Source: Felis catus (taxonomy: Eukaryota). Taken from it: 64,000 bases of DNA. Below, one piece after another: positions 1 to 64,000 of the stretch; within the stretch, counting starts at the first letter, position 1, and every line of letters starts with the position of its first letter. Both the position numbers and the translations under genes were made by a program. The notes beneath the pieces were generated by a model, which was not told the DNA's origin, ran no database searches, and was given only the letters and a program-made list of their open reading frames with translations. The DNA lies in the NCBI RefSeq assembly GCF_018350175.1, contig NC_058382.1, positions 42,532,001-42,596,000 on the forward strand, written 5' to 3'.

Positions 1-71
1 CAGAAGCCAACTGGACAGTGACCAGGCACCCCTCAGCCTGCCCTCCTGGCTTCCCCCTCACCTCACCTCAC

Positions 72-3000
72 CTCAGCCTGGGATTCTCGGTCCAGCTCCT
101 TGGTCACGTAGAGTGTCCCCTCTGCATCCACATCAAAGGGTCCAGGGGGCTGGCTCTCCAGATGATAATGTACATCTCCCCCACTCCAGTGTACCTGGGA
201 GGGGTCACAGAATAAGGGCACCCCAGGATGAGGGGCAGGAACAGCCCACATCAGCTCTTATGTCTCAACTGTGCCTGGGTAGGGAGCCTGGGCCCCTGCT
301 CCTGTGTGACGTCAGGTAAGCTGCTATCCTCCCTGGAGTCCAGGTAGGGTCTTTTTGTTTGGGACACTCGTTGTTGTAGCAAGTCCAGGGTGGCCTTGCC
401 CTGGTCCGAGCCCAGACCCTGCCCAAAATGCCTGAATGACCAGGTTGTTATTCTGTGCCCTCTCAGGCTGGGCCAGACCCGGGGCATTCCTCGAGAAGGT
501 CTGAGACATTCCAAGCCCGGGTGACAATCCCCATGGCAGCAGAGGATGGCAGCTGTTCCCCCTAAGGAACCTAGGGCAAGCTCAGGTCAGGGCCCAGAGC
601 CACGCTTGCCAGAGGATAGCAGGTGAGGGGCTGTGGGCCTGGTTCTGGGGCCTTGGATGCCCTACTCCATGATGGGAACTGATGGGGACAGTCGAGGGAA
701 GAACATAGGTAGGAGGGGAGCAGGGGTCAAGCTGGGCCTCAGACCCACCCCCCAAATCTCAAGACTGAGGCCCAGATGTACCATCCATGGGGCTACTTCA
801 GCCACTGACAGGCACTTACTCACCTGGGCAATGCGGTGTGGGTATGGAACTTGCAGATTCTCTGCCAGGTGGACAGGATCTAGGGGCACCCAGGTGTTCT
901 CTACCACAGAGACATCTACGGTGGCTGTGGCCTGGTGGCCCGAAGCCTGGTCACCCATGTCCTTGACCTGTACCAATAGCTGGTAGGGCCCTTCCATATC
1001 CTGGTCTAGGCTGGTGCTTCCTAGAAGGGTCAGGATGGTCAGCTGAGCAGGAGTCCAGGACATCCTTCTCAGTGAGTTACCAAACACAAAGCCAAGCATA
1101 TGGCAGGTGTCCAGGATACTTTCTTGGCCCAAGGGTAAGACTTTTAACACCATAGTGAGCACTCAAACAGGACTTGAAAAATTGCAAAGCCATTTCCATA
1201 TCTATCCACACAATGAATAGTTGATGGACTGGATGACTAGGTTGGGGGTAGGGACACATGAGTGGTTGGGTAGTGATTAGATGACCAGTTAGATGCATGG
1301 ATGGTTGACCAAGTAAGTGCATGGGAATTTGGGTGTGTGGATGGGTTAATCTGCATAGATGTTTGAATAGATGGACTACATGTGTAACAGTTGGGTGGTA
1401 GATGGGTGAATGGGTGACTGGCTGGGCAGATATATGGTTAGCTTTTCTTTCCCTACCATGTGCCTCTGGTCTGAATTCCCAGGTTCAGGTCTCCCTTACA
1501 ATCAGTCCAAAGGTCTCCCAGCAACATCCTGGGCTACAACCCCTCAGGTTTCTCCTAGCCTTGTCCCTTAGACTCCGGTGTCCAGGGTATAGGGCTGAGG
1601 TACTCCATTCACACCATTTTTTCTCTCCATGCACAAGGTTCAAGCCTTGTGCTTTGCTCTTCTCCACCCAGAATACTCTTTCTTCATCTCTAGCTCCAAC
1701 CCATCCTACTGTTACGGCTCACATGCTGCCTTCCCCAGCTTTCTCTGACCTCTCTCCTCCTCACACCCAGCTTAGGCTCACCCTCAGGACTGAGGGCCAG
1801 AGCCCCCAGCCGAGGCTCCAGCTGGAACATGTCTGGGGAAGGCCGGGCTGGAGCCTGGTTCAGGATGTAGAATCGGAGATCTGAGTTGGCCGTGCCTGGC
1901 TCATCCTCGTCCAAAGCCTCAAGGAAGAGGAAGGGGATGCCTGGTGTGTGTGGAGAGGACAAACCATGAAAGGAGAAGGGGTTGGGGAGGGTTTCCCAAG
2001 CCTCCCCTATCTCTCCCTGGTACTTCCTTTCATATCCATCATCATATCAGGACTCTGGATTGGAGCCACAGCTTTTCACCCCACTTTTCAGGTGAACAGA
2101 GGCCAAGACTGGATGGGGCCAGAGGACTCTAAGGAGGGTGGGGGGAGAAGGTTGGGACAGAAATAGGAGGGGGGTGCCTTGGATCCTGGCTTATGCTTAT
2201 GCTTATGCTGGGTGTCTTATGCTATGCTTATGCTGTGCTTATGCTGGGTGTCTGGCCACCTCTTTACTCTCTCATCATTGCCCATATCATTGCCCACATG
2301 ACCTTGTTGTTAGCCCGTTGCCCTGGGCACTCACCAGGCCTGGTGCCCTGGCTCAGCTGAACTCTGTAGATGGACTGAGAGAAGTGGGGCACCTGGTCAT
2401 TCTCATCCTTCACATGCACAAGCACGGGCTGTGGGCCCCACAAGACATGTCCGTCCTCAGTCTCCAGGGTGACCTGGCAGGGAAGGATAGTCAGTGCCCC
2501 GCCCTGCCTTCACTGTTCTCCTCTACATCTGGCCCAGCCATACCTGTAGCCGGTACTCCGCTTGCTCCTCGCGATCCAGGACCCTGGTCACCAGCAAGAA
2601 GCCAGACCCTGCATCCACAGCAAAGGGGCCCTCGGCTGTCATGTCCGGGTTTCCTGACAGCACCATCTTACCTTCAGTCTCCTCAGGGGGCAGTGGTAGC
2701 TGTTGGGGAGAACAGAGAGGTAAAGGCAGTGGGAGCCAGGCCTGGGGGGTGCCCCTCCACCCAATGACCCCATTATATATGTGGGGAGACTGAAGCTCAG
2801 AGAGGGCTAGCGCTTGCCTGAGGTCAAACAGCCATGAAGTCATAGGACTGAGATTCAAAGCCGGAGCTCTTTCCCCTGTACCTGATGCACCCCAATACTC
2901 CCTGCCTTCCTTTCTAAATTTTGAAACCCCACCACCAATTGTTTATTTTTCTTTTTTTTTAGAAATTTATTTTTATTTTTTTAAGAGACAGAGAGGGAGA

Positions 3001-3728
3001 GGAGGAGAGGTGCAGAGAGAGAGAAGAGACACAGAATCCGAAGCAGGCTCCAGGCTCTGACCTGTCAGCACAGAGCCTGATGTGGGGCTTGAACTCGTGA
3101 ACTGTGAGATCATGACCTGAGCTGAAGTCGGTCGCTCAACCGAGCCACCCAAGCGCCCCAACCAATTATTTATTTTTCAACTTAAAACTCTACTTTCTTC
3201 TGGAATTGAAATTTTGTTACTCACTCACTATAGCACATATTCTTGGGGAAGCAGGATTAAAAGAAAGAGATAAAATGCTGGAGGTAGGGGAAGCAGGACT
3301 TGGGGGTGGATAACCCACCCAGCTTTCAGGCTTACCTTGATCAGGTACAAAGGGAAATTTCCACCATAGTTTTCTGGGACTTCCACATACAGTTCTGCAG
3401 GCTGGGCCTCTGGGAGAACCTGGGGGAGGATTCTCACCTTGTCTCACAGGCAGCTGACAAGGAAGGGGAATTTCTGCCCCTTCCATAGGCCTGGCCATAC
3501 CTTAACCCATCCACCCTCTGGTCTTTGACCTCCTGATCCCACAGCAGGCCTATAGCCAGCTCTGAACGCCCTCCCACAACTAGTCTCTTCCATGGTCAGT
3601 GCAACTAGTCCAGGTGGAGTGGGGGACAATGGTGCCAACACCCAGGGCCAGGATCTGAAGGAGTCGAGCAGGGTCCAGCTCACCTGGGCAACAGAGAGGT
3701 AAAGCAGCCACAGCCAGGCAGGGACCAT
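72..3728 (-). CDS. CDH16: Cadherin-16 (Ksp-cadherin), 5' portion; gene continues beyond the left edge
   Basis: Coding exons 3684-3728 (MVPAWLWLLYLSVAQ), 3336-3419, 2544-2699, 2335-2473, 1782-1940, 824-1020, 72-194. All have GT-AG boundaries and consistent phases. Cadherin motifs LDRE, DENDQVP and ELDRE are present, and the translation matches recalled CDH16. Confidence 0.96.
2190..2252. repeat. Short (CTTATG)n-based tandem repeat in a CDH16 intron
   Basis: cttatgcttatgcttatgctgggtgt followed by an imperfect second copy. Confidence 0.8.
2952..3159 (-). mobile_element. Can-SINE (SINEC_Fc-like)
   Basis: tRNA-derived head ggggcgc, (CT)n tract, A-tail; TSD ccaatt(g/a)tttatttttc. Confidence 0.9.
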
Positions 3729-4718
3729 GGTCAGGATGGGCCTGAAGGACACGGCAGTGAGGGTACACCCAGGATCAGTAGGCACGGGGTCCCTCCCATT
3801 ACTCTCCTCCTAGAGAGTATCCCTCCTCTCATCACCACTCAGCCCAAGCCATGGCTTCCTCAAGCCCCACAGGTGCAACTTTCCCTTCTTCAGCTGGACC
3901 TCCTGCTACCTGTCACTATGGGGCAGTCAGCCAGGTCTCCTCCTGTCTCCTGTCCTTCTATACTCCCAGAGATGCCCCTCCCCATCCCACCCACTTGGAC
4001 ATTGCTCTCCACCCACTCTCATCCTTGTCCCCTGCCTCAGCCCATTCCACACAAATAGCCAGTGGGACCTCACGACAGACTGTGCTCCACTTTCTCCTCT
4101 TGGAGGGGCCTGTGGCTCCCCACTGCCTGCAGGGTAGCATCCAGCTCCTTGACCAGGCCCACCTAGGCCCCTAGGCCCAGCCATCCTGCCTCTTGGTTCT
4201 TGGCCCCACAAGGATCTCCATGGGAGTTTCACCTCCAGACCTTTGTCTCCTTCCCAACATAGCCTCCCCAGCCTGTATGTAGATCCCAAAGTGCAATTGC
4301 CCAGCAGCCCTGAATATCCCAAAAACTTGAATCTGGAAAGGCCCTGAGGACTCTAAGGGTCACTTCCTGCAGTCACCTCATGTTGCAGGTAAAGCCTCAA
4401 AGGCAAGACCTGACCAAGGTCACAGAGGACTTGACCACAGGACAATCCCTCCTGGAACAGAGGTTCAGGGTCTTGAGGCCTGTTTTTCTACACACTGCCA
4501 TCCTTCAGACACAGAGTCCCCTCGGGACAGGAGTCCTGCCCTCATCTTGGCATTTTCAGCACTCAGCTTGGAGCTGAGTATGCAGAGCATGGACAACCAC
4601 TCCAACTTCTCCTGGGAATTCTTCCCCGAACAGGGGCTGGACAGGGCAGTGTTTGTCCTTCCCCTACCACCAACCCCCAGCCTCAGCCCTGCTCACCCCT
4701 CCACTCCAGGGACCTCAC

Positions 4719-4865
4719 CCTCTGGTGCCTCAGGCGGGCTCCCTTGGTCCAGCCGCCAGGCGAGAGGACTCCTTCTCCAGGGAGCACTAGCCAGGCCGGG
4801 ATGGGTGGGGTAGGGCAGGGCGGACACTTGAGCAGGTAGGCGGTCCAGCCAGGCTTGCTCAGGAG
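4719..4865 (-). other. CDH16: CDH16 non-coding exon 1 (TSS approximate)
   Basis: Donor AGAGG|GTGAGG at 4719/4718. The sequence gaaggag...gctggaccaagggag resembles the recalled human CDH16 5'UTR. It splices to the acceptor at 3741, 13 nt before the ATG. Confidence 0.7.
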
Positions 4866-4918
4866 TGGAAAACACCACTGGCCCACAGCAGCAGACCCGG
4901 CCCTGCCCAGCCCCCAAA

Positions 4919-4931
4919 GTTACTCATTGAC
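4919..4931. promoter_or_regulatory. HNF1 binding site of the CDH16 (Ksp) promoter
   Basis: GTTACTCATTGAC versus consensus GTTAATNATTAAC (2 mismatches), just upstream of exon 1. The Ksp-cadherin promoter is an established HNF1A/HNF1B target. Confidence 0.75.
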
Positions 4932-7368
4932 TTTAGAAAGCTGGGGGCTGCTCAGCATCCATGACTGCCAGCCCCAGGAGGTGGGGAGATCATTGGCCTG
5001 GCACTTCTCCCATTCCTACACAGCCCAATGGGCATTTCTTGGCCCTTTGGGCTTGGACATTACTTCTTTTTCTGTGGTTTCAGACTTGATCCCACCTCTC
5101 CTCCATGTACCAGCATCTGCAGCTCTATCTTGGCCCACTCTGTTCCTTTCGTAGGGAATGTCCTTCCCTCCCTTCATCTGTCTGGTGAACATCTACTCAG
5201 GCTTCAGTACTCAGCTATTTCTTTCTCCAGGAAACCTTCCCTGGGATCCCACGCTTGTTCAGGATTCTCTTCTGGGAATAATCTCTACCCCATGTAATGT
5301 GCTACCTCTATCAGAGCAGAGAAGACACCAGACTGCCATTGTCTCTTCTATCAGACTGGGAGCCCTCCAGGGCAAGTCTCAGGGATGCAGTAATGACCTT
5401 GCCCTTGCTTGGCCCTGGCAGCTCCTGACTGGATCAAAAACAAGGAGGTTGCACACGAAGGATAAATGAACATGACCTGAACTGGGTATTTGGGGCTTTA
5501 GACCACCCACCACTGGGACCAATGGGTGGAGCAATCAGCAGCCTTTGAGATCCCCTGAGGCTCCCTAAGGGTTCACACTAGCTGCTGACACTGACAGGGC
5601 TGGGAAAATGGACTGTCTCGTGCCTCTGAGAAGGAAGAGAAGATTGAGCCAGCTCAGGTGACCTTGAGGGAATTGCAGGGATTGCAAGAGGCCCCTCCCC
5701 CCATGAGGGCAGCCAAGTGGAGCCAGGAAAAGTTTCTGGGGCCTGGGAGTCCACAAGGAGGATGTGTGGGAAGGGTCAGGGATACCATCTCCAGTCCTTC
5801 CTTGTTCTCAGAGTTTCCCATGGTCTTCCCTGAGTCCTTCCCACTGCATATCTGGAGGATGGGCAGAAACTCCTCACCTGCCTCCAGCCTTGTCTGCCAC
5901 AAGCCAAGTGTAACTCAGGCACCCCAGGCACCACAGCCCGAAGCAGTGCACTGTGGGGTGGCTGAAGGGGTTTCATGTATGTTAAGCTCCTACTATGCAC
6001 CTGGCATTGCTCTGAGCGCATACCTTCACTATTACCCTAACTCCCTTCTGAAGGGGCATTGTTCCCATGTCACTTACTGGGGCACAGAGATGCTGAGTGG
6101 GTTGCTCAGGGTCACAAAGCTAATAAGTAGCAGAGCCAGGAAGGCCTGGATTTTTCTTCAGGCCTCAGGACCTTCACTTGCTTTGAGAAAACCATGCCTT
6201 CCACATGCCTCTAAGTATGTTGCAGGCTGGGAGTGGGGAGCGGCAAAGCTCTGTGCACTTAACATTGCCCTGGGGAGCACGTGCGTCAGCCAAGATGGGT
6301 TCTGCACACTGCAGGTTGTGCACGTTGAACAACTGCCAATGAACAACTCACACCTTCTGCCAATGAACAACTGCAGTGTTCTAACCAGGTTGCAAGAGCA
6401 CCTAGGAGTCTGTGGAATAAATAAATTGAACTAACGCAGGAATTGTATGGACCCTTGACCAAGCCTCGCCCTAGGCTGCCTTTGGGCTCTGGAGACCAGC
6501 AGACTAGTATACCAGTCCCCACTCAGCCACTTCTACCTGTGTGACCTCAGGCAACCGCTGCAGTTCCCCATCTATAATTGCCAAATGGAGATACTCATTC
6601 CTGAAACAATGTAGGTAAAGTCCCAGCAGTCACCTGTGCCTGGTGTGGGTGGTGGGGAGACAGGCACACTGCCAGCTATCAGCGAACAGGCACACGTTCC
6701 CACACCAATGCAAGGCCTCTCATTCCGGGCAGGGAGGGTTCCAGGGAGCTGTTCCTGCCAACACCACATTAGCCAGTGCTAAGCTTGGGATGCTCTGGCC
6801 TGGCCCCTCCCAGAGGAGAGAAGAGTGAGGCCCTCCCTTTCTCAGTATCCCAGCCTCAGACACTAGCCTCCTTCTTTCCCAGCCAGGGAGTCTCAGAAGT
6901 CTTCCACAGCTACCCCACTTAAGCAACTTTCCAGCCACTCTCAGCAGGGAGCAGGACGGAGACACCAGCCCAGGACCCAGCCAGACCCAGGGCTCTTGTT
7001 TGCCCATGAGACCTGGGGCAGGGCATGGTACCTCAGACAGCCTCAGTTTCCCTGACCCACAGTGGAGAGATTGAACCTTTAATCAGCTGGGCATTGCTAG
7101 GCCCCAGTGCAAGAGAAAAATCTGGATAACAAGCTGGGAGGGGCTATTATCTCCTCCTGCTGCTTGGATCCCCAACCAGGCCACAACCACACCTGTCCCT
7201 CTGATTCAGCTGAATATATCAGAGCTCAAATATTAGGATAATCAAGGCCACACACCAGGGAAGGGCAGCGAGGCCCTATCCCTTAACCTCAGGAACACTT
7301 CCTCCTCCTACAACCCCCTACTGGGAGGAAATACAGAGTTAACAGCCCTGATCTATCAGGAAATAGTC

Positions 7369-7374
7369 TTTATT
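7369..7374 (-). terminator. RRAD polyadenylation signal
   Basis: AATAAA on the minus strand ~355 nt after the RRAD stop. Confidence 0.8.
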
Positions 7375-7727
7375 ACAAAAATTTGCATGTAAACAAATAA
7401 CCACTGCACTGAACAGCCTCCCTCCAGAGCATGCACACCCCAAGTGTGGAGAAAGATAGAGTCCTTTCCTCACACAGAGGCCTGCCCCACAGGCTGGGCT
7501 CAGGCTGCTGCTTGGGACACACACTGGCCTGTACACACATTGCCGTGGGCCCAGCCCTTGATGGTCACTGGGAGCTGCCTCCCTGGGCAGCACTGTCTGT
7601 CTGTCCGTGACCATGAGGTGGGGTATGCCCAGAGTCCGAGCCAGCCCTGAGGCACCTAGGGCAGTTGGCTGGGCCAGCCCACCAATCCACCCACGTGTAT
7701 GCACAACACAGTATGTGCCTGTGGAGT

Positions 7728-10280
7728 CTAGAGCACGGAGAGATCGTGGCAGGACTTGGACTTGGCGCGAAAGGCCATCTTGCGGCTGTTGCGTGCTACA
7801 ATGCGGCCCAAGAAACGCTTTGCCTTCTTGCCAAGGCTCTCTCGCCGCCGGGTACCCGCCTGTCGACGTGCATTGGCCTCTTTGCTGTCCCTGCGCAGGC
7901 GTATCTGGCGCACGACACCCTCAAACAGGGCCTGGACATTGTGGTGCAGCGCTGCTGAGGTCTCAATAAACTTGCAGTCAAAGACCACGGCACACGCCCG
8001 GCCCTCTGGTGGGGAAAGGCACATTCTGGTTAAACAAAGCGTGGGTGGGTGAGAAGTCCACTCAAATCCTGGTCACCCCATTGCAGCTGCCACTCAGGAA
8101 TCTCAGGGTCAGGGAAGGGGGATCCCTGGGTGGTCCCCAGAAACATAGAACGCAGCTCCTGTACAGAGGATCCAGGGCATTGCTGGGTCACCCAACTGTA
8201 GAATGTGCCCACGTTTAAGGAGTTCACAAAGGCCCACAAAAGGAAACTCGTTTATTGAAATAATTTGAAGTCGGATATTGAAATAGAAATGCTACAGTAC
8301 TCAACACAAGAGAACGAGAACCTTGTTGAGCAGCTTAGTGCTTCATGGTTTGGTGTTATATACCAGTGAAACTAGAAGGAGAATGTCACCAAGTCACTGC
8401 TAGGTTCCTCTGAGGGGCTCAGTTCTGGGGGGTCACAGAGGAGAATGCTGAGCCCAAGAGGGGAGAATCCTCCCCAGGCACAAGCCCATGCCAAGACTGG
8501 CCCCGGCCCCAAATCCACTCTGTGACCTCCTATCCCAGTTCTCTGTGCTCTCCTCACCCATTGTCTGTCAGGCCAGGGCCAAAAGGGACAGGAGACGAGG
8601 ACCCTGTGGTGGCCCAGCTCAGTGCACAGCAGCTTCCATCTCCCCTTGTGCGTTTGGTCCTTTCCCCAGCCCTCTTGGACCTTTGAGAGTCCAGTGGGAG
8701 GGGAGCAGTTTTCTCTCTCTCCCCCTCAAGTTTTTTTCCTGAATATTTTTAGCCACTCATGATCCCCAGGGACTTGAGCTGAGCCAAGACTGAATGGACC
8801 ACAGCCCAGTTAGGATGTCCCTCCCTTTCCGACCCGCTCCCTGCTCACCATCCAAGGAGACCTCTCGAGAGCGCACCAGGTCGCTCTTGTTGCCCACTAG
8901 GATAATGGGCACGTCGTCCGTCTGCCGTGCCCGCCGCAGCTGGACTCGCAGCTCTGAGGCCTTCTCGAAGCTTTCCTTATCTGTCACTGAGTACACGATG
9001 ACGTACGCATCGCCCATAGCCATGCAATGACCAGGTAGCCAGCGGCCACTATCCTGGGGAACACATATATACACATATCTACCCAATAATTCTCATTTCC
9101 CCAGGCTACAAGGCTGCCACTATCAGCAGGCCTCTATCCCTGGGTCACGCTCCCACCCTGCCCTGGGTCTCAGCCTGCAGCCTACCTGCTCCCAGATGTC
9201 ATAGACCATGAGTGATGCCTCCTCTCCATCCACTATGATGGACCGATCATATGTGTGCCCTAGGAAGGAGACTAGTAGTCAGGTTACCTTCTGGCTGCAA
9301 GAAGCCACCCTCCCACACCATGTGCCAGGTTTACTGTTCTGGCCACCCCTTCCAACTCCACTCCAGAGCCCCCCTAACCTTTCCCTCCACTTATGGCCAC
9401 TATGTGACAACAGAAATAACAGGGCTGGGAAGTGGGAAGTAGAGGGCATGGGGGGCCTTCCTGATCCTCACCTAGACACCTCTTCCCCAAGCTACCAATG
9501 TCCTGGGTGGCCAATCCTGATGTCTTGGCCCCAAGGTAGCTCCGACCACAGTGGCCTGAGTTAAAATAGTGACTGTCATATTCTTAGAGCCTTTGTCACC
9601 CAGGGCTCTCTCCTAGAAACTCCCTCTGGTTGTGTTCCTGTCAGCCCTGGCAGGGAGGGATGTCCCATTCCTATCCTAAGAGTTGTCTCAGGTATGGGTC
9701 TTCTACTCCGGGCATCTCTCCCTCTAGCAAGAGCTGGAGGTCCCCTCTCTCTTAATTTCCCCAACCATGAAACGGGTCAGTAGAAACATGGTTCTGAAAA
9801 TGCCTTCAGAATCCCACGGTATGTGCGGCTTTTAATCCAGTTCCCCAGCCCTGTAGCCCTCAGTCCCAACCCTGGCATCTCCCCTCCCTTGAATAGTCCC
9901 AGCCCCTCACCTGCGGCCTCTGCTTCAGGCCCATCCTCTACACCACCGAAGATTCGTGCCAGAGCGCTCTTGCCCACGCCAGGCGCCCCCAGCAGCAGCA
10001 CCTTGTAGACGCTCTCGTCTGAGTCACTGCCCCCTGAGCTGAGCGACTCGGAGGAGCCCTCGTGCCATTCGAGCGTCGCACCCTGGGCCCCGGTCCCGGT
10101 CCCGGCCGCTGCCAGAGCGCCCGGAGCCAGCGCCGCCTGCAGGTCCCGCTCGTCCACCGGCATGCTTCGGCGGTGCAGCGGGGGCGCCGGGCCCCAGGGT
10201 GTGCTGCCCCGACGGCGCTCGCGCTCCCGGCCCCCGCCGCGGTTCCCGCCCGCTCCGCTGCCGCCGCCATTCAGAGTCAT
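7728..10280 (-). CDS. RRAD: GTP-binding protein RAD (RGK family), complete, 308 aa
   Basis: Exons 9911-10280, 9186-9259, 8849-9053, 7728-8005 total 927 nt. Motifs: G1 GAPGVGKS, RGK-type G3 DIWEQ, NKSD, ETSA, and C-terminus KSKSCHDLSVL. Confidence 0.98.
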
Positions 10281-10527
10281 CGCGCCCGACGCCGTCTGGG
10301 GAACGGGAGTGGGGAAGGCAGGGTAAGCCGTGGTGTACAGGGTGTGGGAGGCCGGACCCCTGGAGCGCCTGCCCTATCCCCGGCTCAGGCAGGACGCTGG
10401 AGCCGAGGACCTGCCGCAGTCCCCTCTCGGCCGTGAAGGCACTCTGACTCTGAGCCACTCTCCCGACTTGTCCATCCGCACCCCGGACGGTGCGACCACC
10501 CGCACCCTGCTACACCAGGACACTCAC

Positions 10528-10640
10528 CCACCCGCACACGGACACGGTCAGAACTAGGTTCCAGGCCCCGATACAGTCCACTCGCAGACCCTGGCTCGGA
10601 CACCCGACGCTGCTGCAGCCTTCGCCTCCTCAGTCCGCTC
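10528..10640 (-). other. RRAD: RRAD non-coding exon 1 (TSS approximate)
   Basis: Donor G|GTGAG at 10528/10527; exon 2 acceptor at 10295; TATA-like TTAAATA ~25-30 nt upstream. Confidence 0.6.
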
Positions 10641-10659
10641 TGGGCCCCGGGCTCCAGAG

Positions 10660-10825
10660 CTGTCTATTTAAGCGTCTGCCCGCCCCCGCCCCCGCCCCCA
10701 CCCCCACCCCCCGCGCTCGCCCACGTCCCCGCTGCTGCGGGGGCTGACGTGTCCGTCCCCTCCCCCTCGGGGGAATCCCCCACCCCCTCCCAGGACCTCG
10801 CACCCACCGAGACCCCGCCCCACCA
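10660..10825 (-). promoter_or_regulatory. RRAD proximal promoter within a CpG island
   Basis: TTAAATAG TATA/MEF2-like box 10664-10671; GC-box/G-run array 10680-10712; TGACGT 10745-10750; kappaB-like GGGGAATCCCC 10770-10780; CpG-rich from ~9900 to 10830. Confidence 0.65.
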
Positions 10826-12970
10826 GACTGGGCAGACAAAGCCTAGGTCTGAGCGTTTGTGGTGGGAGGCAGGGAAGGAGGCAGAAGGAATGGGGGTAGG
10901 TTGAATGGTGCGGGGGAGGGGTTTGAAGTTGGGGATACCATCGTGGGTGGGGGGTCAAGGGGGAAAACCGGAAGGGCCCACTGTGCCAACTCCCCTCTGG
11001 GGAAAAATTAGTTCTGGCCCTTTAACAGTGAATTCTCCCTTTGCTCTCCCCCAGCCCTGGCCTGTTGCCCAAACAAGCAGACCAATACAGGCTGGAAAGA
11101 CTTGACCCTTCTTTGCTCAGGACACCCACTCCCCACCCTCTCATATCTGAGCTAAAACATAAGGGTCCTAAATCTGGACCTCTGGTCTTAGCACCAAGTC
11201 CTCTCTACTCCCCTCCCTGTCCTGGGGAGCTGAAGGTTCTACCTGATGCGCCTCCCCTTCAGGGTGTGGGCTAGTGTCAAAATGTGAGCCCCTGGGGGCA
11301 CATGGAGAGCTGTTTGGGGGAGGGAGTCAGGGAAGGGAGGTGCTCTGGCAGTGCTTTGCAGGTAGAGGTGCATACTTGATTCTGGGGGAAGGAATACAAG
11401 CCCAGAGAAGGGAAAGGATGAACTCAGCACCACCTCACCTCCCAGCACCCTCCAGACAGCTAGCTGCCAACAACTCTGCTAAAAATACCTGGCCCTGGCC
11501 CTTCTGCTCCTGGCCTTTCCGTTCCTGGTCGTTCTGCTCCTAGGCTGGAGGTTGCCCAAAGTTGGGGAAATCCTGGCAGATAGGTGTCAGATGGCGGCAA
11601 GAGTGGATGGGGTGGGTGGGACTGGACCAGAGTCAGGGCTGAATCCAGCCACTTTAAGTCTTCAATGGCTCTCTCCTTCCCTCTAGCCCTAAGGACCTAC
11701 TGTTCAGGGCATATAACAGGATCTGGAAGTTCAGACTCCCATCTAGGAGGGGCAAGGGGTAGAGCACCCTTGGGGCAGGGCTGGGGGGATGGAATTAGCC
11801 ACCACTTGGTGCCACCACTGCCCAGAGCTCACCCCCTCCTTAGACCTAGGGTGGGGGCCAGGGCAGAGGGGAGATGTCATGGGGAAGCTTGGTTTCTAGA
11901 CCTGGCTCTGCCTCCAGACTCCTGGGTCTTGCTTCCTCTCCCAGCCTCAGGGTGCCCAGCTATAAAATGATCTGTTCCCCCCTTGCTCATGTCTAGGGTG
12001 TATGAGATTGGGAACAGGCCGGCTATGAGGTACTTTGTGAGAGGGATCTGCTATCAGACTCTGACGTTTGATTGTAATGAGTGTAGCTGGGGTGGGGGCA
12101 CCCATTCAGGGCTCAGGTGACATCACGGATGGATGGATCCTAGTGGGCTGTTGTAGGTTGCCATGGAGACCTGGGTGGGGTTCTCTGGCTGCTGTATTAG
12201 TTTCCTTGGCAACATGGAAGAGGGCCTTGGAGTGAGGAGGGCCTGGCTAAGTAAGTAAGAGAGGGTTTGTGAGGGCCTCTCTGATCTTGAGGTCCCCAAA
12301 GTAGGCAAGGGCTAGACTGAGGGGTGGCCTGCCCACTTGTGTCTTTCCCATGGTCCTGGGGTCTTGGAGGCCTTGGCAACCCTATACTGGCTCTGGCTTC
12401 CTGGATGAGGTCCAGTGGCAAGAGGGAGTTGTGGTTTGAACCTCCCGTCAGGACGCAAGTCTCAAGAGCCAGCAAAACACTTCCCATCAGGAATCCTGGA
12501 TGGACTGCTTATGGCACTCCTACCCACCTCACACATGACCTTGCCACTGAAAATAACCCCTGCATGTCCAGCACAGGGTAGGTATGTGGGGGTAGCTCTG
12601 ACCGTTCCCAGCAGGGAGCCATGCAAGGAATTAGGGCTGGGTTTCCCCTCAAGTAATCTGAACTCTTGACTTCAGCAGTGTTTCTTCATTGCCAAGGGAA
12701 CTGCATCCACATTAGGCCAGTCAGGCCCCAAGCATTCCCCCAACAGGCCAGACACACCACAAGCCGAGGTATGGCCAGGGGCCCCAGGAACCAAGAGCAG
12801 GACATGACTCTGAGACACCCCCACTCCCACCTCCTGGTCCTCTCAGCTCTCTGGGCTGAGTTTGGCTGCCCAGAAGGAGCAAACTGAGTCTGGAACACAC
12901 CTAGGACAGCCCAGACTTCAAATCTCAACTCTGCCACTTGCTAGCTATTTCACCTCTGTTCATTTATCTT

Positions 12971-13184
12971 TTTTTTTTTTTTTTTTTTTTTAATTTTTGG
13001 GACAGAGAGAGACAGAGCATGAACGGGGGAGGGGCAGAGAGAGAGGGAGACACAGAATCGGAAGCAGGCTCCAGGCTCTGAGCCATCAGCCCAGAGCCCG
13101 ATGCGGGGCTCGAACTCACGAACCGCGAGATCGTGACCTGAGCTGAAGTCAGACGCTCAACCGACTGCGCCACCCAGGCGCCCC
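12971..13184 (-). mobile_element. Young Can-SINE (SINEC_Fc) inserted in a MIR
   Basis: Perfect 16-bp TSD tctgttcatttatctt (12955-12970, 13185-13200); long pure A-tail; CpGs retained. Confidence 0.93.
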
Positions 13185-13719
13185 TCTGTTCATTTATCTT
13201 GAGTGAGCCTCAGCTTCCTCCATGTAGAACAGGGATAATGTCTTCATGGGTGTTGTTGTAAGATACAAATAACGTGAAATGCAAAAGTAAAGTGGTTGGC
13301 ATAGGTCTGGCATGTAGTCGTATCTCAATAGGAACACTTTTACCATTCTTGTGTGGACAGGACAGGTTGAGTGAATCTGTGGCCCTCTCCTGCTTGTTCT
13401 TTCTTGCTTCTGTTCTGTTCTCTCCAAAATAGTGATCTGCCCAGAAGAGGGGCAATGCAGATACCTTCCCCTCTCCCCCATACCCACCTTCCCTCTGTGG
13501 GACCCACACCTTTCCCCCTCCTTCCAGTAGCAAAAGGTCATAAAGGGAACTTGGTTGGGTTTCAGTATCCCCAGCCCTCCTCACACAACAGCCCCCATGT
13601 CCCAGTTCCTTTGTTCTAAGGCTCAATTCATTCATTCATCCCATTGATCTGTACTAATTACCTACTATGTGTCAGGCCCTTTGCTGTGGGCGTGACAATA
13701 AGCACAAACTGACATAGCT

Positions 13720-13739
13720 GGGCATGTTCATACATGTCA
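13720..13739. promoter_or_regulatory. Candidate p53 response element upstream of RRAD
   Basis: GGGCATGTTC ATACATGTCA: two RRRCWWGYYY half-sites, no spacer, 18/20 match, both with CATG cores. Confidence 0.6.
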
Positions 13740-15244
13740 TCTAATCCCTGGGTCAATCTCACCAGCTATGATTTGTTGTTCCCAAGCCTGAGAAGTCACA
13801 GTCCAGAAATAGAAGAGCAAGATACACCTGACAGAGGGCTTCAGAGACCTAAAACTCCACCCCTATCTCATACCCATGTATAACAGCTGGAGTTCCAGAA
13901 AGTTGCCTGGGCACTAGCCCAAGGATTCACAGATGGTGTCTCTGCAGGCAGCAGCCAGGGGCCACGCACAGATGAGTCAAGACTGACAAGGGGACTATCT
14001 GATATGCCAGCTGTGACATGAGCAGCTTGATGTCCCTTGCCCACCATGGCGTGGCTGCCAGGAGGGCCAGTTGAATGACTCAGTGACACCTGCCTCCCCA
14101 GTGACTTCCCACCCCCAAGCTGAACAGACACCACAGAAACCTTAGATTGGGGTTGTCAATACAGAGGTACATACATGGTAAAACCTACGTCTGGGTACAG
14201 GTGGTTGGGGACACTCCCTGGGTCTGAGGGACCCTGGTTGGACACCATGCCTCTCTGGAGCGCTGAGGTTCTTCATCCATGGAAAGGGGCAGGAGGTACA
14301 GTACCTGGAAAATTACCTGAAATAGGTGCAGATCCATTTTAAATCTTCACAGAGCAGTCTCAGGTGATTGTCACAACTATGCCCACGTTACACATGAAGA
14401 ATCTGGGCAACATGGGCTGAGGACTTCACCTCTCTAAGCATGAGCAGCCAGATCTTGGTTACTGGGTGATGAAGCCACTCTCTCCTGGAATTGGGGACCG
14501 AGGGGGTGGGGCAGGCACAGGCCCTTCCATTCAGGCAACAGTACCCCTTGCCAATTGAGCAGTACCTGCTAAACTGCTTAGGTTCCTTTTTACTCCCTGG
14601 CTGAGGTCTTGGGAGTAAATAATTTATTTCAGAAGCTTGTTTCCTCATCTATGAAATAAGGATAATAAAGGGTAGCAACTGCTACACAGGGCTGGGTGGA
14701 GGACTGACGGACTAGGTAGTATATGCAAAGCCCTCAGCCAATGCCCACTCTCAGGTCAGGCTCATTGTTGTCAGCAGACCCTCAACAGATTTTTGAAGAG
14801 CCTCTGGAAATCTCTGCCCACAATCACACCTGAGCTTTCGCAGGGATGAAGCGGACATGCTTTTTAATATCCCCACTTATCCCCAGAGAAAGAAACTGAG
14901 GCAGGAAATCATGGCATTACAGTTCCTAACTGGCTGATCCCAGATCTAAGCCCCGGGGTCTGTCCTGGTGACCATCTGTGCTCTGGGCACAGGGCTGAGG
15001 GAGGCAGAGGCCCCAGACCTCAGCACCTGAAGTAACACACATCTGTGGGGTTGCTGATAGAGAGGGTACTTCAGGTTCCTTTCCACAGAGAAACCTGTTG
15101 CCACTGCCCTGACAAGGGAACCAGAGCAAGTGTCACCAACAGTGAGACAAGCAGGGATCACACAGCTACTGGTGGATGCTAAAGGACATATACAACACTC
15201 TTGGGCAAGGTTCTCATTAATAAACTCAGACCTGAACTGAATCA

Positions 15245-15740
15245 ACTTCTAGTTTATAAGAAACATAGCAGACAACGGAGCAAATCAGACTGTGGAACTT
15301 CTTCAGGACAACTCACCTGACTTAGAAAAAGTCAGTGTCAATAAAGATTAAAAGATAAGGAGTGGAGAGACAGTTCTAGAAGAGGCTATAGAGATAACCA
15401 TTGCAATGCATGAAACTTCACTGGAGCCTGATTTAAAAAAAAAAAAACACAACTATGAATGACATTTTGGGGAAATTCATAAATTATTGGATATTAGACA
15501 GTATTAGGGAATTTTTCATTTTTTTGGCCAGATAACAGTATTGTGGTTATACAGGATTACTCTTAGGAGACCAGGATGAAGTACTTAGACGTGAAGGTCA
15601 TGTGTCTGCAGTTGACTCTTAAATACAGTTATATTATACATACACACCTAAAGCCAACGTTGCAACATGTTAACAACTGTTGAATTGATGGGTATACTCG
15701 TGTGTTCACTACACTACTCTTTCAATTTTTTTTGTATACT
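15245..15740 (+). mobile_element. Old L1 (L1MC/ME-like) 3' fragment
   Basis: Typical L1M 3'UTR phrases (gacattttgggg..., gtattgtggttat, tgttaacaactgttgaa). Confidence 0.55.
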
Positions 15741-15779
15741 TCCAACTTGTCCTAGAAATCAACCATTAGAAGAAATTTT

Positions 15780-16010
15780 TTTTTATTTTTATTTTTTTTA
15801 TTTTTTTAACGTTTATTTATTTTTGAGACAGAGAGAGACAGAGCATGAAGGGGGGAGGGGCAGAGAGAGAAGGAGACACAGAATCGGAAGCAGGTTCCAG
15901 GCTCTGAGCCATCAGCCCAGAGCCTGACGCAGGGCTCAAACTCACAGACCGCGAGATCGTGACCTGAGCTGAAGTCGGACGCCCAACCGATTGCGCCACC
16001 CAGGCGCCCC
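15780..16010 (-). mobile_element. Can-SINE (SINEC_Fc)
   Basis: Full head, body and tail; TSD agaagaaatttt. Confidence 0.92.
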
Positions 16011-16040
16011 AGAAGAAATTTTAAAAATGAACTGCATCTT

Positions 16041-16265
16041 GGGGTGCCTGGGCGGTTCAGTTGGTTAAGCATCCAACTTCGGTTCAGGTCATGATCTGGC
16101 TCACGGTTTATGAGTTCGAGCCCCCATGTCGGGATCTGTGCTGACAGCTCAGAGCCTGGAGCCTGCTTCATATTCTGTGTCTCCCTCTCTCTTGACCCTC
16201 CCCCATTCACAGTCTGTCTCTTTCTCGCTCTCTCAAAAATAAGCAGACATAAAAAAAATGTTTTT
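16041..16265 (+). mobile_element. Can-SINE
   Basis: Head ggggtgcctggg; degraded TSD aatgaa(c/t)tgcat(c/t)tt. Confidence 0.9.
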
Positions 16266-16313
16266 AATGAATTGCATTTTATCAACCCAGCCTGTATAGA
16301 AACTTGCACTCAT

Positions 16314-16536
16314 GGGGCACCTGGGTGGCTCGGTCAGTTGAGCATCCGACTTCGGCTCAGGTCATGATCTCTCGGTCTGTGAGTTCGAGCCCTGCGTCAG
16401 GCTCTGTGCTGACAGCTCAGAGCCTGGAGCCTGCTTCTGATTCTGTGTCTCCCTCTCTCTCTGCTCCTCCCTGATTCATGCTCTGTCTCTGTCTCAGAAA
16501 TAAATAAACATTAAAAAAAAAAAAAAAAAGAAAGAA
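16314..16536 (+). mobile_element. Can-SINE
   Basis: Perfect TSD agaaacttgcactcat. Confidence 0.92.
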
Positions 16537-16639
16537 AGAAACTTGCACTCATAATCACCATCTCCTCTCAAACCCTGAAGGACCCCACCAAGGTGAAAAA
16601 GAATCTGAGACATGCTGGGAAATGAATATAAATTAAGGA

Positions 16640-16645
16640 TTTATT
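16640..16645 (-). terminator. CIAO2B polyadenylation signal
   Basis: AATAAA on the minus strand ~90 nt after the stop. Confidence 0.8.
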
Positions 16646-16735
16646 ACAAAATGCAAAATGTTAGTTTCTCATTGTCAGTGATCCAAGAAAACAAGGCCAT
16701 GAGCCCTGGGTGTGGCTAGGGGCAAAAAAACAGGT

Positions 16736-18538
16736 TTAGGAGCGGGCTGACAGGCACTGGTTCACAACCTCCAACAGGTGGGTATTCTCTAGGGCAGCTG
16801 CCACCCGTTCCTTATCCGCAAGCTGCTTGTTCACTGGACAGGAAGGAAGAGAGGAGGATCAAAGCCAGGCTCTGGCCAGCCTGCCGGCCAACCCGACTTC
16901 TAAGCCTTTGTATGCATATACACACTCGCACCAACCTACTGTCACCTCCTTCCCAGGACCCAGAGCTTTGACCAAGCTACCCAAACCACCTGAACCCACA
17001 CCTATCCCACCCTATTGAGATCCCTTCCACCTGGCTGCTCATGTCTGTTGCCTCATGTACTATAAAGTCTGACACATCCTGGTCCTGTGTACTTAGGAGA
17101 GGAAAAGGGCAGGGATGGAAGAACGTGGTAAGCACAGGAGACTTAAGTCAGGCCAGCTTCACTCTAGGTTGCCACCTCCAATGAGGAGTTACCCACCCAG
17201 TCGGCCTCCTTCCATCTTGCCCTACAACCCACCATGGCAAGGGGGAAGCCACAGGGCCAATGCCTCAACATCAGCCCACACTTACCTGCGTGCTCTGAGG
17301 CATGGGTCCCTGGTGTAATGTGCACGTCCATCTGGGAGGGAGACAGGTGAGGCCTGAGCACTCATCCCTGTCTACTCCCTTGTCCCCTCTCCCCCATTCA
17401 CCACCTTCCACTGATCCTATGTCCTAATCATGACTGTGGACTCTGGACCTTCCATTATGCCCCACACCCACCCACAGCCGCTCCATCATCTCTTTCCAAA
17501 GAACTGGCTGACTGCTGTTGATTTAAAGGGTTGCCTGTGCCCCAACCCTGCTCCAAATCTATATACAGCTTCCTACTTCCCTTCCTGCCAAACTCACTAC
17601 TTTTCTGCACTTTCCAGCTCAGGCCGTTATACTTGTTGTCCCATTCAAGTGTAAAGGCTCCTCCCAGTTTCATCTCTGCTTGTTGGGATCCTGGCTGGCC
17701 TCACTTTGATGTCCATGTTCATGCTCTCCATGTCCTCCTCAGTAGCAGAAGCTCACCCCTGTTCCACCCCTGGGCCCCAGTTCCAATTCACCTTGAAACG
17801 CTGGGGAAGAGATCGAAGAAGCTTGACTTTGATGGACAGGCCAATAAGGGTGGCCATGCTGCAGTGCGGAATGGTGGGTGTGAACGCCACGGCCACCGTG
17901 CTCTCGGGGTCGCTCACCTGGTTGAGGGAATGAGATCTCAGGAGGAGGCCCTCCCTCCTCCTTAGTGTGTTGCTTCACGCTAATCGTCTAACTTCTACAG
18001 GCCTCAGTTTCCTCATGCATAAAATGGGCACAGCAATCCCCCCTTCCCAAGATCCCCTGAGGAGTCCGTGAGCTGAGAGAAGGCCAGCCTCCTGGTGGCC
18101 TGCTGGGCTTTTCTGACTCTCCCGAACAACCTGCCCCCTCAGACGCTGGGAACGACTCACCTGAACCCGGACTTGCTCGACTACATTCAATTCTTCCAGC
18201 GTCAGTGGATGTTCCGGGTCATTGATGGAGCGAATCAAATGTGGCAAGTGAAGGAAAAGGGAGTCTGCCCCTTGACCCACTCGGAACCCTCCGCCGGGAA
18301 TGCCTGGCCCTGATACAGCTCTACCAACTACTGGACAACACTTCAGCCCCCTCCCAGGGCCCCGCGAACGCGCCCGCGCTTAGCAGCGGCGGATATCGAA
18401 GATCTCGCGCGCGTCGATGCTGTCTGGAACCTGCTCGTCCTCCTCGCCCGCGGTCACCGGCCGCTCCCCAGAGCGCTCGTAGATGAGGGGGTTAGCATTC
18501 TCCAAGAGGCCGCCCCCCACCCCGCCGCCCCCCACCAT
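16736..18538 (-). CDS. CIAO2B: Cytosolic iron-sulfur assembly component 2B (FAM96B/MIP18), complete, 163 aa
   Basis: Exons 18397-18538, 18161-18240, 17792-17917, 17286-17331, 16736-16833 total 492 nt. Translation [20 protein letters not shown]...[11 protein letters not shown]...PTIPHCSMA...NQCLSARS. Intron 1 is AT-AC. Confidence 0.97.
18241..18396 (-). other. CIAO2B: U12-type (minor spliceosome) AT-AC intron
   Basis: Begins ATATCCGC and ends TTTTCCTTCACTTGCCAC. Removing it restores the conserved EIF-D-LIRS reading frame. Confidence 0.88.
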
Positions 18539-18544
18539 CGCGAA

Positions 18545-18900
18545 ACCGCTGCCGGCCGCAGTAGGCGTGCACTTCCGTTCTTACCGGAGCACTTCCGGGG
18601 GACGGTTAGGGGGCGTGGCGTGGCGACGGGGTCGCAGGAGGGACAGGCAGCACCAACCGTTCTAGCTCTGGGGTTTGAGGGGAGCCGTGGCCTGGGTTCA
18701 CTCTGTGCGCTAACCCGGAGAAATGCAGTCCGCTTGGCAAATACACAGAGAAGCCACTCGAGCGGTGTTGGCCGTTCGAGCCCGCAGGGTGCTGGACGGC
18801 GGAGGCCACGGCTGACTCTCGGGGACACTAAAGACCGGCCTGGAGTATCTTCAGGCACCACTTCCTCCAGGAAGTCTGCCTTTCAGGCAGGGCGGGCGCT
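18545..18900. promoter_or_regulatory. CpG-island promoter of CIAO2B, head-to-head with CES2
   Basis: CpG-rich; two ETS/GABP motifs CACTTCCG at 18570 and 18590. The CIAO2B and CES2 ATGs are ~1.23 kb apart and divergent. Confidence 0.65.
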
Positions 18901-19219
18901 CCCGTACCAAATGCCCTCTGTGCTGGCACCGTTTACTGCGTTTCGGAACCTCCCAATGACGCGCCTGCACCCCCTCCCCCCCCATTCCACCTAGGGCCCG
19001 GGAGTGCCCTGCCGAGTCCCCAGCACAGGGACTAACAGGCGCTCTTTAAATGTTTGTCAAATAGATAAATGACCTTGAGCTCGATCTTGGCGGGTAGGGG
19101 AGGGAGGGGTGGAAAGCCGTGGGATTGGGTTGGGGTTGTCTTTACGATAATGCCACAGTCATGCGTGCACTTCAAAAGGTAGGTTCTGACTGAATAGAGA
19201 GGAGGTCCACGGAGACCCT

Positions 19220-19674
19220 CAGATCAGGGACAATAAGGCCATGAGGGACCTTGAGATGGAGCCAGAAACTGAGTCCTGAAAGCAAGAAGGAGCTTTTCAG
19301 GATGGGCAGTCACACCTCTCTGTCTTTCCTCATGCACTTCCCTTCACCGTGAACAAAGATCACTCCCATTTCTCCATCTGTGGGAATCCTGACCATGCAC
19401 CTCCTCAAGGAATCTCTTCTGGGTCCCCCAATCACAGGTTATTGCTCCCACTCTCTGGCACCCTTATCAGGTCTGTGACTATAAGGACAGTGAATGCAGT
19501 GACTCCAGGTTTGAGGAGAGAGTCGTTAGTATCGTGGAGGTATTGTGGAGGATGCCCAAGGAGGACGGAGCCAAGGGGAAGTGGCCATGTCAGTGCCTGC
19601 CTGTCACTGGTTTTTGCGTGTTCAGCAGGCTCTCCTGCCTTTCCCTTCCCAGCTAGCCCCGCCTACTTCCAGCC
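19220..19674 (+). repeat. Left arm of inverted duplication (CES2 proximal promoter/5' leader)
   Basis: Reverse complement aligns to 21330-21810 at roughly 85-90% by eye. Contains DR1/HNF4-like TGAACAAAGATCA at 19350-19362. Confidence 0.9.
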
Positions 19675-19769
19675 TAGGTCAAACTCCGTGCCCTGCTGGA
19701 GGCACTCACAGAACTGCAGCCTCTGCGCTGTCTTTGGGGTGAAAACAGCAGTTGTGCACTGGGTAGACC

Positions 19770-22700
19770 ATGCGACTGTACCTACTTCGCGGGTGTCTGA
19801 ACGCCGTGGTCTGTGGACTCCTGCTTCTCGTCCTGGGCCAGGGTGAGGCTCCCTTGAGGGGTGGCAAGGGACGGGAGTCGCACTTGCCAGATTCTGCAGA
19901 GTCAGGACCTGAGGCTGCAGGAGGGAAGGTCCCAGAGAGGTGGGAACGGGTGGAGAACCACAGTGAAGGAAACTTGCACCAGACTGAATGCTGGAGCGAT
20001 TGTCCGGAAACCCGGCGGGTGGGCCCTCACAGGCACAGAGAGAGTTGGGGCTGTCTGAGCATACAACACCAGTGATGCAAGTAGGGCCAGGAGCTCTGAG
20101 CAGCACCTGGTGACGCAGGCGGGGCTGGGGGTGGGGGCATCATTTGGGATGTTTCCTTCTTAGTGTTTGTGGTGGAGCCGGCGCTGCCCCCGAAGAAAAA
20201 TACCAGTAATAATATTCCTGATGCGGTTTGGCTTTGAGTGTTGTGCCCTTGGCCAGAAGAGCGTCCTGGCACCCACTGAAGACCCCTCTAAAGGGGCCCC
20301 AGGCAAGGTTACTGGCCCTTGGGGAATCTGGCTATACAAGCCCAAGCCCCCTGCCTCTGCATCCTAAAGAGGCTGTCTGTTTCCTCTTCACCCCATGCAC
20401 CCCCCTGGAGTGAGGGCACCTCTTGGCCTCAGAGCAAAGGTGTCACAGAGCACTTTGTGTCAGCTTCAGGTTACCAGTAGTTTAGGCTATTCTGGCACCA
20501 TGCCTCGGTGTCTGCAGCTCCTGTGCCCCCTCTGGCCAGTGTGATCCTCTCACCCAAAACGGCCCCACCTGTGAGACCTGACTGTCCTCCCTCTTCCCAG
20601 TTGAATCTGCCCTGGAGACATCCACATTAATCCCTTCCCCACGGCCCACCCCACTTCCACCCTTACTAGCTGCTCGCCAGGCTCTCAGCAGTCACCAAGA
20701 CCTTCCAGCAGGACGATTAAAAGTGTTAATATTTTGGATAGGACCCACTTTCAAAAAGAAATAATAGACAAGCCAGAAGAGGGCATAGGTGATATGTCTG
20801 ACCCTCTCCTGTCCCATCCGGCCCTGGCTCCTTCAAGGTCCCCAGGGCTTTTTACACACTGCTCAGTTTACCGAAGAATGGATTTGTGCACACATCCTTG
20901 GTTTTCACCTAAATGATCACAAATTCCCTCCCTTTCTGGCACCCAGCTTTTCTACTTCCTGACACAGGGGATGACTTCCCTATACCTGTACATGGTAGAG
21001 CTTCCTCATACTGTTGCATAGAACGGTTTCTCTTCAGGGATCCTTGATGTAACTGGCCTCTGATCAGGGACATTTCAGCATTGTGTCCTTTGCTATGACA
21101 ACATTCAGGATTGGAGGCCAGTGGCCTCAGTGAATTACATGGACAGATATCGCACCTGGCAAGGAACTGTGTGTGTGTAGGCAGCATGTTACTGGGGAGA
21201 GGGGTGGGCCTTTGACTTGGAAAAACATTGCTCAGTTGCCCTCTGTGGAACCTGTGAGTGCTGACTCTGATCTTATCCACATGATACGGCATCAAGCATA
21301 TTGATCCATGCTGATCTGATAAGTGATCTGGGTAGAGGTAGGCAGGCAAGCTGGGAAGGGAAAGGTAGGTCTGGCAGGAGAGCCTGACTGAACATGCAAA
21401 AACCAGTGACAGGCAGGCACTCGCATGGCCACTTCCCCTCGGCCCAGTCCCCCTTGGGCATCCTCCACAATACCAACAACCCTCTCTTCAAACCTGGAGT
21501 CACTGCATTCAATGTCCTTATGAAAGAAGAGTGGAAGGACACTCCTTTCACTCTTTGATAAGGGTGTTGGGGGCTCAAGAGTGGAAGCAATAAACTGTGA
21601 TTGGGAAACCCAGGAGAGCTTCCTTGTGGAGGTGCAGGGTCAGGATCCCCACAGATGGAGAAATGGGAACGACCTTTGTTCAGGGTAAAGGGAAGTGCAT
21701 GAGAAAAGACAGGGAGGTGTGACTGCCCATCCTGAAGCTCCTCCTTGCTTTCAGGACTCAGTTTCTGGGTCCACCTTCAAGGTCCTTCATCCCCTGTTGT
21801 CTCTGATCTGTAGGTGGTATAAATCCCCAGAGTTGTTTTTTGGGTTTGTTTTTCCCCCTTTTATTATGGAACCAGGTTCAGATTGGCCAAGTTCTGCAGA
21901 AGCAGAACCTGAACCTGCCGTAGGGAAAGCTCCAGGGAGTCAGGAGCCAGTGAAGTTAACACCAGGAGTATGGGGAGCCTGACTGGATACCTCCCTGTAC
22001 CCCAAGGTACAAAGTCAGGGCTGCCTGCAGCCACACAGCATCAAAGGGCTTCCAGTCTCTGGTAGAATAATATAACAAATCTGCTGTATCCATAATCTAC
22101 CTTCAGTAATTACGACCTGAGCAACCTGGTTTTGTCTAGACTACCACCTCTCCCTCGCACCATTATTTGAAGCAAATCCCAGATATTACATCACGTGTAG
22201 ATTTTTTATCTCCTATTAAAAGAAAAGGAATATATAGACATAAAACAATATCATGATTTCTTTTTTTAAAGATTTTTTAATTTTTTAAATTTTTTTCAAT
22301 GTTTATTTTTGAGAGAGAGACAGAGTGTGAGCAGGGGAGGGGCAGAGAGAGAGGGAGACACAGAATCTGAGGCAGGCTCCAAGCTCTGAGCTGTCAGCAC
22401 AGAGCCCGACACAGAGCCCAAACTCACAACCTGAGAGATCATGACCTGAGCTGAAGTCGAATGCTTAACTGATTGAGACATCCAGGTTACCCAAGATTTT
22501 ATTTTTCAGTAATCTCTATACCCAACATGGGGCTCAGACTTACAACCCTGAGGTCAAGAGTTACATGTTTTAACGACTGAGCCAGCCAGGAGCCCCCAAT
22601 ATCATGATTTCTTAATGCAATCAAGCATCTAGCCAAATGTTCTTATTTTGTATTATCTCATAAATGGTATTTACCTATTTTTTTTTAATCAGGATTCAAA

Positions 22701-25700
22701 TAAGGTCCATACTTTGGAAATTGGTAGACGTGTTTCTTATAATAGTGTTGAGACATGATTCACATAGCATACCATTCACCCATTTAAGTGTACAATTCAA
22801 TGGTTTTTAGTATATTCACAGAGTTCACCACATCAATTCCTCCTTTCCTCCAACTTGAGCCCTAGGCAACCATCAGTCTGCTTTATGTTTCTATGGATAT
22901 GCCAATTCTTGGCATTTTGTATAACAAAGCATCCAATATGTGATCCTTTGTGATTGACTTTTTTCACCGAGCATGAGGTTTTCAAGGTTCATCTATGCTG
23001 TAGCATGCTCAGTACTTTTTTCTTTGTAGTGCTGAATGATATTCCAACATGTAGATATGATACATTTTATTGATCCATTTAACAGNNNNNNNNNNNNNNN
23101 NNNNNNNNNNNNNNNNNNNNNNNNNNNNNNNNNNNNNNNNNNNNNNNNNNNNNNNNNNNNNNNNNNNNNNNNNNNNNNNNNNNNNNNNNNNNNNNNNNNN
23201 NNNNNNNNNNNNNNNNNNNNNNNNNNNNNNNNNNNNNNNNNNNNNNNNNNNNNACTGCCAGATATTCTTCCAAAGCATATACACCACTTTATCTCCTCAC
23301 CAGCAATATGTGAAGGTTCCAGTTTTTCTACATCCTTACTAACATTTGTTATTATTGGTCTTTAAAAAAAAAAAGTTTTATTTCTTTAAGTAATCTCTAC
23401 ACCCCACGTGGGGCTTGAACTCATGACCCCAAGATAAAGCGTCATATGCTCCTCTGACTGAGACAGCCAGGAGCCCCATTATCCACCTTTTTTTATGTGA
23501 ATCTCTTTTAATCTTCAGCATCTTCCTCTGCTTCTCTTTTATTTTCTTTATAATTTAGTTGTTACATTGAAGAAACCAATTTAGTTGTTCTGGAGAGGAT
23601 CCCAGAGTTTGGCCTTCGTTGATTATATCCATATGGTGTCTTTTAACTATTTCTCTGTCCCCAGTATGCTTGTCAACTTGTATTCATGCATTTATATTCT
23701 CAAGGCTTGACCAGATTTCAATTTTACGTTCTGCTTTGTCACGTTTTGGGGCAAGACTACTTCACATAGCGCTATGGACTCTTCCAATAGAAAACACACA
23801 TTGTCTGATTGTCTTGCTTTTTGTGACAAAGTAAGTTGTTGACGTCACAGTGAGATTTCAATGAGCGTTTCTCTTAGCACGAGTGAGGTGAACACTTCTT
23901 CGTGTGTGTATGAGCCATTTATTTGTATTCCTTACTCTGTCTGAACATATTGTCTCATCATTTCCTATTCTTTCACCAAGTACATGCAGCTAGCATATTT
24001 CTTACTCATTTGTAGAAATTCTTTGTTAAGTATATCAGCTTGGGGACACCTGGGTGGCTCAGTCAGCTGAATGTCCGACTGCGGCTCAAATCATGATCTG
24101 ACAGTTCGTGAGTTCAAGCCCCACACTGGGCTCTCTGCTGTCAGCGTAGAGCCTGCTTTGGATCCTATGTCCCACCCACCACCACCACCACCCCCCGCCC
24201 CTTCCTCGCTCACACGTTCTCTCTGAAAAATGAATAAACATTTATTAAAAAAAAAAAAAAGAATATCAGCTTGGCCCCTTGTGTTAGGTGACTTTCAGTC
24301 ACTTCCTCCCATCCCTGATCCCCACAGTAGGAGAGGTTGTACTCCCCTCATAACATCATCACTTTGTTTGAAGGATGCTTGCTTTTTTTTTTTTAACTTT
24401 TTATTTATTTATTTTAGAGAGAGAGAGAGAACGAGCAGGGGAAGGACAGAGAGAGAGGGGGACAGAGGATCTGAAGCGTGCTCTGTGCTGACAGCAGAGA
24501 GTCCAATCTGGGGCTTGATCTAACAAACCGAGAGATCATGACCTAAGCCGAAGTTGGACGCTTAACCGACCGAGCCACCCAGGTGCCCCTGTTCTAAGGA
24601 TGCTTTCTCTATGTCATTTCTTGCCACCTAGAGCATGAGATCCTTAAGCACAGGAGCCTTGGGTGTCCAACTGCCACAGTTCTACTGCCTCACTGTCAGC
24701 AGAAAGGACACTCTCATCCCTTCAAGCTTATGTGACCATATGTTTGAAGCTCCTGGAGGTCAACCAGGTGCTAAGTCCCAAGGAGCCTCACTGAGTGTGG
24801 TAGAAAAGGCCAGGGCCAGACCCAGCAAGGACAGTGGGGGGGGGGGGGAGAGAGTAGACACACAAAGGTTAAAGGCAGGACATTTGTAAAGCAAGTGTTT
24901 ATAAGTCAGAGTCCCTTGAGCTGAAGACCAGAAGGAGAGGGCAACATTAGTAGCCTGGGAGGGCAACTAATTGGTAGACTCAACCCTGATGTCCACTTCT
25001 CTGCTCACAGGCCAGGACTCTGCCAGCCCCATCCGGACCACACACACGGGGCAGGTGCGGGGGAGCCTCATCCACGTGAAAGGCACTGATGTGGGGGTCC
25101 ACACCTTCCTGGGAATTCCCTTTGCTAAACCGCCTCTAGGACCACTGCGATTTGCACCCCCTGAGCCCCCTGAATCTTGGAGTGGTGTAAAAGACGGGAC
25201 CTCCCACCCAGCTATGTAAGCAGGGAGTCCAAGGAACTCCAGTCCCTGGGGTGGAGGGTACTCTGGGCCAGGTTACAGTTGTCATTTCATCTAAGCCTCC
25301 ACAGCCAGTCTCCCCTCTGAGTTTGATGGGTCCTCACATGCATTTTTTCCACGAGCATGCAGAGGCTTGGAATGGCAAAGTAACTTTCCCAGGCTCGGGG
25401 CTTGGCACTTAAGGGGCATTAGCTCCAAGTGCTGAAGGGATGAGCAGAGATACAGATGTGCCTAGGTTCTAGTTATGTCAAGTGTTCTCTGCCACCAGGG
25501 AAGGTGTCTCTGGGAGAGGTTGAGTTGGCTCCATGAACCCTATGGGAGCCCCTGACTCCAGCAGCAGATACTGTAGATCCCTGAGGAGTAGAGGACCCCC
25601 ACTGTGTGCAGTTACCGTGCCAGTGGCAGGGCCAACTGCCGTTGGCCAAAGGGCTTGCGTATGTTCTTGCTACTGGAAACCATGTTGGAGTGATGAGGTT

Positions 25701-28700
25701 CCCTGACAGTCTGACTTGAGATGAGGGATGCCCCACTGCTCTTCTCGTGAGAAACTAATATCCACTCATGCAGGCAGCACATGTGTGTGGGCTACTCCCC
25801 TGCTCCCAGCCTGAGTACAGGAAGACAGTGGTGCCTACCAACACATGCAACCCATGGGTCTCAGAGAGACCCCCAAAAGTCAAGATTTCCCAGCCTCAGG
25901 AGGATTGGTATCCAAGGCCCTTACAACCTTGAGGCCTCCCTGGAAGACTGGGCTCAAACACAGCTTCCCCAGAGCCTGTGGCCTGTAACTTGGTGCAGAA
26001 GGGATTTAGGGAAGGACCATGTGTGAGCAAGTTCTCAGGGGAGGTGGGACTGAGGGAGGCTGGGAGAAAATGTGGGCCCAGGATCTCATTTTGACCGTGG
26101 TACGGCCCCACTAGGTGTCTGCAGAACATCACTACCACAAATGAGATGTTTCTGAAGCTGCTGAATGCGACCTTGCCTTTCACCTCCATGTCCGAAGACT
26201 GCCTGTACCTCAGCATTTACACACCGGCCCACGCCAGGGAAGGCTCCAATCTGCCCGTGAGTGCCAGGCCCTAGCTGGCTGGGGTATGGGAGGACATTTC
26301 TTCTGCAAGAAGATCAGAAAGAACAAGGTCAGACTGGGCACTGCTGCAGCGTGGACCCTGTTGAGAAGCCTCCCACTAGTGGGTCCAAGGGAGTGCTTCT
26401 TACTCAGCATTAATGGCTGACCCTTGGGCATGGGGTCATAGAACCCTGACTGCTCCCGGAGGTCACAAGCTGTGGCCCTGGGCTGGACCCAAGGCTCACC
26501 CAACCAACTCATGCCCAGGAGACCCACTCGGGTGCTGTATCTGTTGGGCTTATGAGAATGGAGAAACTTTTGTTTGTTTACTTACCTACTTTTGAGAGAA
26601 AGAGAGAGAGAGAGGGGAGCAGAGAGAGAGAGGCAAAGAGAAAATCCCAAGCAGGCTCTGTGCTGTCATTGCAGAGCCTGATGCGTGGCTTGAACCCACG
26701 AACTGCAAGATCATGACCTGAGCCAAAGTCAAAAGTCAACACTTAACTGACTGAGCCACGCAGGAACCCTGAGAGTGGAGAAACTTTTAATTAATGTCCA
26801 TGTGGGATGATGCCCCTTTTCTTTCCACATCAGAGAGAGTTCTGGGAGAAATGGAGCCAGGAGGAGAGGGCCCCAAAATATCAGAAGCCAAATTTTTCTG
26901 ATAGAAATTGGGTCACCCTCAGCCCAGGTCATGAAGACGCCACCCTGCCCTGCCTGCGTTCTATCTATGTGGTTAGGCAGACAGAGCCAAAGTGGTGGTT
27001 AGTCTAGGTAGCAGCCCCAGCGGCTGGATGGGAGCCACATGGTGTCTGTGCTTTAATTTCCCCAGGTGTTGGTGTGGATCCACGGTGGTGGGTTTACGGT
27101 CGGCATGGCTTCCATGTATGATGGCTCTGCACTGGCGGCCTTTGAGGACCTGGTGGTGGTCATTATTCAGTACCGCCTGGGTGTACTGGGCTTCTTCAGG
27201 TGAGCCTGGGGTTGGGCAGGGCAATGCCGGCTGAGTGAAGCCAGGACAGCCCCATAATCCCTGTCCCTGCCACTCTCAGCACTGGAGACAAGCATGCAAC
27301 CGGCAACTGGGGCTACCTGGATCAAGTGGCTGCACTACGCTGGGTCCAGCAAAATATTGCCTATTTTGGAGGAGACCCTGGCCGTGTCACCATTTCTGGC
27401 GAGTCTGCAGGTGGCACAAGTGTGTCCTCACATGTCGTGTCCCCCATGTCCAAAGGACTCTTCCATGGTGCCATCATGGAGAGTGGTGTGGCTCTATTGC
27501 CCAGCCTCATTGATAGCTCATCTGATGTGGTCTCCACGGTGAGTACCCCCAACTGTGGGAAGCTGCCTCATCTTTTACCTCTCAGCCTCCATTACTCTGT
27601 TAAATGAGGACAACGAGGACTACCCTGCCATCAGAGCACCTGGGAAACCGCCACCTCTCCGGAGATGGCGGAGGGGCTCAAGGATCAGAATCCACAGAAC
27701 TCTGCCATTGCAGAGGCTGAGCATGTTCTATGGCCCGCAAAACTGCTGCCCTAGTACCTGTGAGATTTGTGGTGCACCTGCCCCCAGCTGGGACCTTAGA
27801 CAAATCATTCACCCTTGCCTGGAAGGATGAGCCAGCCCCTGCCTGGTCTCTTTACAGATGGTGGCAAACATGTCTGCCTGTGGCCAGATTGACTCAGAGG
27901 CACTGGTGGACTGCCTGAGGGGCAAGAGTGAAGAGGAGATTCTGGCCATTAATAAGGTCAGGCTGAGTGGATGCATGTATGGAGGAAAAGGACTGACAGG
28001 TGTGGGGAACACATCCCTTTCATTCTCTGGGCAAGTTATTCCACCTCCACACATTGGTGTCCTCACAGTCTTGAGCGGGAAGTTGAGGCCAGGCCATGCT
28101 AAGCCAGCTGTAGGACCTCCTGAGGGAGAGAGTATGGGTGTCCTGGATGAGCTGGGAAGGAGTGACTGGGATCCAGAAGCCATCAGAAAAAGGGACTTGA
28201 CTTTGTGGGCCCTCTCAGCCCTTCAGGATCGTCCCTGGCGTGGTGGATGGGACCTTCCTGCCCAGGCACCCCCACGAGCTGCTGGCCTCTGCCGACTTTC
28301 AACCTGTCCCCAGCATCATTGGTGTCAACAACGATGAGTACGGTTGGCTCATCCCCTCGGTGAGGCTCAGCCCCAAGCTCCCAGGTGCCAGGAGTCCTTT
28401 GGGGAGCAGGGCTCTGGGCTTCATAGCTCTATCTAGGCCCATCCTACCCTCAACTTGAGATTCCCCCACTACCCAGGGCTTGGACACCTCTGACACCCAG
28501 AAGGACAGAGAGACTGTGAAGGCTGTTCTGCGGAATATGTTGGCAATGTTGGTGAGGCTTCTGGGGTCCTGCCCCAATGAAGAGGGCCTTTACTCCAGTC
28601 CGGAGGCAGGGAAGACCTATCCCCAAGATATCGTGTCCATGCATTGTCTCCCATGAGCAAAGGCTGGGTCACCCTGGAGCTAGGCCCCTTCCTTGCATTC

Positions 28701-30705
28701 CCTAGACCATTCCAGGATCCGTCTGCCCAGCCCGGACCCTGCTGCCTCCCTGCTGCCACCAGCCCACCTAACCTGACTATTTCTGATCCACCTGGGGTAG
28801 GTGTTGCCTCCTCAGTCTGTTGACATATTGATGGAGGAGTACTTAGGGGACAGTGCAGACCCACAGACCCTCCAGGTCCAGTTCCATGAGATGATGGGGG
28901 ACTATATCTTCGTGATCCCTGCACTCCAAGTAGCCAGTTTTCAACGTGAGTACATCTGTAACTAAAGCCAGACCAATAAGGGGGCAGCTCAGAGCTGTAG
29001 GTCCCTGGCAAGGTCTATTGGTGTCCAGGTCCCAACTCATGTCTATTTATTGGGCCCATAGGTGCCAGGCACGTGATGTCCCTTGTTTCAGTAAATCCTC
29101 ATGGCTAACCTAAGAGACATTCCTCATTTTACAGATGAGGAAACTGAGGTTCAGTGACCTTCAGTGACGTACCTAAAACCACACACAATCTGAATCCAGG
29201 TCACGATTTGAACTCAGGTCCTTCCCACTGCTCTTGCTCCAGCCAGTGGCTCCCTCACCCCATTGTTCAGATTCCAACCAGCATTGGACCTAGCTCTCTC
29301 ATCACCATGGGTAATGCAGGACGGCCCCAGGGAAGGGACAGCCATATCACGGCCTGTCCACTTCACCCTCTAGGTGTGCATGCCCCCGTCTACTTCTATG
29401 AGTTCCAACATCGGCCCAGCTTCTTCAAGGACACCAAGCCGCCCCACGTGAGGGCAGACCATGGTGATGAGATGTTCTTTGTCTTCGGAACTGCCTTCTG
29501 GAAAGGCTATGGTAAGTGTTCCTGGGTGGGGTCCCTCAGAGACCCCTCATTCTCAGAATGCAGGACAGGGCCTTGGCTGGGTCCCTGAGTGAGGGTGATA
29601 GCCCTGACTGTAGAGATGAGAGAGGGGAAAGAATCAGGTGCCTACATCTTACAGCTAGAAAGGCTGAGCTAGAATTGGAGTCCAAGACTCTCCAGGCTGG
29701 GGCCTTCTCTCCCTCCACCTCTCCCCACTTCAACCATGGATGCCTGGCATGGGTGCAGAGGAGGGTGTTTGAAAGGCATATTTGTTTCTTAAATGATTTT
29801 GCAATGTCAGAAGGAAGAAGGGAGCCTTCTAGAACAGAGATGAGCCTAGTTTGGGCGGGGAGAGGGCCTGGCTCCCAAGGGCTGCGGGGAGAGTGGGCAG
29901 AGAGCCAGGCCTGGGAGGGCAGGGGAGCAGCCAGGGAAAAGTTGCACACGGGCTGGCGAGTGAGGTGGGGGCTGACCCATGTGCTGGGCCGGGGTTGGCG
30001 CTCGCTCACCTGGACCCTTGTCCTCTTGCTCCCTATAGTTGAAGTCACTGAGGAGGAAGAGCTGTTGAGCAGGAAGATAATGAAGTACTGGGCTAACTTT
30101 GCTCGAAATGGGTGAGATGGCACGCCCCACCTCAACCTCCAGGGGCTGCAGCGGCTTGAACCATTCAAGGTCCCCCTTTTCTGTTGTGTCTTATTAGCTT
30201 ACATGTTTCCTTAATTGCATGGTGGTTCCTTCCCTAGCTTCAGGAGCCTGGGAGGGGCCTTTTGGGTGCTGAGCGCTCAGTCCATCTCCAGGAGCCTCCC
30301 TCTGACAGGAAGGGAAAAAACAGCCCAGGTTGCCCAGGTGGAGCTGACGCTCTAGTGGGAGGAAGTTTCTTTCCTAAGTCTAGAAACATCCCCCTGTCAT
30401 TCCCCAAGCCCACCCAGCTTGTTTGGTACCTTGCCTGACTCCAGTTGGGGTGCCAGGTCTGGGCTCAGCAGGGCTCAGAGTGACTCTCGCCTGCCCTGCT
30501 GGGAGGGCATGTCTACAGGAACCCCAACGGCAAGGGGCTGCCCCACTGGCCTGTGTTCGACCAGGAAGAGCAATACTTACAGCTGAACTTGCAGCCTGCG
30601 GTGGGCCGAGCCCTGAAGGCCCACAGGCTCCAGTTCTGGACAAAGACCCTACCCCAGAAGATACAGGAGCTAAAGGAGGCGGAGGAAAATCACACAGAGC
30701 TGTAA
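19770..30705 (+). CDS. CES2: Carboxylesterase 2, complete, 556 aa, ER-retained (HTEL)
   Basis: 12 exons: 19770-19842, 25011-25215, 26115-26256, 27066-27199, 27280-27538, 27858-27956, 28219-28359, 28477-28551, 28801-28945, 29374-29511, 30039-30111, 30519-30705, totalling 1671 nt in one open frame. Signal peptide, SEDCLY, HGGG, GESAG, NNDEYG, ADHGDE, C-terminal HTEL. Confidence 0.96.
21330..21810 (-). repeat. Right arm of inverted duplication: antisense copy of the CES2 promoter in intron 1
   Basis: For example gcaaaaaccagtgacaggcaggcact and ttgctttcaggactcagtttctgg are exact reverse complements of left-arm segments. Confidence 0.9.
22261..22597 (-). mobile_element. Two nested or adjacent Can-SINEs
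   Basis: Full SINE ~22285-22495 beside a short SINEC ~22500-22597; outer TSD aatatcatgatttc. Confidence 0.8.
22745..23360 (-). mobile_element. L1 (L1MB-like) 3' fragment spanning an assembly gap
   Basis: attcacccatttaagtgtacaattcaatggtttttagtatattcacagagtt... is a typical antisense L1M 3' end. Confidence 0.75.
23086..23253. other. Assembly gap
   Basis: N run. Confidence 1.
23376..23477 (-). mobile_element. Short Can-SINE
   Basis: taatctctacacccc..gtggggcttgaactc...ccaggagcccc. Confidence 0.8.
24042..24260 (+). mobile_element. Can-SINE
   Basis: Head ggggacacctgggtggc; A-tail; TSD atatcagctt. Confidence 0.9.
24383..24589 (-). mobile_element. Can-SINE
   Basis: TSD aaggatgctt; head ggggcacctggg on the minus strand. 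Confidence 0.9.
26571..26769 (-). mobile_element. Can-SINE
   Basis: TSD gaga(a/g)tggagaaactttt. Confidence 0.88.
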
Positions 30706-31269
30706 CTCCCTGTTACATCCCTGTCTAGGGTGAGAGGGTGGAGGGGTGCATTTGGGTGCAGGTGGGAGTCTACCGCATATGCTCATACACACCCACTGAG
30801 GAGCTAGTCGCTTCTGCCTTCCTTCACGCATAGCCATTCACGCATGCTTCCAGCCAGCCAGCTCGCAAACATTTATTAAGGGCCTACCGCATATCACTTG
30901 CCAAGCCCCCCATACATCCTCTCATGTTAGACATACTCAGTGAATGAAGCTCGGGATGGGCAAACCCCAATGGAAGTGCACACCCCACTGAGCCTGGGAC
31001 CCCACCCCCTCTTCCTCACCTCTACCCCATCCCCACCCTCCCTCCCCCCTCCCTTTGAAGGAGGGTGCTTTGGGAAATGGTAACCACACCTGGCTCTCAA
31101 CAAGCCCCACATGCTCTCCTAAGTAGAAAATCTGGATGCCAGGAGCCCAGGAGTTCCGAGATCTTGACCACCGAGGCCACCAGCTACTGTGAATGTAAAA
31201 GTCCCTGCCCCACCCATTGTCCCCTAGACTAAATGTCATCTATTACTGACATTTAAACACAACACTCAA

Positions 31270-31460
31270 GGGGCGCCTGGATGGCTCAGTTAAGCGTCTG
31301 ACTTCGGCTCAGGTCATGATCTCATGGTTCATGGGTCTGAGCCCCGTGTCAGGTGCTACGTTGACAGCTCGGAGTCTGGAGCCTGCTTTGGATTCTGTGC
31401 CTCCCTCTCTCTATGCCCCTTCCCCTCTCACTCTCTCTCTCCATCTTAAAAATAAATAAA
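31270..31460 (+). mobile_element. Can-SINE downstream of the CES2 stop
   Basis: Head ggggcgcctgg; tail aaaaataaataaac; TSD atttaaacaca. Confidence 0.9.
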
Positions 31461-32461
31461 CATTTAAACACAGCATTCACTCACTCACTTATCTGTGTTC
31501 CACAGAGGTGACCAACTCCATTTTTTGTAAGAAGAAGGCCTGAGCTTGTCCATGCGGCCCATGGAACCTGGGCCAGGTGTGCAGTGTCCAGGAGAACTGG
31601 GTGGGTCCCTCAGCCATCCACCTCCCGAAATTTGCCTTTATTTTCAGTGGTGCTGTGACACCCAAACTTTACAGGATTGTAGCACATCCATGAAGATGTT
31701 TATCTGTGAGATGTTTCCTGGAAGTAGGACTGAGGGGCCAGAAAGCCCAGGAGAAGAGACTCTTGTACCCAGACTTCCAAAGGCCTCTCTATCCAAGGAG
31801 GGGCTCCTCTTACCTTTTAGAATTCTCCTTGCCAACCCCCCCCACCCCCACTGAACATCCCCCAACTCACTCTGAGCATCCACATGATCAGTTTTCCTGC
31901 TTACCCCATTGCTTTCCCTAAACTTTTCTTTCCCTCACCTTACTCACCCCCCCGAAAGAAACCCTGTCTTATATGGTATTTGATCTCAGTGTGCAAAAAT
32001 ACCAAATTGTGTTCACTCTGCCTCTTTGTTCCACCAAAGCACTTTTTCTGTGTCACTAATAGGCTGTATCCCTCTTCTCATGGACCTAGGAGTCCTGCTA
32101 TGCCCCCACCTCTGACCAACTTGCCCTCTCCACACACTAGATTTTCCAGGAGGAAAGAAAGTCCTCCTTTCCCTCCACTACATTTAAGCCCAACCATAGA
32201 GCCTCGTGACATGGGGCCTGAAGGATGCAGAGAGGCCACCAGATGGCAGACGAGGATAATCTTAAGCCTGGCTGTCTTAGAGGGAATGGGCTTTCCTTGT
32301 GGTGAACTGCTGACTGGTGCATGAAGCTTCTCTTGCATTCTGAAAGCATTTATTGAGCACCCACAGCATGCATGCCTCTGTATGATTTTCAGCCCTGCAG
32401 ATGCATAATATACTTTCTAAAAGTGGGTTCCCAGTACTAGTTTTTTAATCATCTTATTTTT

Positions 32462-33020
32462 TTTAAACAGCTTTATTGTGGAATAATTTACATACAATAA
32501 AATTCACCCACTTCAGGAATATACAATCACTGTCACATCAAGTTTTAGAATGCTTCTATTGCTCCAAAGAGTTCCTTCATGCCCCTTTGCAGTCAGTCAA
32601 TCCCCATCCTGACCCTGGCCCACACAACCACCCAATTGCTTTCTATTGCCATAGTTTGCATTTTCTAGAATGTTCTAGAAATGGAATCACTTGTTACAGG
32701 TTTCTGTCACTTAGCATAATGTTTTTGAGATGCAACCAGTAGTTTCCTTTTCTTGCAAAGTGGTATTCCATGTATGGTATGCTATGTGGTATCCATTCAC
32801 CAGTTGGTGGACATTTCAGTGACATTCAATTTTTTAAATTTAATTTCTTTAAATTTTTAAAGAAAATGCTAAGCTGTCTTCTAAGATGACTATACCATTT
32901 TTGTACCCCACCAGCCATCTGTGAGAGTTCTAATTGCTCCATAGCCTTGGCAACACTTGGTCTTATCAGTCTTGTACATTTGATTAATTTCAGTAGGTGT
33001 GCAGTGGTATCTTACTGTGG
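32462..33020 (-). mobile_element. L1 (L1MB-like) 3' fragment
   Basis: cagctttattgtggaataatttacatacaataaaattcaccc... antisense L1M 3' end. Confidence 0.75.
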
Positions 33021-34400
33021 TTGGTTCCCTGTTTCATGTCTTTCTCTGTCTTTCTGTCCCTGTCTCTGTGTTTGTCTCTCTCCCTTCCATGCTCTAGCTC
33101 TCCTGAATGTGCCTATGGATCAAGGTTCAGGGACAGGAATGGCCCCCACCAGGGAGGTTGCCAAAGACAATCCAGGAAGGAGCACAGAGGGAAATTTGAT
33201 CCTAGGCCTCTCCAGCTCTGAATGCTAGCTGGAACCCCAGGACAGAATCTGGCATCTTCTCTCAACATGACCCTCACCCTGTTCCTCACTGAGCCAGCAC
33301 TTCTGTTTGAATTAGTAAATATTTGCCAGTGCCTCACACTCCCCACCATCCCAACCCCCACACGCTCCTGACACTAAGACCCAGAGGAGAGTCCTGCCCT
33401 TACTTAGAGTAGGGGCTGTCCCAGAGAGATGGACACCCTGACAGACCCCTGCCCTGAGGCAAGAACAGGCTTCCAGTGGCTCTGGTTCCGTGCCTTGTGT
33501 TTTCACACATGCAACCTCACTTCAACCCTGCGAGGTGGTTCCTATTATCATCACTCTTTTACGGATGACGACACTAGACCCAGAGCCAGTACTTGGCAGA
33601 GCCAGGATTTGAACGCAGGAGATCCGGCTCTGAAATCACATCTTCCAGGGATTTGGAGTAGGATAGGAGTTGTGAATAAGAATCTCTCCTGCTCCTCTTC
33701 CTCCATTCCTCCCTCTACCTGCAGACCTCAGCTCCTCCTGCCCAGGAACCCAAGCACCTTGAGGGCAGTGCTCTGCTTCTGCCCTGTCACGTGAGGAGCC
33801 TCAAGAGAGTGGGCCTACGTGAAAAAGCCACCCCCAAAATACACCCTGGGTATACTGGGTTCACTGAGTCAGGAGAACTGGTATTTGAACCCAGAACTGC
33901 AGAGCTCCACGGCCCAGGCTCTTTCCCTTCTTTGGGATTGTCACATCACCCACACTCCTGCAGGGCACTCTCTGAGCCCTCCTCCCCTAGCCGAGGCACT
34001 AAGCACTGCGTGTTAGGGCTGGCCACCAGCCAGATGCGGCTGTCCACCGAGGTTTTTGTAATACAGCCCTTTAGAGATTGGCTGTGCCAAAGGACGGAGA
34101 CTTTATTATAACTTGCACCACTTCTGCCTATAGTCAGTTGTGAGGAGCATGGGGACAGTGGTAAGAATCGGGCCCAGGGTCCTGGGCTGGGTGGCCTGTC
34201 TGCTCCTGGCATTCCCTGCTACAGCCACCGGTAAGACACACCAGCAGGGCCTGCAGAGCTGGGAGCTTCGGGGTTGTTGGGAAGACTAGAGTAGAAGGCA
34301 AGAGTGAGGTAGGGATGGGGAGGGTTGGGCAGCCTGCTCCAAGAAGGAGCCCTCAGTTCCAAGAAATGCCGGGGGGATGTGCATCCTCTCCAGGCAGGGG

Positions 34401-34403
<3 letters not shown>

Positions 34404-34441
<38 letters not shown>
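34404..34441. repeat. (TG)n microsatellite
   Basis: About 19 TG units. Confidence 0.95.
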
Positions 34442-34442
<1 letters not shown>

Positions 34443-34483
34443 TCTCCAGAGCAGCCCTGCCAGAGAACACGATTTTTCTTAGG

Positions 34484-34714
34484 TTTTTTTTTTTTTTTAA
34501 TTTTTTTTTCAACGTTTTTATTTATTTTTGGGACAGAGAGAGACAGAGCATGAACGGGGGAGGGGCAGAGAGAGAGGGAGACACAGAATCGGAAACAGGC
34601 TCCAGGCTCTGAGCCATCAGCCCAGAGCCTGATGTGGGGCTCGAACTCACAGACCGCAAGATCATGACCTGGCTGAAGTCGGACGCCCAACCGACTGCGC
34701 CACCCAGGCGCCCC
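34484..34714 (-). mobile_element. Young Can-SINE (SINEC_Fc)
   Basis: Near-consensus felid SINE; TSD cttaggtttt. Confidence 0.92.
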
Positions 34715-34746
34715 TGTCCTTAGGTTTTAAGGGCACCCAGGATTCG

Positions 34747-35249
34747 TGTAATCACTAAGATAGACACAGAAGTCATTGTAATGAAAAGAGGTTTACTCAC
34801 AGTTCCTAGAAACAAGAGGCATGCAGGGAAGCATGGGGTCTGCTCTGTCAGGAGGGAGAGGACACGAGAGGAAAACGTGGTCAAGAGGCTTTGTTGTTTC
34901 CCAGAGAAGGAACAGGCAAGGCAGGCGAAGGTGAAGCAGGTTTCAGATTAGTTAATTTGAAGATTTTCAGTGGGCTCTGGGGCATAGGGCTGTCTCTAGT
35001 TGTGTGGCACCTGGCCCTCGGGTGATTAGGGCAGGTGGCTAGTGGTGGAAGAATCTGAGAAGCCCACAGAGGAGGTGGCTGGGAGCATGGACTCTGGATT
35101 GGTTGGTTTGTCTCGGGAAGGCACACCTCTCAGTGAATTGTTTACTATTTCTAAGAATTGGCTAGCCCTGAGACCTACAGTCCCTCCAGCGTCTGCAAGG
35201 CTCCCCTATGTCAAAACATCAAAGAAAATGAACAGATGTGATTATTGCA
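34747..35249 (-). mobile_element. Old ERVL-type solo LTR (MER77-like, family tentative)
   Basis: TG...CA bounded ~500 bp resembling a recalled ERVL LTR consensus (gggctgtc.ctagttgt.tgg.acctggccct..ggtgattagggcaggtgg, ctctggattggttggtttg). Confidence 0.6.
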
Positions 35250-38200
35250 CTTAACTGAGCAGATGAGGAATCTGAGGGTGAATGGCTAGCCCAAGCAAAG
35301 CCCCAGAGCAAGTCTGTGAGTCCGGGAGAGCCTCCCTCGGGGAACTGGTCTGGTCTGGAGAAGAGTGGTAGCCATGCTGAGGCAGGAGGAGAAAGTGGGA
35401 GGTAGTCATAGGGTCCATCCCACGGGCTTGCTGGGAAGGTAGTCAGAGCACTGTGTGCAAAGAGCTCAGAACAAGGCCCACAGAGTAGATGCTCAGAGAG
35501 CCAGTGTTGAGTGAGTCCATTTGCCACTCCATACCCTGTGGAGGCTGCAAACTCACTCCATGGCCCTCCGTCCTACTCTCAGGGCCTGAGGTCACTCAGC
35601 CTGAAGTGGACACCACCCTGGGCCGTGTGCGAGGCCAGCAAGTGGGCGTGAAGGGCACAGACCGCCTTGTGAATGCCTTCCTGGGCATCCCGTTTGCCAA
35701 GCCACCTCTGGGGCCTGGTCAATTCTCAGCCCCGCGCCCAGTGCAGTCCTGGGAAGGTGTGCGGGATGCCAGCACTGCCCCTGCAATGTGAGTAGCCACA
35801 GCGGAGGTGGGCAAGCAGGCAGGCTGTTGGGGGGGGGGGTGGGCCTAGATGCCAGGACCGGTGGGCTGAGCTGCTGGCCCTGGGTTCATCCTTCACCACA
35901 GGTGCCTGCAGGATCTGGAGAGAATGGACAACAGCAGATTTGTGTTGAACGGAAAGCACCAGCACTTCCCTATTTCAGAGGACTGTCTGATCCTCAACAT
36001 CTACAGCCCGGCTGAGGCCACCGTGGTGGCCAGGCGGACGGTGTACAGCCCAGGGGGCCCTGTTTGCCCATGCAGCTCTGCCCTGCCTAACCTCTCTCCA
36101 GCCCTGTTTCTGTACTGAGGGGGGTTCCCAAGAATGCCCTGGGTTGATGGCAGGGCAACTGGTGTCCCGGGAGCTGGGGGTCACCGCCCCATGGCTCCTC
36201 TGCAGGTCATGGTATGGATCCATGGGGGCGCTCTGGTGGCCGGCACCGCCACCTCCCAGGACGGGTCAGCCCTGGCCGCCTATGGGGATGTGGTAGTGGT
36301 CACGGTCCAGTACCGCCTGGGGCTCCTTGGCTTCCTCAGGTGAGGTGACTGGCTTGGTGGAGGGCACTGCTGGCACTGGGGAGAGGAGCTTGTGAGGGGA
36401 GTTGGGGAACTAGGGTGGAGGTCCAGAGCTTGAATGCAGATTTCTCAGGCAAGCAGAGTGTCAGGAGACCAAGGGCCCCTCCCCCATGCCATCTGGGGCA
36501 GAGAAGGAGGCTCCCCATTGCTCCACCTTGGAGAAGGGCTCGATCAAAGCCAGAATTATACAGAGAACTTGGTCCTTTGGACAGAAAGTGTTGGCTCCTG
36601 GTCTGGGACCAGGATCCCAGCAAGGGCTGGAGGCAGGGAGCAACAGCTCTGGCAGCCACTTGAGAACCAGCCTCAGCCGGCTGGGTCCCCCCGTACCATG
36701 TGCTGGGCACGTGCCTAGTAAGCATGCCTCATAACTAAGCCAGACTTGGTGAACGGGGGAGGGTGTGCCGTCCTAGTGGCTGATTCAGGACCAACCTGCA
36801 AGGGCTGAGGACAATCTATGAGGGGAGCCAGGCTGCGCTAACCTCTGCCCCCCTGCGCCCCACCCCCAGCACTGGAGACGAGCACGCCCCTGGCAACTGG
36901 GGCTTCCTAGATGTGGTGGCTGCTCTGCACTGGGTGCAGGGGAACATCTCCCCCTTGGGAGGTGACCCCAACTCTGTCACCATCTTTGGCGGTTCTGCCA
37001 GTGCTGCATCGTCTCTGCCCTGGTGAGTCACCTCAGGGGACTAGCAACAGTATCTCCTGCGGCCCCAGACCTCCCAGCTCTCCTGCCCTCCTCTGACAGC
37101 CATCTGTCCTCCACATTGCTTCCAGGTCCTGTCCCCGCTGGCTGCAGGGCTATTCCACAGAGCCATAGCCCAGAGTGGAGTCATCACCATTCCCGGCTTA
37201 CAGGCTTCGAACCCAAGGCTCCTGGCTCAAGTCTGCCTCTCTTTCATCCTCTTACCCCACATGTACCTACCACACCCCCACCCTGCACTTGCCCTGATGT
37301 CCCAGAATGGATGTCCCTGGCAGGGAGCCCCTTGTTAGCAGAGACGAAGGAAGCACACTGCCTACGGAAGCTCAGAGAAAAGCACCAGTGCCACCTGGGC
37401 ACAAAATGATTCGGGGACCTGCACCTCCAGCCTCACTTCCTGCTGACTCCCCAACCCTGCTCAGGCCTCAGCACCCACTATCATCCCCTCCCTGCCACAC
37501 TGGCCATGCTGGAATCCCTCCTCTCTGAACCCTATCTCATTTCCATATTCACTCTGGCAAAACTTTCCTGACCCCACTGGGTCTGGAAATATAGTTAACT
37601 AGTTAATGACACTGTTCTCAGATTGGCAAGGAGGACTCAGCTACCCACACAAATAATGACAGTATGATGTAATGGGGGACACACAAGGTGCCTGGGGACC
37701 ACCCAAGCTGGTGGCTTGGTGGCAGTTCTCTGGTCAGTCCCAAGTTCCCATCTCTGACATCACTGTCCCATCTTCCCTACAGATGTACCTCTTCTCTATG
37801 GGAGGCAGAGGGCTGGGGGTGAGGGGTGAGGGGTGAGGAGGGAGGGAGAGGCAAGACTTTTATCTGTCCCCAGAGCTTCGCGGACTCCATGGCCTGCAGC
37901 TCTACCTCCTCAGCTGAGATGTTGCAGTGCCTTCGGGAGAAGGCAAACAAGGAGCAGATCCTTAACATGAAGTTGGTATGCCTACCTCTTGGGGGACAGT
38001 GGCAGGCAATAGCACAGAGGGGTCCTGTCCAGCTTCTGTGAGAGCCGAGAGGCAATCAGCAGTCTGGGGTGAGGCTTGGGGCAGCCACCCCTGATGGGAA
38101 GGGGCTGAGGGCCCAACTTGGCCTGGGGGGTGTGAATGCAGAGGCACCCCTGCCCCGAGGGCAGGCCCTGTCTTCCAGGGAAGAGGCCTGCTTAGAAGGT

Positions 38201-41173
38201 CTCCCTATTCCCCCTGGGTCCTCTAACCCTGGTGACTTCTACCCCCTCTAAATAAGGCTCAGGCATGCAGCCATGCGACCCCTGGGATGCCATCTTTTAA
38301 GGCATGGGCCTGACTGGGAAGACCCCTGCCTTGCTTTCTCCTGCAGAACACTACAGCTACCTACACCATTGATGGCACCTTCTTTCCCAAGAGCCCCAGG
38401 GAGCTCTTGAGGGAGAGGCAGTTCCATTCTGTGCCCTTCCTCCTGGGTGTCAACAATCACGAGTTTGGCTGGCTTATCCCCAAGGTGAGTGTCCTCTGGC
38501 TCCTGTGTCCTTCAAGGCCCTATCCCAGCCAATCCTCTGCTACCCTGTCATTACCACAGCCTGTGAGGTGACACTCCCACTTGATAGGTGAGAAAGCAAA
38601 GCTCAGAGAGGTTTAAGGGACTTGCTCCAGGTTATGCAGATTAATTTTCCCAAAGCAAATGTTTCCTTCTGGGGACCAAGCTTTTGCACAAAGTGGCCTT
38701 CTGGGCAGTACTGATTTGCAGCATATTTGGCTTGGGGTCCGGTTTATACATCAAGCTCTATGAGACTGGTGAGTATGACTGTGTCTGAGAGACTAATTAC
38801 CTGAGACTTTCAGGTTTCAAACAACAGCAAGCCAGTGAGGAACAGCATGGCCCATGTGCCTTCCAGTCCCTTCCAGGTGTACAGGACTCCCCACACAGAG
38901 CGTTAACATCATGCTTTCCTTCTGGGCATCCTCCCTATCATTCTTCTGCCCATCTTCACAGTGATTGACTTTAATGACTGCCTTCCACAAGGGAATCATA
39001 ATAGTCCTTAATTTCTACACTTGGGCACTTTCTAGTTTTACGACTGAAGCTAAGAGGGCGGTGAACATTTTCATGTCCAGAGCTTTTGTCCTTTTATTTA
39101 TTCCTTTGGAATTGATCCCCAGGAGGGGGGCATTTGGATGTTTGCTGGATGACAGGCTCATGCAATCTTGACACTCAAGGACAAAGCTTGTAGGCCAGAC
39201 GTGTGTGCATGTGCGTGTGCGTGTGCGTGTGTGTAATGACTGATGAGTGTTAAGAGGAAACAGTACCCTGGACTCTAGCAGGCAGCCTTGGCCCCACATG
39301 GTCTACTTAGAGTCATGAGTGGAAGAGTGAGAAAGAGCCAAAGGCTGGCTCCCAAGACCTGGACAAGCCTGCCTGGAGCAGAATGCTGTGCCCGGGACTT
39401 TGTAGGCAGGATGTGTCTCAGGATTTGGGTAGCTCAGGGGGCTGTTCACCTCCTTGCTGGTGCAGAAATTCTCTTCAGTCCCCTTGTCATCCATGTGGAC
39501 CCAACTATAGTTTTTTTCAGCCAACCAGATGTTTACTAAATGTCCATGGTGTAAGCTTTGACCATGGAAAGCAATTCATACATTTTCTGGACATCTCTCC
39601 ACCTCTAATGTATTGCCACTGGCCGAGCACTTTGTGAAATTGCTACTATGCCAATTTAAACTGCTGCCAGTGACTAAAGTCTCCCAAGTTTTATTGCAAC
39701 TTTACCAGCTTTGCAGATGATAATTTTTTAAATACCAACTTTATTGAGATGTAATTTACATACCATAAAATTTACCCTTTAAAAAAGTGTGTAATTCAGT
39801 GGGTTTTAGTACATCCACGAAGTCATGCAACCATCACACTATCTTATTCCAGAACATTTGCATCCCCCTAAAATTCAGCCCATACCTGTTTGCAGTCACT
39901 TTGCATCTCTCCTCCCCAGGCCCTGGCAGCCACTAATGTACTCTCTATCAAATCTGTGAATTTGCCTATTCTATACATTTCAAATAAGTAGAATCCTACA
40001 ATTTTTTTTTTTTTTTGGTGTCTGACCTCTTTCACCTAAAATGATGTTTTCAAGTTTCATCCATCTTGTATCTCATGTTAGTATTCATTCTTTTTTATGA
40101 CTAAATAGGCCCTTGTGTGGATACAGCACGTTTTGTTTATCCATTCATCAGTTGATAGGCATTTGGGTCATTTCTACCTTTTTGGCTATTATGGATAATC
40201 CTACTATGAACATTCATGTACAAGTTTTTATGCAATTATAGGTTTTAATTTCTCTTGGTTATATACCTAGAAGTGGAATTGCTGGGTCCCATAGTAACTC
40301 TGTTTAATCGTTTGAGGAATTGCCTGTTTTCCAAAGTGTCTGTACCATTTCACATTCCCCCCCAGCAATGTAGGAGGATTTCGGTTAGTCCACATCCTCA
40401 ACAACACTCACTAGCTCTCGTTTTGATTATAGTCATCCTAGTGGGCGTGAAGTGGTATCTCGTTGTGGTTTTGATTTGCATTTCCCTAATGACTTACCAT
40501 GTTGAGTATCTTTTTATGTGATGATTGGCCATTTTTGTATCTTCTTTGGAAAAATGTCTATTAAAATCTTTTGCCCATTTTTAAATTGGATTATCTTTTT
40601 ATCATTGAGTTGTAAGAGTTTCTCATATAGTCTAGATACAAGTCCCTGTCAGATGTATGATTTGTAAATCTTGTTTCCCATGCCGTGGGTTGTCTTTTCA
40701 CTTTGTTACGGTGTTCTTAACAACACAAAAAACTTAACATTTTGATGAAGTCCAATTTTTTTTCTCTTTTGTTGCTTGTCCTTTGGGAGTAATATCTAAG
40801 AATTGATTGCTTAGTCAGATTTACCTCTACGTTTTCTCGAAGAATTTTATAGTTTTAGCTCTTATGTTTAGGTTTATGATTCATTTGAAGTTAAAACTGT
40901 GCATATGGTGTGACTGAGGGATTTTCTGTATGTGGTTATCCAGCTGTTCCCGAATCAGTTGTTGAAACACTTTTTTTTTCCTTATTGAACTGTCTTGATA
41001 CGGTTCCTGAAAATCATTGGCCATAAACTTAAGGGTTTATCTCTGGACTCTCAGTTCTATTTGGTTAATTATATGTCTATCCTTATGCCAGTACCACACC
41101 ATACTGATTAGTTTTGTACTAAGTTTTGAAATGGAGAAGTGTGAATCCTCCACCTTTGTTCTTTGTTCTTCAA

Positions 41174-41307
41174 NNNNNNNNNNNNNNNNNNNNNNNNNNN
41201 NNNNNNNNNNNNNNNNNNNNNNNNNNNNNNNNNNNNNNNNNNNNNNNNNNNNNNNNNNNNNNNNNNNNNNNNNNNNNNNNNNNNNNNNNNNNNNNNNNNN
41301 NNNNNNN
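41174..41307. other. Assembly gap
   Basis: N run. Confidence 1.
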
Positions 41308-41334
41308 AGTCCTGTGAGAGAGAGTCCACACTTC

Positions 41335-41610
41335 TCTACTATTTTCTGGTTGCATCAGGCGTTCCGTGGCATTCTCCCTCTGTCTTCACATTGTCTTCCC
41401 TCTGGGCCATCTGTCTCTGTGTCCGAATTGCCCCTTTTCACAAGGACATTAGTCATATTGAACTAGGGCCCACCCTAATGATTACCTTTGCAATCGTCTT
41501 AACTTGACTACCTCTCTAAAGGCCTCATCTTTAAATAAGGTCACATTCTGAAGTACTGGGGGTTATGCCTGTGCATATCTTTTTGTGAAGATACAAATCA
41601 ATCCCTAACA
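41335..41610. mobile_element. MaLR (MLT1-like) LTR fragment
   Basis: ctctgtcttcaca...aaggaca..agtcatattg.a.tagggcccaccctaatga...aaataaggtcacattctga.gtactgggggtta...taaca. Confidence 0.75.
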
Positions 41611-43952
41611 GTTGTTCTGGTTATTCCAGGTCCCTTACATTTCCATATGAATTCTGATCAGCTTATAAATTTCTGCAAAAAAAAAAAAAAAAAAAAAAAG
41701 TGGCTGAGATTTTGGTAGGGATCATGCTGAATCTATAGACCAGTTTAGGAAGTATTGCCATCTTAACAAGATGAAGTCTTCCAACCCATGAACATAGGAT
41801 GTCTTTCCATTTACTTAGGTCCTCTTTAGTTTCTCTCAATTATTCTTTAGTTTCTCTAGTTTTTAATGTACAAGGTTCATACTCTGTTAATGAAGTTGAT
41901 TCCTAAGGGTTTTATTTTTCGATGCTCTTGTAAATTAAATTGTTTTCTTCACATCACCTTCAGACTGTTCATTGCCGCTGTATAGAAACACAACTGATTT
42001 TTGTCTATTGTTCTTATAAACTATCATTTTAAAGAACTTTGCTCCTTTAGCTTTTTTAGTTTAGTCCTTTAATGTTTAGTGCACATTAACATCCCCCTGT
42101 GGGTATGCACTCTTTGTGTTTGCTCATCCATGAGTTTTCTGTTCCTGTTTTCACAATGATTAACCAAGAGCCCTACAGCCATGAAACTAACTTTAATAGC
42201 GAACACTTTACAGTGCTTACTGTATGTCAGGGTCTTCATAGTTACTACTCCGATCTTCATAACAATCCTATGAGGCAGGTTATTGCCATTCCTCTTTCAC
42301 AGATTAAGAAACTGAGACACCAAGAGTTTAAGCAATGGGCCCAGGTCACGGATCTAGCAAGTGGCAGAGCTGAGATTTGAACCCAAAGACTGTGCCCTTA
42401 AAAACCTAACATATAAAGCCAACATTTCACTTTAAAAACAACATTTTAACTTTCCCTGTAGGCCTTGCTAAGCACCCGGGGGTCTTGATCTTATTCTGTG
42501 AAAATGTTGAATACATTTTGGGACTGCTATGACCCATGTGCTTGTTGTATTTGGCGCTGTTTCCTCCCTCCTCGATTTGAGGTTTATATTTTCGGGTCTA
42601 TGGACTTGTGGGCTTCAACACACTTGGCTCTGTTCACAGGACTGTGAACACTCGCCTGCTCATAGCTGGGAGTAGGGGGTGGGCAGTAATCAGGCTATGC
42701 TGAGAAGACCCTGATGTCCCCACAGGGCTGAGGTTTCCTGGGTAAGATGGGGAAGATGAGCCTGGAGGATATGCTGGCCATATTAAGACCCCACTTGACC
42801 ATTCTGGTAAGTCAACAAGGGAGGAAGAGGTAGTCCAGTGGGTATCCTATCCAGAATAGTAGGGCACCCTCTTCCTCCTACCCTTCAACCCCCACAGCTA
42901 CCCACACACCACCAAACCCCTTGGTCCAACTGCTGACTTTTAGTTCCACCTAGAAATCCCCTTGGACATGAGTCAGTTGGATCTGGAGTCCAATCCAAGC
43001 CCTGGCTACCTGTCCTCAGTGAGCCTAATCCTTTTGAGCCCATTTCCTCCCCTGTAAATGGGGATATACCTCCCATATGAGGAAACTGGATGCTGTATTT
43101 GAAAACTCTACTAGGGAGCTGGTATTGAAAGATGCTCAATCTATGCATATTTCCCTCCCTTCTTTGCCCCCCCCCCCCCCGAGCCCTCTCCATTCATACA
43201 ACATCATCACTATTCTCTGGAGCTCTGTGGAGCCCCCATGATTTGTTCTTTTACCAACTTCCTGGTTAACTTCAACCAGGCAACTGCTCAAGATCAGAAC
43301 CCTTAGCTGGGAACTTCACATAGGCTGCCAAACAACACTGCCAGGCAGGAACTGACTTTCTGGGAGGCTCAGCAACCTATCTGAGATCACACAGCAAAGC
43401 AGCAATCGCAGAGCTAGGATTTGACTCCAGGTCTGGCCTTACCCTGCCTAGACATTATCTAGAACCCCCAAGGGAGGCAAGGGCTGGGCCCTGGCACACG
43501 AGCCCTGGAATATGAAGAGGCTGTGCTGGAGGGTGTGAGGCTTCTTTGGAGGGTCTGCTGGGCTGTGGGACCTGAGCATGCCTAAGCCTGGCTTCCTGCC
43601 CCAGGATATACCCCCTGAGGTGATGCCCACCATCATAGATGAATACCTAGGCGGCAGTTTCGACGCAGAAGCCAGACGTAATGCCATCCAGGAATTTTGG
43701 GCTGACCTTATCGTTATCTTTCCCACCTTGAATTTCTCAAGAAACCTCTGAGGTGAGCCTATCCCTGTTCACCTGCCCTACCCTTCCCATTTTGTCCCAG
43801 GAGTTGGGTTATCATAGGCATCATGGCCCCACACCCTGCTGCTACCCCCACACCTCGCTTTCTCTCTGAGATACAGTGTTAACAGTAATGAGAGGTGACT
43901 CTGGCAGGTCACCCTGCAGGGGAGAAAACCAAGGCTCAGAGATGTGCAGTAG

Positions 43953-44190
43953 AGATTTGAAGGTGATCTGGCTGTGACATCTGTCACCTCATTGATCGCC
44001 AGGATTGATTCAGCTGATCTGACTGGCTAGGTGGGTGTCCCCTTCCTCCCTCATCGCTGCATTGTGTCCTTCCCAAAGCTGCACTATCAGTCAAGGATGA
44101 CCTTCCCCAATAGAGGAAGACCATTCATTCTTCAGTCAAGGGAATATGAGTAGCTGCGCTCTCCTGCTAGAACCTCCAAACAAGCTCTCA
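43953..44190 (+). pseudogene. RN7SK: 3'-truncated 7SK snRNA retrocopy
   Basis: gatctggctgtgacatctgtcacc...gattcagctgatctgactggctagg...gagtagctgcgctc.cctgctagaacctccaaacaagctctca matches 7SK nt ~1-240. Flanked by an imperfect direct repeat agaga(t/g)g(t/c)gcagt. Confidence 0.93.
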
Positions 44191-46824
44191 GAGAGGCGCA
44201 GTGACTTGTCTAAGGTCACCCAGCAGGGCCCATCCCCAATTCTCAGGCATTCATTGATTTTTCCCACATTCAGCACTTCTCCTGGGAGAAAAGTCTTGCT
44301 TCCTCCAAGCCTAGTGGCTAGTCCCTGACACAGCCCTAGAATAGCACCAAGTTCCTATCTTTGTGACCTTAGGCAAGATACCTAACCCCTCTGTGCCTCA
44401 GTTTCCTCATTTGCAAAATGGCAACAATAATAGACTCTAACCCATAGGTTGTTGTGAGGATGAAATTAATGATTGCACATAAAGCACATGGAATGGTGCA
44501 CAATGGCCAGCAAGTGCTCAGTAAATGCTTGCTGATAATTATGGTGTCATCATCAGTATTGTTACTGGTGTTGGTGTTATTGGTGTTATTATGAGCCAGT
44601 CCTGTTAGAGGTAGGACCTGGTCAGGCTGAGGGTACCTAACTCTGATGCCACCCTCTCTCCGCAGATTCTGGAGCTCCCGTCTTTTTCTATGAGTTCCAG
44701 CATCGACCCAGTTCTTTTGCGAAGATCAAACCAGACTGGGTGAGGGCTGACCATGGGGCTGAGATTGCCTTCATATTCGGGGGTCCTTTCCTCATGGATG
44801 AGAACTCCCTGCTGGGTGAGGACAGATAGACATCGATCCCTGGGCTGTAGGCTCCACAGGCTAGGGTGGGGCTTGCAGGCACAGAGGTCTCCAGTCAGCA
44901 CAGGGAACCCTTGGGTTCTCTCCAAGACCCACCTGACCTTGATCTAGGTCTGTTCCTCCCCTAGCCTTTCCAGAAGCTACACAGGAGGAGAAGCAGCTGA
45001 GCCTCACCATGATGGCCCAGTGGACCCAATTTGCCCGGACAGGGTGAGTGAGCAAGTGGGAACACCTGGCTTTGGGCCTCTACTAAGCAGATCTTCCCCC
45101 AGGGGATAAAGCAGGCGGCCCTGGACTTCATTCATTTTTCCTACCCAGGGACCCCATTCAAGCAGTTGGAGCAATACCTGGAGATCAGCCCGACACCACG
45201 AGTTGGCCAGAAGCTAAGAGAAGCCCAAATGCAGTTCTGGGCAGAGATACTTTCTGCCAACTTCCGGCAGTGGCAGCAGAAGCAGAAGGGCAGGAAGGCC
45301 CAGGAGGAGCTCTGAGGCAGGGCATGGGCCTTCTTGGCTGGAGGCTAACCCTAGGGGTGGCAGAGTCCCAGCAAAACAGCTTCTTTCTCCCCCTGCTAAG
45401 AAACTTTAACTTAAACCAAACTGATGTATGGACATGTCCCTTAAGGAATCAGCCCCTCCATGACTGGCATTGTGCTGTTGAAATGTCACCTGCTTCCCAC
45501 TTTAAGGGCCTCTGTACAAACTCCTCCCTCTTCTTTCCCCCTTGCTTCCTAGCAAGTTCCAGCTCTTTCCTTAAGCTCCCTCCTCCATGAAGCTTTCCCT
45601 GCCTTCTCTAGGCCCAAGTGTATGTCCGTTACAGCATAGCCCACTCCAGGCTAGCACTGTCTGTATCTGTGTCTCTTTCCCTTCTCTGAGAGTAGAAATC
45701 AACCTGACCCCACTCTGTATCTTCCCCACAAGGATCAGGAGGACTTGGAGTCAGGGATGTTTGATGAGCGAGTAAAAGACTGAGTGTGTGAATGGTGGCT
45801 GCTGGATGTGAACCCAGGCTCTTCAGCCACCAAAGCTATGCTCAGGCCTACACAGATGTGCCCCTTGGCCAGAAGGGTGAACGGACTCCAAAGGCAGTCC
45901 TGGGGTAGGAGGAAGTCCTGAGACCTCAAAGAATTCTCTAGAATGGATCTCAGCCCCCAAAGGCCTCTAACTCAGGCTAAAGGAGATCCTTTTCTCTGTG
46001 CTGCCCAGACTTGTTCCCCTGCTCCCCTGCACAAGACACAGCAGAATCCAGCAGGGCCAGAGCCCTGACTCTTAGCCTATGAGATGTCAGCTTCCCAGTC
46101 CTAGTGCTTCAATGCTTTATGGCCTGCTAGGCTCCTCCCTGCCCTCCCAGCTTGGGGAGACCAACTTCTGGGGGAACTGAGCACAGCTCCACAGCACCTA
46201 CTAGGACACAGGAGAAGAGATTGGGGAGGGTGTCTGACTAGTGCATCAGTCAGACTATTGTCACAGAGAAAAGAAGAGGCCTACCCACTCAGGCCACAAC
46301 AAGTGAAGAGGAGCCAGAGGCTTTTGAGGCAAACATTTCTTCTTTTTGAGAATCAATGCACCACTCCCTTGGGGCATCTGGATTTTAATACATGCCACAA
46401 GGACTTTCTTTCCCTGCCCCCACTATCTCATCCTACAGGTCTAATCCCACATATACCCTTCCTCCATCAGACTCAGTTCCTGGCTGCTGAGGGTTACATG
46501 AAAGCACTTGCAATTGGGACCAGTGCTGTTCAGGGAAGTCCTTTTTGGGCAAGGAGGAGACACATAAAGCCAGAGGGACACTAAGTCATACCACTCCCCT
46601 GCTCAAGAGCTCCCTGTGATTCTCTGTCACCCTTAGGGCAAGTCCAAGTTCTTCACACGGCATTGAAAGCCTTCTGTTCTCATCCCCCTTCTCCACCAGG
46701 GAAGTATGTCCCCACAAGCCAGTAGAGAGCCTGACAAGTACATAAGCCCCAATCACAGTGTGCCACTAGGGACACAGAGGGCTGTAGGAGCACAGCATAG
46801 TCCAGCCCTGACATGTGCCCTCTC

Positions 46825-46825
<1 letters not shown>

Positions 46826-46863
<38 letters not shown>

Positions 46864-46884
46864 ATGTATAAATAAATAAATAAA
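46826..46884. repeat. (TAAA)n tract, probably a SINE tail remnant
   Basis: About 14 TAAA units. Confidence 0.85.
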
Positions 46885-46940
46885 CCTTAAAAAAATAAAG
46901 GGTAAAATTAAGTGATTTTTTTTGTATCTAACTACTTTCT

Positions 46941-47261
46941 NNNNNNNNNNNNNNNNNNNNNNNNNNNNNNNNNNNNNNNNNNNNNNNNNNNNNNNNNNNN
47001 NNNNNNNNNNNNNNNNNNNNNNNNNNNNNNNNNNNNNNNNNNNNNNNNNNNNNNNNNNNNNNNNNNNNNNNNNNNNNNNNNNNNNNNNNNNNNNNNNNCA
47101 TNNNNNNNNNNNNNNNNNNNNNNNNNNNNNNNNNNNNNNNNNNNNNNNNNNNNNNNNNNNNNNNNNNNNNNNNNNNNNNNNNNNNNNNNNNNNNNNNNNN
47201 NNNNNNNNNNNNNNNNNNNNNNNNNNNNNNNNNNNNNNNNNNNNNNNNNNNNNNNNNNNNN
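46941..47261. other. Assembly gap (with a 3-bp island)
   Basis: N run. Confidence 1.
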
Positions 47262-48212
47262 GAGGAGTAAAATTACTAAGTTATATGGTAACTCTTATAG
47301 TTAATCATTTGAGGAACTGTCAGACTGTTTTCCAAAGTGGCTGCCCCATTTCACATCGTGACCAGAAGTCTACGAGGATTTAGATTTCCCTACATTATCT
47401 GACTTTTTTATTCCAGATGCCCTAGTGGGTATGAAGTGGCATCTAATGTTGTTCTGATTTGCATTTCCCTGATGGCTAATGATGTTGAAGATCTTTTCAT
47501 ATATTTATTAACCTTTCAAATATATTCCTTGGAAAGATATCTTTGTATCCTTTGCCCGTTTTTTAATTGGGTTGTTTGTCTTTTTGTTAAATTGTAAGAT
47601 CCTTTATATATTCCAAATGTAAGTCCCTTAACAGCAACTTGTATATGATTTGCAAATATTCTCTCCCATTCCATGGGTTGTCTTCATTTTCTTTATTTTT
47701 TGCATGGAGCTATCCAGTCGTCTAACACCGTTTGTTGAAAAGACTGTTCTTCCCACCACTGAATGGTCTTGGCACCCTTGTCGAAAATCAACCAAGCATA
47801 GATACGATGGATTTATGGACGGACTCTTAATTCTGTTCCATTATTTTATATGTTTGGCTTATGCCAACACCTACCACCCTCTCTTGATTACCATTTGTAG
47901 TAAGTTTTGAAATAGGAAACTAGGAGTCCTCCTACTTTATCCTTGTTCATGCTTGTTTTGGCTATGCCGGGTCCCTTGCAATTCCATACAAATTTTAGAA
48001 TCCAGCTGCCAATTTCTACCAAGAAGTCAGCTGAGATTCTTATAGGGATGGCATTGAATCTGCAGATCAGTTTGGGGAGTGTTACTTTACCAACTTAACA
48101 ATATTAAGTCCTTTCACACAAACATGGGGTGTCTTCCTATTTGTTTACATCTACTTTAATTTATTACAAAATGTTTTGTAGTTTTTAGAGTATAAGTTTT
48201 GGACTTCTTTTG
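47262..48212 (-). mobile_element. L1 fragment
   Basis: ttgaggaactgtcagactgttttccaaagtggctg..., tagggatggcattgaatctgcagatc... Confidence 0.85.
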
Positions 48213-48806
48213 TTTGGGAGCCTCCAGTTCATGGAGGTGCCCCAGGAGTTATCAAGTCCACAGCTGAGCTGAGGCTGTGCTTTTCTGAGAAACACCTGTG
48301 AATACAGAAGTGGCCAAGTACACTGGCCAAACCCCTCTTGGGGGGTCCTATGTGTTATCCCTCATCCATGGCTTGGTGTTGCCTACCCCCACCCCTGGCA
48401 CTGGCCTCTAGGGTTCCTCAGTGCTGGCCATCTATGAACCCTTGCTAGCCAAAAGGTCCTGAAGGTTCCTTAATGGTGCCATTCTGACAGACACAAACTC
48501 TCCCTAGGTCTGTAACTACTACTTTTGATGCTGTTTGGAATAGAGAAGGTTAACTCCCCCCATTTTGATATACCCTGGTGAGGGTCATTGCTGACCTGCT
48601 TGAGCATAGGATCTCAGCTCAGTGAGAGGATTCTTCCATCGTTGCAGGTACCTTTACTGCCCCCTGTGGGTGGGATGTCATGTCAGAACCATGGTGGGTC
48701 CAGAACCATGCCCTCTAACTTCGTCCCAGGCCCAACTGCTAGGCCAGCTCCAAGAGGCTCCTCTCTCCATGACCTGAGATCAGGCCTCTAAGAACACTCC
48801 ACCCCT

Positions 48807-49017
48807 GAGGCACCTGGGTGGCTCAGTCAGTTAAATGTCCAAATTTGGGTCAGGTCATTCTCTCAAGGTTTGTGAGTTTGAGCCCTGCATTGGGCTCTCC
48901 GCTGTCAGCACAGAGCCCACTTCGGATCCTCTCTGCCCCTCCCCAGCTTGCACACACACTCCCTCCCTCTCTCTAAAGTAAATAAACATTTTTAAAAATC
49001 TTTTTTTAAAAAAAAAA
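48807..49017 (+). mobile_element. Can-SINE
   Basis: TSD aagaacactccaccc. Confidence 0.9.
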
Positions 49018-50212
49018 AGAACACTCCACCCACTTGTCAGACATGTCTACTTATGGCTAAAGCCCAGTAGTGGACCAGATGACGCTTGTCTTCTCCCACA
49101 AAAAGAGGAAGCTGGGTGACTCAGGACAGGAGCCACTTAGTGCTACACATCAGAATCACAGATCCGTAACCCTAAGATAAGGTTGCATCAAGGACATCTG
49201 GCTGACCCAGCTACCCATTCATCATCCCCCATGCCCCATGTGAACTCTGAATGGAGCACCTCTCTACTGAGGCACCTGGCCTGGCACAACTGCTCCCTAT
49301 AGGGACAGGTGAAAGGTTGTTTCTTTTTTCAGGAAGAGATGGCAGGAGTGGAGCCAGCTGTTGGCAGGACCACACCTTAAAGCCCACATAGAACCAGCCA
49401 AGTTGCTGCACAGCTGAGTAGAAGAATCTATATGTGACTGGCACCCAGACCTAGCAGGTGGATTCACAGTCCTATCTGTCTTCTCTACCACCCCCTTCCC
49501 TTGTCCTCCCTCCCCCAGTTTGGCCCTTGCTTTGAGTGACACATGCTTAGTGCATTCAGGTAAACTAACCTTTTCAGGTCCTAGGCAGAAGAAACAAGTG
49601 GCTCTGCCGCCTCCCTCAAATAGGGCTCCATACTCCTAATGATGCGGCCATGCACAGCCCACAGGGGAGGCTGGCAGAGTGAGGAAATGAGGAGGTGAAT
49701 GTGGTCCAGAAAGAGGGATGTACGTGGTCCAGACCAGATGGAGCCACTGGTAGTCACTACTTCCTTGGTTCTGCCTTCCCTGTCCTCCTATCCCTGCTCT
49801 CTTGAAACCCACACTGATGGTGAACTCTCCACTAATGTTGTTAAAGAAAATATAGAAAATACAGAAAAAATAAAGAAAAAAAGAGAAAAAAATCAAGATC
49901 ATTAATGACTCTGCAACTCAGAGGCAACCACTGACACTATTTTGACATTAATCCTTCCTGTTTCTTTAGACAGCTTTGGAGTGCACTCTCCATGGCTAAT
50001 CTGCTCGTATTCAATATACAATCCCAAATTCTGCCTTTTTCCAGTTATTAAACCACAGCAGCCTTTTCCCAAGTACTGATGACAACAGCCGACATAATGG
50101 GTTTCCCCTGTTTTAAGTAATTTCCCTGTGTTAGCCCATTTAACTCTCACTGCAACTGTATGAGTTAAGTACTGTTATTATGCTGATTTTACAGAAGGAG
50201 TAACTCAGGTTC

Positions 50213-50832
50213 TGTCGCGGCTGGCCGGTGCGACAAACACCGAGGTCAGGGTCCTGAGGGTAGGGGAATGCAAGAAAAAAAGAGAGAAGAGAAAGTTTGG
50301 GAACAGGAGGGTCCCCTGGGCTGATGGCCCAAGTGACGGCTTTATTGTTGCTGTACACAATCTTTTATAACCAGACTCTTATGGGTTAGGTCATTCTAAG
50401 AATAAACAGGTTTCACATAATTGCTGCCCACCAAAACATTTAGTTCTGTGTTTCTTGTGCATTTTCTAGACGGGTCACAACACCTTGTTGATAAGATTGC
50501 TAGCAAAACACAATTCCCATGTTTGTTTCTATCTGACTCGGGGTAGAAAAAGGGAGGTAGCATTACTGCCAACACCTGCAGACCACAGTCTTCAGGAATT
50601 AACTTTCTCAGCCTTGACAAGGCTTTCGTATGCCCTTGAAAATGGGGGAATGGGAGGGGGAACCACCGGGTTGGCTTGAGTCAACAGGGAACGTTGCTCG
50701 ACCCGGTCTCAGCCTGGCACCGGGGCCCGGCCTCCCACATGAATGGGAGGGGGAACCACCGGGTTGGCTTGAGTCAACGGGGAACATTGCTCGACCCGGT
50801 CTCAGCCTGGCACCGGGGCCCGGCCCCCCACA
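50213..50832 (-). mobile_element. ERV solo LTR, class II/betaretrovirus-like, 620 bp
   Basis: TG...CA termini; perfect 6-bp TSD AGGTTC (50207-50212, 50833-50838); minus-strand TATAAAA 50363-50369 and AATAAA 50341-50346. It splits a MIR core (ctc-aggttc-agagaaggtaagtgactttcccaaagtcacacagct). Confidence 0.9.
50648..50832. repeat. 93-bp-period tandem duplication at the LTR terminus
   Basis: Units 50648-50739 and 50741-50832 differ at 3 of 92 positions. Confidence 0.95.
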
Positions 50833-51424
50833 AGGTTCAGAGAAGGTAAGTGACTTTCCCAAAGTCACACAGCTCACGATGGGTAGGGCTGGGATTCAAA
50901 CCCAGCAGCCTGGCTCAGAACCACCACACTAAGCCATCTGCTGCTATATTGAGTCTTACAGAACATGTCATTACTGACTGTGTAGCATATATTATATAAT
51001 GTAGATGCAACGTCCCTTATTCACCTATCCCTTCTGGTCATGTTGGGGTAAGACTGTTGTCAACAAGGCTATAGGACGCTCATCACAAAAACAATTTTTT
51101 GTGTATTTTGGATGGTCTCCCAGAACAAATTTCTCAAAGGATGAGGCGGTTTTAAGTTTCTTGCTCCATGTTGTTCAATGATGTTAGGAAAGTCTGTGAG
51201 TAACATGCCTGCCACCAGAGCATGAAGGCACCTACTTTGTCAAAAGTAAAGTTGTAACAGGGAGGGAACTTTGATGTGTTAACCAAGACCCCAGGATGCA
51301 GTAGACATGGAAGTCCCCAAGCCACAGCAGCACATGAGAATTTTAGACCATAGAAAGTGGTCTGAGAACCATTTCTGCAATTCCCAGGCCCCTTGGCCAT
51401 TCAAGGCTTGAAAAAAGAAAGTTT

Positions 51425-51548
51425 GGGGGCACCTGGGTGGCTTAGTCAGTTAAGCATCTGACTCTTGAATTTGGCACAGGTCATGATCCCAGGGTCATGG
51501 GATCGAGCCCCATACCAGGCTCCATGTTGAGCATAGAGACTGCTTGGG

Positions 51549-51590
<42 letters not shown>

Positions 51591-51612
51591 AAAAATAAAT
51601 CTTTAAAAAAAT
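51425..51612 (+). mobile_element. Can-SINE with expanded (CT)n
   Basis: Head ggggcacctgggtggc; (CT)n tract; A-tail. Confidence 0.9.
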
Positions 51613-52966
51613 GTTTGGAGGTGGGGGATTTAGGAGAGAGATTTTCTCTGGAGAGAGCTGTTACCTCCCTGTGAATCCTCATCCCACTTCCTTCCTCTCA
51701 AGCTGTGGGGCTCCTTTTCGGGAGACCATGGAGGAGGGCGAGAAGTGCTGCCCACCATGGGGAAGTTCAGCCAACTGGAGCTTGACTCCATCAGCTTGTG
51801 ACCACAGTGGGTAGGGTAGTGGGGCTGCAATGGGAGGGGCCATGCCTCTCCTGGAGTGGGGCAAGGGGCGTCAGAGGGTTGCCCACAAAGACCCTGCAGG
51901 ATTGGAGGTCACCTCTGGCCTGTCTCAGGCCTCTTTCTTAGAGGGGCATAGAGCCTGGGAAGAAATGCTGGGCAGAAAATGCCACACTCTGGAGACTGAG
52001 GAAGGATCACAGGATAGGAACTGGGGGACAGGTATCCCAAGGAAGGGACATCTCTGATGAACCCACAAAATTGGCCATGAGAGAAGGAGTAAGCTTTAAC
52101 CATCTGCCAGGCCTCCAGAGCAGGAGGCCATGGGTGGAGGAAGAATGGCACTGTTCCCCTACCTTTCCCTCTCTGCTCATTCCACCCTGCTGAGCAGAGG
52201 CATCACAGAAGCCCATCAGACCCCTGTTCTCAAAGGACTCCAGGCTTCGATGGGAGATTGGGAAGGGAACAGTCTTAACTGAGAATTAAGATGAAATTCC
52301 ACCTTCCTCCTGTCCCCACCCCCTGCTCCAGTCCCAGGTGCTTCCAGATCTGGCTGCCCCAACAGGACCTTGAGCCTGTGAGGTCAGCGACCATGCAGGA
52401 ACACCCCACCCCCACCCCCACCCCGCCACCAGGGACTTTTGATTCTTGGCACAGAGCCTGCCACTTCATCATGGTCCTGGCTGAGAGCCGGGATGTGTGA
52501 GGAAAGGTGAAGCACTGCCTATTAAACGAGACTGGGCAAAACAAAGGGGAGCAGGGAGGCCTGAGACCCTTAAATCCACAGTGAATACACCTGGGGATTG
52601 AGGGGCCTTCTAACCAGGTCCTCTGCTGCAATCTTATCACCTACTGTGCACTCAGAGCTTGACTCACACTGCAGCTGTAAGCCTATTGCACAGACGAACA
52701 CATCAGGCAGAGATTGCAGACTGGTCAGTTTTTTGAAGAGCCAAGACTATCTATCATGTGCTGTCACTCCAAGGCAGACAATCAAGGCTGTGGGCTGGCC
52801 AGAGGGCTGGTCACAATTTCTTCTGCCCCTGCACCTGCTGATGGGATTTCGGGAAGATAAAAGTGGGACTTCCCAGTGCTCACTGGACACTGCAGACACA
52901 GCTACCAACTGGTACCCACAGTGTGGATGTCACCCCAGCCTGTGGCAGGAGCTGGCTGGCCAGAAC

Positions 52967-55900
52967 ATGAGTTGGATTCTATACCTGAGCCTCACCCTTT
53001 GCCTGATGGTGCAGACAGCCCTGGGTAAGCCCCAACTCCATCCTGAGGGTGTCAGGCAAGAGGGACATGAGAGACACAGGGGCAGGCCCTCAGCTCAACC
53101 TCTCCTGGTACAGCGGGGCAAGGGCATTTTAACAAGGTCTGGGCGGATGGGGGGGTTGTTTCGGGCACTGATCCTCCCATCAGCTAAGAGTCTAGACATT
53201 TATGTTTATATATTAAAATATATTTTATAATTTACATAATATTATGTATTTATAATTTGTTAATTTATATTTGTATTCCTTATAAAATTAATATTATATA
53301 AAATTACTACTATATTAGTATATACATTAGTGTGTATGTATATGTTACCACCAACCAGACTGAGATCTAGAACATTTCCAGCACCCCACATGCTCCTTCC
53401 CAATCAATACCCTCAAAGTAGCCACTATTCTGACCTCTATCACAAATTAGTTTTGCCTATATAAGTGCATTTAAATTTTTTTTAAATGTTTTATTTATCT
53501 TTAAGACAGAGACAGAGTGCGAGCAGCGGAAGGGCAGAGAGAGAGGGAGACCCAGAATCTGAAGCAGGCTCCAGGCTCTGAACTGTCAGCACAGAGCCCA
53601 ATCTGGGGCTTAAACTTATGAACCACAAGATCATGACCTGAGCCAAAGTCATACGCCTAACCGACTGAGCTACCCAGGCGCCCTGTTTAAGTGCATTTAA
53701 ATTTTTTTATTTGCGAGAAACTTTGCTAAATCACTTTTAGCATTTTGGCACATTTTCTTTTAGTCTTTTTATTTCATGTTTGTACACAGCTACAGTATTA
53801 GCATGTATACAACTTTATACACTGCTTTTTTTCACTTAGAATCTTATCACAAGCAGCTTATAACTTTAGTTTATAGTTAAAATTTTTTTGCCTGGTCCTG
53901 TGACATAAATGATGCTTCTAGTACTCACTATGGTATATTTAACTATGGTTCATAAAGGTCTTCGTTTTAATGCCTTTCTGACTCTTTTCTGAAGGGAGGG
54001 ACCTGAAAGTGAAATTACTGAGTCAAAATAAACTTTTAAAAACTTTTAATTTTTTTTTCAACGTTTTTATTTATTTTTGGGACAGAGAGAGACAGAGCAT
54101 GAACGGGGGAGGGGCAGAGAGAGAGGGAGACACAAAATCGGAAACAGGCTCCAGGCTCTGAGCCATCAGCCCAGAGCCTGACGCGGGGCTCGAACTCCCG
54201 GACCGCGATATCGTGACCTGGCTGAAGTCGGACGCTTAACCGACTGCGCCACCCAGGCGCCCCTAAAAACTTTTAAAAAGGTTCGGGGGTACCTGGGTGG
54301 CTCAGTTGGTTAAGCGGGTGATTCTTAATTTCGGTTGAGGTCAGGCTCTCACCATTCGTGAGCTGGAGCCCTACATCTGGCTCTGCACTGACAGCATGGA
54401 ACCTGCTTGGGATTCTGTTTCTCCCTCTCTCTGCCCCTCCCCTGCCCTCTCTCATGTGCTCTCTAAATAAATAAATAAATAAATAAATAAGTAAAAACTT
54501 AAAAAAAAAGAAATCACTGAGTCAAAGCATGTGAACGTGGCTCTTATACATTATGCCAAATTATTTCTCCAAGGCATTGTATTAATTTATCCTGCACCAA
54601 CCTGTACCAACAGTATATGTGAATATCCTTTTCACATATACTGTTTCTTTGCCAGAATTGGGGGCCATCATTTTTAATTTCTTAGGTGGAAGTTGTCTCT
54701 CCTGGTTTTAATTAGCATTTAATGCTTATTAAGAAGGTGGAATGGGGAGCCTGGGTGGCTCAGTCGGTTGGGCGTCCGACTTCAGCTCAGGTCATGATCT
54801 CACAGTTCGTAGGTTCGAGCCCTGCATAGGGCTCTGTGCTGACAGCTCAGAGCCTGGAGCCTGCTTCAGATTCTGTGTCTCTCTCTTTGCCCATTACCAC
54901 TTGCACTCTGTCTCTCACCCTCTCAAAAATAAACATTAAAAAAAAAAGAAGGTGGAATGTTTTCCTAAGTGCTCACATATTGTCTCCAGGTAGCAAGGCT
55001 GGAGTGGGGACCACTCCATGGCAGTTCTTGTTCAGGGGTGTAAAGCACTCTGCCACATGCTTAGGTGTCCCCAGAGACTGGGATGAGGACAACAGAACAT
55101 CACCGCTTAGAGTAGAACTCTGAGAAGAACCTCACTCTGTGTGACCTTGAGCAAGTTCTATAACCCCTTTGAGCTTCATTTTCCACATTTGTATTGTGCA
55201 ATAATAACATTTACTCTCTACATTTTTTAGGAAGATGAGGTGAGATAATCCATGTAAAGTGTTTGGCACAGTGCTAGGCTATAATAAAGGATCAATAAAT
55301 TATAGTTGTGGGCTAGTCAGGCTTCAGGGCAAATCCAAGTAATATGACAGACCTCTGCCTCTTTGCTGTGTCCTCTGAGACCTCAGGCTGGTTGCTGCCC
55401 CTGTCTGGGCCCTTAGTCCTCCCCTAGCTCTCCCCAGGGCCAATGAGGACTTGATGTGAGAGAACCATGTGAAAGGCTGTGTAAACTGCAAAGAACTGCA
55501 CACATAGAGGAGGTTTGAGATGGCCCTTTGCCTGCACTGGCCTGCCTACATGCTTGCAGGCCACCATTGTAGTCACTCCTTGTGCACAGATATTGCTTTT
55601 GTCAGACGTGCAGAGACTCGGGAACATGGACAGAGTGGTACTTTGGGTCACCTGCAGCTGGAGGTGCGAGGGTGTGCTCTACCACACCAATTCCAAATGC
55701 GGTGCCCAAAATCAAATGCATCAAAATCTCACGGAGGTATCTGTAAATCTACTTTCCCAGTGCAACCCTGAGATTCTCATTCAGAGGGCAGGCCTAGGAA
55801 TCTGTATTTCAGCAATGATTTCCTCAGATGATTCTGATACACAGCCAAGTTCAATAATACTCGGACCAGATTTGCTTTCTGTCATTTGCAGAGTGAGCTC

Positions 55901-57273
55901 CAGGGGACCAGGGTACAGAACGATTCAGTTTTGATAAGAAAGGAGGAAGAGAAATGACAGGGGTGCTTCAGGAAAGGACAATAGATGTGAGGCAGAGCAA
56001 TGCTTGGCAATAGCAATAGGGCAAGATGAGAGCTGAGAAGAGGAAGAAATGCCCATAGGCAGCCATTAAATTCAAGTCGCTCTAGTTTGTATATAGTCCA
56101 AGAGCTGGCTAAGGTGTGGATATAGGTCTAATGTATCTGTGTGCCCATGTGTAATATATGAATATATGCCACATATGGATACAGTGTAACCTTTATATAA
56201 CTGTACTTACATGCATGCATATGTATGTATGCATATGTGTGTGCACTTAACTCTTGTATTTCTACATGCTTTGTTGTAAATAAGCTGTGTTCACATATAC
56301 CTATGTATGTATAAATTTGTATGTACATGTGAGTATTACTGTGAGTATACATACGAATGAGAATGTCAATAATGTGTGTGATTTCTTCCCAGAAGTATGC
56401 CAGGTAAATGTCAGCAACAAGAAAGAGGTACTGGAATACCAATATGAGACAAGCAAAAATCAAAATAAATGACATGATTATTGACATTAAATGATACATT
56501 AAATGACAGAAAAATAATTCATATAATAGACATGAACCTTTATGCACCTACCAACATAGCATTGAAACCTTAAATAATGAGAGAGAAAAATACTGAGAGA
56601 AACACAGAAAAGGTAGGCAAAATACACAATTGTGAAAAGCTTCAAGCTGCAACTGGTGCCATGGCAGACAGGCCAGAGTCCTATCAGTGGCCAGAGTGAC
56701 CCTTCTCCTCTCTTCCTAGGTGCTCAGCACACCAAGGAACCTCTAGTGATTACCAAATATGGGACCCTCCAAGGAAAACAGATGCACATCGGGAAGACAC
56801 CCATCAATGTCTTCCTAGGAGTGCCCTTCTCCAGACCACCTGTGGGTGTCCGCAGGTTTGCTGCCCCAGAGCCTCCAGAGCCCTGGGAAGGAATCAAAAA
56901 CGCCACCACCTATGCCCCTGCGTAAGAGCCAAATGACTGTTGGCTGGGAGGTGGGCAGACTCTAAGGAGGGGGGGTGGATCTATGCCGGCCTCTGGGCCA
57001 GAGTTTGAACAACTCACTAAAGAGTGCACCGTATGACTGTACGTAGCCTGGGGTCCATTCCGGCCCTCAGTTTCCAAACCTATATAATGAAGTCGTTGGC
57101 CCAGATGATGTTTACAGGACTGTTAATGCTGTTTGTTCTTGGCTTTCTTATGGGAAAGCTGCAGACAAGGAGGAGGTGCTCACTGATGTGCCTCCAGGAT
57201 CTTCTGGGAACCTAAGTTTTCCTAAAAGTATGTGAGGAGGAGTTCTCTCTGTCTCTGTCTGTCTGTGTCTCCA

Positions 57274-57331
<58 letters not shown>

Positions 57332-60300
57332 CATACCCAGTGAACCCTGAGCTCTTCCCTCTCACTTGGGGCTTGAGCCCCAGAACAAGCCCACATGACA
57401 CCATCAGCCCTTCCCTGCAGAAGGAGCTCCAAGATAGGGAGTCACAGGCTCAGTTTCAGTTTTAATGTCCCAGAATTTTTTCTTTTTCAGACAGAGAGAG
57501 AGAGAAAGAGAGAGAGAGCACACATACGAGTGCTTGAGCAAGGGAGGGGCAGAGGGAGAGAGAGAATCTTAAGCAGGCTCCACATGCAGCACAGAGCCCC
57601 ATGCAGGGCTCAATCCCATGACCCTGAGATCATGACCTGAACCCAACCGAGTCACCCAAGTACCCCAAAGTCCCAGAATCTTAATGCAACCTCTAACAGG
57701 GCTCAAATCCTGAGTCACATGAGCATGTTGAGATAATGACTGCCCTTTGAAGCACTAGGCTTGGCAATTTACCCAGAACAAGTGTATTTATTATTTATTC
57801 AGATCATTGAGTAACCCACTGACCAGAATATTCTGTGGCAATCATTAACAATCGGTTGGATACAGCACTGGGTTTAGAAAAATGTCTACTGTGAGAACCT
57901 GGGTGTCAGTTGATATCTAAAAACTATAACCACCACCCAGGGTGTCTAACTGTTGAGAACAGGGCATCCACTGTTAGAACATGAATGGCTATTAGTAGAA
58001 CACTGGGGTGTTAGTTGTTAGAACACTGACCACCAGTGAGAGAAACCAAGACATCTGAACCTTCTGTGATTGTTATGTGGAATCCCATGGATCAGGTGAC
58101 AGAACAGGGGATGACCATTATTAGAGCCCCGAGGATCAGGGGTTTAGAGATTGGGGTGCCCATTGCATAGAAGTCCAGGTGTCAGTTGTTGGAACGTTGG
58201 CCATGAGCTGTCAGACAATAGCTGTTTGGAACACAGAGTGACAGGTAGAAGAATTTGTGGATGGCTTACAACAGACTGTGGGATGGTAGTTAAGGAGACA
58301 AGAAGACTAGTGGCCTGTTTGGATAATGACTAGCTTCAGGCCAGAGCAGCAAGGGAACAAGTGGAGAAAGGAGTAGAATAGACAGGCTTTCCTGCAGCCA
58401 GTCAGATGGGCCCAGCCCCAACTATTGGCAATAGCCACACTCCAGGCTGGGACAGCAGGGAGAAAGGATGAGGTGGCCCAACAGCCCAAGCTCCACAAGT
58501 ACACCAAATGTTCACATGGTACAAGGCACTGGGCTGAGTGCCAGGACTCAGACAAATCCACATCCATCCCTGCCCCTAGGAGTGCATGGTTGCTTGGGGA
58601 GAATAACAACCAAACCAATCGAAACAACTCTAACCCAGCACTATAATCAGCGAGGATAGAACTTTGGGAAGCACAGACAGGAAGTGCCCAGCAGAGGGGG
58701 CGCCACTTTAGCTGAGCCTTAAACATAAGCAGGAGTTTGCCAGGCAGAGAAAACATTAGGCAGAAGGGACATAAGCAAAAGGGCTTAGAGATGGGAGACA
58801 AGGAAGGGTCCGTGGGCATCTAGAGCAAAGAGTGCCAGGAAGACTAGATGGAGAGGGCCTGCGTCAGTATGGGTGAATCTGGACCTTATCCTGAGCGCAG
58901 GGGGGCCCAGGAAGGTTTTAAGGAGGGAAGTGAAATAGGTTTTTGTTTTCTGTCAATCCCTCCGGTCAGGGCGTGGAGGATGAGTTGGAAGCGATGTCAA
59001 AGAGGCTGGGGCAGTGTCCTGGCCAGTGTAGGTAATGGCCTTTACAAGGCAGCATCTCTGGGATGGAGAAGGCCTATTTAAGAGCTGTTTGGGAGACAGA
59101 AAAGAGCCTGAAGGACGGGGGCATGAAATCCCAGGACACCCAGGTTTCTGGCTTGACAGCACCAAAAGGGTCTCCAACAGAAGCATGGAACCTCTCCCCA
59201 GGCAGATTCCTGGGACCGGGGGCAAGACAGAGGGGTGGATCTTGCCCTGGGTCTGACCTGGCGCTGCACTCACCCCGGACCCTAATGCTAGTGGAGGCTA
59301 TTCGGACACAGATACACACACGCACGCGCGCGCATCCTAAATTTTGCTTTTGGTTCTATTTCCTCAATTGCGGAACCTGGGTTTGCAACCATTCTCCCGT
59401 CTTTGGCCACCACATTGGGCCCAAACTCACATCGTGACCGCAGGTGCCTTCAGGAGTCCTGGGGACAGATCACCTCCATGTACTTCAACACGCGGAAACA
59501 GTACAAGTGGCTGCGCTTCAGTGAGGACTGTCTGTACCTGAATGTATACGCTCCAGTGCGCGCGCGTGGGGACGCTCCGTTGCCGGTGAGTATTCATCCT
59601 CTTCCACGCACCATCCCACTCAGGCACCCCACCGCCCAGCTCAGGCCTCCGCTTTCCATGTCCAGGTGATGGTCTGGTTCCCAGGAGGTGCCTTCCTCGT
59701 GGGCTCCGCTTCCACGTACGATGGCACGCAGCTGGCCTCTCGCGAGAAAGTGGTGCTCGTGCTTCTGCAGCACAGGCTCGGCATCCTGGGTTTCCTGAGG
59801 TGGGCGGGGCCGGGGGCCGGACGGGGAATCAGGGGCCCGGCTTCCCAGGGACATGTGCGGAAGGATAGAGGAGGGGGTGTGGGGGCGTGGTTACAAGAGG
59901 TGCGTGCAGGGGCGGGGCCTAATTTCTTCTGGAGAGGGCGGTCACTCCCAAGTGCCGCCAGAGGGGGACCTAACACTAGGGACAGAGGTGTGGTCGCAAG
60001 ACCTGGTGCCTGAGGGACCAAGCAGGGTGAGGTGGGGCCAGGCAGAACCAGGCTGGAGCCCTGAGTAACCAGACGGTCGGGGGGCTCCGGACCCTGATTA
60101 TGAGCCCCGCGCGTCCAGCACGGGCGACAGCCAGGCCCGCGGGAACTGGGCGCTGCTGGACCAGGTGGCTGCTTTGCGCTGGGTACAAGAGAACATCGCA
60201 GCCTTCGGCGGAGACCCACGCTGCGTGACCCTGTTTGGCCAGTCTTCGGGGGCCATGTGTATTTCGGGACTGGTGAGTGCAGCGCCAGGTCAGACCCAGC

Positions 60301-63300
60301 ACAGACGCAGGTCCCCGGGTTCCCATGAGTGCATCCTCCACTGCACACACACCTATGCAGATTTGTGTGTACAGGTACATGCCGGTGCACAGACTTGCCC
60401 TTACCCTGCAAAGGGTACTACTCCATCCAGGGGTAGCACTGATGAGAAAACCAAGCCAGCAGAGCGGGCAACGCTGAGAGTAGGGATACTCAACCAATCC
60501 GTGGTGGGCCAGAAAGATAACCCAGCACCTCCTGCCTCCCTACCTACCCCCAGAGCTCTATCCCCTGAACAGAATGCATCATCCGCCTTATGGGCAAGGC
60601 TGGGGCCACAGACCAAGCCTGGGAGTCAGGGGCCTGGGTTGGAGACTCGGGCGACCACTGACCTGGAGTGTGCCTGGAGTGTAGGTGTAAGGTCAGGTAC
60701 ACCCTGTGGGACACATGTTAGGGAGGTGAGCTGGGACCACATAACACAGGGCTTTACCCGCCACAGTAATAATACTCAAACGCTCAAGCACTTTCTGTGT
60801 GTCAAACACTCTTCCAAGCACTGTATGTATATTCATTCAATTCCCTCAACAGTCCAGAAATAGAAGCATCCTCTTTCTACAGTTCTACCAAAAGAGAAGT
60901 TTTCTCCATTGTGCAGATGGATAAATTGAAGTCCAGAAAAGTTAAGCAGCTTTATTCAAAATACATTGGAGAACAGGGAAAGATTTGAAGCAGAGAAGTG
61001 ACACAGCCAGAAGTGCATTTAGAGAGATGGCTCAGTGTGCTGGAACTGAGTTAGGAAGAAGCAGGAGGAGAGGCCTGGAGGCCATCTGGGAGTGGAGGTG
61101 GGGTATATCTTAGAAGAGAGGATGAGGTCTGCCTCTGAAACAAAAGCAAGAAGACTGGAAAGTAGAAGGTAGCTGAAGAGGGATGCAGGAAGCCAGATGG
61201 ACAGGACTAGGGCAGCTGGGTGGAGGCGTGAGCAGAGATGATAGGAAAGGCCCCTGGGACTGGATGGATGGTGTAATGTGAGGGATGCCACTCAGATGGG
61301 AACCAGCTAGAACAAGTTTGGGCCACATGAAGTCTGAAGTGTCCAAGAGACAAGATGAGGGATCCCAGTTATAGTTGCTCTTCCAACTTGGGCAGCAAAG
61401 AAAGTTAAGAACTGTCAATACAGGTTAAAGGGGCCATAGGAACCAACACCCCCTCCCCCCCCCCATTTCTAACCCAGAAGCATAGAGAGTCTCTTTCCTA
61501 CACCAGCAGAACCCTTCCCACAAGCTCAGATCCCCTCTGGAACTGCTGGGGCCCATTGCAGGGGCCAGGATAGGGGGGCCCACAGGCATGAAGGCACCGG
61601 CTGTAGGTCCAGGACTCTAACCCAGGACTCTTGACTCCCTCCCAAGCTGCCTGCACTCTTTGGGCCCCTTCACGCTGCCCAGCCCTAGCCAGAAAGGCAC
61701 CCAAAACTGCCCAAGTGACTTCTACTTGTGCCTCTCATGGGTACCACACTCCCCACCCCTGCAGATGATGTCACCCCTAGCCCGCGGTCTCTTTCATCGG
61801 GCCATTTCCCAGAGCGGCACCGCAGCACTCAGAGCCTTCATCACTCCTGACCCGCTGAAGGTGGCCAAGGTGGGTGTCTCCTCTCCCCCAGGGCTCAGCA
61901 AGAAGGGGCAGGATGGGCCTGAACACCTCTTCTCCACAGACAGTTGCCCGCCTGGCAGGCTGTACCTACAACAGCACACGGATTCTGGTAGACTGCCTGA
62001 GGGCACGATCAGGGGCTGAGGTGATGCATGTATCTAAGAAGATGGTAGGTAAAACTTCCTTCTAGCTCCTTCACCTGGCCACCTGTAAGCCACCTACCTG
62101 ACCTGATACCCGGCTGCCCCCAGGGACCCTGTCTAAGGAGCACAGTGGGGAGACTTTCTTTAACTCTAGTTCCCTCCTCTCCCCTACAGGGATTCTTCCA
62201 CCTGAACTCCCAGAAAGACCCTCAGGAGGTGAGCAGGCCCTGTTCTGTGATACAGTATTTATTGAACACCTCCTCCTATGTGCCAGGCATTCAGGATACT
62301 AAGTGAACTGTTCAGACCAAGATTCCTTCCGGAGTAGGACTGATGTTCCAGTGGAGACAGGCAGTAATCACTATACATAAATAACTCATTTACCTCTTTA
62401 GAAGGAAAGTGAATAGTGACAAATGGAGCAGGGTAAGTAAGGCATAGAATTTTAAATAGGAGGGACAAAGAAAGCTTCATTCAGAAGGTGACATTTAGCA
62501 AAGATTGTCAAGAGGTGAGGAAAGTAGATACCTGGGGGTGAGCATCTCCTGCCCTCCAAGGGGTCACTGAAGCCCAGCTTTTCCCAAAGGGCCTATGGAT
62601 AAAGAAATCTCTGGATGGGGACCTGCTGAGCTGGGAACCCTAGGCTACAGGGATCCTGGGAGGATATGTGGGAGGACTATTTGGAAATGCCCCTTGCCTT
62701 GTAGGTTGTGTGGTTCATGAGCCCGGTGGTGGATGGTGTGGTGTTCCCAGATGACCCAGCGGTGCTCCTGAGCCAGGGGCAAGTTGCACCTGTGCCCTAT
62801 CTTCTGGGTGTCAACAACCTGGAGTTCAGTTGGCTCTTACCTTTTGTAAGTCAATAGGAGGGGTGCCCACCCCAGCGGGAGTAGCAGAGGATTCCTCTTG
62901 GGTAGTACTGTGCATGAGATCGGATCCCATTGGCTCTTCTGGGGATGTCCAAGTGCTTGGGTACATCCTGCAGTCCCGGAGCAGTAAGAGCTGGCCAGAA
63001 ATGATGGGAGGAAGAGAAGTATTGGCCTCTTGGAGGTTTGAGGACCCCAAATCTTCAGATCATAGTTTGGATGGATCATCCTATCCACTGTTTAGCCTCC
63101 AAGCAGCTGCAAATCCTGCCCCCTATCCCCACCCCCACAACTGCTCCTAGGTCAGGATAGTTGTCCCCAGTCCCCACTTCAACTCTGACCTGGGTGGTAG
63201 TGATGGACAGGTTGAGAACAGGAGGGCAGGAAATAGTCATGGGCCCTTCCTGGGCTGTGTGCTCTGAGAACTCACCACTTAGATGGGTGAGAGCCTTGGA

Positions 63301-63964
63301 GCCTGGTGTAGCTCTGGCTGGAATCCCTCCTGATGTTTGGGCCTAACTCACACCTGGGTCCTTATATTGTGGGCAGATCATGAAGATCTCACTAAACCAG
63401 TTCACAATGAGAAAAGGAATCATCACCAAGCTGCTCTGGAGAACCAGTACCCTGTTGGTGAGGAGCCATGCTGTTAGGGGTGCTCAGTTTGGTTGGACAA
63501 AGCTAACTCCCCTTTTGGTGGGGCTTGGAGTTTGGTATGGGATCAGATGGCTGCTGGTGAGCAGGTTCCCCCCACCCCCCACCCCCCCCACCCCCCCGCC
63601 ACCGCACTGGCCTCAGGATCATGGCAGGCAGTTCTCATGCAGTCTAAACACAGGGGTAAGAATCAGCAAAGATCTTCCCAGAAGTTTCCCTCTCTCCCCC
63701 ACTCTCCCAGACCAAAAACTCCTGAGGATGCTGAGTGTAAGTCACTAGTGTGTGCATTTCTGCTCATCTGGCACCCCAGGCCTCAGGGTGGGTATGAATT
63801 CCCCACCCAGAATATCACCAAAGAGCAGTTACCACTGGTGATAGAGGAGTACCTGGGTGACATTGATGACCGTGACTGGAAAATGTTAAGAAACCGTTTA
63901 ATGGACCTAGCTGGGGATGCGATCTTTGTGTACTCCACACTACAGGCTGCCCACCACCACAGAG
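52967..63964 (+). CDS. CES4A: Carboxylesterase 4A, exons 1-11; continues beyond the right edge
   Basis: Exons 52967-53024, 56720-56921, 59444-59585, 59666-59799, 60119-60272, 61765-61869, 61940-62044, 62190-62228, 62705-62845, 63377-63457, 63811-63964, open frame throughout. [30 protein letters not shown] and NNLEF match recalled CES4A. Confidence 0.96.
53475..53683 (-). mobile_element. Can-SINE
   Basis: TSD taagtgcatttaaattt. Confidence 0.9.
54050..54263 (-). mobile_element. Young Can-SINE (SINEC_Fc)
   Basis: CpG-rich, near-consensus; TSD taaaaacttttaa. Confidence 0.93.
54285..54509 (+). mobile_element. Can-SINE
   Basis: Head gggggtacctgggtggc; (TAAA)n tail. Confidence 0.9.
54744..54947 (+). 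mobile_element. Can-SINE
   Basis: TSD aagaaggtggaat. Confidence 0.9.
57244..57331. repeat. Compound (CT/CTGT)n-(CA)n microsatellite
   Basis: Directly visible. Confidence 0.9.
57477..57666 (-). mobile_element. Can-SINE
   Basis: TSD gtcccagaat. Confidence 0.85.
57890..58250. repeat. Decayed ~22-bp minisatellite
   Basis: AGAACA-like hexamers recur at 57956, 57976, 57997, 58020, 58041, 58101, 58123, 58146, 58169, 58191. Confidence 0.6.
59247..60299. repeat. Perfect 28-bp inverted repeat (arms 59247-59274 and 60272-60299)
   Basis: ctgggtctgacctggcgctgcactcacc is the exact reverse complement of ggtgagtgcagcgccaggtcagacccag. Confidence 0.95.
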
Positions 63965-64000
63965 GTATGTGGGGTCCCCAAGAGTGGGCACACTCTGTCT

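Follow-up and report, generated by a model that had tools for sequence, protein, structure and literature searches.

Why some 460 nt of the DNA upstream of CES2 should recur in inverted orientation within the first intron of the same gene, and whether the copy does anything there, is the question raised by this locus in the domestic cat. CES2 acts on ester drugs, which it either activates or clears, and also hydrolyses lipids, according to the portions of two reports drawn on here (PMC12721188, PMC13704504). Within the window (the whole stretch of Felis catus DNA that was analysed, 64 kb in length), tblastn with felid CES2 proteins places the CES2 exon chain from 19770 to approximately 30705, the nearest CES2 model to the locus being the F. 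catus isoform, and intron 1 spans 19843-25010. Two further carboxylesterase genes lie downstream, and on the minus strand upstream there is an Fe-S assembly gene; from synteny, we take these to be CES3, CES4A and CIAO2B, respectively. The segments of interest follow one another in the order promoter, exon 1, a, spacer, inverted promoter piece (approximately 460 nt), filler (57 nt) and a', the last being the first part of intron 1 copied in direct orientation (Table 1).

The inverted duplication around CES2 exon 1 that had been predicted from the letters of the sequence is confirmed by self-BLAST of the window, in which it ranks first of 157 off-diagonal matches (19220-19669 against 21810-21335, E 2e-122). 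The arms are identical at 392 of 434 aligned bases (90.3%; 79.7% with gaps counted) in a local alignment, in keeping with the earlier estimate of roughly 85-90% with a few indels, and at 398 of 445 (89.4%) when the ends are extended; the alignment has 13 gaps and a longest identical run of 26 nt. The Kimura two-parameter (K2P) distance between them is 0.10, or 0.12 +- 0.02 on another alignment. The inner ends, at approximately 19681 and 21324, leave a spacer of about 1.64 kb that contains the signal-peptide exon (1.65 kb had been predicted). The copy lacks exon 1, as was also claimed: a scan for an exon-1 relic beside arm 2 scores at shuffle level (964, shuffle mean 941). An identical 7-nt word is present at both ends of arm 2 (21324-21330 and 21804-21810; P ~0.017 against random intron pairs, for ends that were picked post hoc and have aged). 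All sampled words of 18900-22200 are present in 14 of the 24 listed sequencing runs; since 13 runs from 5 studies still hold all of them when a possible source run is dropped, the inverted arrangement is not an assembly artefact.

Table 1. Features of the CES2 first-exon region (window coordinates)
Feature	Position	Strand	Basis or remark
Coding exon of upstream divergent gene	18152..18250	-	Pfam FeS_assembly_P, E 0.0014, 19.3 bits (below the 23.5 cut-off), 33-aa piece
Arm 1, ancient DNA upstream of CES2 from which arm 2 was copied	19220..19681	+	self-alignment; colinear with cetacean and primate CES2 N-terminal read-through translations, best E 3e-24
Distal motif of the original prediction, HNF4-like at chance level	19350..19362	+	3 mismatches
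GC box, whole in arm 1 but disrupted in arm 2	19657..19663	+	motif scan; alignment
Transcription start region, approximate	19671..19692	+	first coverage in three runs, low depth
Proximal DR1/HNF4-like site, predicted	19676..19688	+	2 mismatches; compatible sequence at the same place in other mammals
CES2 exon 1, coding part, signal peptide	19770..19842	+	tblastn with felid CES2 proteins; ATG at 19770, GT donor after 19842
Segment a, beginning of intron 1, source of a'	19868..20071	+	self-alignment
Arm 2, inverted copy within intron 1	21324..21810	-	self-alignment
Derived hairpin in arm 2	21527..21555	.	stem of 13 bp with 12 pairs formed, loop of 3 nt
Copy of the distal motif	21670..21682	-	3 mismatches
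57-nt filler between arm 2 and a'	21811..21867	.	source not found
Segment a', old direct copy of a	21868..22043	+	69% over 174 aligned bases
CES2 exon 2	25011..25215	+	100% to Puma CES2; Pfam COesterase, E 2e-21

The direction of copying was read from proteins of other mammals whose predicted N-termini translate non-coding DNA upstream of CES2. Cetacean models of this kind follow arm 1 colinearly as far as the start codon of CES2, primate models align with the 3' third of the arm, and a narwhal model extends upstream of it. Judged from this colinearity, arm 1 is ancestral CES2 upstream DNA, older than the cat-primate split, and arm 2 is a local copy of it. Divergence at fixed sites is 11-25% between the outgroups and the arms, compared with about 10% between the arms themselves, and this disfavours two independent insertions of one old transposon family, a reading to which we attach next to no weight: orthologous, colinear DNA of cetaceans and primates would have to be a transposon only 10% from arm 2. 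Moreover, there is no third copy of the arm anywhere in the window, 2 x 12.9 million records contain no reads from elsewhere that fall on arm 1, neither a poly(A) tail nor terminal repeats are seen, and the arm pattern has 0 matches in metagenome contigs (a weak test). The dispersed-repeat alternative that the original prediction wished to see excluded is thus not borne out. A search of the same contigs with the CES2 protein yielded 1 bacterial esterase locus from 54 candidates and no empty site. A deletion in dolphin from mid-arm to the DR1-like site was considered and rejected, as unspliced records reveal a splice, and P0180, a repetitive protein in which nothing matches this region, was discarded. 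An alternative exon in whale matches the spacer with E 0.001; a DNA-level scan did not recover this match.

Arm 2 is accompanied by a second duplication in direct orientation, of which the original prediction makes no mention. Segments a and a' align with a score of 3992, compared with 1217 +- 124 for shuffled sequence (0 of 200 shuffles reach it), and no comparable match occurs elsewhere in the window. Primate-type read-through sequence is closer to a (16 of 65 fixed sites differ) than to a' (18 of 47). With a K2P distance of 0.42 +- 0.07, the a/a' pair looks far older than the arms (0.10-0.12). No similarity was found between the filler and either the DNA upstream of arm 1 or the end of exon 1. 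Three other candidate traces of the event were likewise discarded or absent: the inner flank of arm 2 as a decayed 5' UTR (70-76 of 100 random sites score equally), a 10-nt match between 19702 and 21261 (chance), and a fold-back relic within the spacer (none clearly above shuffles). The presence of a direct copy adjoining an inverted one is a pattern pointing to a templated insertion with several switches.

On balance, we regard this locus as probably a locally templated duplication produced by replication template switching (of the MMBIR/FoSTeS type) that survives as a near-neutral relic. A replication fork in intron 1 would have crossed to the opposite strand at the promoter, copying in the backward direction, crossed again to the forward strand immediately beyond exon 1, and then returned. 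The inverted and direct templates lie side by side, and the template is available in cis 1.64 kb away. Divergence of the arms from cetaceans (18-24%) resembles that of the upstream flank (24%), so there is little constraint on the arms. Against a relic stands the observation that decay of the copy has not outpaced that of the original (ratios of derived substitutions, arm 1 to arm 2, range from 15:5 to 20:11, see below). Among the possibilities first listed for the repeat, the relic of an aborted inverted duplication comes closest, what was duplicated being CES2 upstream DNA without exon 1. Complex germline insertions that draw on nearby templates, the first stretch being copied in reverse and the next one forward, have been described (Osia et al. 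2021, PMC8421209), and the CES2 repeat shares with that class, in the part of the account used here, nearby templates taken in that order and fixation in the germline; the 7-nt word at the ends of arm 2 may correspond to the short junction microhomology of that class. It differs in scale and age: those insertions are tens of bases long and polymorphic, whereas the CES2 pieces are 460 and 175 nt, fixed, and of unequal age.

At a substitution rate that we assume, the last point at which the two arms had a common sequence lies very roughly 25-45 million years back, a date that marks either the copying or the last gene conversion between them. Given the a/a' distance of 0.42, a single event for the arms and a' requires later conversion; otherwise there were two events. 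Accordingly, a serious competing possibility, though one we hold to be somewhat short of probable, is that arm 2 and a' arose together in an early placental or carnivoran, and that arm-to-arm gene conversion has since reset the arms to 90% identity (concerted evolution, which could be combined with either a functional or a non-functional copy). The proximity of a' to arm 2 (57 nt) adds to the discrepancy in distance. In P0166, the sequence at the promoter position is 11-13% from the arms and has indels in common with arm 1 only, so the arms had parted before the P0166 lineage left the felid line. P0170 would push the event further back if its junction is that of a copy. The junction fits the inner flank of arm 2, with a forward score of 9.6 bits compared with 2.3, 3.0, 3.8, 0.9 and -3.3 for promoter-type sequences (reached by 0 of 300 random sites), and its local score is 18.6 versus 14.2 (random maximum 19.7 in 296). 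P0170 also keeps a 20-nt segment, present in P0169, P0171 and P0069 and in dolphin-type and whale sequences, that is missing from both felid arms, and no change is common to arm 2 and P0170 alone. If P0170 is an ortholog of arm 2, the duplication predates the loss of this segment and the arms were later homogenised.

The comparison at the P0170 junction is fragile, however. Anchored best-path scoring favoured arm 1 (8.4 versus 5.8) or gave a tie (4.7 versus 4.7); in the anchored test the arm-2 score was reached by 30 of 1476 and 49 of 1479 random sites; and strictly beyond the arm the scores are 0.1 and -1.2 bits, which barely discriminates. Were P0170 a decayed promoter, one later duplication would explain everything. 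Just 1 substitution common to both arms relative to P0170 was scored, the lost 20-nt segment is flanked by short direct repeats that make a double deletion conceivable, and the arms bear no tract of recent conversion (longest identical run 26 nt, compared with 31.5 in shuffles). Taken together, the results for P0170 incline towards presence of the copy, a hint that the event is older and that conversion followed. Homogenisation of an inverted repeat over millions of years is known from the Saccharomyces flip/flop system (Salzberg et al. 2022, PMC9731477), where, as far as that report is cited here, the arms are near-identical, the repeat measures 4 kb and the spacer re-inverts. At CES2, in contrast, conversion, if any, ended long ago, and no inversion is seen.

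Whichever date applies, the copy is incomplete as a promoter. The duplication breakpoint falls inside the proximal DR1-like site, after its first half-site, so that arm 2 lacks the second half-site, an intact GC box, most of the start region and the downstream core. Sequence compatible with this site is found at the same position in whale, gorilla, P0166 and P0182. The original prediction had singled out a distal DR1/HNF4-like motif instead: its copy does sit at 21671-21682, but it is not closer to consensus there, as the 13-mer has 3 mismatches in both arms to the HNF4-type consensus that we adopted, a degree of match reached about 8 times per kb over the whole window. CES2 is directly regulated by HNF4a, as stated in the part of the source relied on (PMC9337258), and the predicted site at 19676-19688 is where this factor might act.

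A convergent antisense promoter at approximately 21330, firing back towards exon 1, had been suggested for the copy. Arm 2 does contain the upstream half of the core region, together with initiator-like words at 21331 and 21319, but with the GC box broken, the DR1-like site cut and the downstream core absent we consider such a promoter highly unlikely. RNA reads were mapped from 4 of the 24 runs at a depth of 1-3 reads (19 reads from about 2% of X24, 1 read from X21, and contigs from X16). All 20 raw reads have the first mate on the minus strand, which under the usual strand convention, assumed here, denotes sense RNA; the suggested antisense transcription is therefore represented by 0 of 20 reads at this low depth.

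The same reads bear on the suggestion of a double-stranded RNA stem, in which transcripts started upstream, near the shared CpG island, would pair arm 1 with arm 2 and loop out exon 1, with editing or mis-splicing damping the upstream-started RNA. Such a duplex would be stable (predicted -752 kcal/mol), and the coding parts of exons 1-2 are absent from 5 of 16 felid CES2 protein models. X15 contains 0.96 of the sampled words, and so probably arm 1, yet only 2 of its records passed the filter. The main transcript, on the other hand, does not contain arm 1: first coverage lies at about 19676 and 19671 (from bin means), the first X16 contig starts at 19692, and the fourth run is uninformative, so that reads start within the last 0-11 nt of the arm and 18900-19670 is uncovered in all 4 mapped runs (depth 1-3). 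Nor is editing seen in these sparse data. The lone A>G change (20690, 3 of 3 reads) lies in the spacer and resembles an allelic difference, and none is found inside the arms in two contigs over arm 2, in a screen where contigs drop rare variants, reads less than 88% alike are uncounted and raw reads in the arms are almost lacking. X16 contigs cross arm 2 with no variant letters, X24 has nearly no reads there, and no raw read falls inside most of the arm. We rate the stem as very improbable, and find no support for it in the main transcript. Some minor felid transcript might contain both arms, since in cetacean models the arm-1 ortholog is read through or has splicing within it, which implies transcripts started upstream in those species. 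Because the core elements are missing from the copy and the main transcript leaves out arm 1, the copy would neither fire as a full promoter nor pair in the usual RNA, and would persist, on the templated-duplication reading that we prefer, as a near-neutral relic.

The geometry of the repeat would also suit recombination that inverts exon 1, and there is a precedent within the family: in the human CES1/CES1A2/CES1P1 system, an inverted duplicate differs in promoter, exon 1 and intron 1, and whole-gene arms of 10-36 kb flank a polymorphic inversion (bioRxiv 10.64898/2025.12.03.692062, from the part of that preprint used here). Those arms are at least 99.5% identical over kilobases, whereas the CES2 repeat is an intragenic promoter fragment that lacks exon 1, with 90% identity, 13 gaps and no identical run beyond 26 nt. 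Exon 1 is in the sense orientation and is kept in 11 of 16 felid protein models, no joints are listed in the 4 mapped RNA runs, and 13 runs hold all words of the present arrangement, with which a rare inverted allele is still compatible. The idea that the repeat is a substrate or scar of exon 1 inversion consequently finds little in its favour, and we give it very little credence.

The lone hint that arm 2 has a function is an excess of derived changes on arm 1, noticed post hoc; a dead copy should show the reverse or no difference. The ratio of arm 1 to arm 2 derived substitutions is 15:5 (P 0.04), 12:3 in a symmetric alignment (P 0.035), and 15:6 (P 0.08) or 20:11 (P 0.15) with all outgroups; these counts drop 19455-19482 (an indel and hairpin region) and leave 10-26 differences unpolarised. 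Arm 2 may thus be a spare or relocated enhancer that keeps the ancestral upstream binding sites and acts irrespective of orientation from intron 1, and the promoter-side original may have been released to drift; we find both parts of this proposal rather unlikely. It agrees with the loss from arm 1 of a 1-nt and a 9-nt piece that arm 2, whale and gorilla retain, with the closer match to arm 2 of 11 of 11 outgroup proteins (which are not independent), with 10 arm-1-only versus 1 arm-2-only changes relative to P0166, and with the regulation of CES2 by HNF4a noted above. On the other side, the asymmetry weakens with more outgroups, the named motif is at chance level, conservation of the whole segment is near that of the flank, and arm 2 has acquired its own indels and a hairpin insertion. 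Raised mutation beside a CpG-island promoter could yield the arm 1 excess. That both ideas hold at once, with an old inverted repeat kept by conversion across carnivorans or more widely, its intronic arm a working enhancer and its felid promoter arm drifting, is a conjecture that we think quite improbable. The model for it would be the palindrome of the IgH 3' regulatory region (PMC9936319), a mammalian inverted duplication around a regulatory element with arms that are similar within species; as presented in the portion of that work used here, its function is demonstrated and its architecture conserved across mammals, which sets it apart from the CES2 repeat.

No role as a coding or structured element was found for arm 2. 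It contains a stop-free frame of 167 codons, a length reached in 18 of 5000 shuffles, but a coding role was rejected: differences between the arms fall 12/12/12 by codon position, with 10 synonymous and 26 non-synonymous, and the frame has no Pfam match and Atlas matches of 0.80 or lower. Folded by itself, arm 2 does not exceed shuffled sequence (z 0.16), and the sole Rfam match in the window is at 43953-44300, outside the arms.

The CES2 repeat is similar in geometry to the CES1, IgH and flip/flop systems but lacks the long near-identical arms or the demonstrated function that characterise them. No description of it was found in the open-access literature, and as far as searched it is new at this locus, while the kind of mechanism is already known. 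Should arm 2 prove to be an active enhancer, feline drug handling would have acquired a lineage-specific lever, and the locus would serve as a clean natural test of whether a duplicated regulatory block can relocate to an intron and take over from its source; CES2 expression sites do vary between species. If it is a relic, the locus offers a tidy, datable example of a multi-switch duplication, and a caution for primer design and read mapping at the feline CES2 promoter.

Arm 2 also bears a smaller trace of the same general kind. Its hairpin occurs neither in arm 1 nor in the outgroup rows covering that stretch and is, from its form, a change of the short template-switch type. Short-range template switches, in the part of their description used here (Walker et al. 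2021, PMC7954356), are far shorter than the duplication of the arm, but they would account for this 13-bp hairpin and for the general mechanism.

The start of CES2 intron 1 recurs in direct orientation beside arm 2, the inverted copy of the CES2 upstream DNA. This is an old duplication: the direct pair is far more diverged than the two inverted arms. Arm 2 itself contains a 13-bp hairpin, a derived state of the kind typically left by a short template switch.

A stop-free frame of 167 codons spans arm 2, and one equally long occurred in 18 of 5,000 shuffles. The same frame is likewise open and long in the upstream DNA of several other mammals; a codon-position signal was looked for in the 167-codon frame and none was found.

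In cetacean CES2 models, upstream exons are joined to a splice acceptor within the proximal DR1-like site, a candidate of the HNF4 type; this splicing implies transcripts from the shared upstream promoter. Five felid models of 453 aa take their first Met from exon 3 and lack a signal peptide. Within intron 1, three poly(A)-tailed reads of RNA run X24 terminate at an A-rich spot without AATAAA; these ends probably reflect internal priming, while an intronic poly(A) site is possible. Contigs of other loci from runs X15 and X16 show short matches to the window, beyond which the sequence is unlike.

Fourteen SINE copies were matched within the window. At two places copies, presumably carnivore tRNA-type, lie side by side in opposite orientation. 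The second carboxylesterase gene harbours a full-length 7SK-like copy (167 bits) in one of its introns, and one of the four N runs falls within CES2 intron 1, downstream of the inverted repeat.

Positions of features in the window
Feature	Position	Strand
Intron 1 start, duplicated segment	19868-20071	
Its direct copy	21868-22043	
Hairpin	21527-21555	
Stop-free frame	21276-21776	-
Cetacean upstream exons and acceptor	~19092, 19498, 19676-19688	
First Met, 453-aa models	26146	
X24 read ends	20200	
X15 and X16 contig matches	19910-19946, 21836-21869	
Paired SINE copies	15778-16541, 54044-54950	
7SK-like copy	43953-44300	
N run, CES2 intron 1	23086-23253	
Other N runs	41174-41307, 46941-47098, 47102-47261

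What the first reader, a model, noticed from the sequence alone, without database searches (positions are those of the whole stretch)
34149..45315. CES3 is a unitary pseudogene between intact CES2 and CES4A
Seen, four lesions: (1) exon 5 is 153 nt, whereas the paralogous CES4A exon is 154 nt, so a 1-nt deletion just after the catalytic Ser (36994-36996) shifts the frame to TAG at 37166-37168; (2) GGC TGA GGT at 42729-42731 where recalled orthologues read GWG; (3) CTC TGA G at 43749-43751, probably a CGA>TGA CpG transition; (4) the last exon lacks ~29 nt. The nucleophile elbow also reads GGSAS instead of GxSxG. All 13 exons and GT-AG sites are still recognisable, so the loss is relatively recent. 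No lesion lies next to an N gap. Inference: lineage-specific loss of a lipid/xenobiotic esterase in a hypercarnivore, relevant to felid drug metabolism. I cannot verify whether this loss is already published.
Basis: partly seen in the sequence, partly recalled or inferred. Interest (0 to 1): 0.7.

Follow-up and report, generated by a model that had tools for sequence, protein, structure and literature searches.

The report
Domestic cat lineage lost CES3 esterase
A liver-and-gut esterase gene, CES3, is broken in four places in this domestic-cat-type genome but intact in lions, cheetahs, pumas, lynxes and leopard cats, so it is a recent loss on the cat's own branch of a gene that several other mammals have also discarded.

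Summary
All four lesions are real in the sequence and confirmed against felid orthologues: a 1-nt deletion in exon 5 (stop at 37166-37168, 251 aa), W355* (42729), R429* (43749), a 29-nt deletion in exon 13, plus G231S in the nucleophile elbow. The window matches Felis catus: its intact CES2 ends in the cat RefSeq isoform letter for letter, and a UniProt cat fragment carries the same 10-aa gap and missing Arg. The hypercarnivore reading fails: 11 of 15 other felid taxa seen have a stop-free 570-aa CES3, including the leopard cat. The cat copy shows relaxed selection: 10 of its 11 private missense changes hit sites invariant in outgroups, against 11 of 42 in intact felids (p=1.5e-4). Rough age is 1-6 My, long before domestication. 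CES3 loss is already published for sirenians, cetaceans, hippos, phocids and camels; nine searches found no paper on the cat. The lesions were not seen in reads, and no whole genome was searched. Verdict: a genuine, probably unreported, lineage-specific unitary pseudogene of a gene that mammals often lose. Modest interest; Bengal hybrids may offer a natural rescue.

The parts
34149..34230 (+). CES3 exon 1 (ATG, signal-peptide region), 82 nt
   Evidence: no residue private to the window among 11 felid sequences
35583..35787 (+). CES3 exon 2, 205 nt; private changes V59A, R74Q, A81V
35902..36040 (+). CES3 exon 3, 139 nt; private changes G138V, P142T
36206..36339 (+). CES3 exon 4, 134 nt; oxyanion-hole HGG motif at 36221; A156T
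   Evidence: motif role from PMC5818367
36870..37022 (+). CES3 exon 5, 153 nt (one base short); catalytic Ser229 codon 36994-36996; F216L
   Evidence: PF00135 hit E 1e-18
37000..37002 (+). G231S in the nucleophile elbow (GGSAG to GGSAS), probably a CpG transition
   Evidence: Gly in 291 of 292 proteins with the motif; CpG origin inferred
37003..37005 (+). Lesion 1: 1-nt deletion, frameshift
37126..37230 (+). CES3 exon 6, 105 nt; contains the premature TAG (37166-37168) reached after lesion 1
37874..37975 (+). CES3 exon 7, 102 nt
38347..38484 (+). CES3 exon 8, 138 nt; holds the codon of the catalytic Glu346 (out of frame after lesion 1)
   Evidence: role of the residue by homology
42726..42806 (+). 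CES3 exon 9, 81 nt; D359G, Q363K
42729..42731 (+). Lesion 2: W355* (TGA)
   Evidence: Trp in 10 of 10 intact felids
43605..43752 (+). CES3 exon 10, 148 nt
43749..43751 (+). Lesion 3: R429* (TGA, probably from CGA)
   Evidence: Arg in 10 of 10 intact felids; residue absent from the cat UniProt fragment P0003
44666..44815 (+). CES3 exon 11, 150 nt; catalytic His459 codon (44752-44754); S476N
   Evidence: 100% match to the cat fragment P0003
44965..45043 (+). CES3 exon 12, 79 nt
45149..45315 (+). CES3 exon 13, 167 nt to the ancestral stop; C-terminal QEEL now out of frame
   Evidence: the shifted frame runs to 45590
45155..45157 (+). Lesion 4: 29-nt deletion, frameshift
   Evidence: same 10-aa gap in the cat fragment P0003
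19770..30705 (+). Flanking CES2, intact, 12 exons, 556 aa (control gene)
   Evidence: the F. catus RefSeq isoform X2 (453 aa) is an exact suffix
52967..63964 (+). Flanking CES4A exons 1-10, open frame; rest of the gene lies beyond the window

Best explanation
This is the single-copy CES3 gene of the domestic-cat lineage, inactivated after the split from the leopard-cat lineage and decaying neutrally since. SHOWN: two frameshifts, two stops and a changed elbow. The as-is transcript would stop in exon 6 of 13 after 251 aa, keeping Ser229 but losing Glu346 and His459. Retaining intron 5 restores the frame but meets two stops, and an internal start at M362 stops after 68 codons, so none of the splice or start routes examined gives an enzyme. 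Sister felids keep the gene. INFERRED: the message is a target of nonsense-mediated decay; the first hit came 1-6 My ago (central estimates 4-6), so most or all Felis species should share at least one lesion; it was tolerated because CES3 is a low-abundance, low-efficiency esterase overlapped by CES1 and CES2, which is also why several other mammal lineages lost it.
For: Lesions. Orthology: tree and synteny. Species: cat CES2 isoform is an exact suffix; cat fragment P0003 is identical over its 199 aa and shows lesions 3 and 4. Intact relatives: 11 of 15 non-Felis felid taxa seen have a 570-aa CES3, and snow leopard is complete from exon 2. Relaxed selection: 11 private missense plus 2 nonsense changes against 0-6 in each of 10 intact felids; 10 of 11 at sites invariant in 7 outgroups against 11 of 42 (Fisher p=1.5e-4), 7 of 11 against 1 of 42 with 17 outgroups (p=1.6e-5); end branch 0.019 against at most 0.0099 for the other 9 felids. 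Control: CES2 has 4 private changes against 0-4, and no rate excess over the leopard cat with four outgroups (5:9, 8:6, 7:7, 7:7). Dispensability: losses in sirenians, cetaceans, hippos, phocids and Old World camels; lower expression and efficiency than CES1.
Against: No lesion was seen in reads; lesions 1 and 2 rest on this assembly, with only indirect support for lesion 2. Relative-rate tests on CES3 are significant with 1 of 4 outgroups (p=0.019, 0.064, 0.064, 0.36), and the CES3-versus-CES2 contrast with 1 of 4 (p=0.04, 0.14, 0.27, 1.0). No other Felis species was available, so 'Felis stem' is a prediction. The date uses protein counts and an assumed neutral rate (0.8-1.5% per branch; only the 1.5% comes from a paper), not dN/dS. 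5 of the 20 members of the felid CES3 cluster were never listed. The reason for the loss is argued by analogy, not measured.
Confidence: 0.82

Rival explanations
1. Diet-driven loss shared by hypercarnivores or all felids, like UGT1A6.
For: [quoted passage not shown] Other carnivoran CES3 models look damaged or partial: African wild dog low-quality model, phocid deletion, short tiger and Geoffroy's cat models.
Against: 11 of 15 other felid taxa, both hyenas and the meerkat have 570-aa CES3, and their variable sites avoid conserved positions (11 of 42, binomial p=1e-5). Herbivores (sirenians, camels, hippos) lost it too.
Confidence: 0.03
2. The lesions are assembly errors or a null allele segregating in cats, with working alleles still present.
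For: The window comes from a gapped draft (4 N runs); a 1-nt deletion is a typical assembly error; no reads were laid.
Against: Four independent lesions plus 11 missense changes at conserved sites are not what base errors give, while neighbouring CES2 is error-free. A separate cat annotation shows lesions 3 and 4 (whether it is the same animal is unknown). 10 runs not flagged as possible source, in 6 studies, hold 0.96-0.99 of the sampled words of 42600-45900; about 0.97 is expected if all three 3' lesions were absent, and 4 of the 10 reach 0.99. That last point is weak.
Confidence: 0.05
3. A duplicated pseudogene, with a working CES3 elsewhere in the cat genome.
For: No whole genome was searched; 5 of 20 cluster members were not listed.
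Against: The copy sits in the orthologous slot between CES2 and CES4A with all 12 introns. Two CES3-exon searches and two cluster listings showed only a 199-aa F. catus fragment, identical to this locus.
Confidence: 0.03
4. Adaptive loss on the Felis branch (for example changed lipid or water economy in arid-adapted small cats, echoing camels).
For: Old World camels, also arid-adapted, lost CES3. The arid origin of Felis species is recalled, not from a call.
Against: No signature of selection can be read from these data; the aquatic lineages that lost the gene share no such ecology.
Confidence: 0.07

Closest known systems
Intact felid CES3 (e.g. Prionailurus bengalensis XP_043455375.1, Acinonyx jubatus XP_053066132.1), carboxylesterase family PF00135
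   Same: Colinear over 570 positions; 14-27 residue differences from 10 felid orthologues; 97% identity to cheetah.
   Different: Two stops, two frameshifts, G231S and 10 further private missense changes; no full-length product possible from the canonical splicing.
Published CES3 losses in sirenians, cetaceans, hippos, phocids (10.1101/2023.09.01.555811; PMC11219930) and Old World camels (PMC12127551)
   Same: Same gene, same kind of event: lineage-specific inactivation by stops or deletions.
   Different: Independent lesions; a terrestrial carnivore; close sister species keep the gene, so the event is young and narrowly bounded.
Cat UGT1A6 pseudogene (cited in PMC6386725)
   Same: A xenobiotic-metabolising enzyme gene lost in the cat.
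   Different: UGT1A6 loss is recalled as Felidae-wide with a clear drug phenotype; CES3 loss is limited to the cat's own branch and has no known phenotype.
UniProt A0ABI7W5T0 (Felis catus, 199 aa)
   Same: Identical to window exons 9-13 from M362, with the same gap and missing Arg.
   Different: It is presented as a protein fragment; it can be produced only by skipping the stop and the frameshift (inferred), and lacks the catalytic Ser and Glu.

Membership tests
Mammalian CES3 (type-B carboxylesterase, PF00135) | Sequence belongs to the CES3 clade, not CES1 or CES2 | tested here: met
   Felid CES3 clade 100/99, CES3 clade 100/100 in a 22-row tree; PF00135 hits on exons 5 and 11. CES4A and CES5A were not in the tree.
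Mammalian CES3 (type-B carboxylesterase, PF00135) | Position between CES2 and CES4A, multi-exon structure | tested here: met
Mammalian CES3 (type-B carboxylesterase, PF00135) | Ser-Glu-His triad in one polypeptide | tested here: not met
   Codons present, but translation stops at residue 251, before Glu346 and His459
Mammalian CES3 (type-B carboxylesterase, PF00135) | GXSXG nucleophile motif (PMC5818367) | tested here: not met
   GGSAS; Gly in 291 of 292 proteins held with the motif
Mammalian CES3 (type-B carboxylesterase, PF00135) | Oxyanion-hole HGG motif | tested here: met
   HGGA at residue 148
Mammalian CES3 (type-B carboxylesterase, PF00135) | Esterase activity | not testable with these tools
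   needs an assay
Unitary pseudogene | Disabling lesions in the reading frame | tested here: met
   four lesions
Unitary pseudogene | Orthologue functional in relatives | tested here: met
   570-aa stop-free models in 11 of 15 other felid taxa; purifying pattern. Function is inferred from open frames, not assayed.
Unitary pseudogene | Release from purifying selection | tested here: met
   site-constraint test p=1.5e-4 and 1.6e-5; rate tests weaker; protein level only
Unitary pseudogene | No functional copy elsewhere in the genome | tested here: inconclusive
   no full-length cat protein among listed hits; no genome available
Unitary pseudogene | Lesions fixed in the species, not assembly errors | tested here: inconclusive
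   cat fragment P0003 shows lesions 3 and 4; word shares 0.96-0.99; no reads examined

The most novel reading that the evidence does not exclude
The CES3 null is fixed across Felis and contributes to the domestic cat's slow clearance of some ester drugs or pesticides, a deficit that big cats, lynxes and leopard cats do not share. Because the leopard-cat allele is intact and Bengal cats carry leopard-cat segments, some pet cats would carry a working CES3, giving a natural null-versus-rescued comparison for an enzyme whose role in vivo is poorly known. Short or aberrant models in tiger and Geoffroy's cat may mark further independent losses within Felidae.
Probability: 0.13. Interest if true: 0.65.

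Novelty: new member of a known kind. Interest (0 to 1): 0.33.

Why it matters
It adds a drug-metabolising gene to the short list lost in domestic cats and shows that this loss, unlike the usual diet story, separates the cat from its closest wild relatives. That matters when veterinary pharmacology extrapolates between domestic and wild felids, and it corrects a database fragment that is presented as a protein. Four nested lesions could serve as markers within Felis. The practical effect is probably small, since CES1 and CES2 are more abundant and more active, and CES3 has been lost several times in mammals.

Tried and rejected
Whole-genome search for a second copy: no genome held. Search with the frameshifted exon 5 for a cat N-terminal fragment that would confirm lesion 1: none among the best 120 of 369 hits listed. 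Rescue by retention of intron 5: frame restored but two stops. Rescue by internal start at M362: stop after 68 codons. Weak-looking exon 6 donor as a fifth lesion: rejected, because an unnamed Panthera-like protein reads the same residues through that junction (P0168). Tiger (210 aa) and Geoffroy's cat (472/478 aa) as proven losses: not accepted, since jaguarundi also has short isoforms X1 and X2 beside a full X3, 5 of 20 cluster members were unseen, and each has few private changes in the aligned parts (tiger 1; Geoffroy's cat 2 outside its aberrant segments). Small-share runs X20-X23 were not used as evidence. Relative-rate and CES2-contrast tests were mostly not significant. Literature on a cat CES3 loss: nothing in searches; no CES3 in the main text or 9 supplement files of PMC6386725, nor in 3 supplement files of PMC5865188. 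Holmes 2010 on mammalian CES3 is not held. Supplementary Note 6 of PMC11219930 was not among the readable files (one file too large; files 6, 13, 14 not searched), the TOGA panel of PMC12127551 is a figure, and bioRxiv supplements are closed; any of these may list the cat. Earlier findings of this scan: none.
Full report
Observation. Reading 33500-45499 and fixing the borders by script gives 13 exons, all with GT-AG borders, from ATG 34149 to TGA 45315. Spliced as they stand they encode 251 aa and stop at TAG 37166-37168 in exon 6. Exon 5 is 153 nt; the matching CES4A exon is 154 nt. Against felid orthologues there are four lesions: one base missing at about 37003-37005, W355* at 42729, R429* at 43749, and 29 bases missing at 45155-45157, which puts the C-terminal QEEL out of frame. 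The elbow reads GGSAS; 291 of the 292 carboxylesterase proteins held with this motif (of 354 proteins held) have Gly there. The nearest N is at least 1,422 bases from any lesion.

Whose genome. An exon 11 search (90 hits of 93 candidates) gave one 100% match, a 199-aa Felis catus UniProt entry. It is identical to the window from M362 to the end and lacks both the Arg at lesion 3 and the ten residues at lesion 4. The window's CES2 (19770-30705, 12 exons, 556 aa, no lesion) ends in the F. catus RefSeq isoform X2 letter for letter over 453 aa. The window is therefore domestic cat or a form not distinguishable from it at these proteins. CES4A exons 1-10 are open; its remaining exons lie beyond the window, so 'intact CES4A' is only partly checked. 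A 22-row tree puts the read-through inside the felid CES3 clade (100/99), apart from CES1 and CES2.

Who else has the gene. The felid CES3 cluster has 20 members, of which 15 were listed. Over all clusters 15 non-Felis felid taxa were seen. Eleven have a 570-aa model without stops: lion, leopard, jaguar, clouded leopard, Iberian lynx, bobcat, Canada lynx, cheetah, puma, jaguarundi and leopard cat. Snow leopard is complete from exon 2 with a different first segment. Tiger (210 aa), Geoffroy's cat (472 and 478 aa) and Iriomote cat (579 aa, exon 6 skipped) have partial or aberrant models. Both hyenas and the meerkat have 570-aa forms. The leopard cat split from the domestic cat about 6 million years ago (10.1101/2022.12.12.520105, passages). 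The loss is thus confined to the cat's own branch, and the hypercarnivore reading fails. No other Felis species was available.

Relaxed selection. The window has 11 private missense and 2 nonsense changes; each of the 10 intact felid sequences has 0-6 private changes (close pairs such as lion-jaguar share changes, so the leopard cat with 4 is the fair comparison). Ten of the 11 fall at sites invariant in 7 outgroups (344 of 570 sites), against 11 of 42 sites that vary among intact felids (Fisher p=1.5e-4); with 17 outgroups it is 7 of 11 against 1 of 42 (p=1.6e-5). The cat changes are if anything more concentrated at conserved sites than random placement predicts (p=0.06 and 0.02); five of the 13 look like CpG transitions (codon contexts; ancestral codons inferred), which may explain this. 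The end branch is 0.019 against at most 0.0099 for the other nine felids in the tree. CES2 shows no such excess: 4 private changes against 0-4. Against this, simple rate tests are weak: significant with 1 of 4 outgroups, and the CES3-versus-CES2 contrast with 1 of 4. Two nonsense changes against 0.54 expected from 11 missense is compatible with neutrality (P=0.10).

Date. Thirteen amino-acid-changing substitutions on about 1,189 sites give 0.011 per site. With a neutral branch length of 1.5% (half the ~3% divergence quoted) the gene has been neutral for about 3.8 of 6 My (range 1.1-6); with my alternative assumptions of 0.8-1.0% it has been neutral for the whole branch (lower bounds 2.0-2.9 My). 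This is rough, but every value is far older than domestication. It predicts that wildcats and probably the other Felis species share at least one lesion.

Are the lesions real and fixed? They were not examined in reads. Indirect support: the separate cat annotation shows lesions 3 and 4 (whether it derives from the same animal is unknown). Of 24 runs listed for 42600-45900, 14 DNA-like runs of one organism hold 0.96-0.99 of 339 sampled words; 4 are flagged as a possible source, leaving 10 runs in 6 studies, of which 4 reach 0.99. About 0.97 is expected if all three 3' lesions were absent, so this is weak support. Lesion 1 rests on this assembly alone; a search with the shifted exon 5 showed no cat protein among the best 120 of 369 hits. 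Any one of lesions 1-3 removes the catalytic His, so the null does not depend on lesion 1.

Mechanism. Shown: no full-length product from canonical splicing; intron 5 retention meets two stops, and an internal start at M362 stops after 68 codons. Inferred: the stop in exon 6 of 13 makes the message a target of nonsense-mediated decay, and a 251-aa piece lacking Glu346 and His459 cannot hydrolyse esters (triad and GXSXG motif as described in PMC5818367, passages). Why it was tolerated is inferred from the literature: CES3 is expressed in liver and intestine at lower levels than CES1 and CES2 and is described as much less efficient than CES1 for many compounds. CES2 is intact here; cat CES1 was not examined.

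Known cases and novelty. CES3 loss is reported for sirenians, cetaceans, hippos and phocids (10.1101/2023.09.01.555811, two passages; PMC11219930, one passage and a supplement search) and for Old World camels (PMC12127551, passages and a supplement search). Nine searches found no paper on the cat. PMC6386725 (passages and supplements) and PMC5865188 (supplements only) do not mention CES3. PMC4691742 was seen as passages. The library lacks most subscription papers; Holmes 2010 was not held; the supplementary note on CES3 in PMC11219930 and the 423-species TOGA figure in PMC12127551 could not be seen and may record the cat. The finding is a new instance of a known kind, probably implicit in automated annotations.

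Verdict. Interest 0.33. The boldest reading left open is a cat-specific esterase deficit that segregates in Bengal hybrids (probability about 0.13, interest 0.65 if true). Cats' sensitivity to pyrethroids, which prompts that reading, is recalled and comes from no call.

Noticed in passing
P0097 (tiger), P0091 and P0004 (Geoffroy's cat): The only CES3 models listed for tiger (210 aa, starting at the same Met as the cat fragment) and Geoffroy's cat (no exons 1-3, intron 5 retained, exon 6 in another frame) are abnormal. These may be further independent losses or annotation quirks.
   Followed up: partly
P0086 (African wild dog): Low-quality, degenerate 380-aa CES3 model, and no other canid CES3 among the listed hits, although canid CES2 is present. 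This suggests an older loss in Canidae.
   Followed up: no
window 42600-45900, run X15: A run guessed to be RNA holds 0.94 of the words, introns included, while two runs of the same study hold 0.00 and 0.04; three gut or mammal metatranscriptomes hold 0.61-0.77. This could be tissue-specific unspliced transcription of the pseudogene, or DNA.
   Followed up: no
window 662-3809, 7728-10373, about 17500-18480 (all minus strand): Exons recognised in translation as CDH16, RRAD and CIAO2B (names recalled from the peptides), matching the recalled human gene order upstream of CES2.
   Followed up: no
window CES3 residues 366, 408, 416: The cat copy shares L366, I408 and I416 with the puma lineage rather than with leopard cat, lynx and Panthera. 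This hints at gene-tree discordance at the locus, which would lengthen the cat branch and blur the date.
   Followed up: no
window 34405-34715, about 39700-42100, 41174-41307: A TG microsatellite and a carnivore SINE in intron 1; AT-rich LINE-like sequence with an N gap in intron 8 (repeat labels recalled from the sequence, not from a repeat search).
   Followed up: no
window 27280-27538: In CES2 a single 259-nt exon covers what is two exons (154 + 105 nt) in CES4A and ancestrally in CES3, so CES2 lacks that intron.
   Followed up: no
P0010 (sea otter CES3): Several unusual changes at otherwise conserved motifs are visible by eye, which may indicate relaxation in another aquatic carnivoran.
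   Followed up: no
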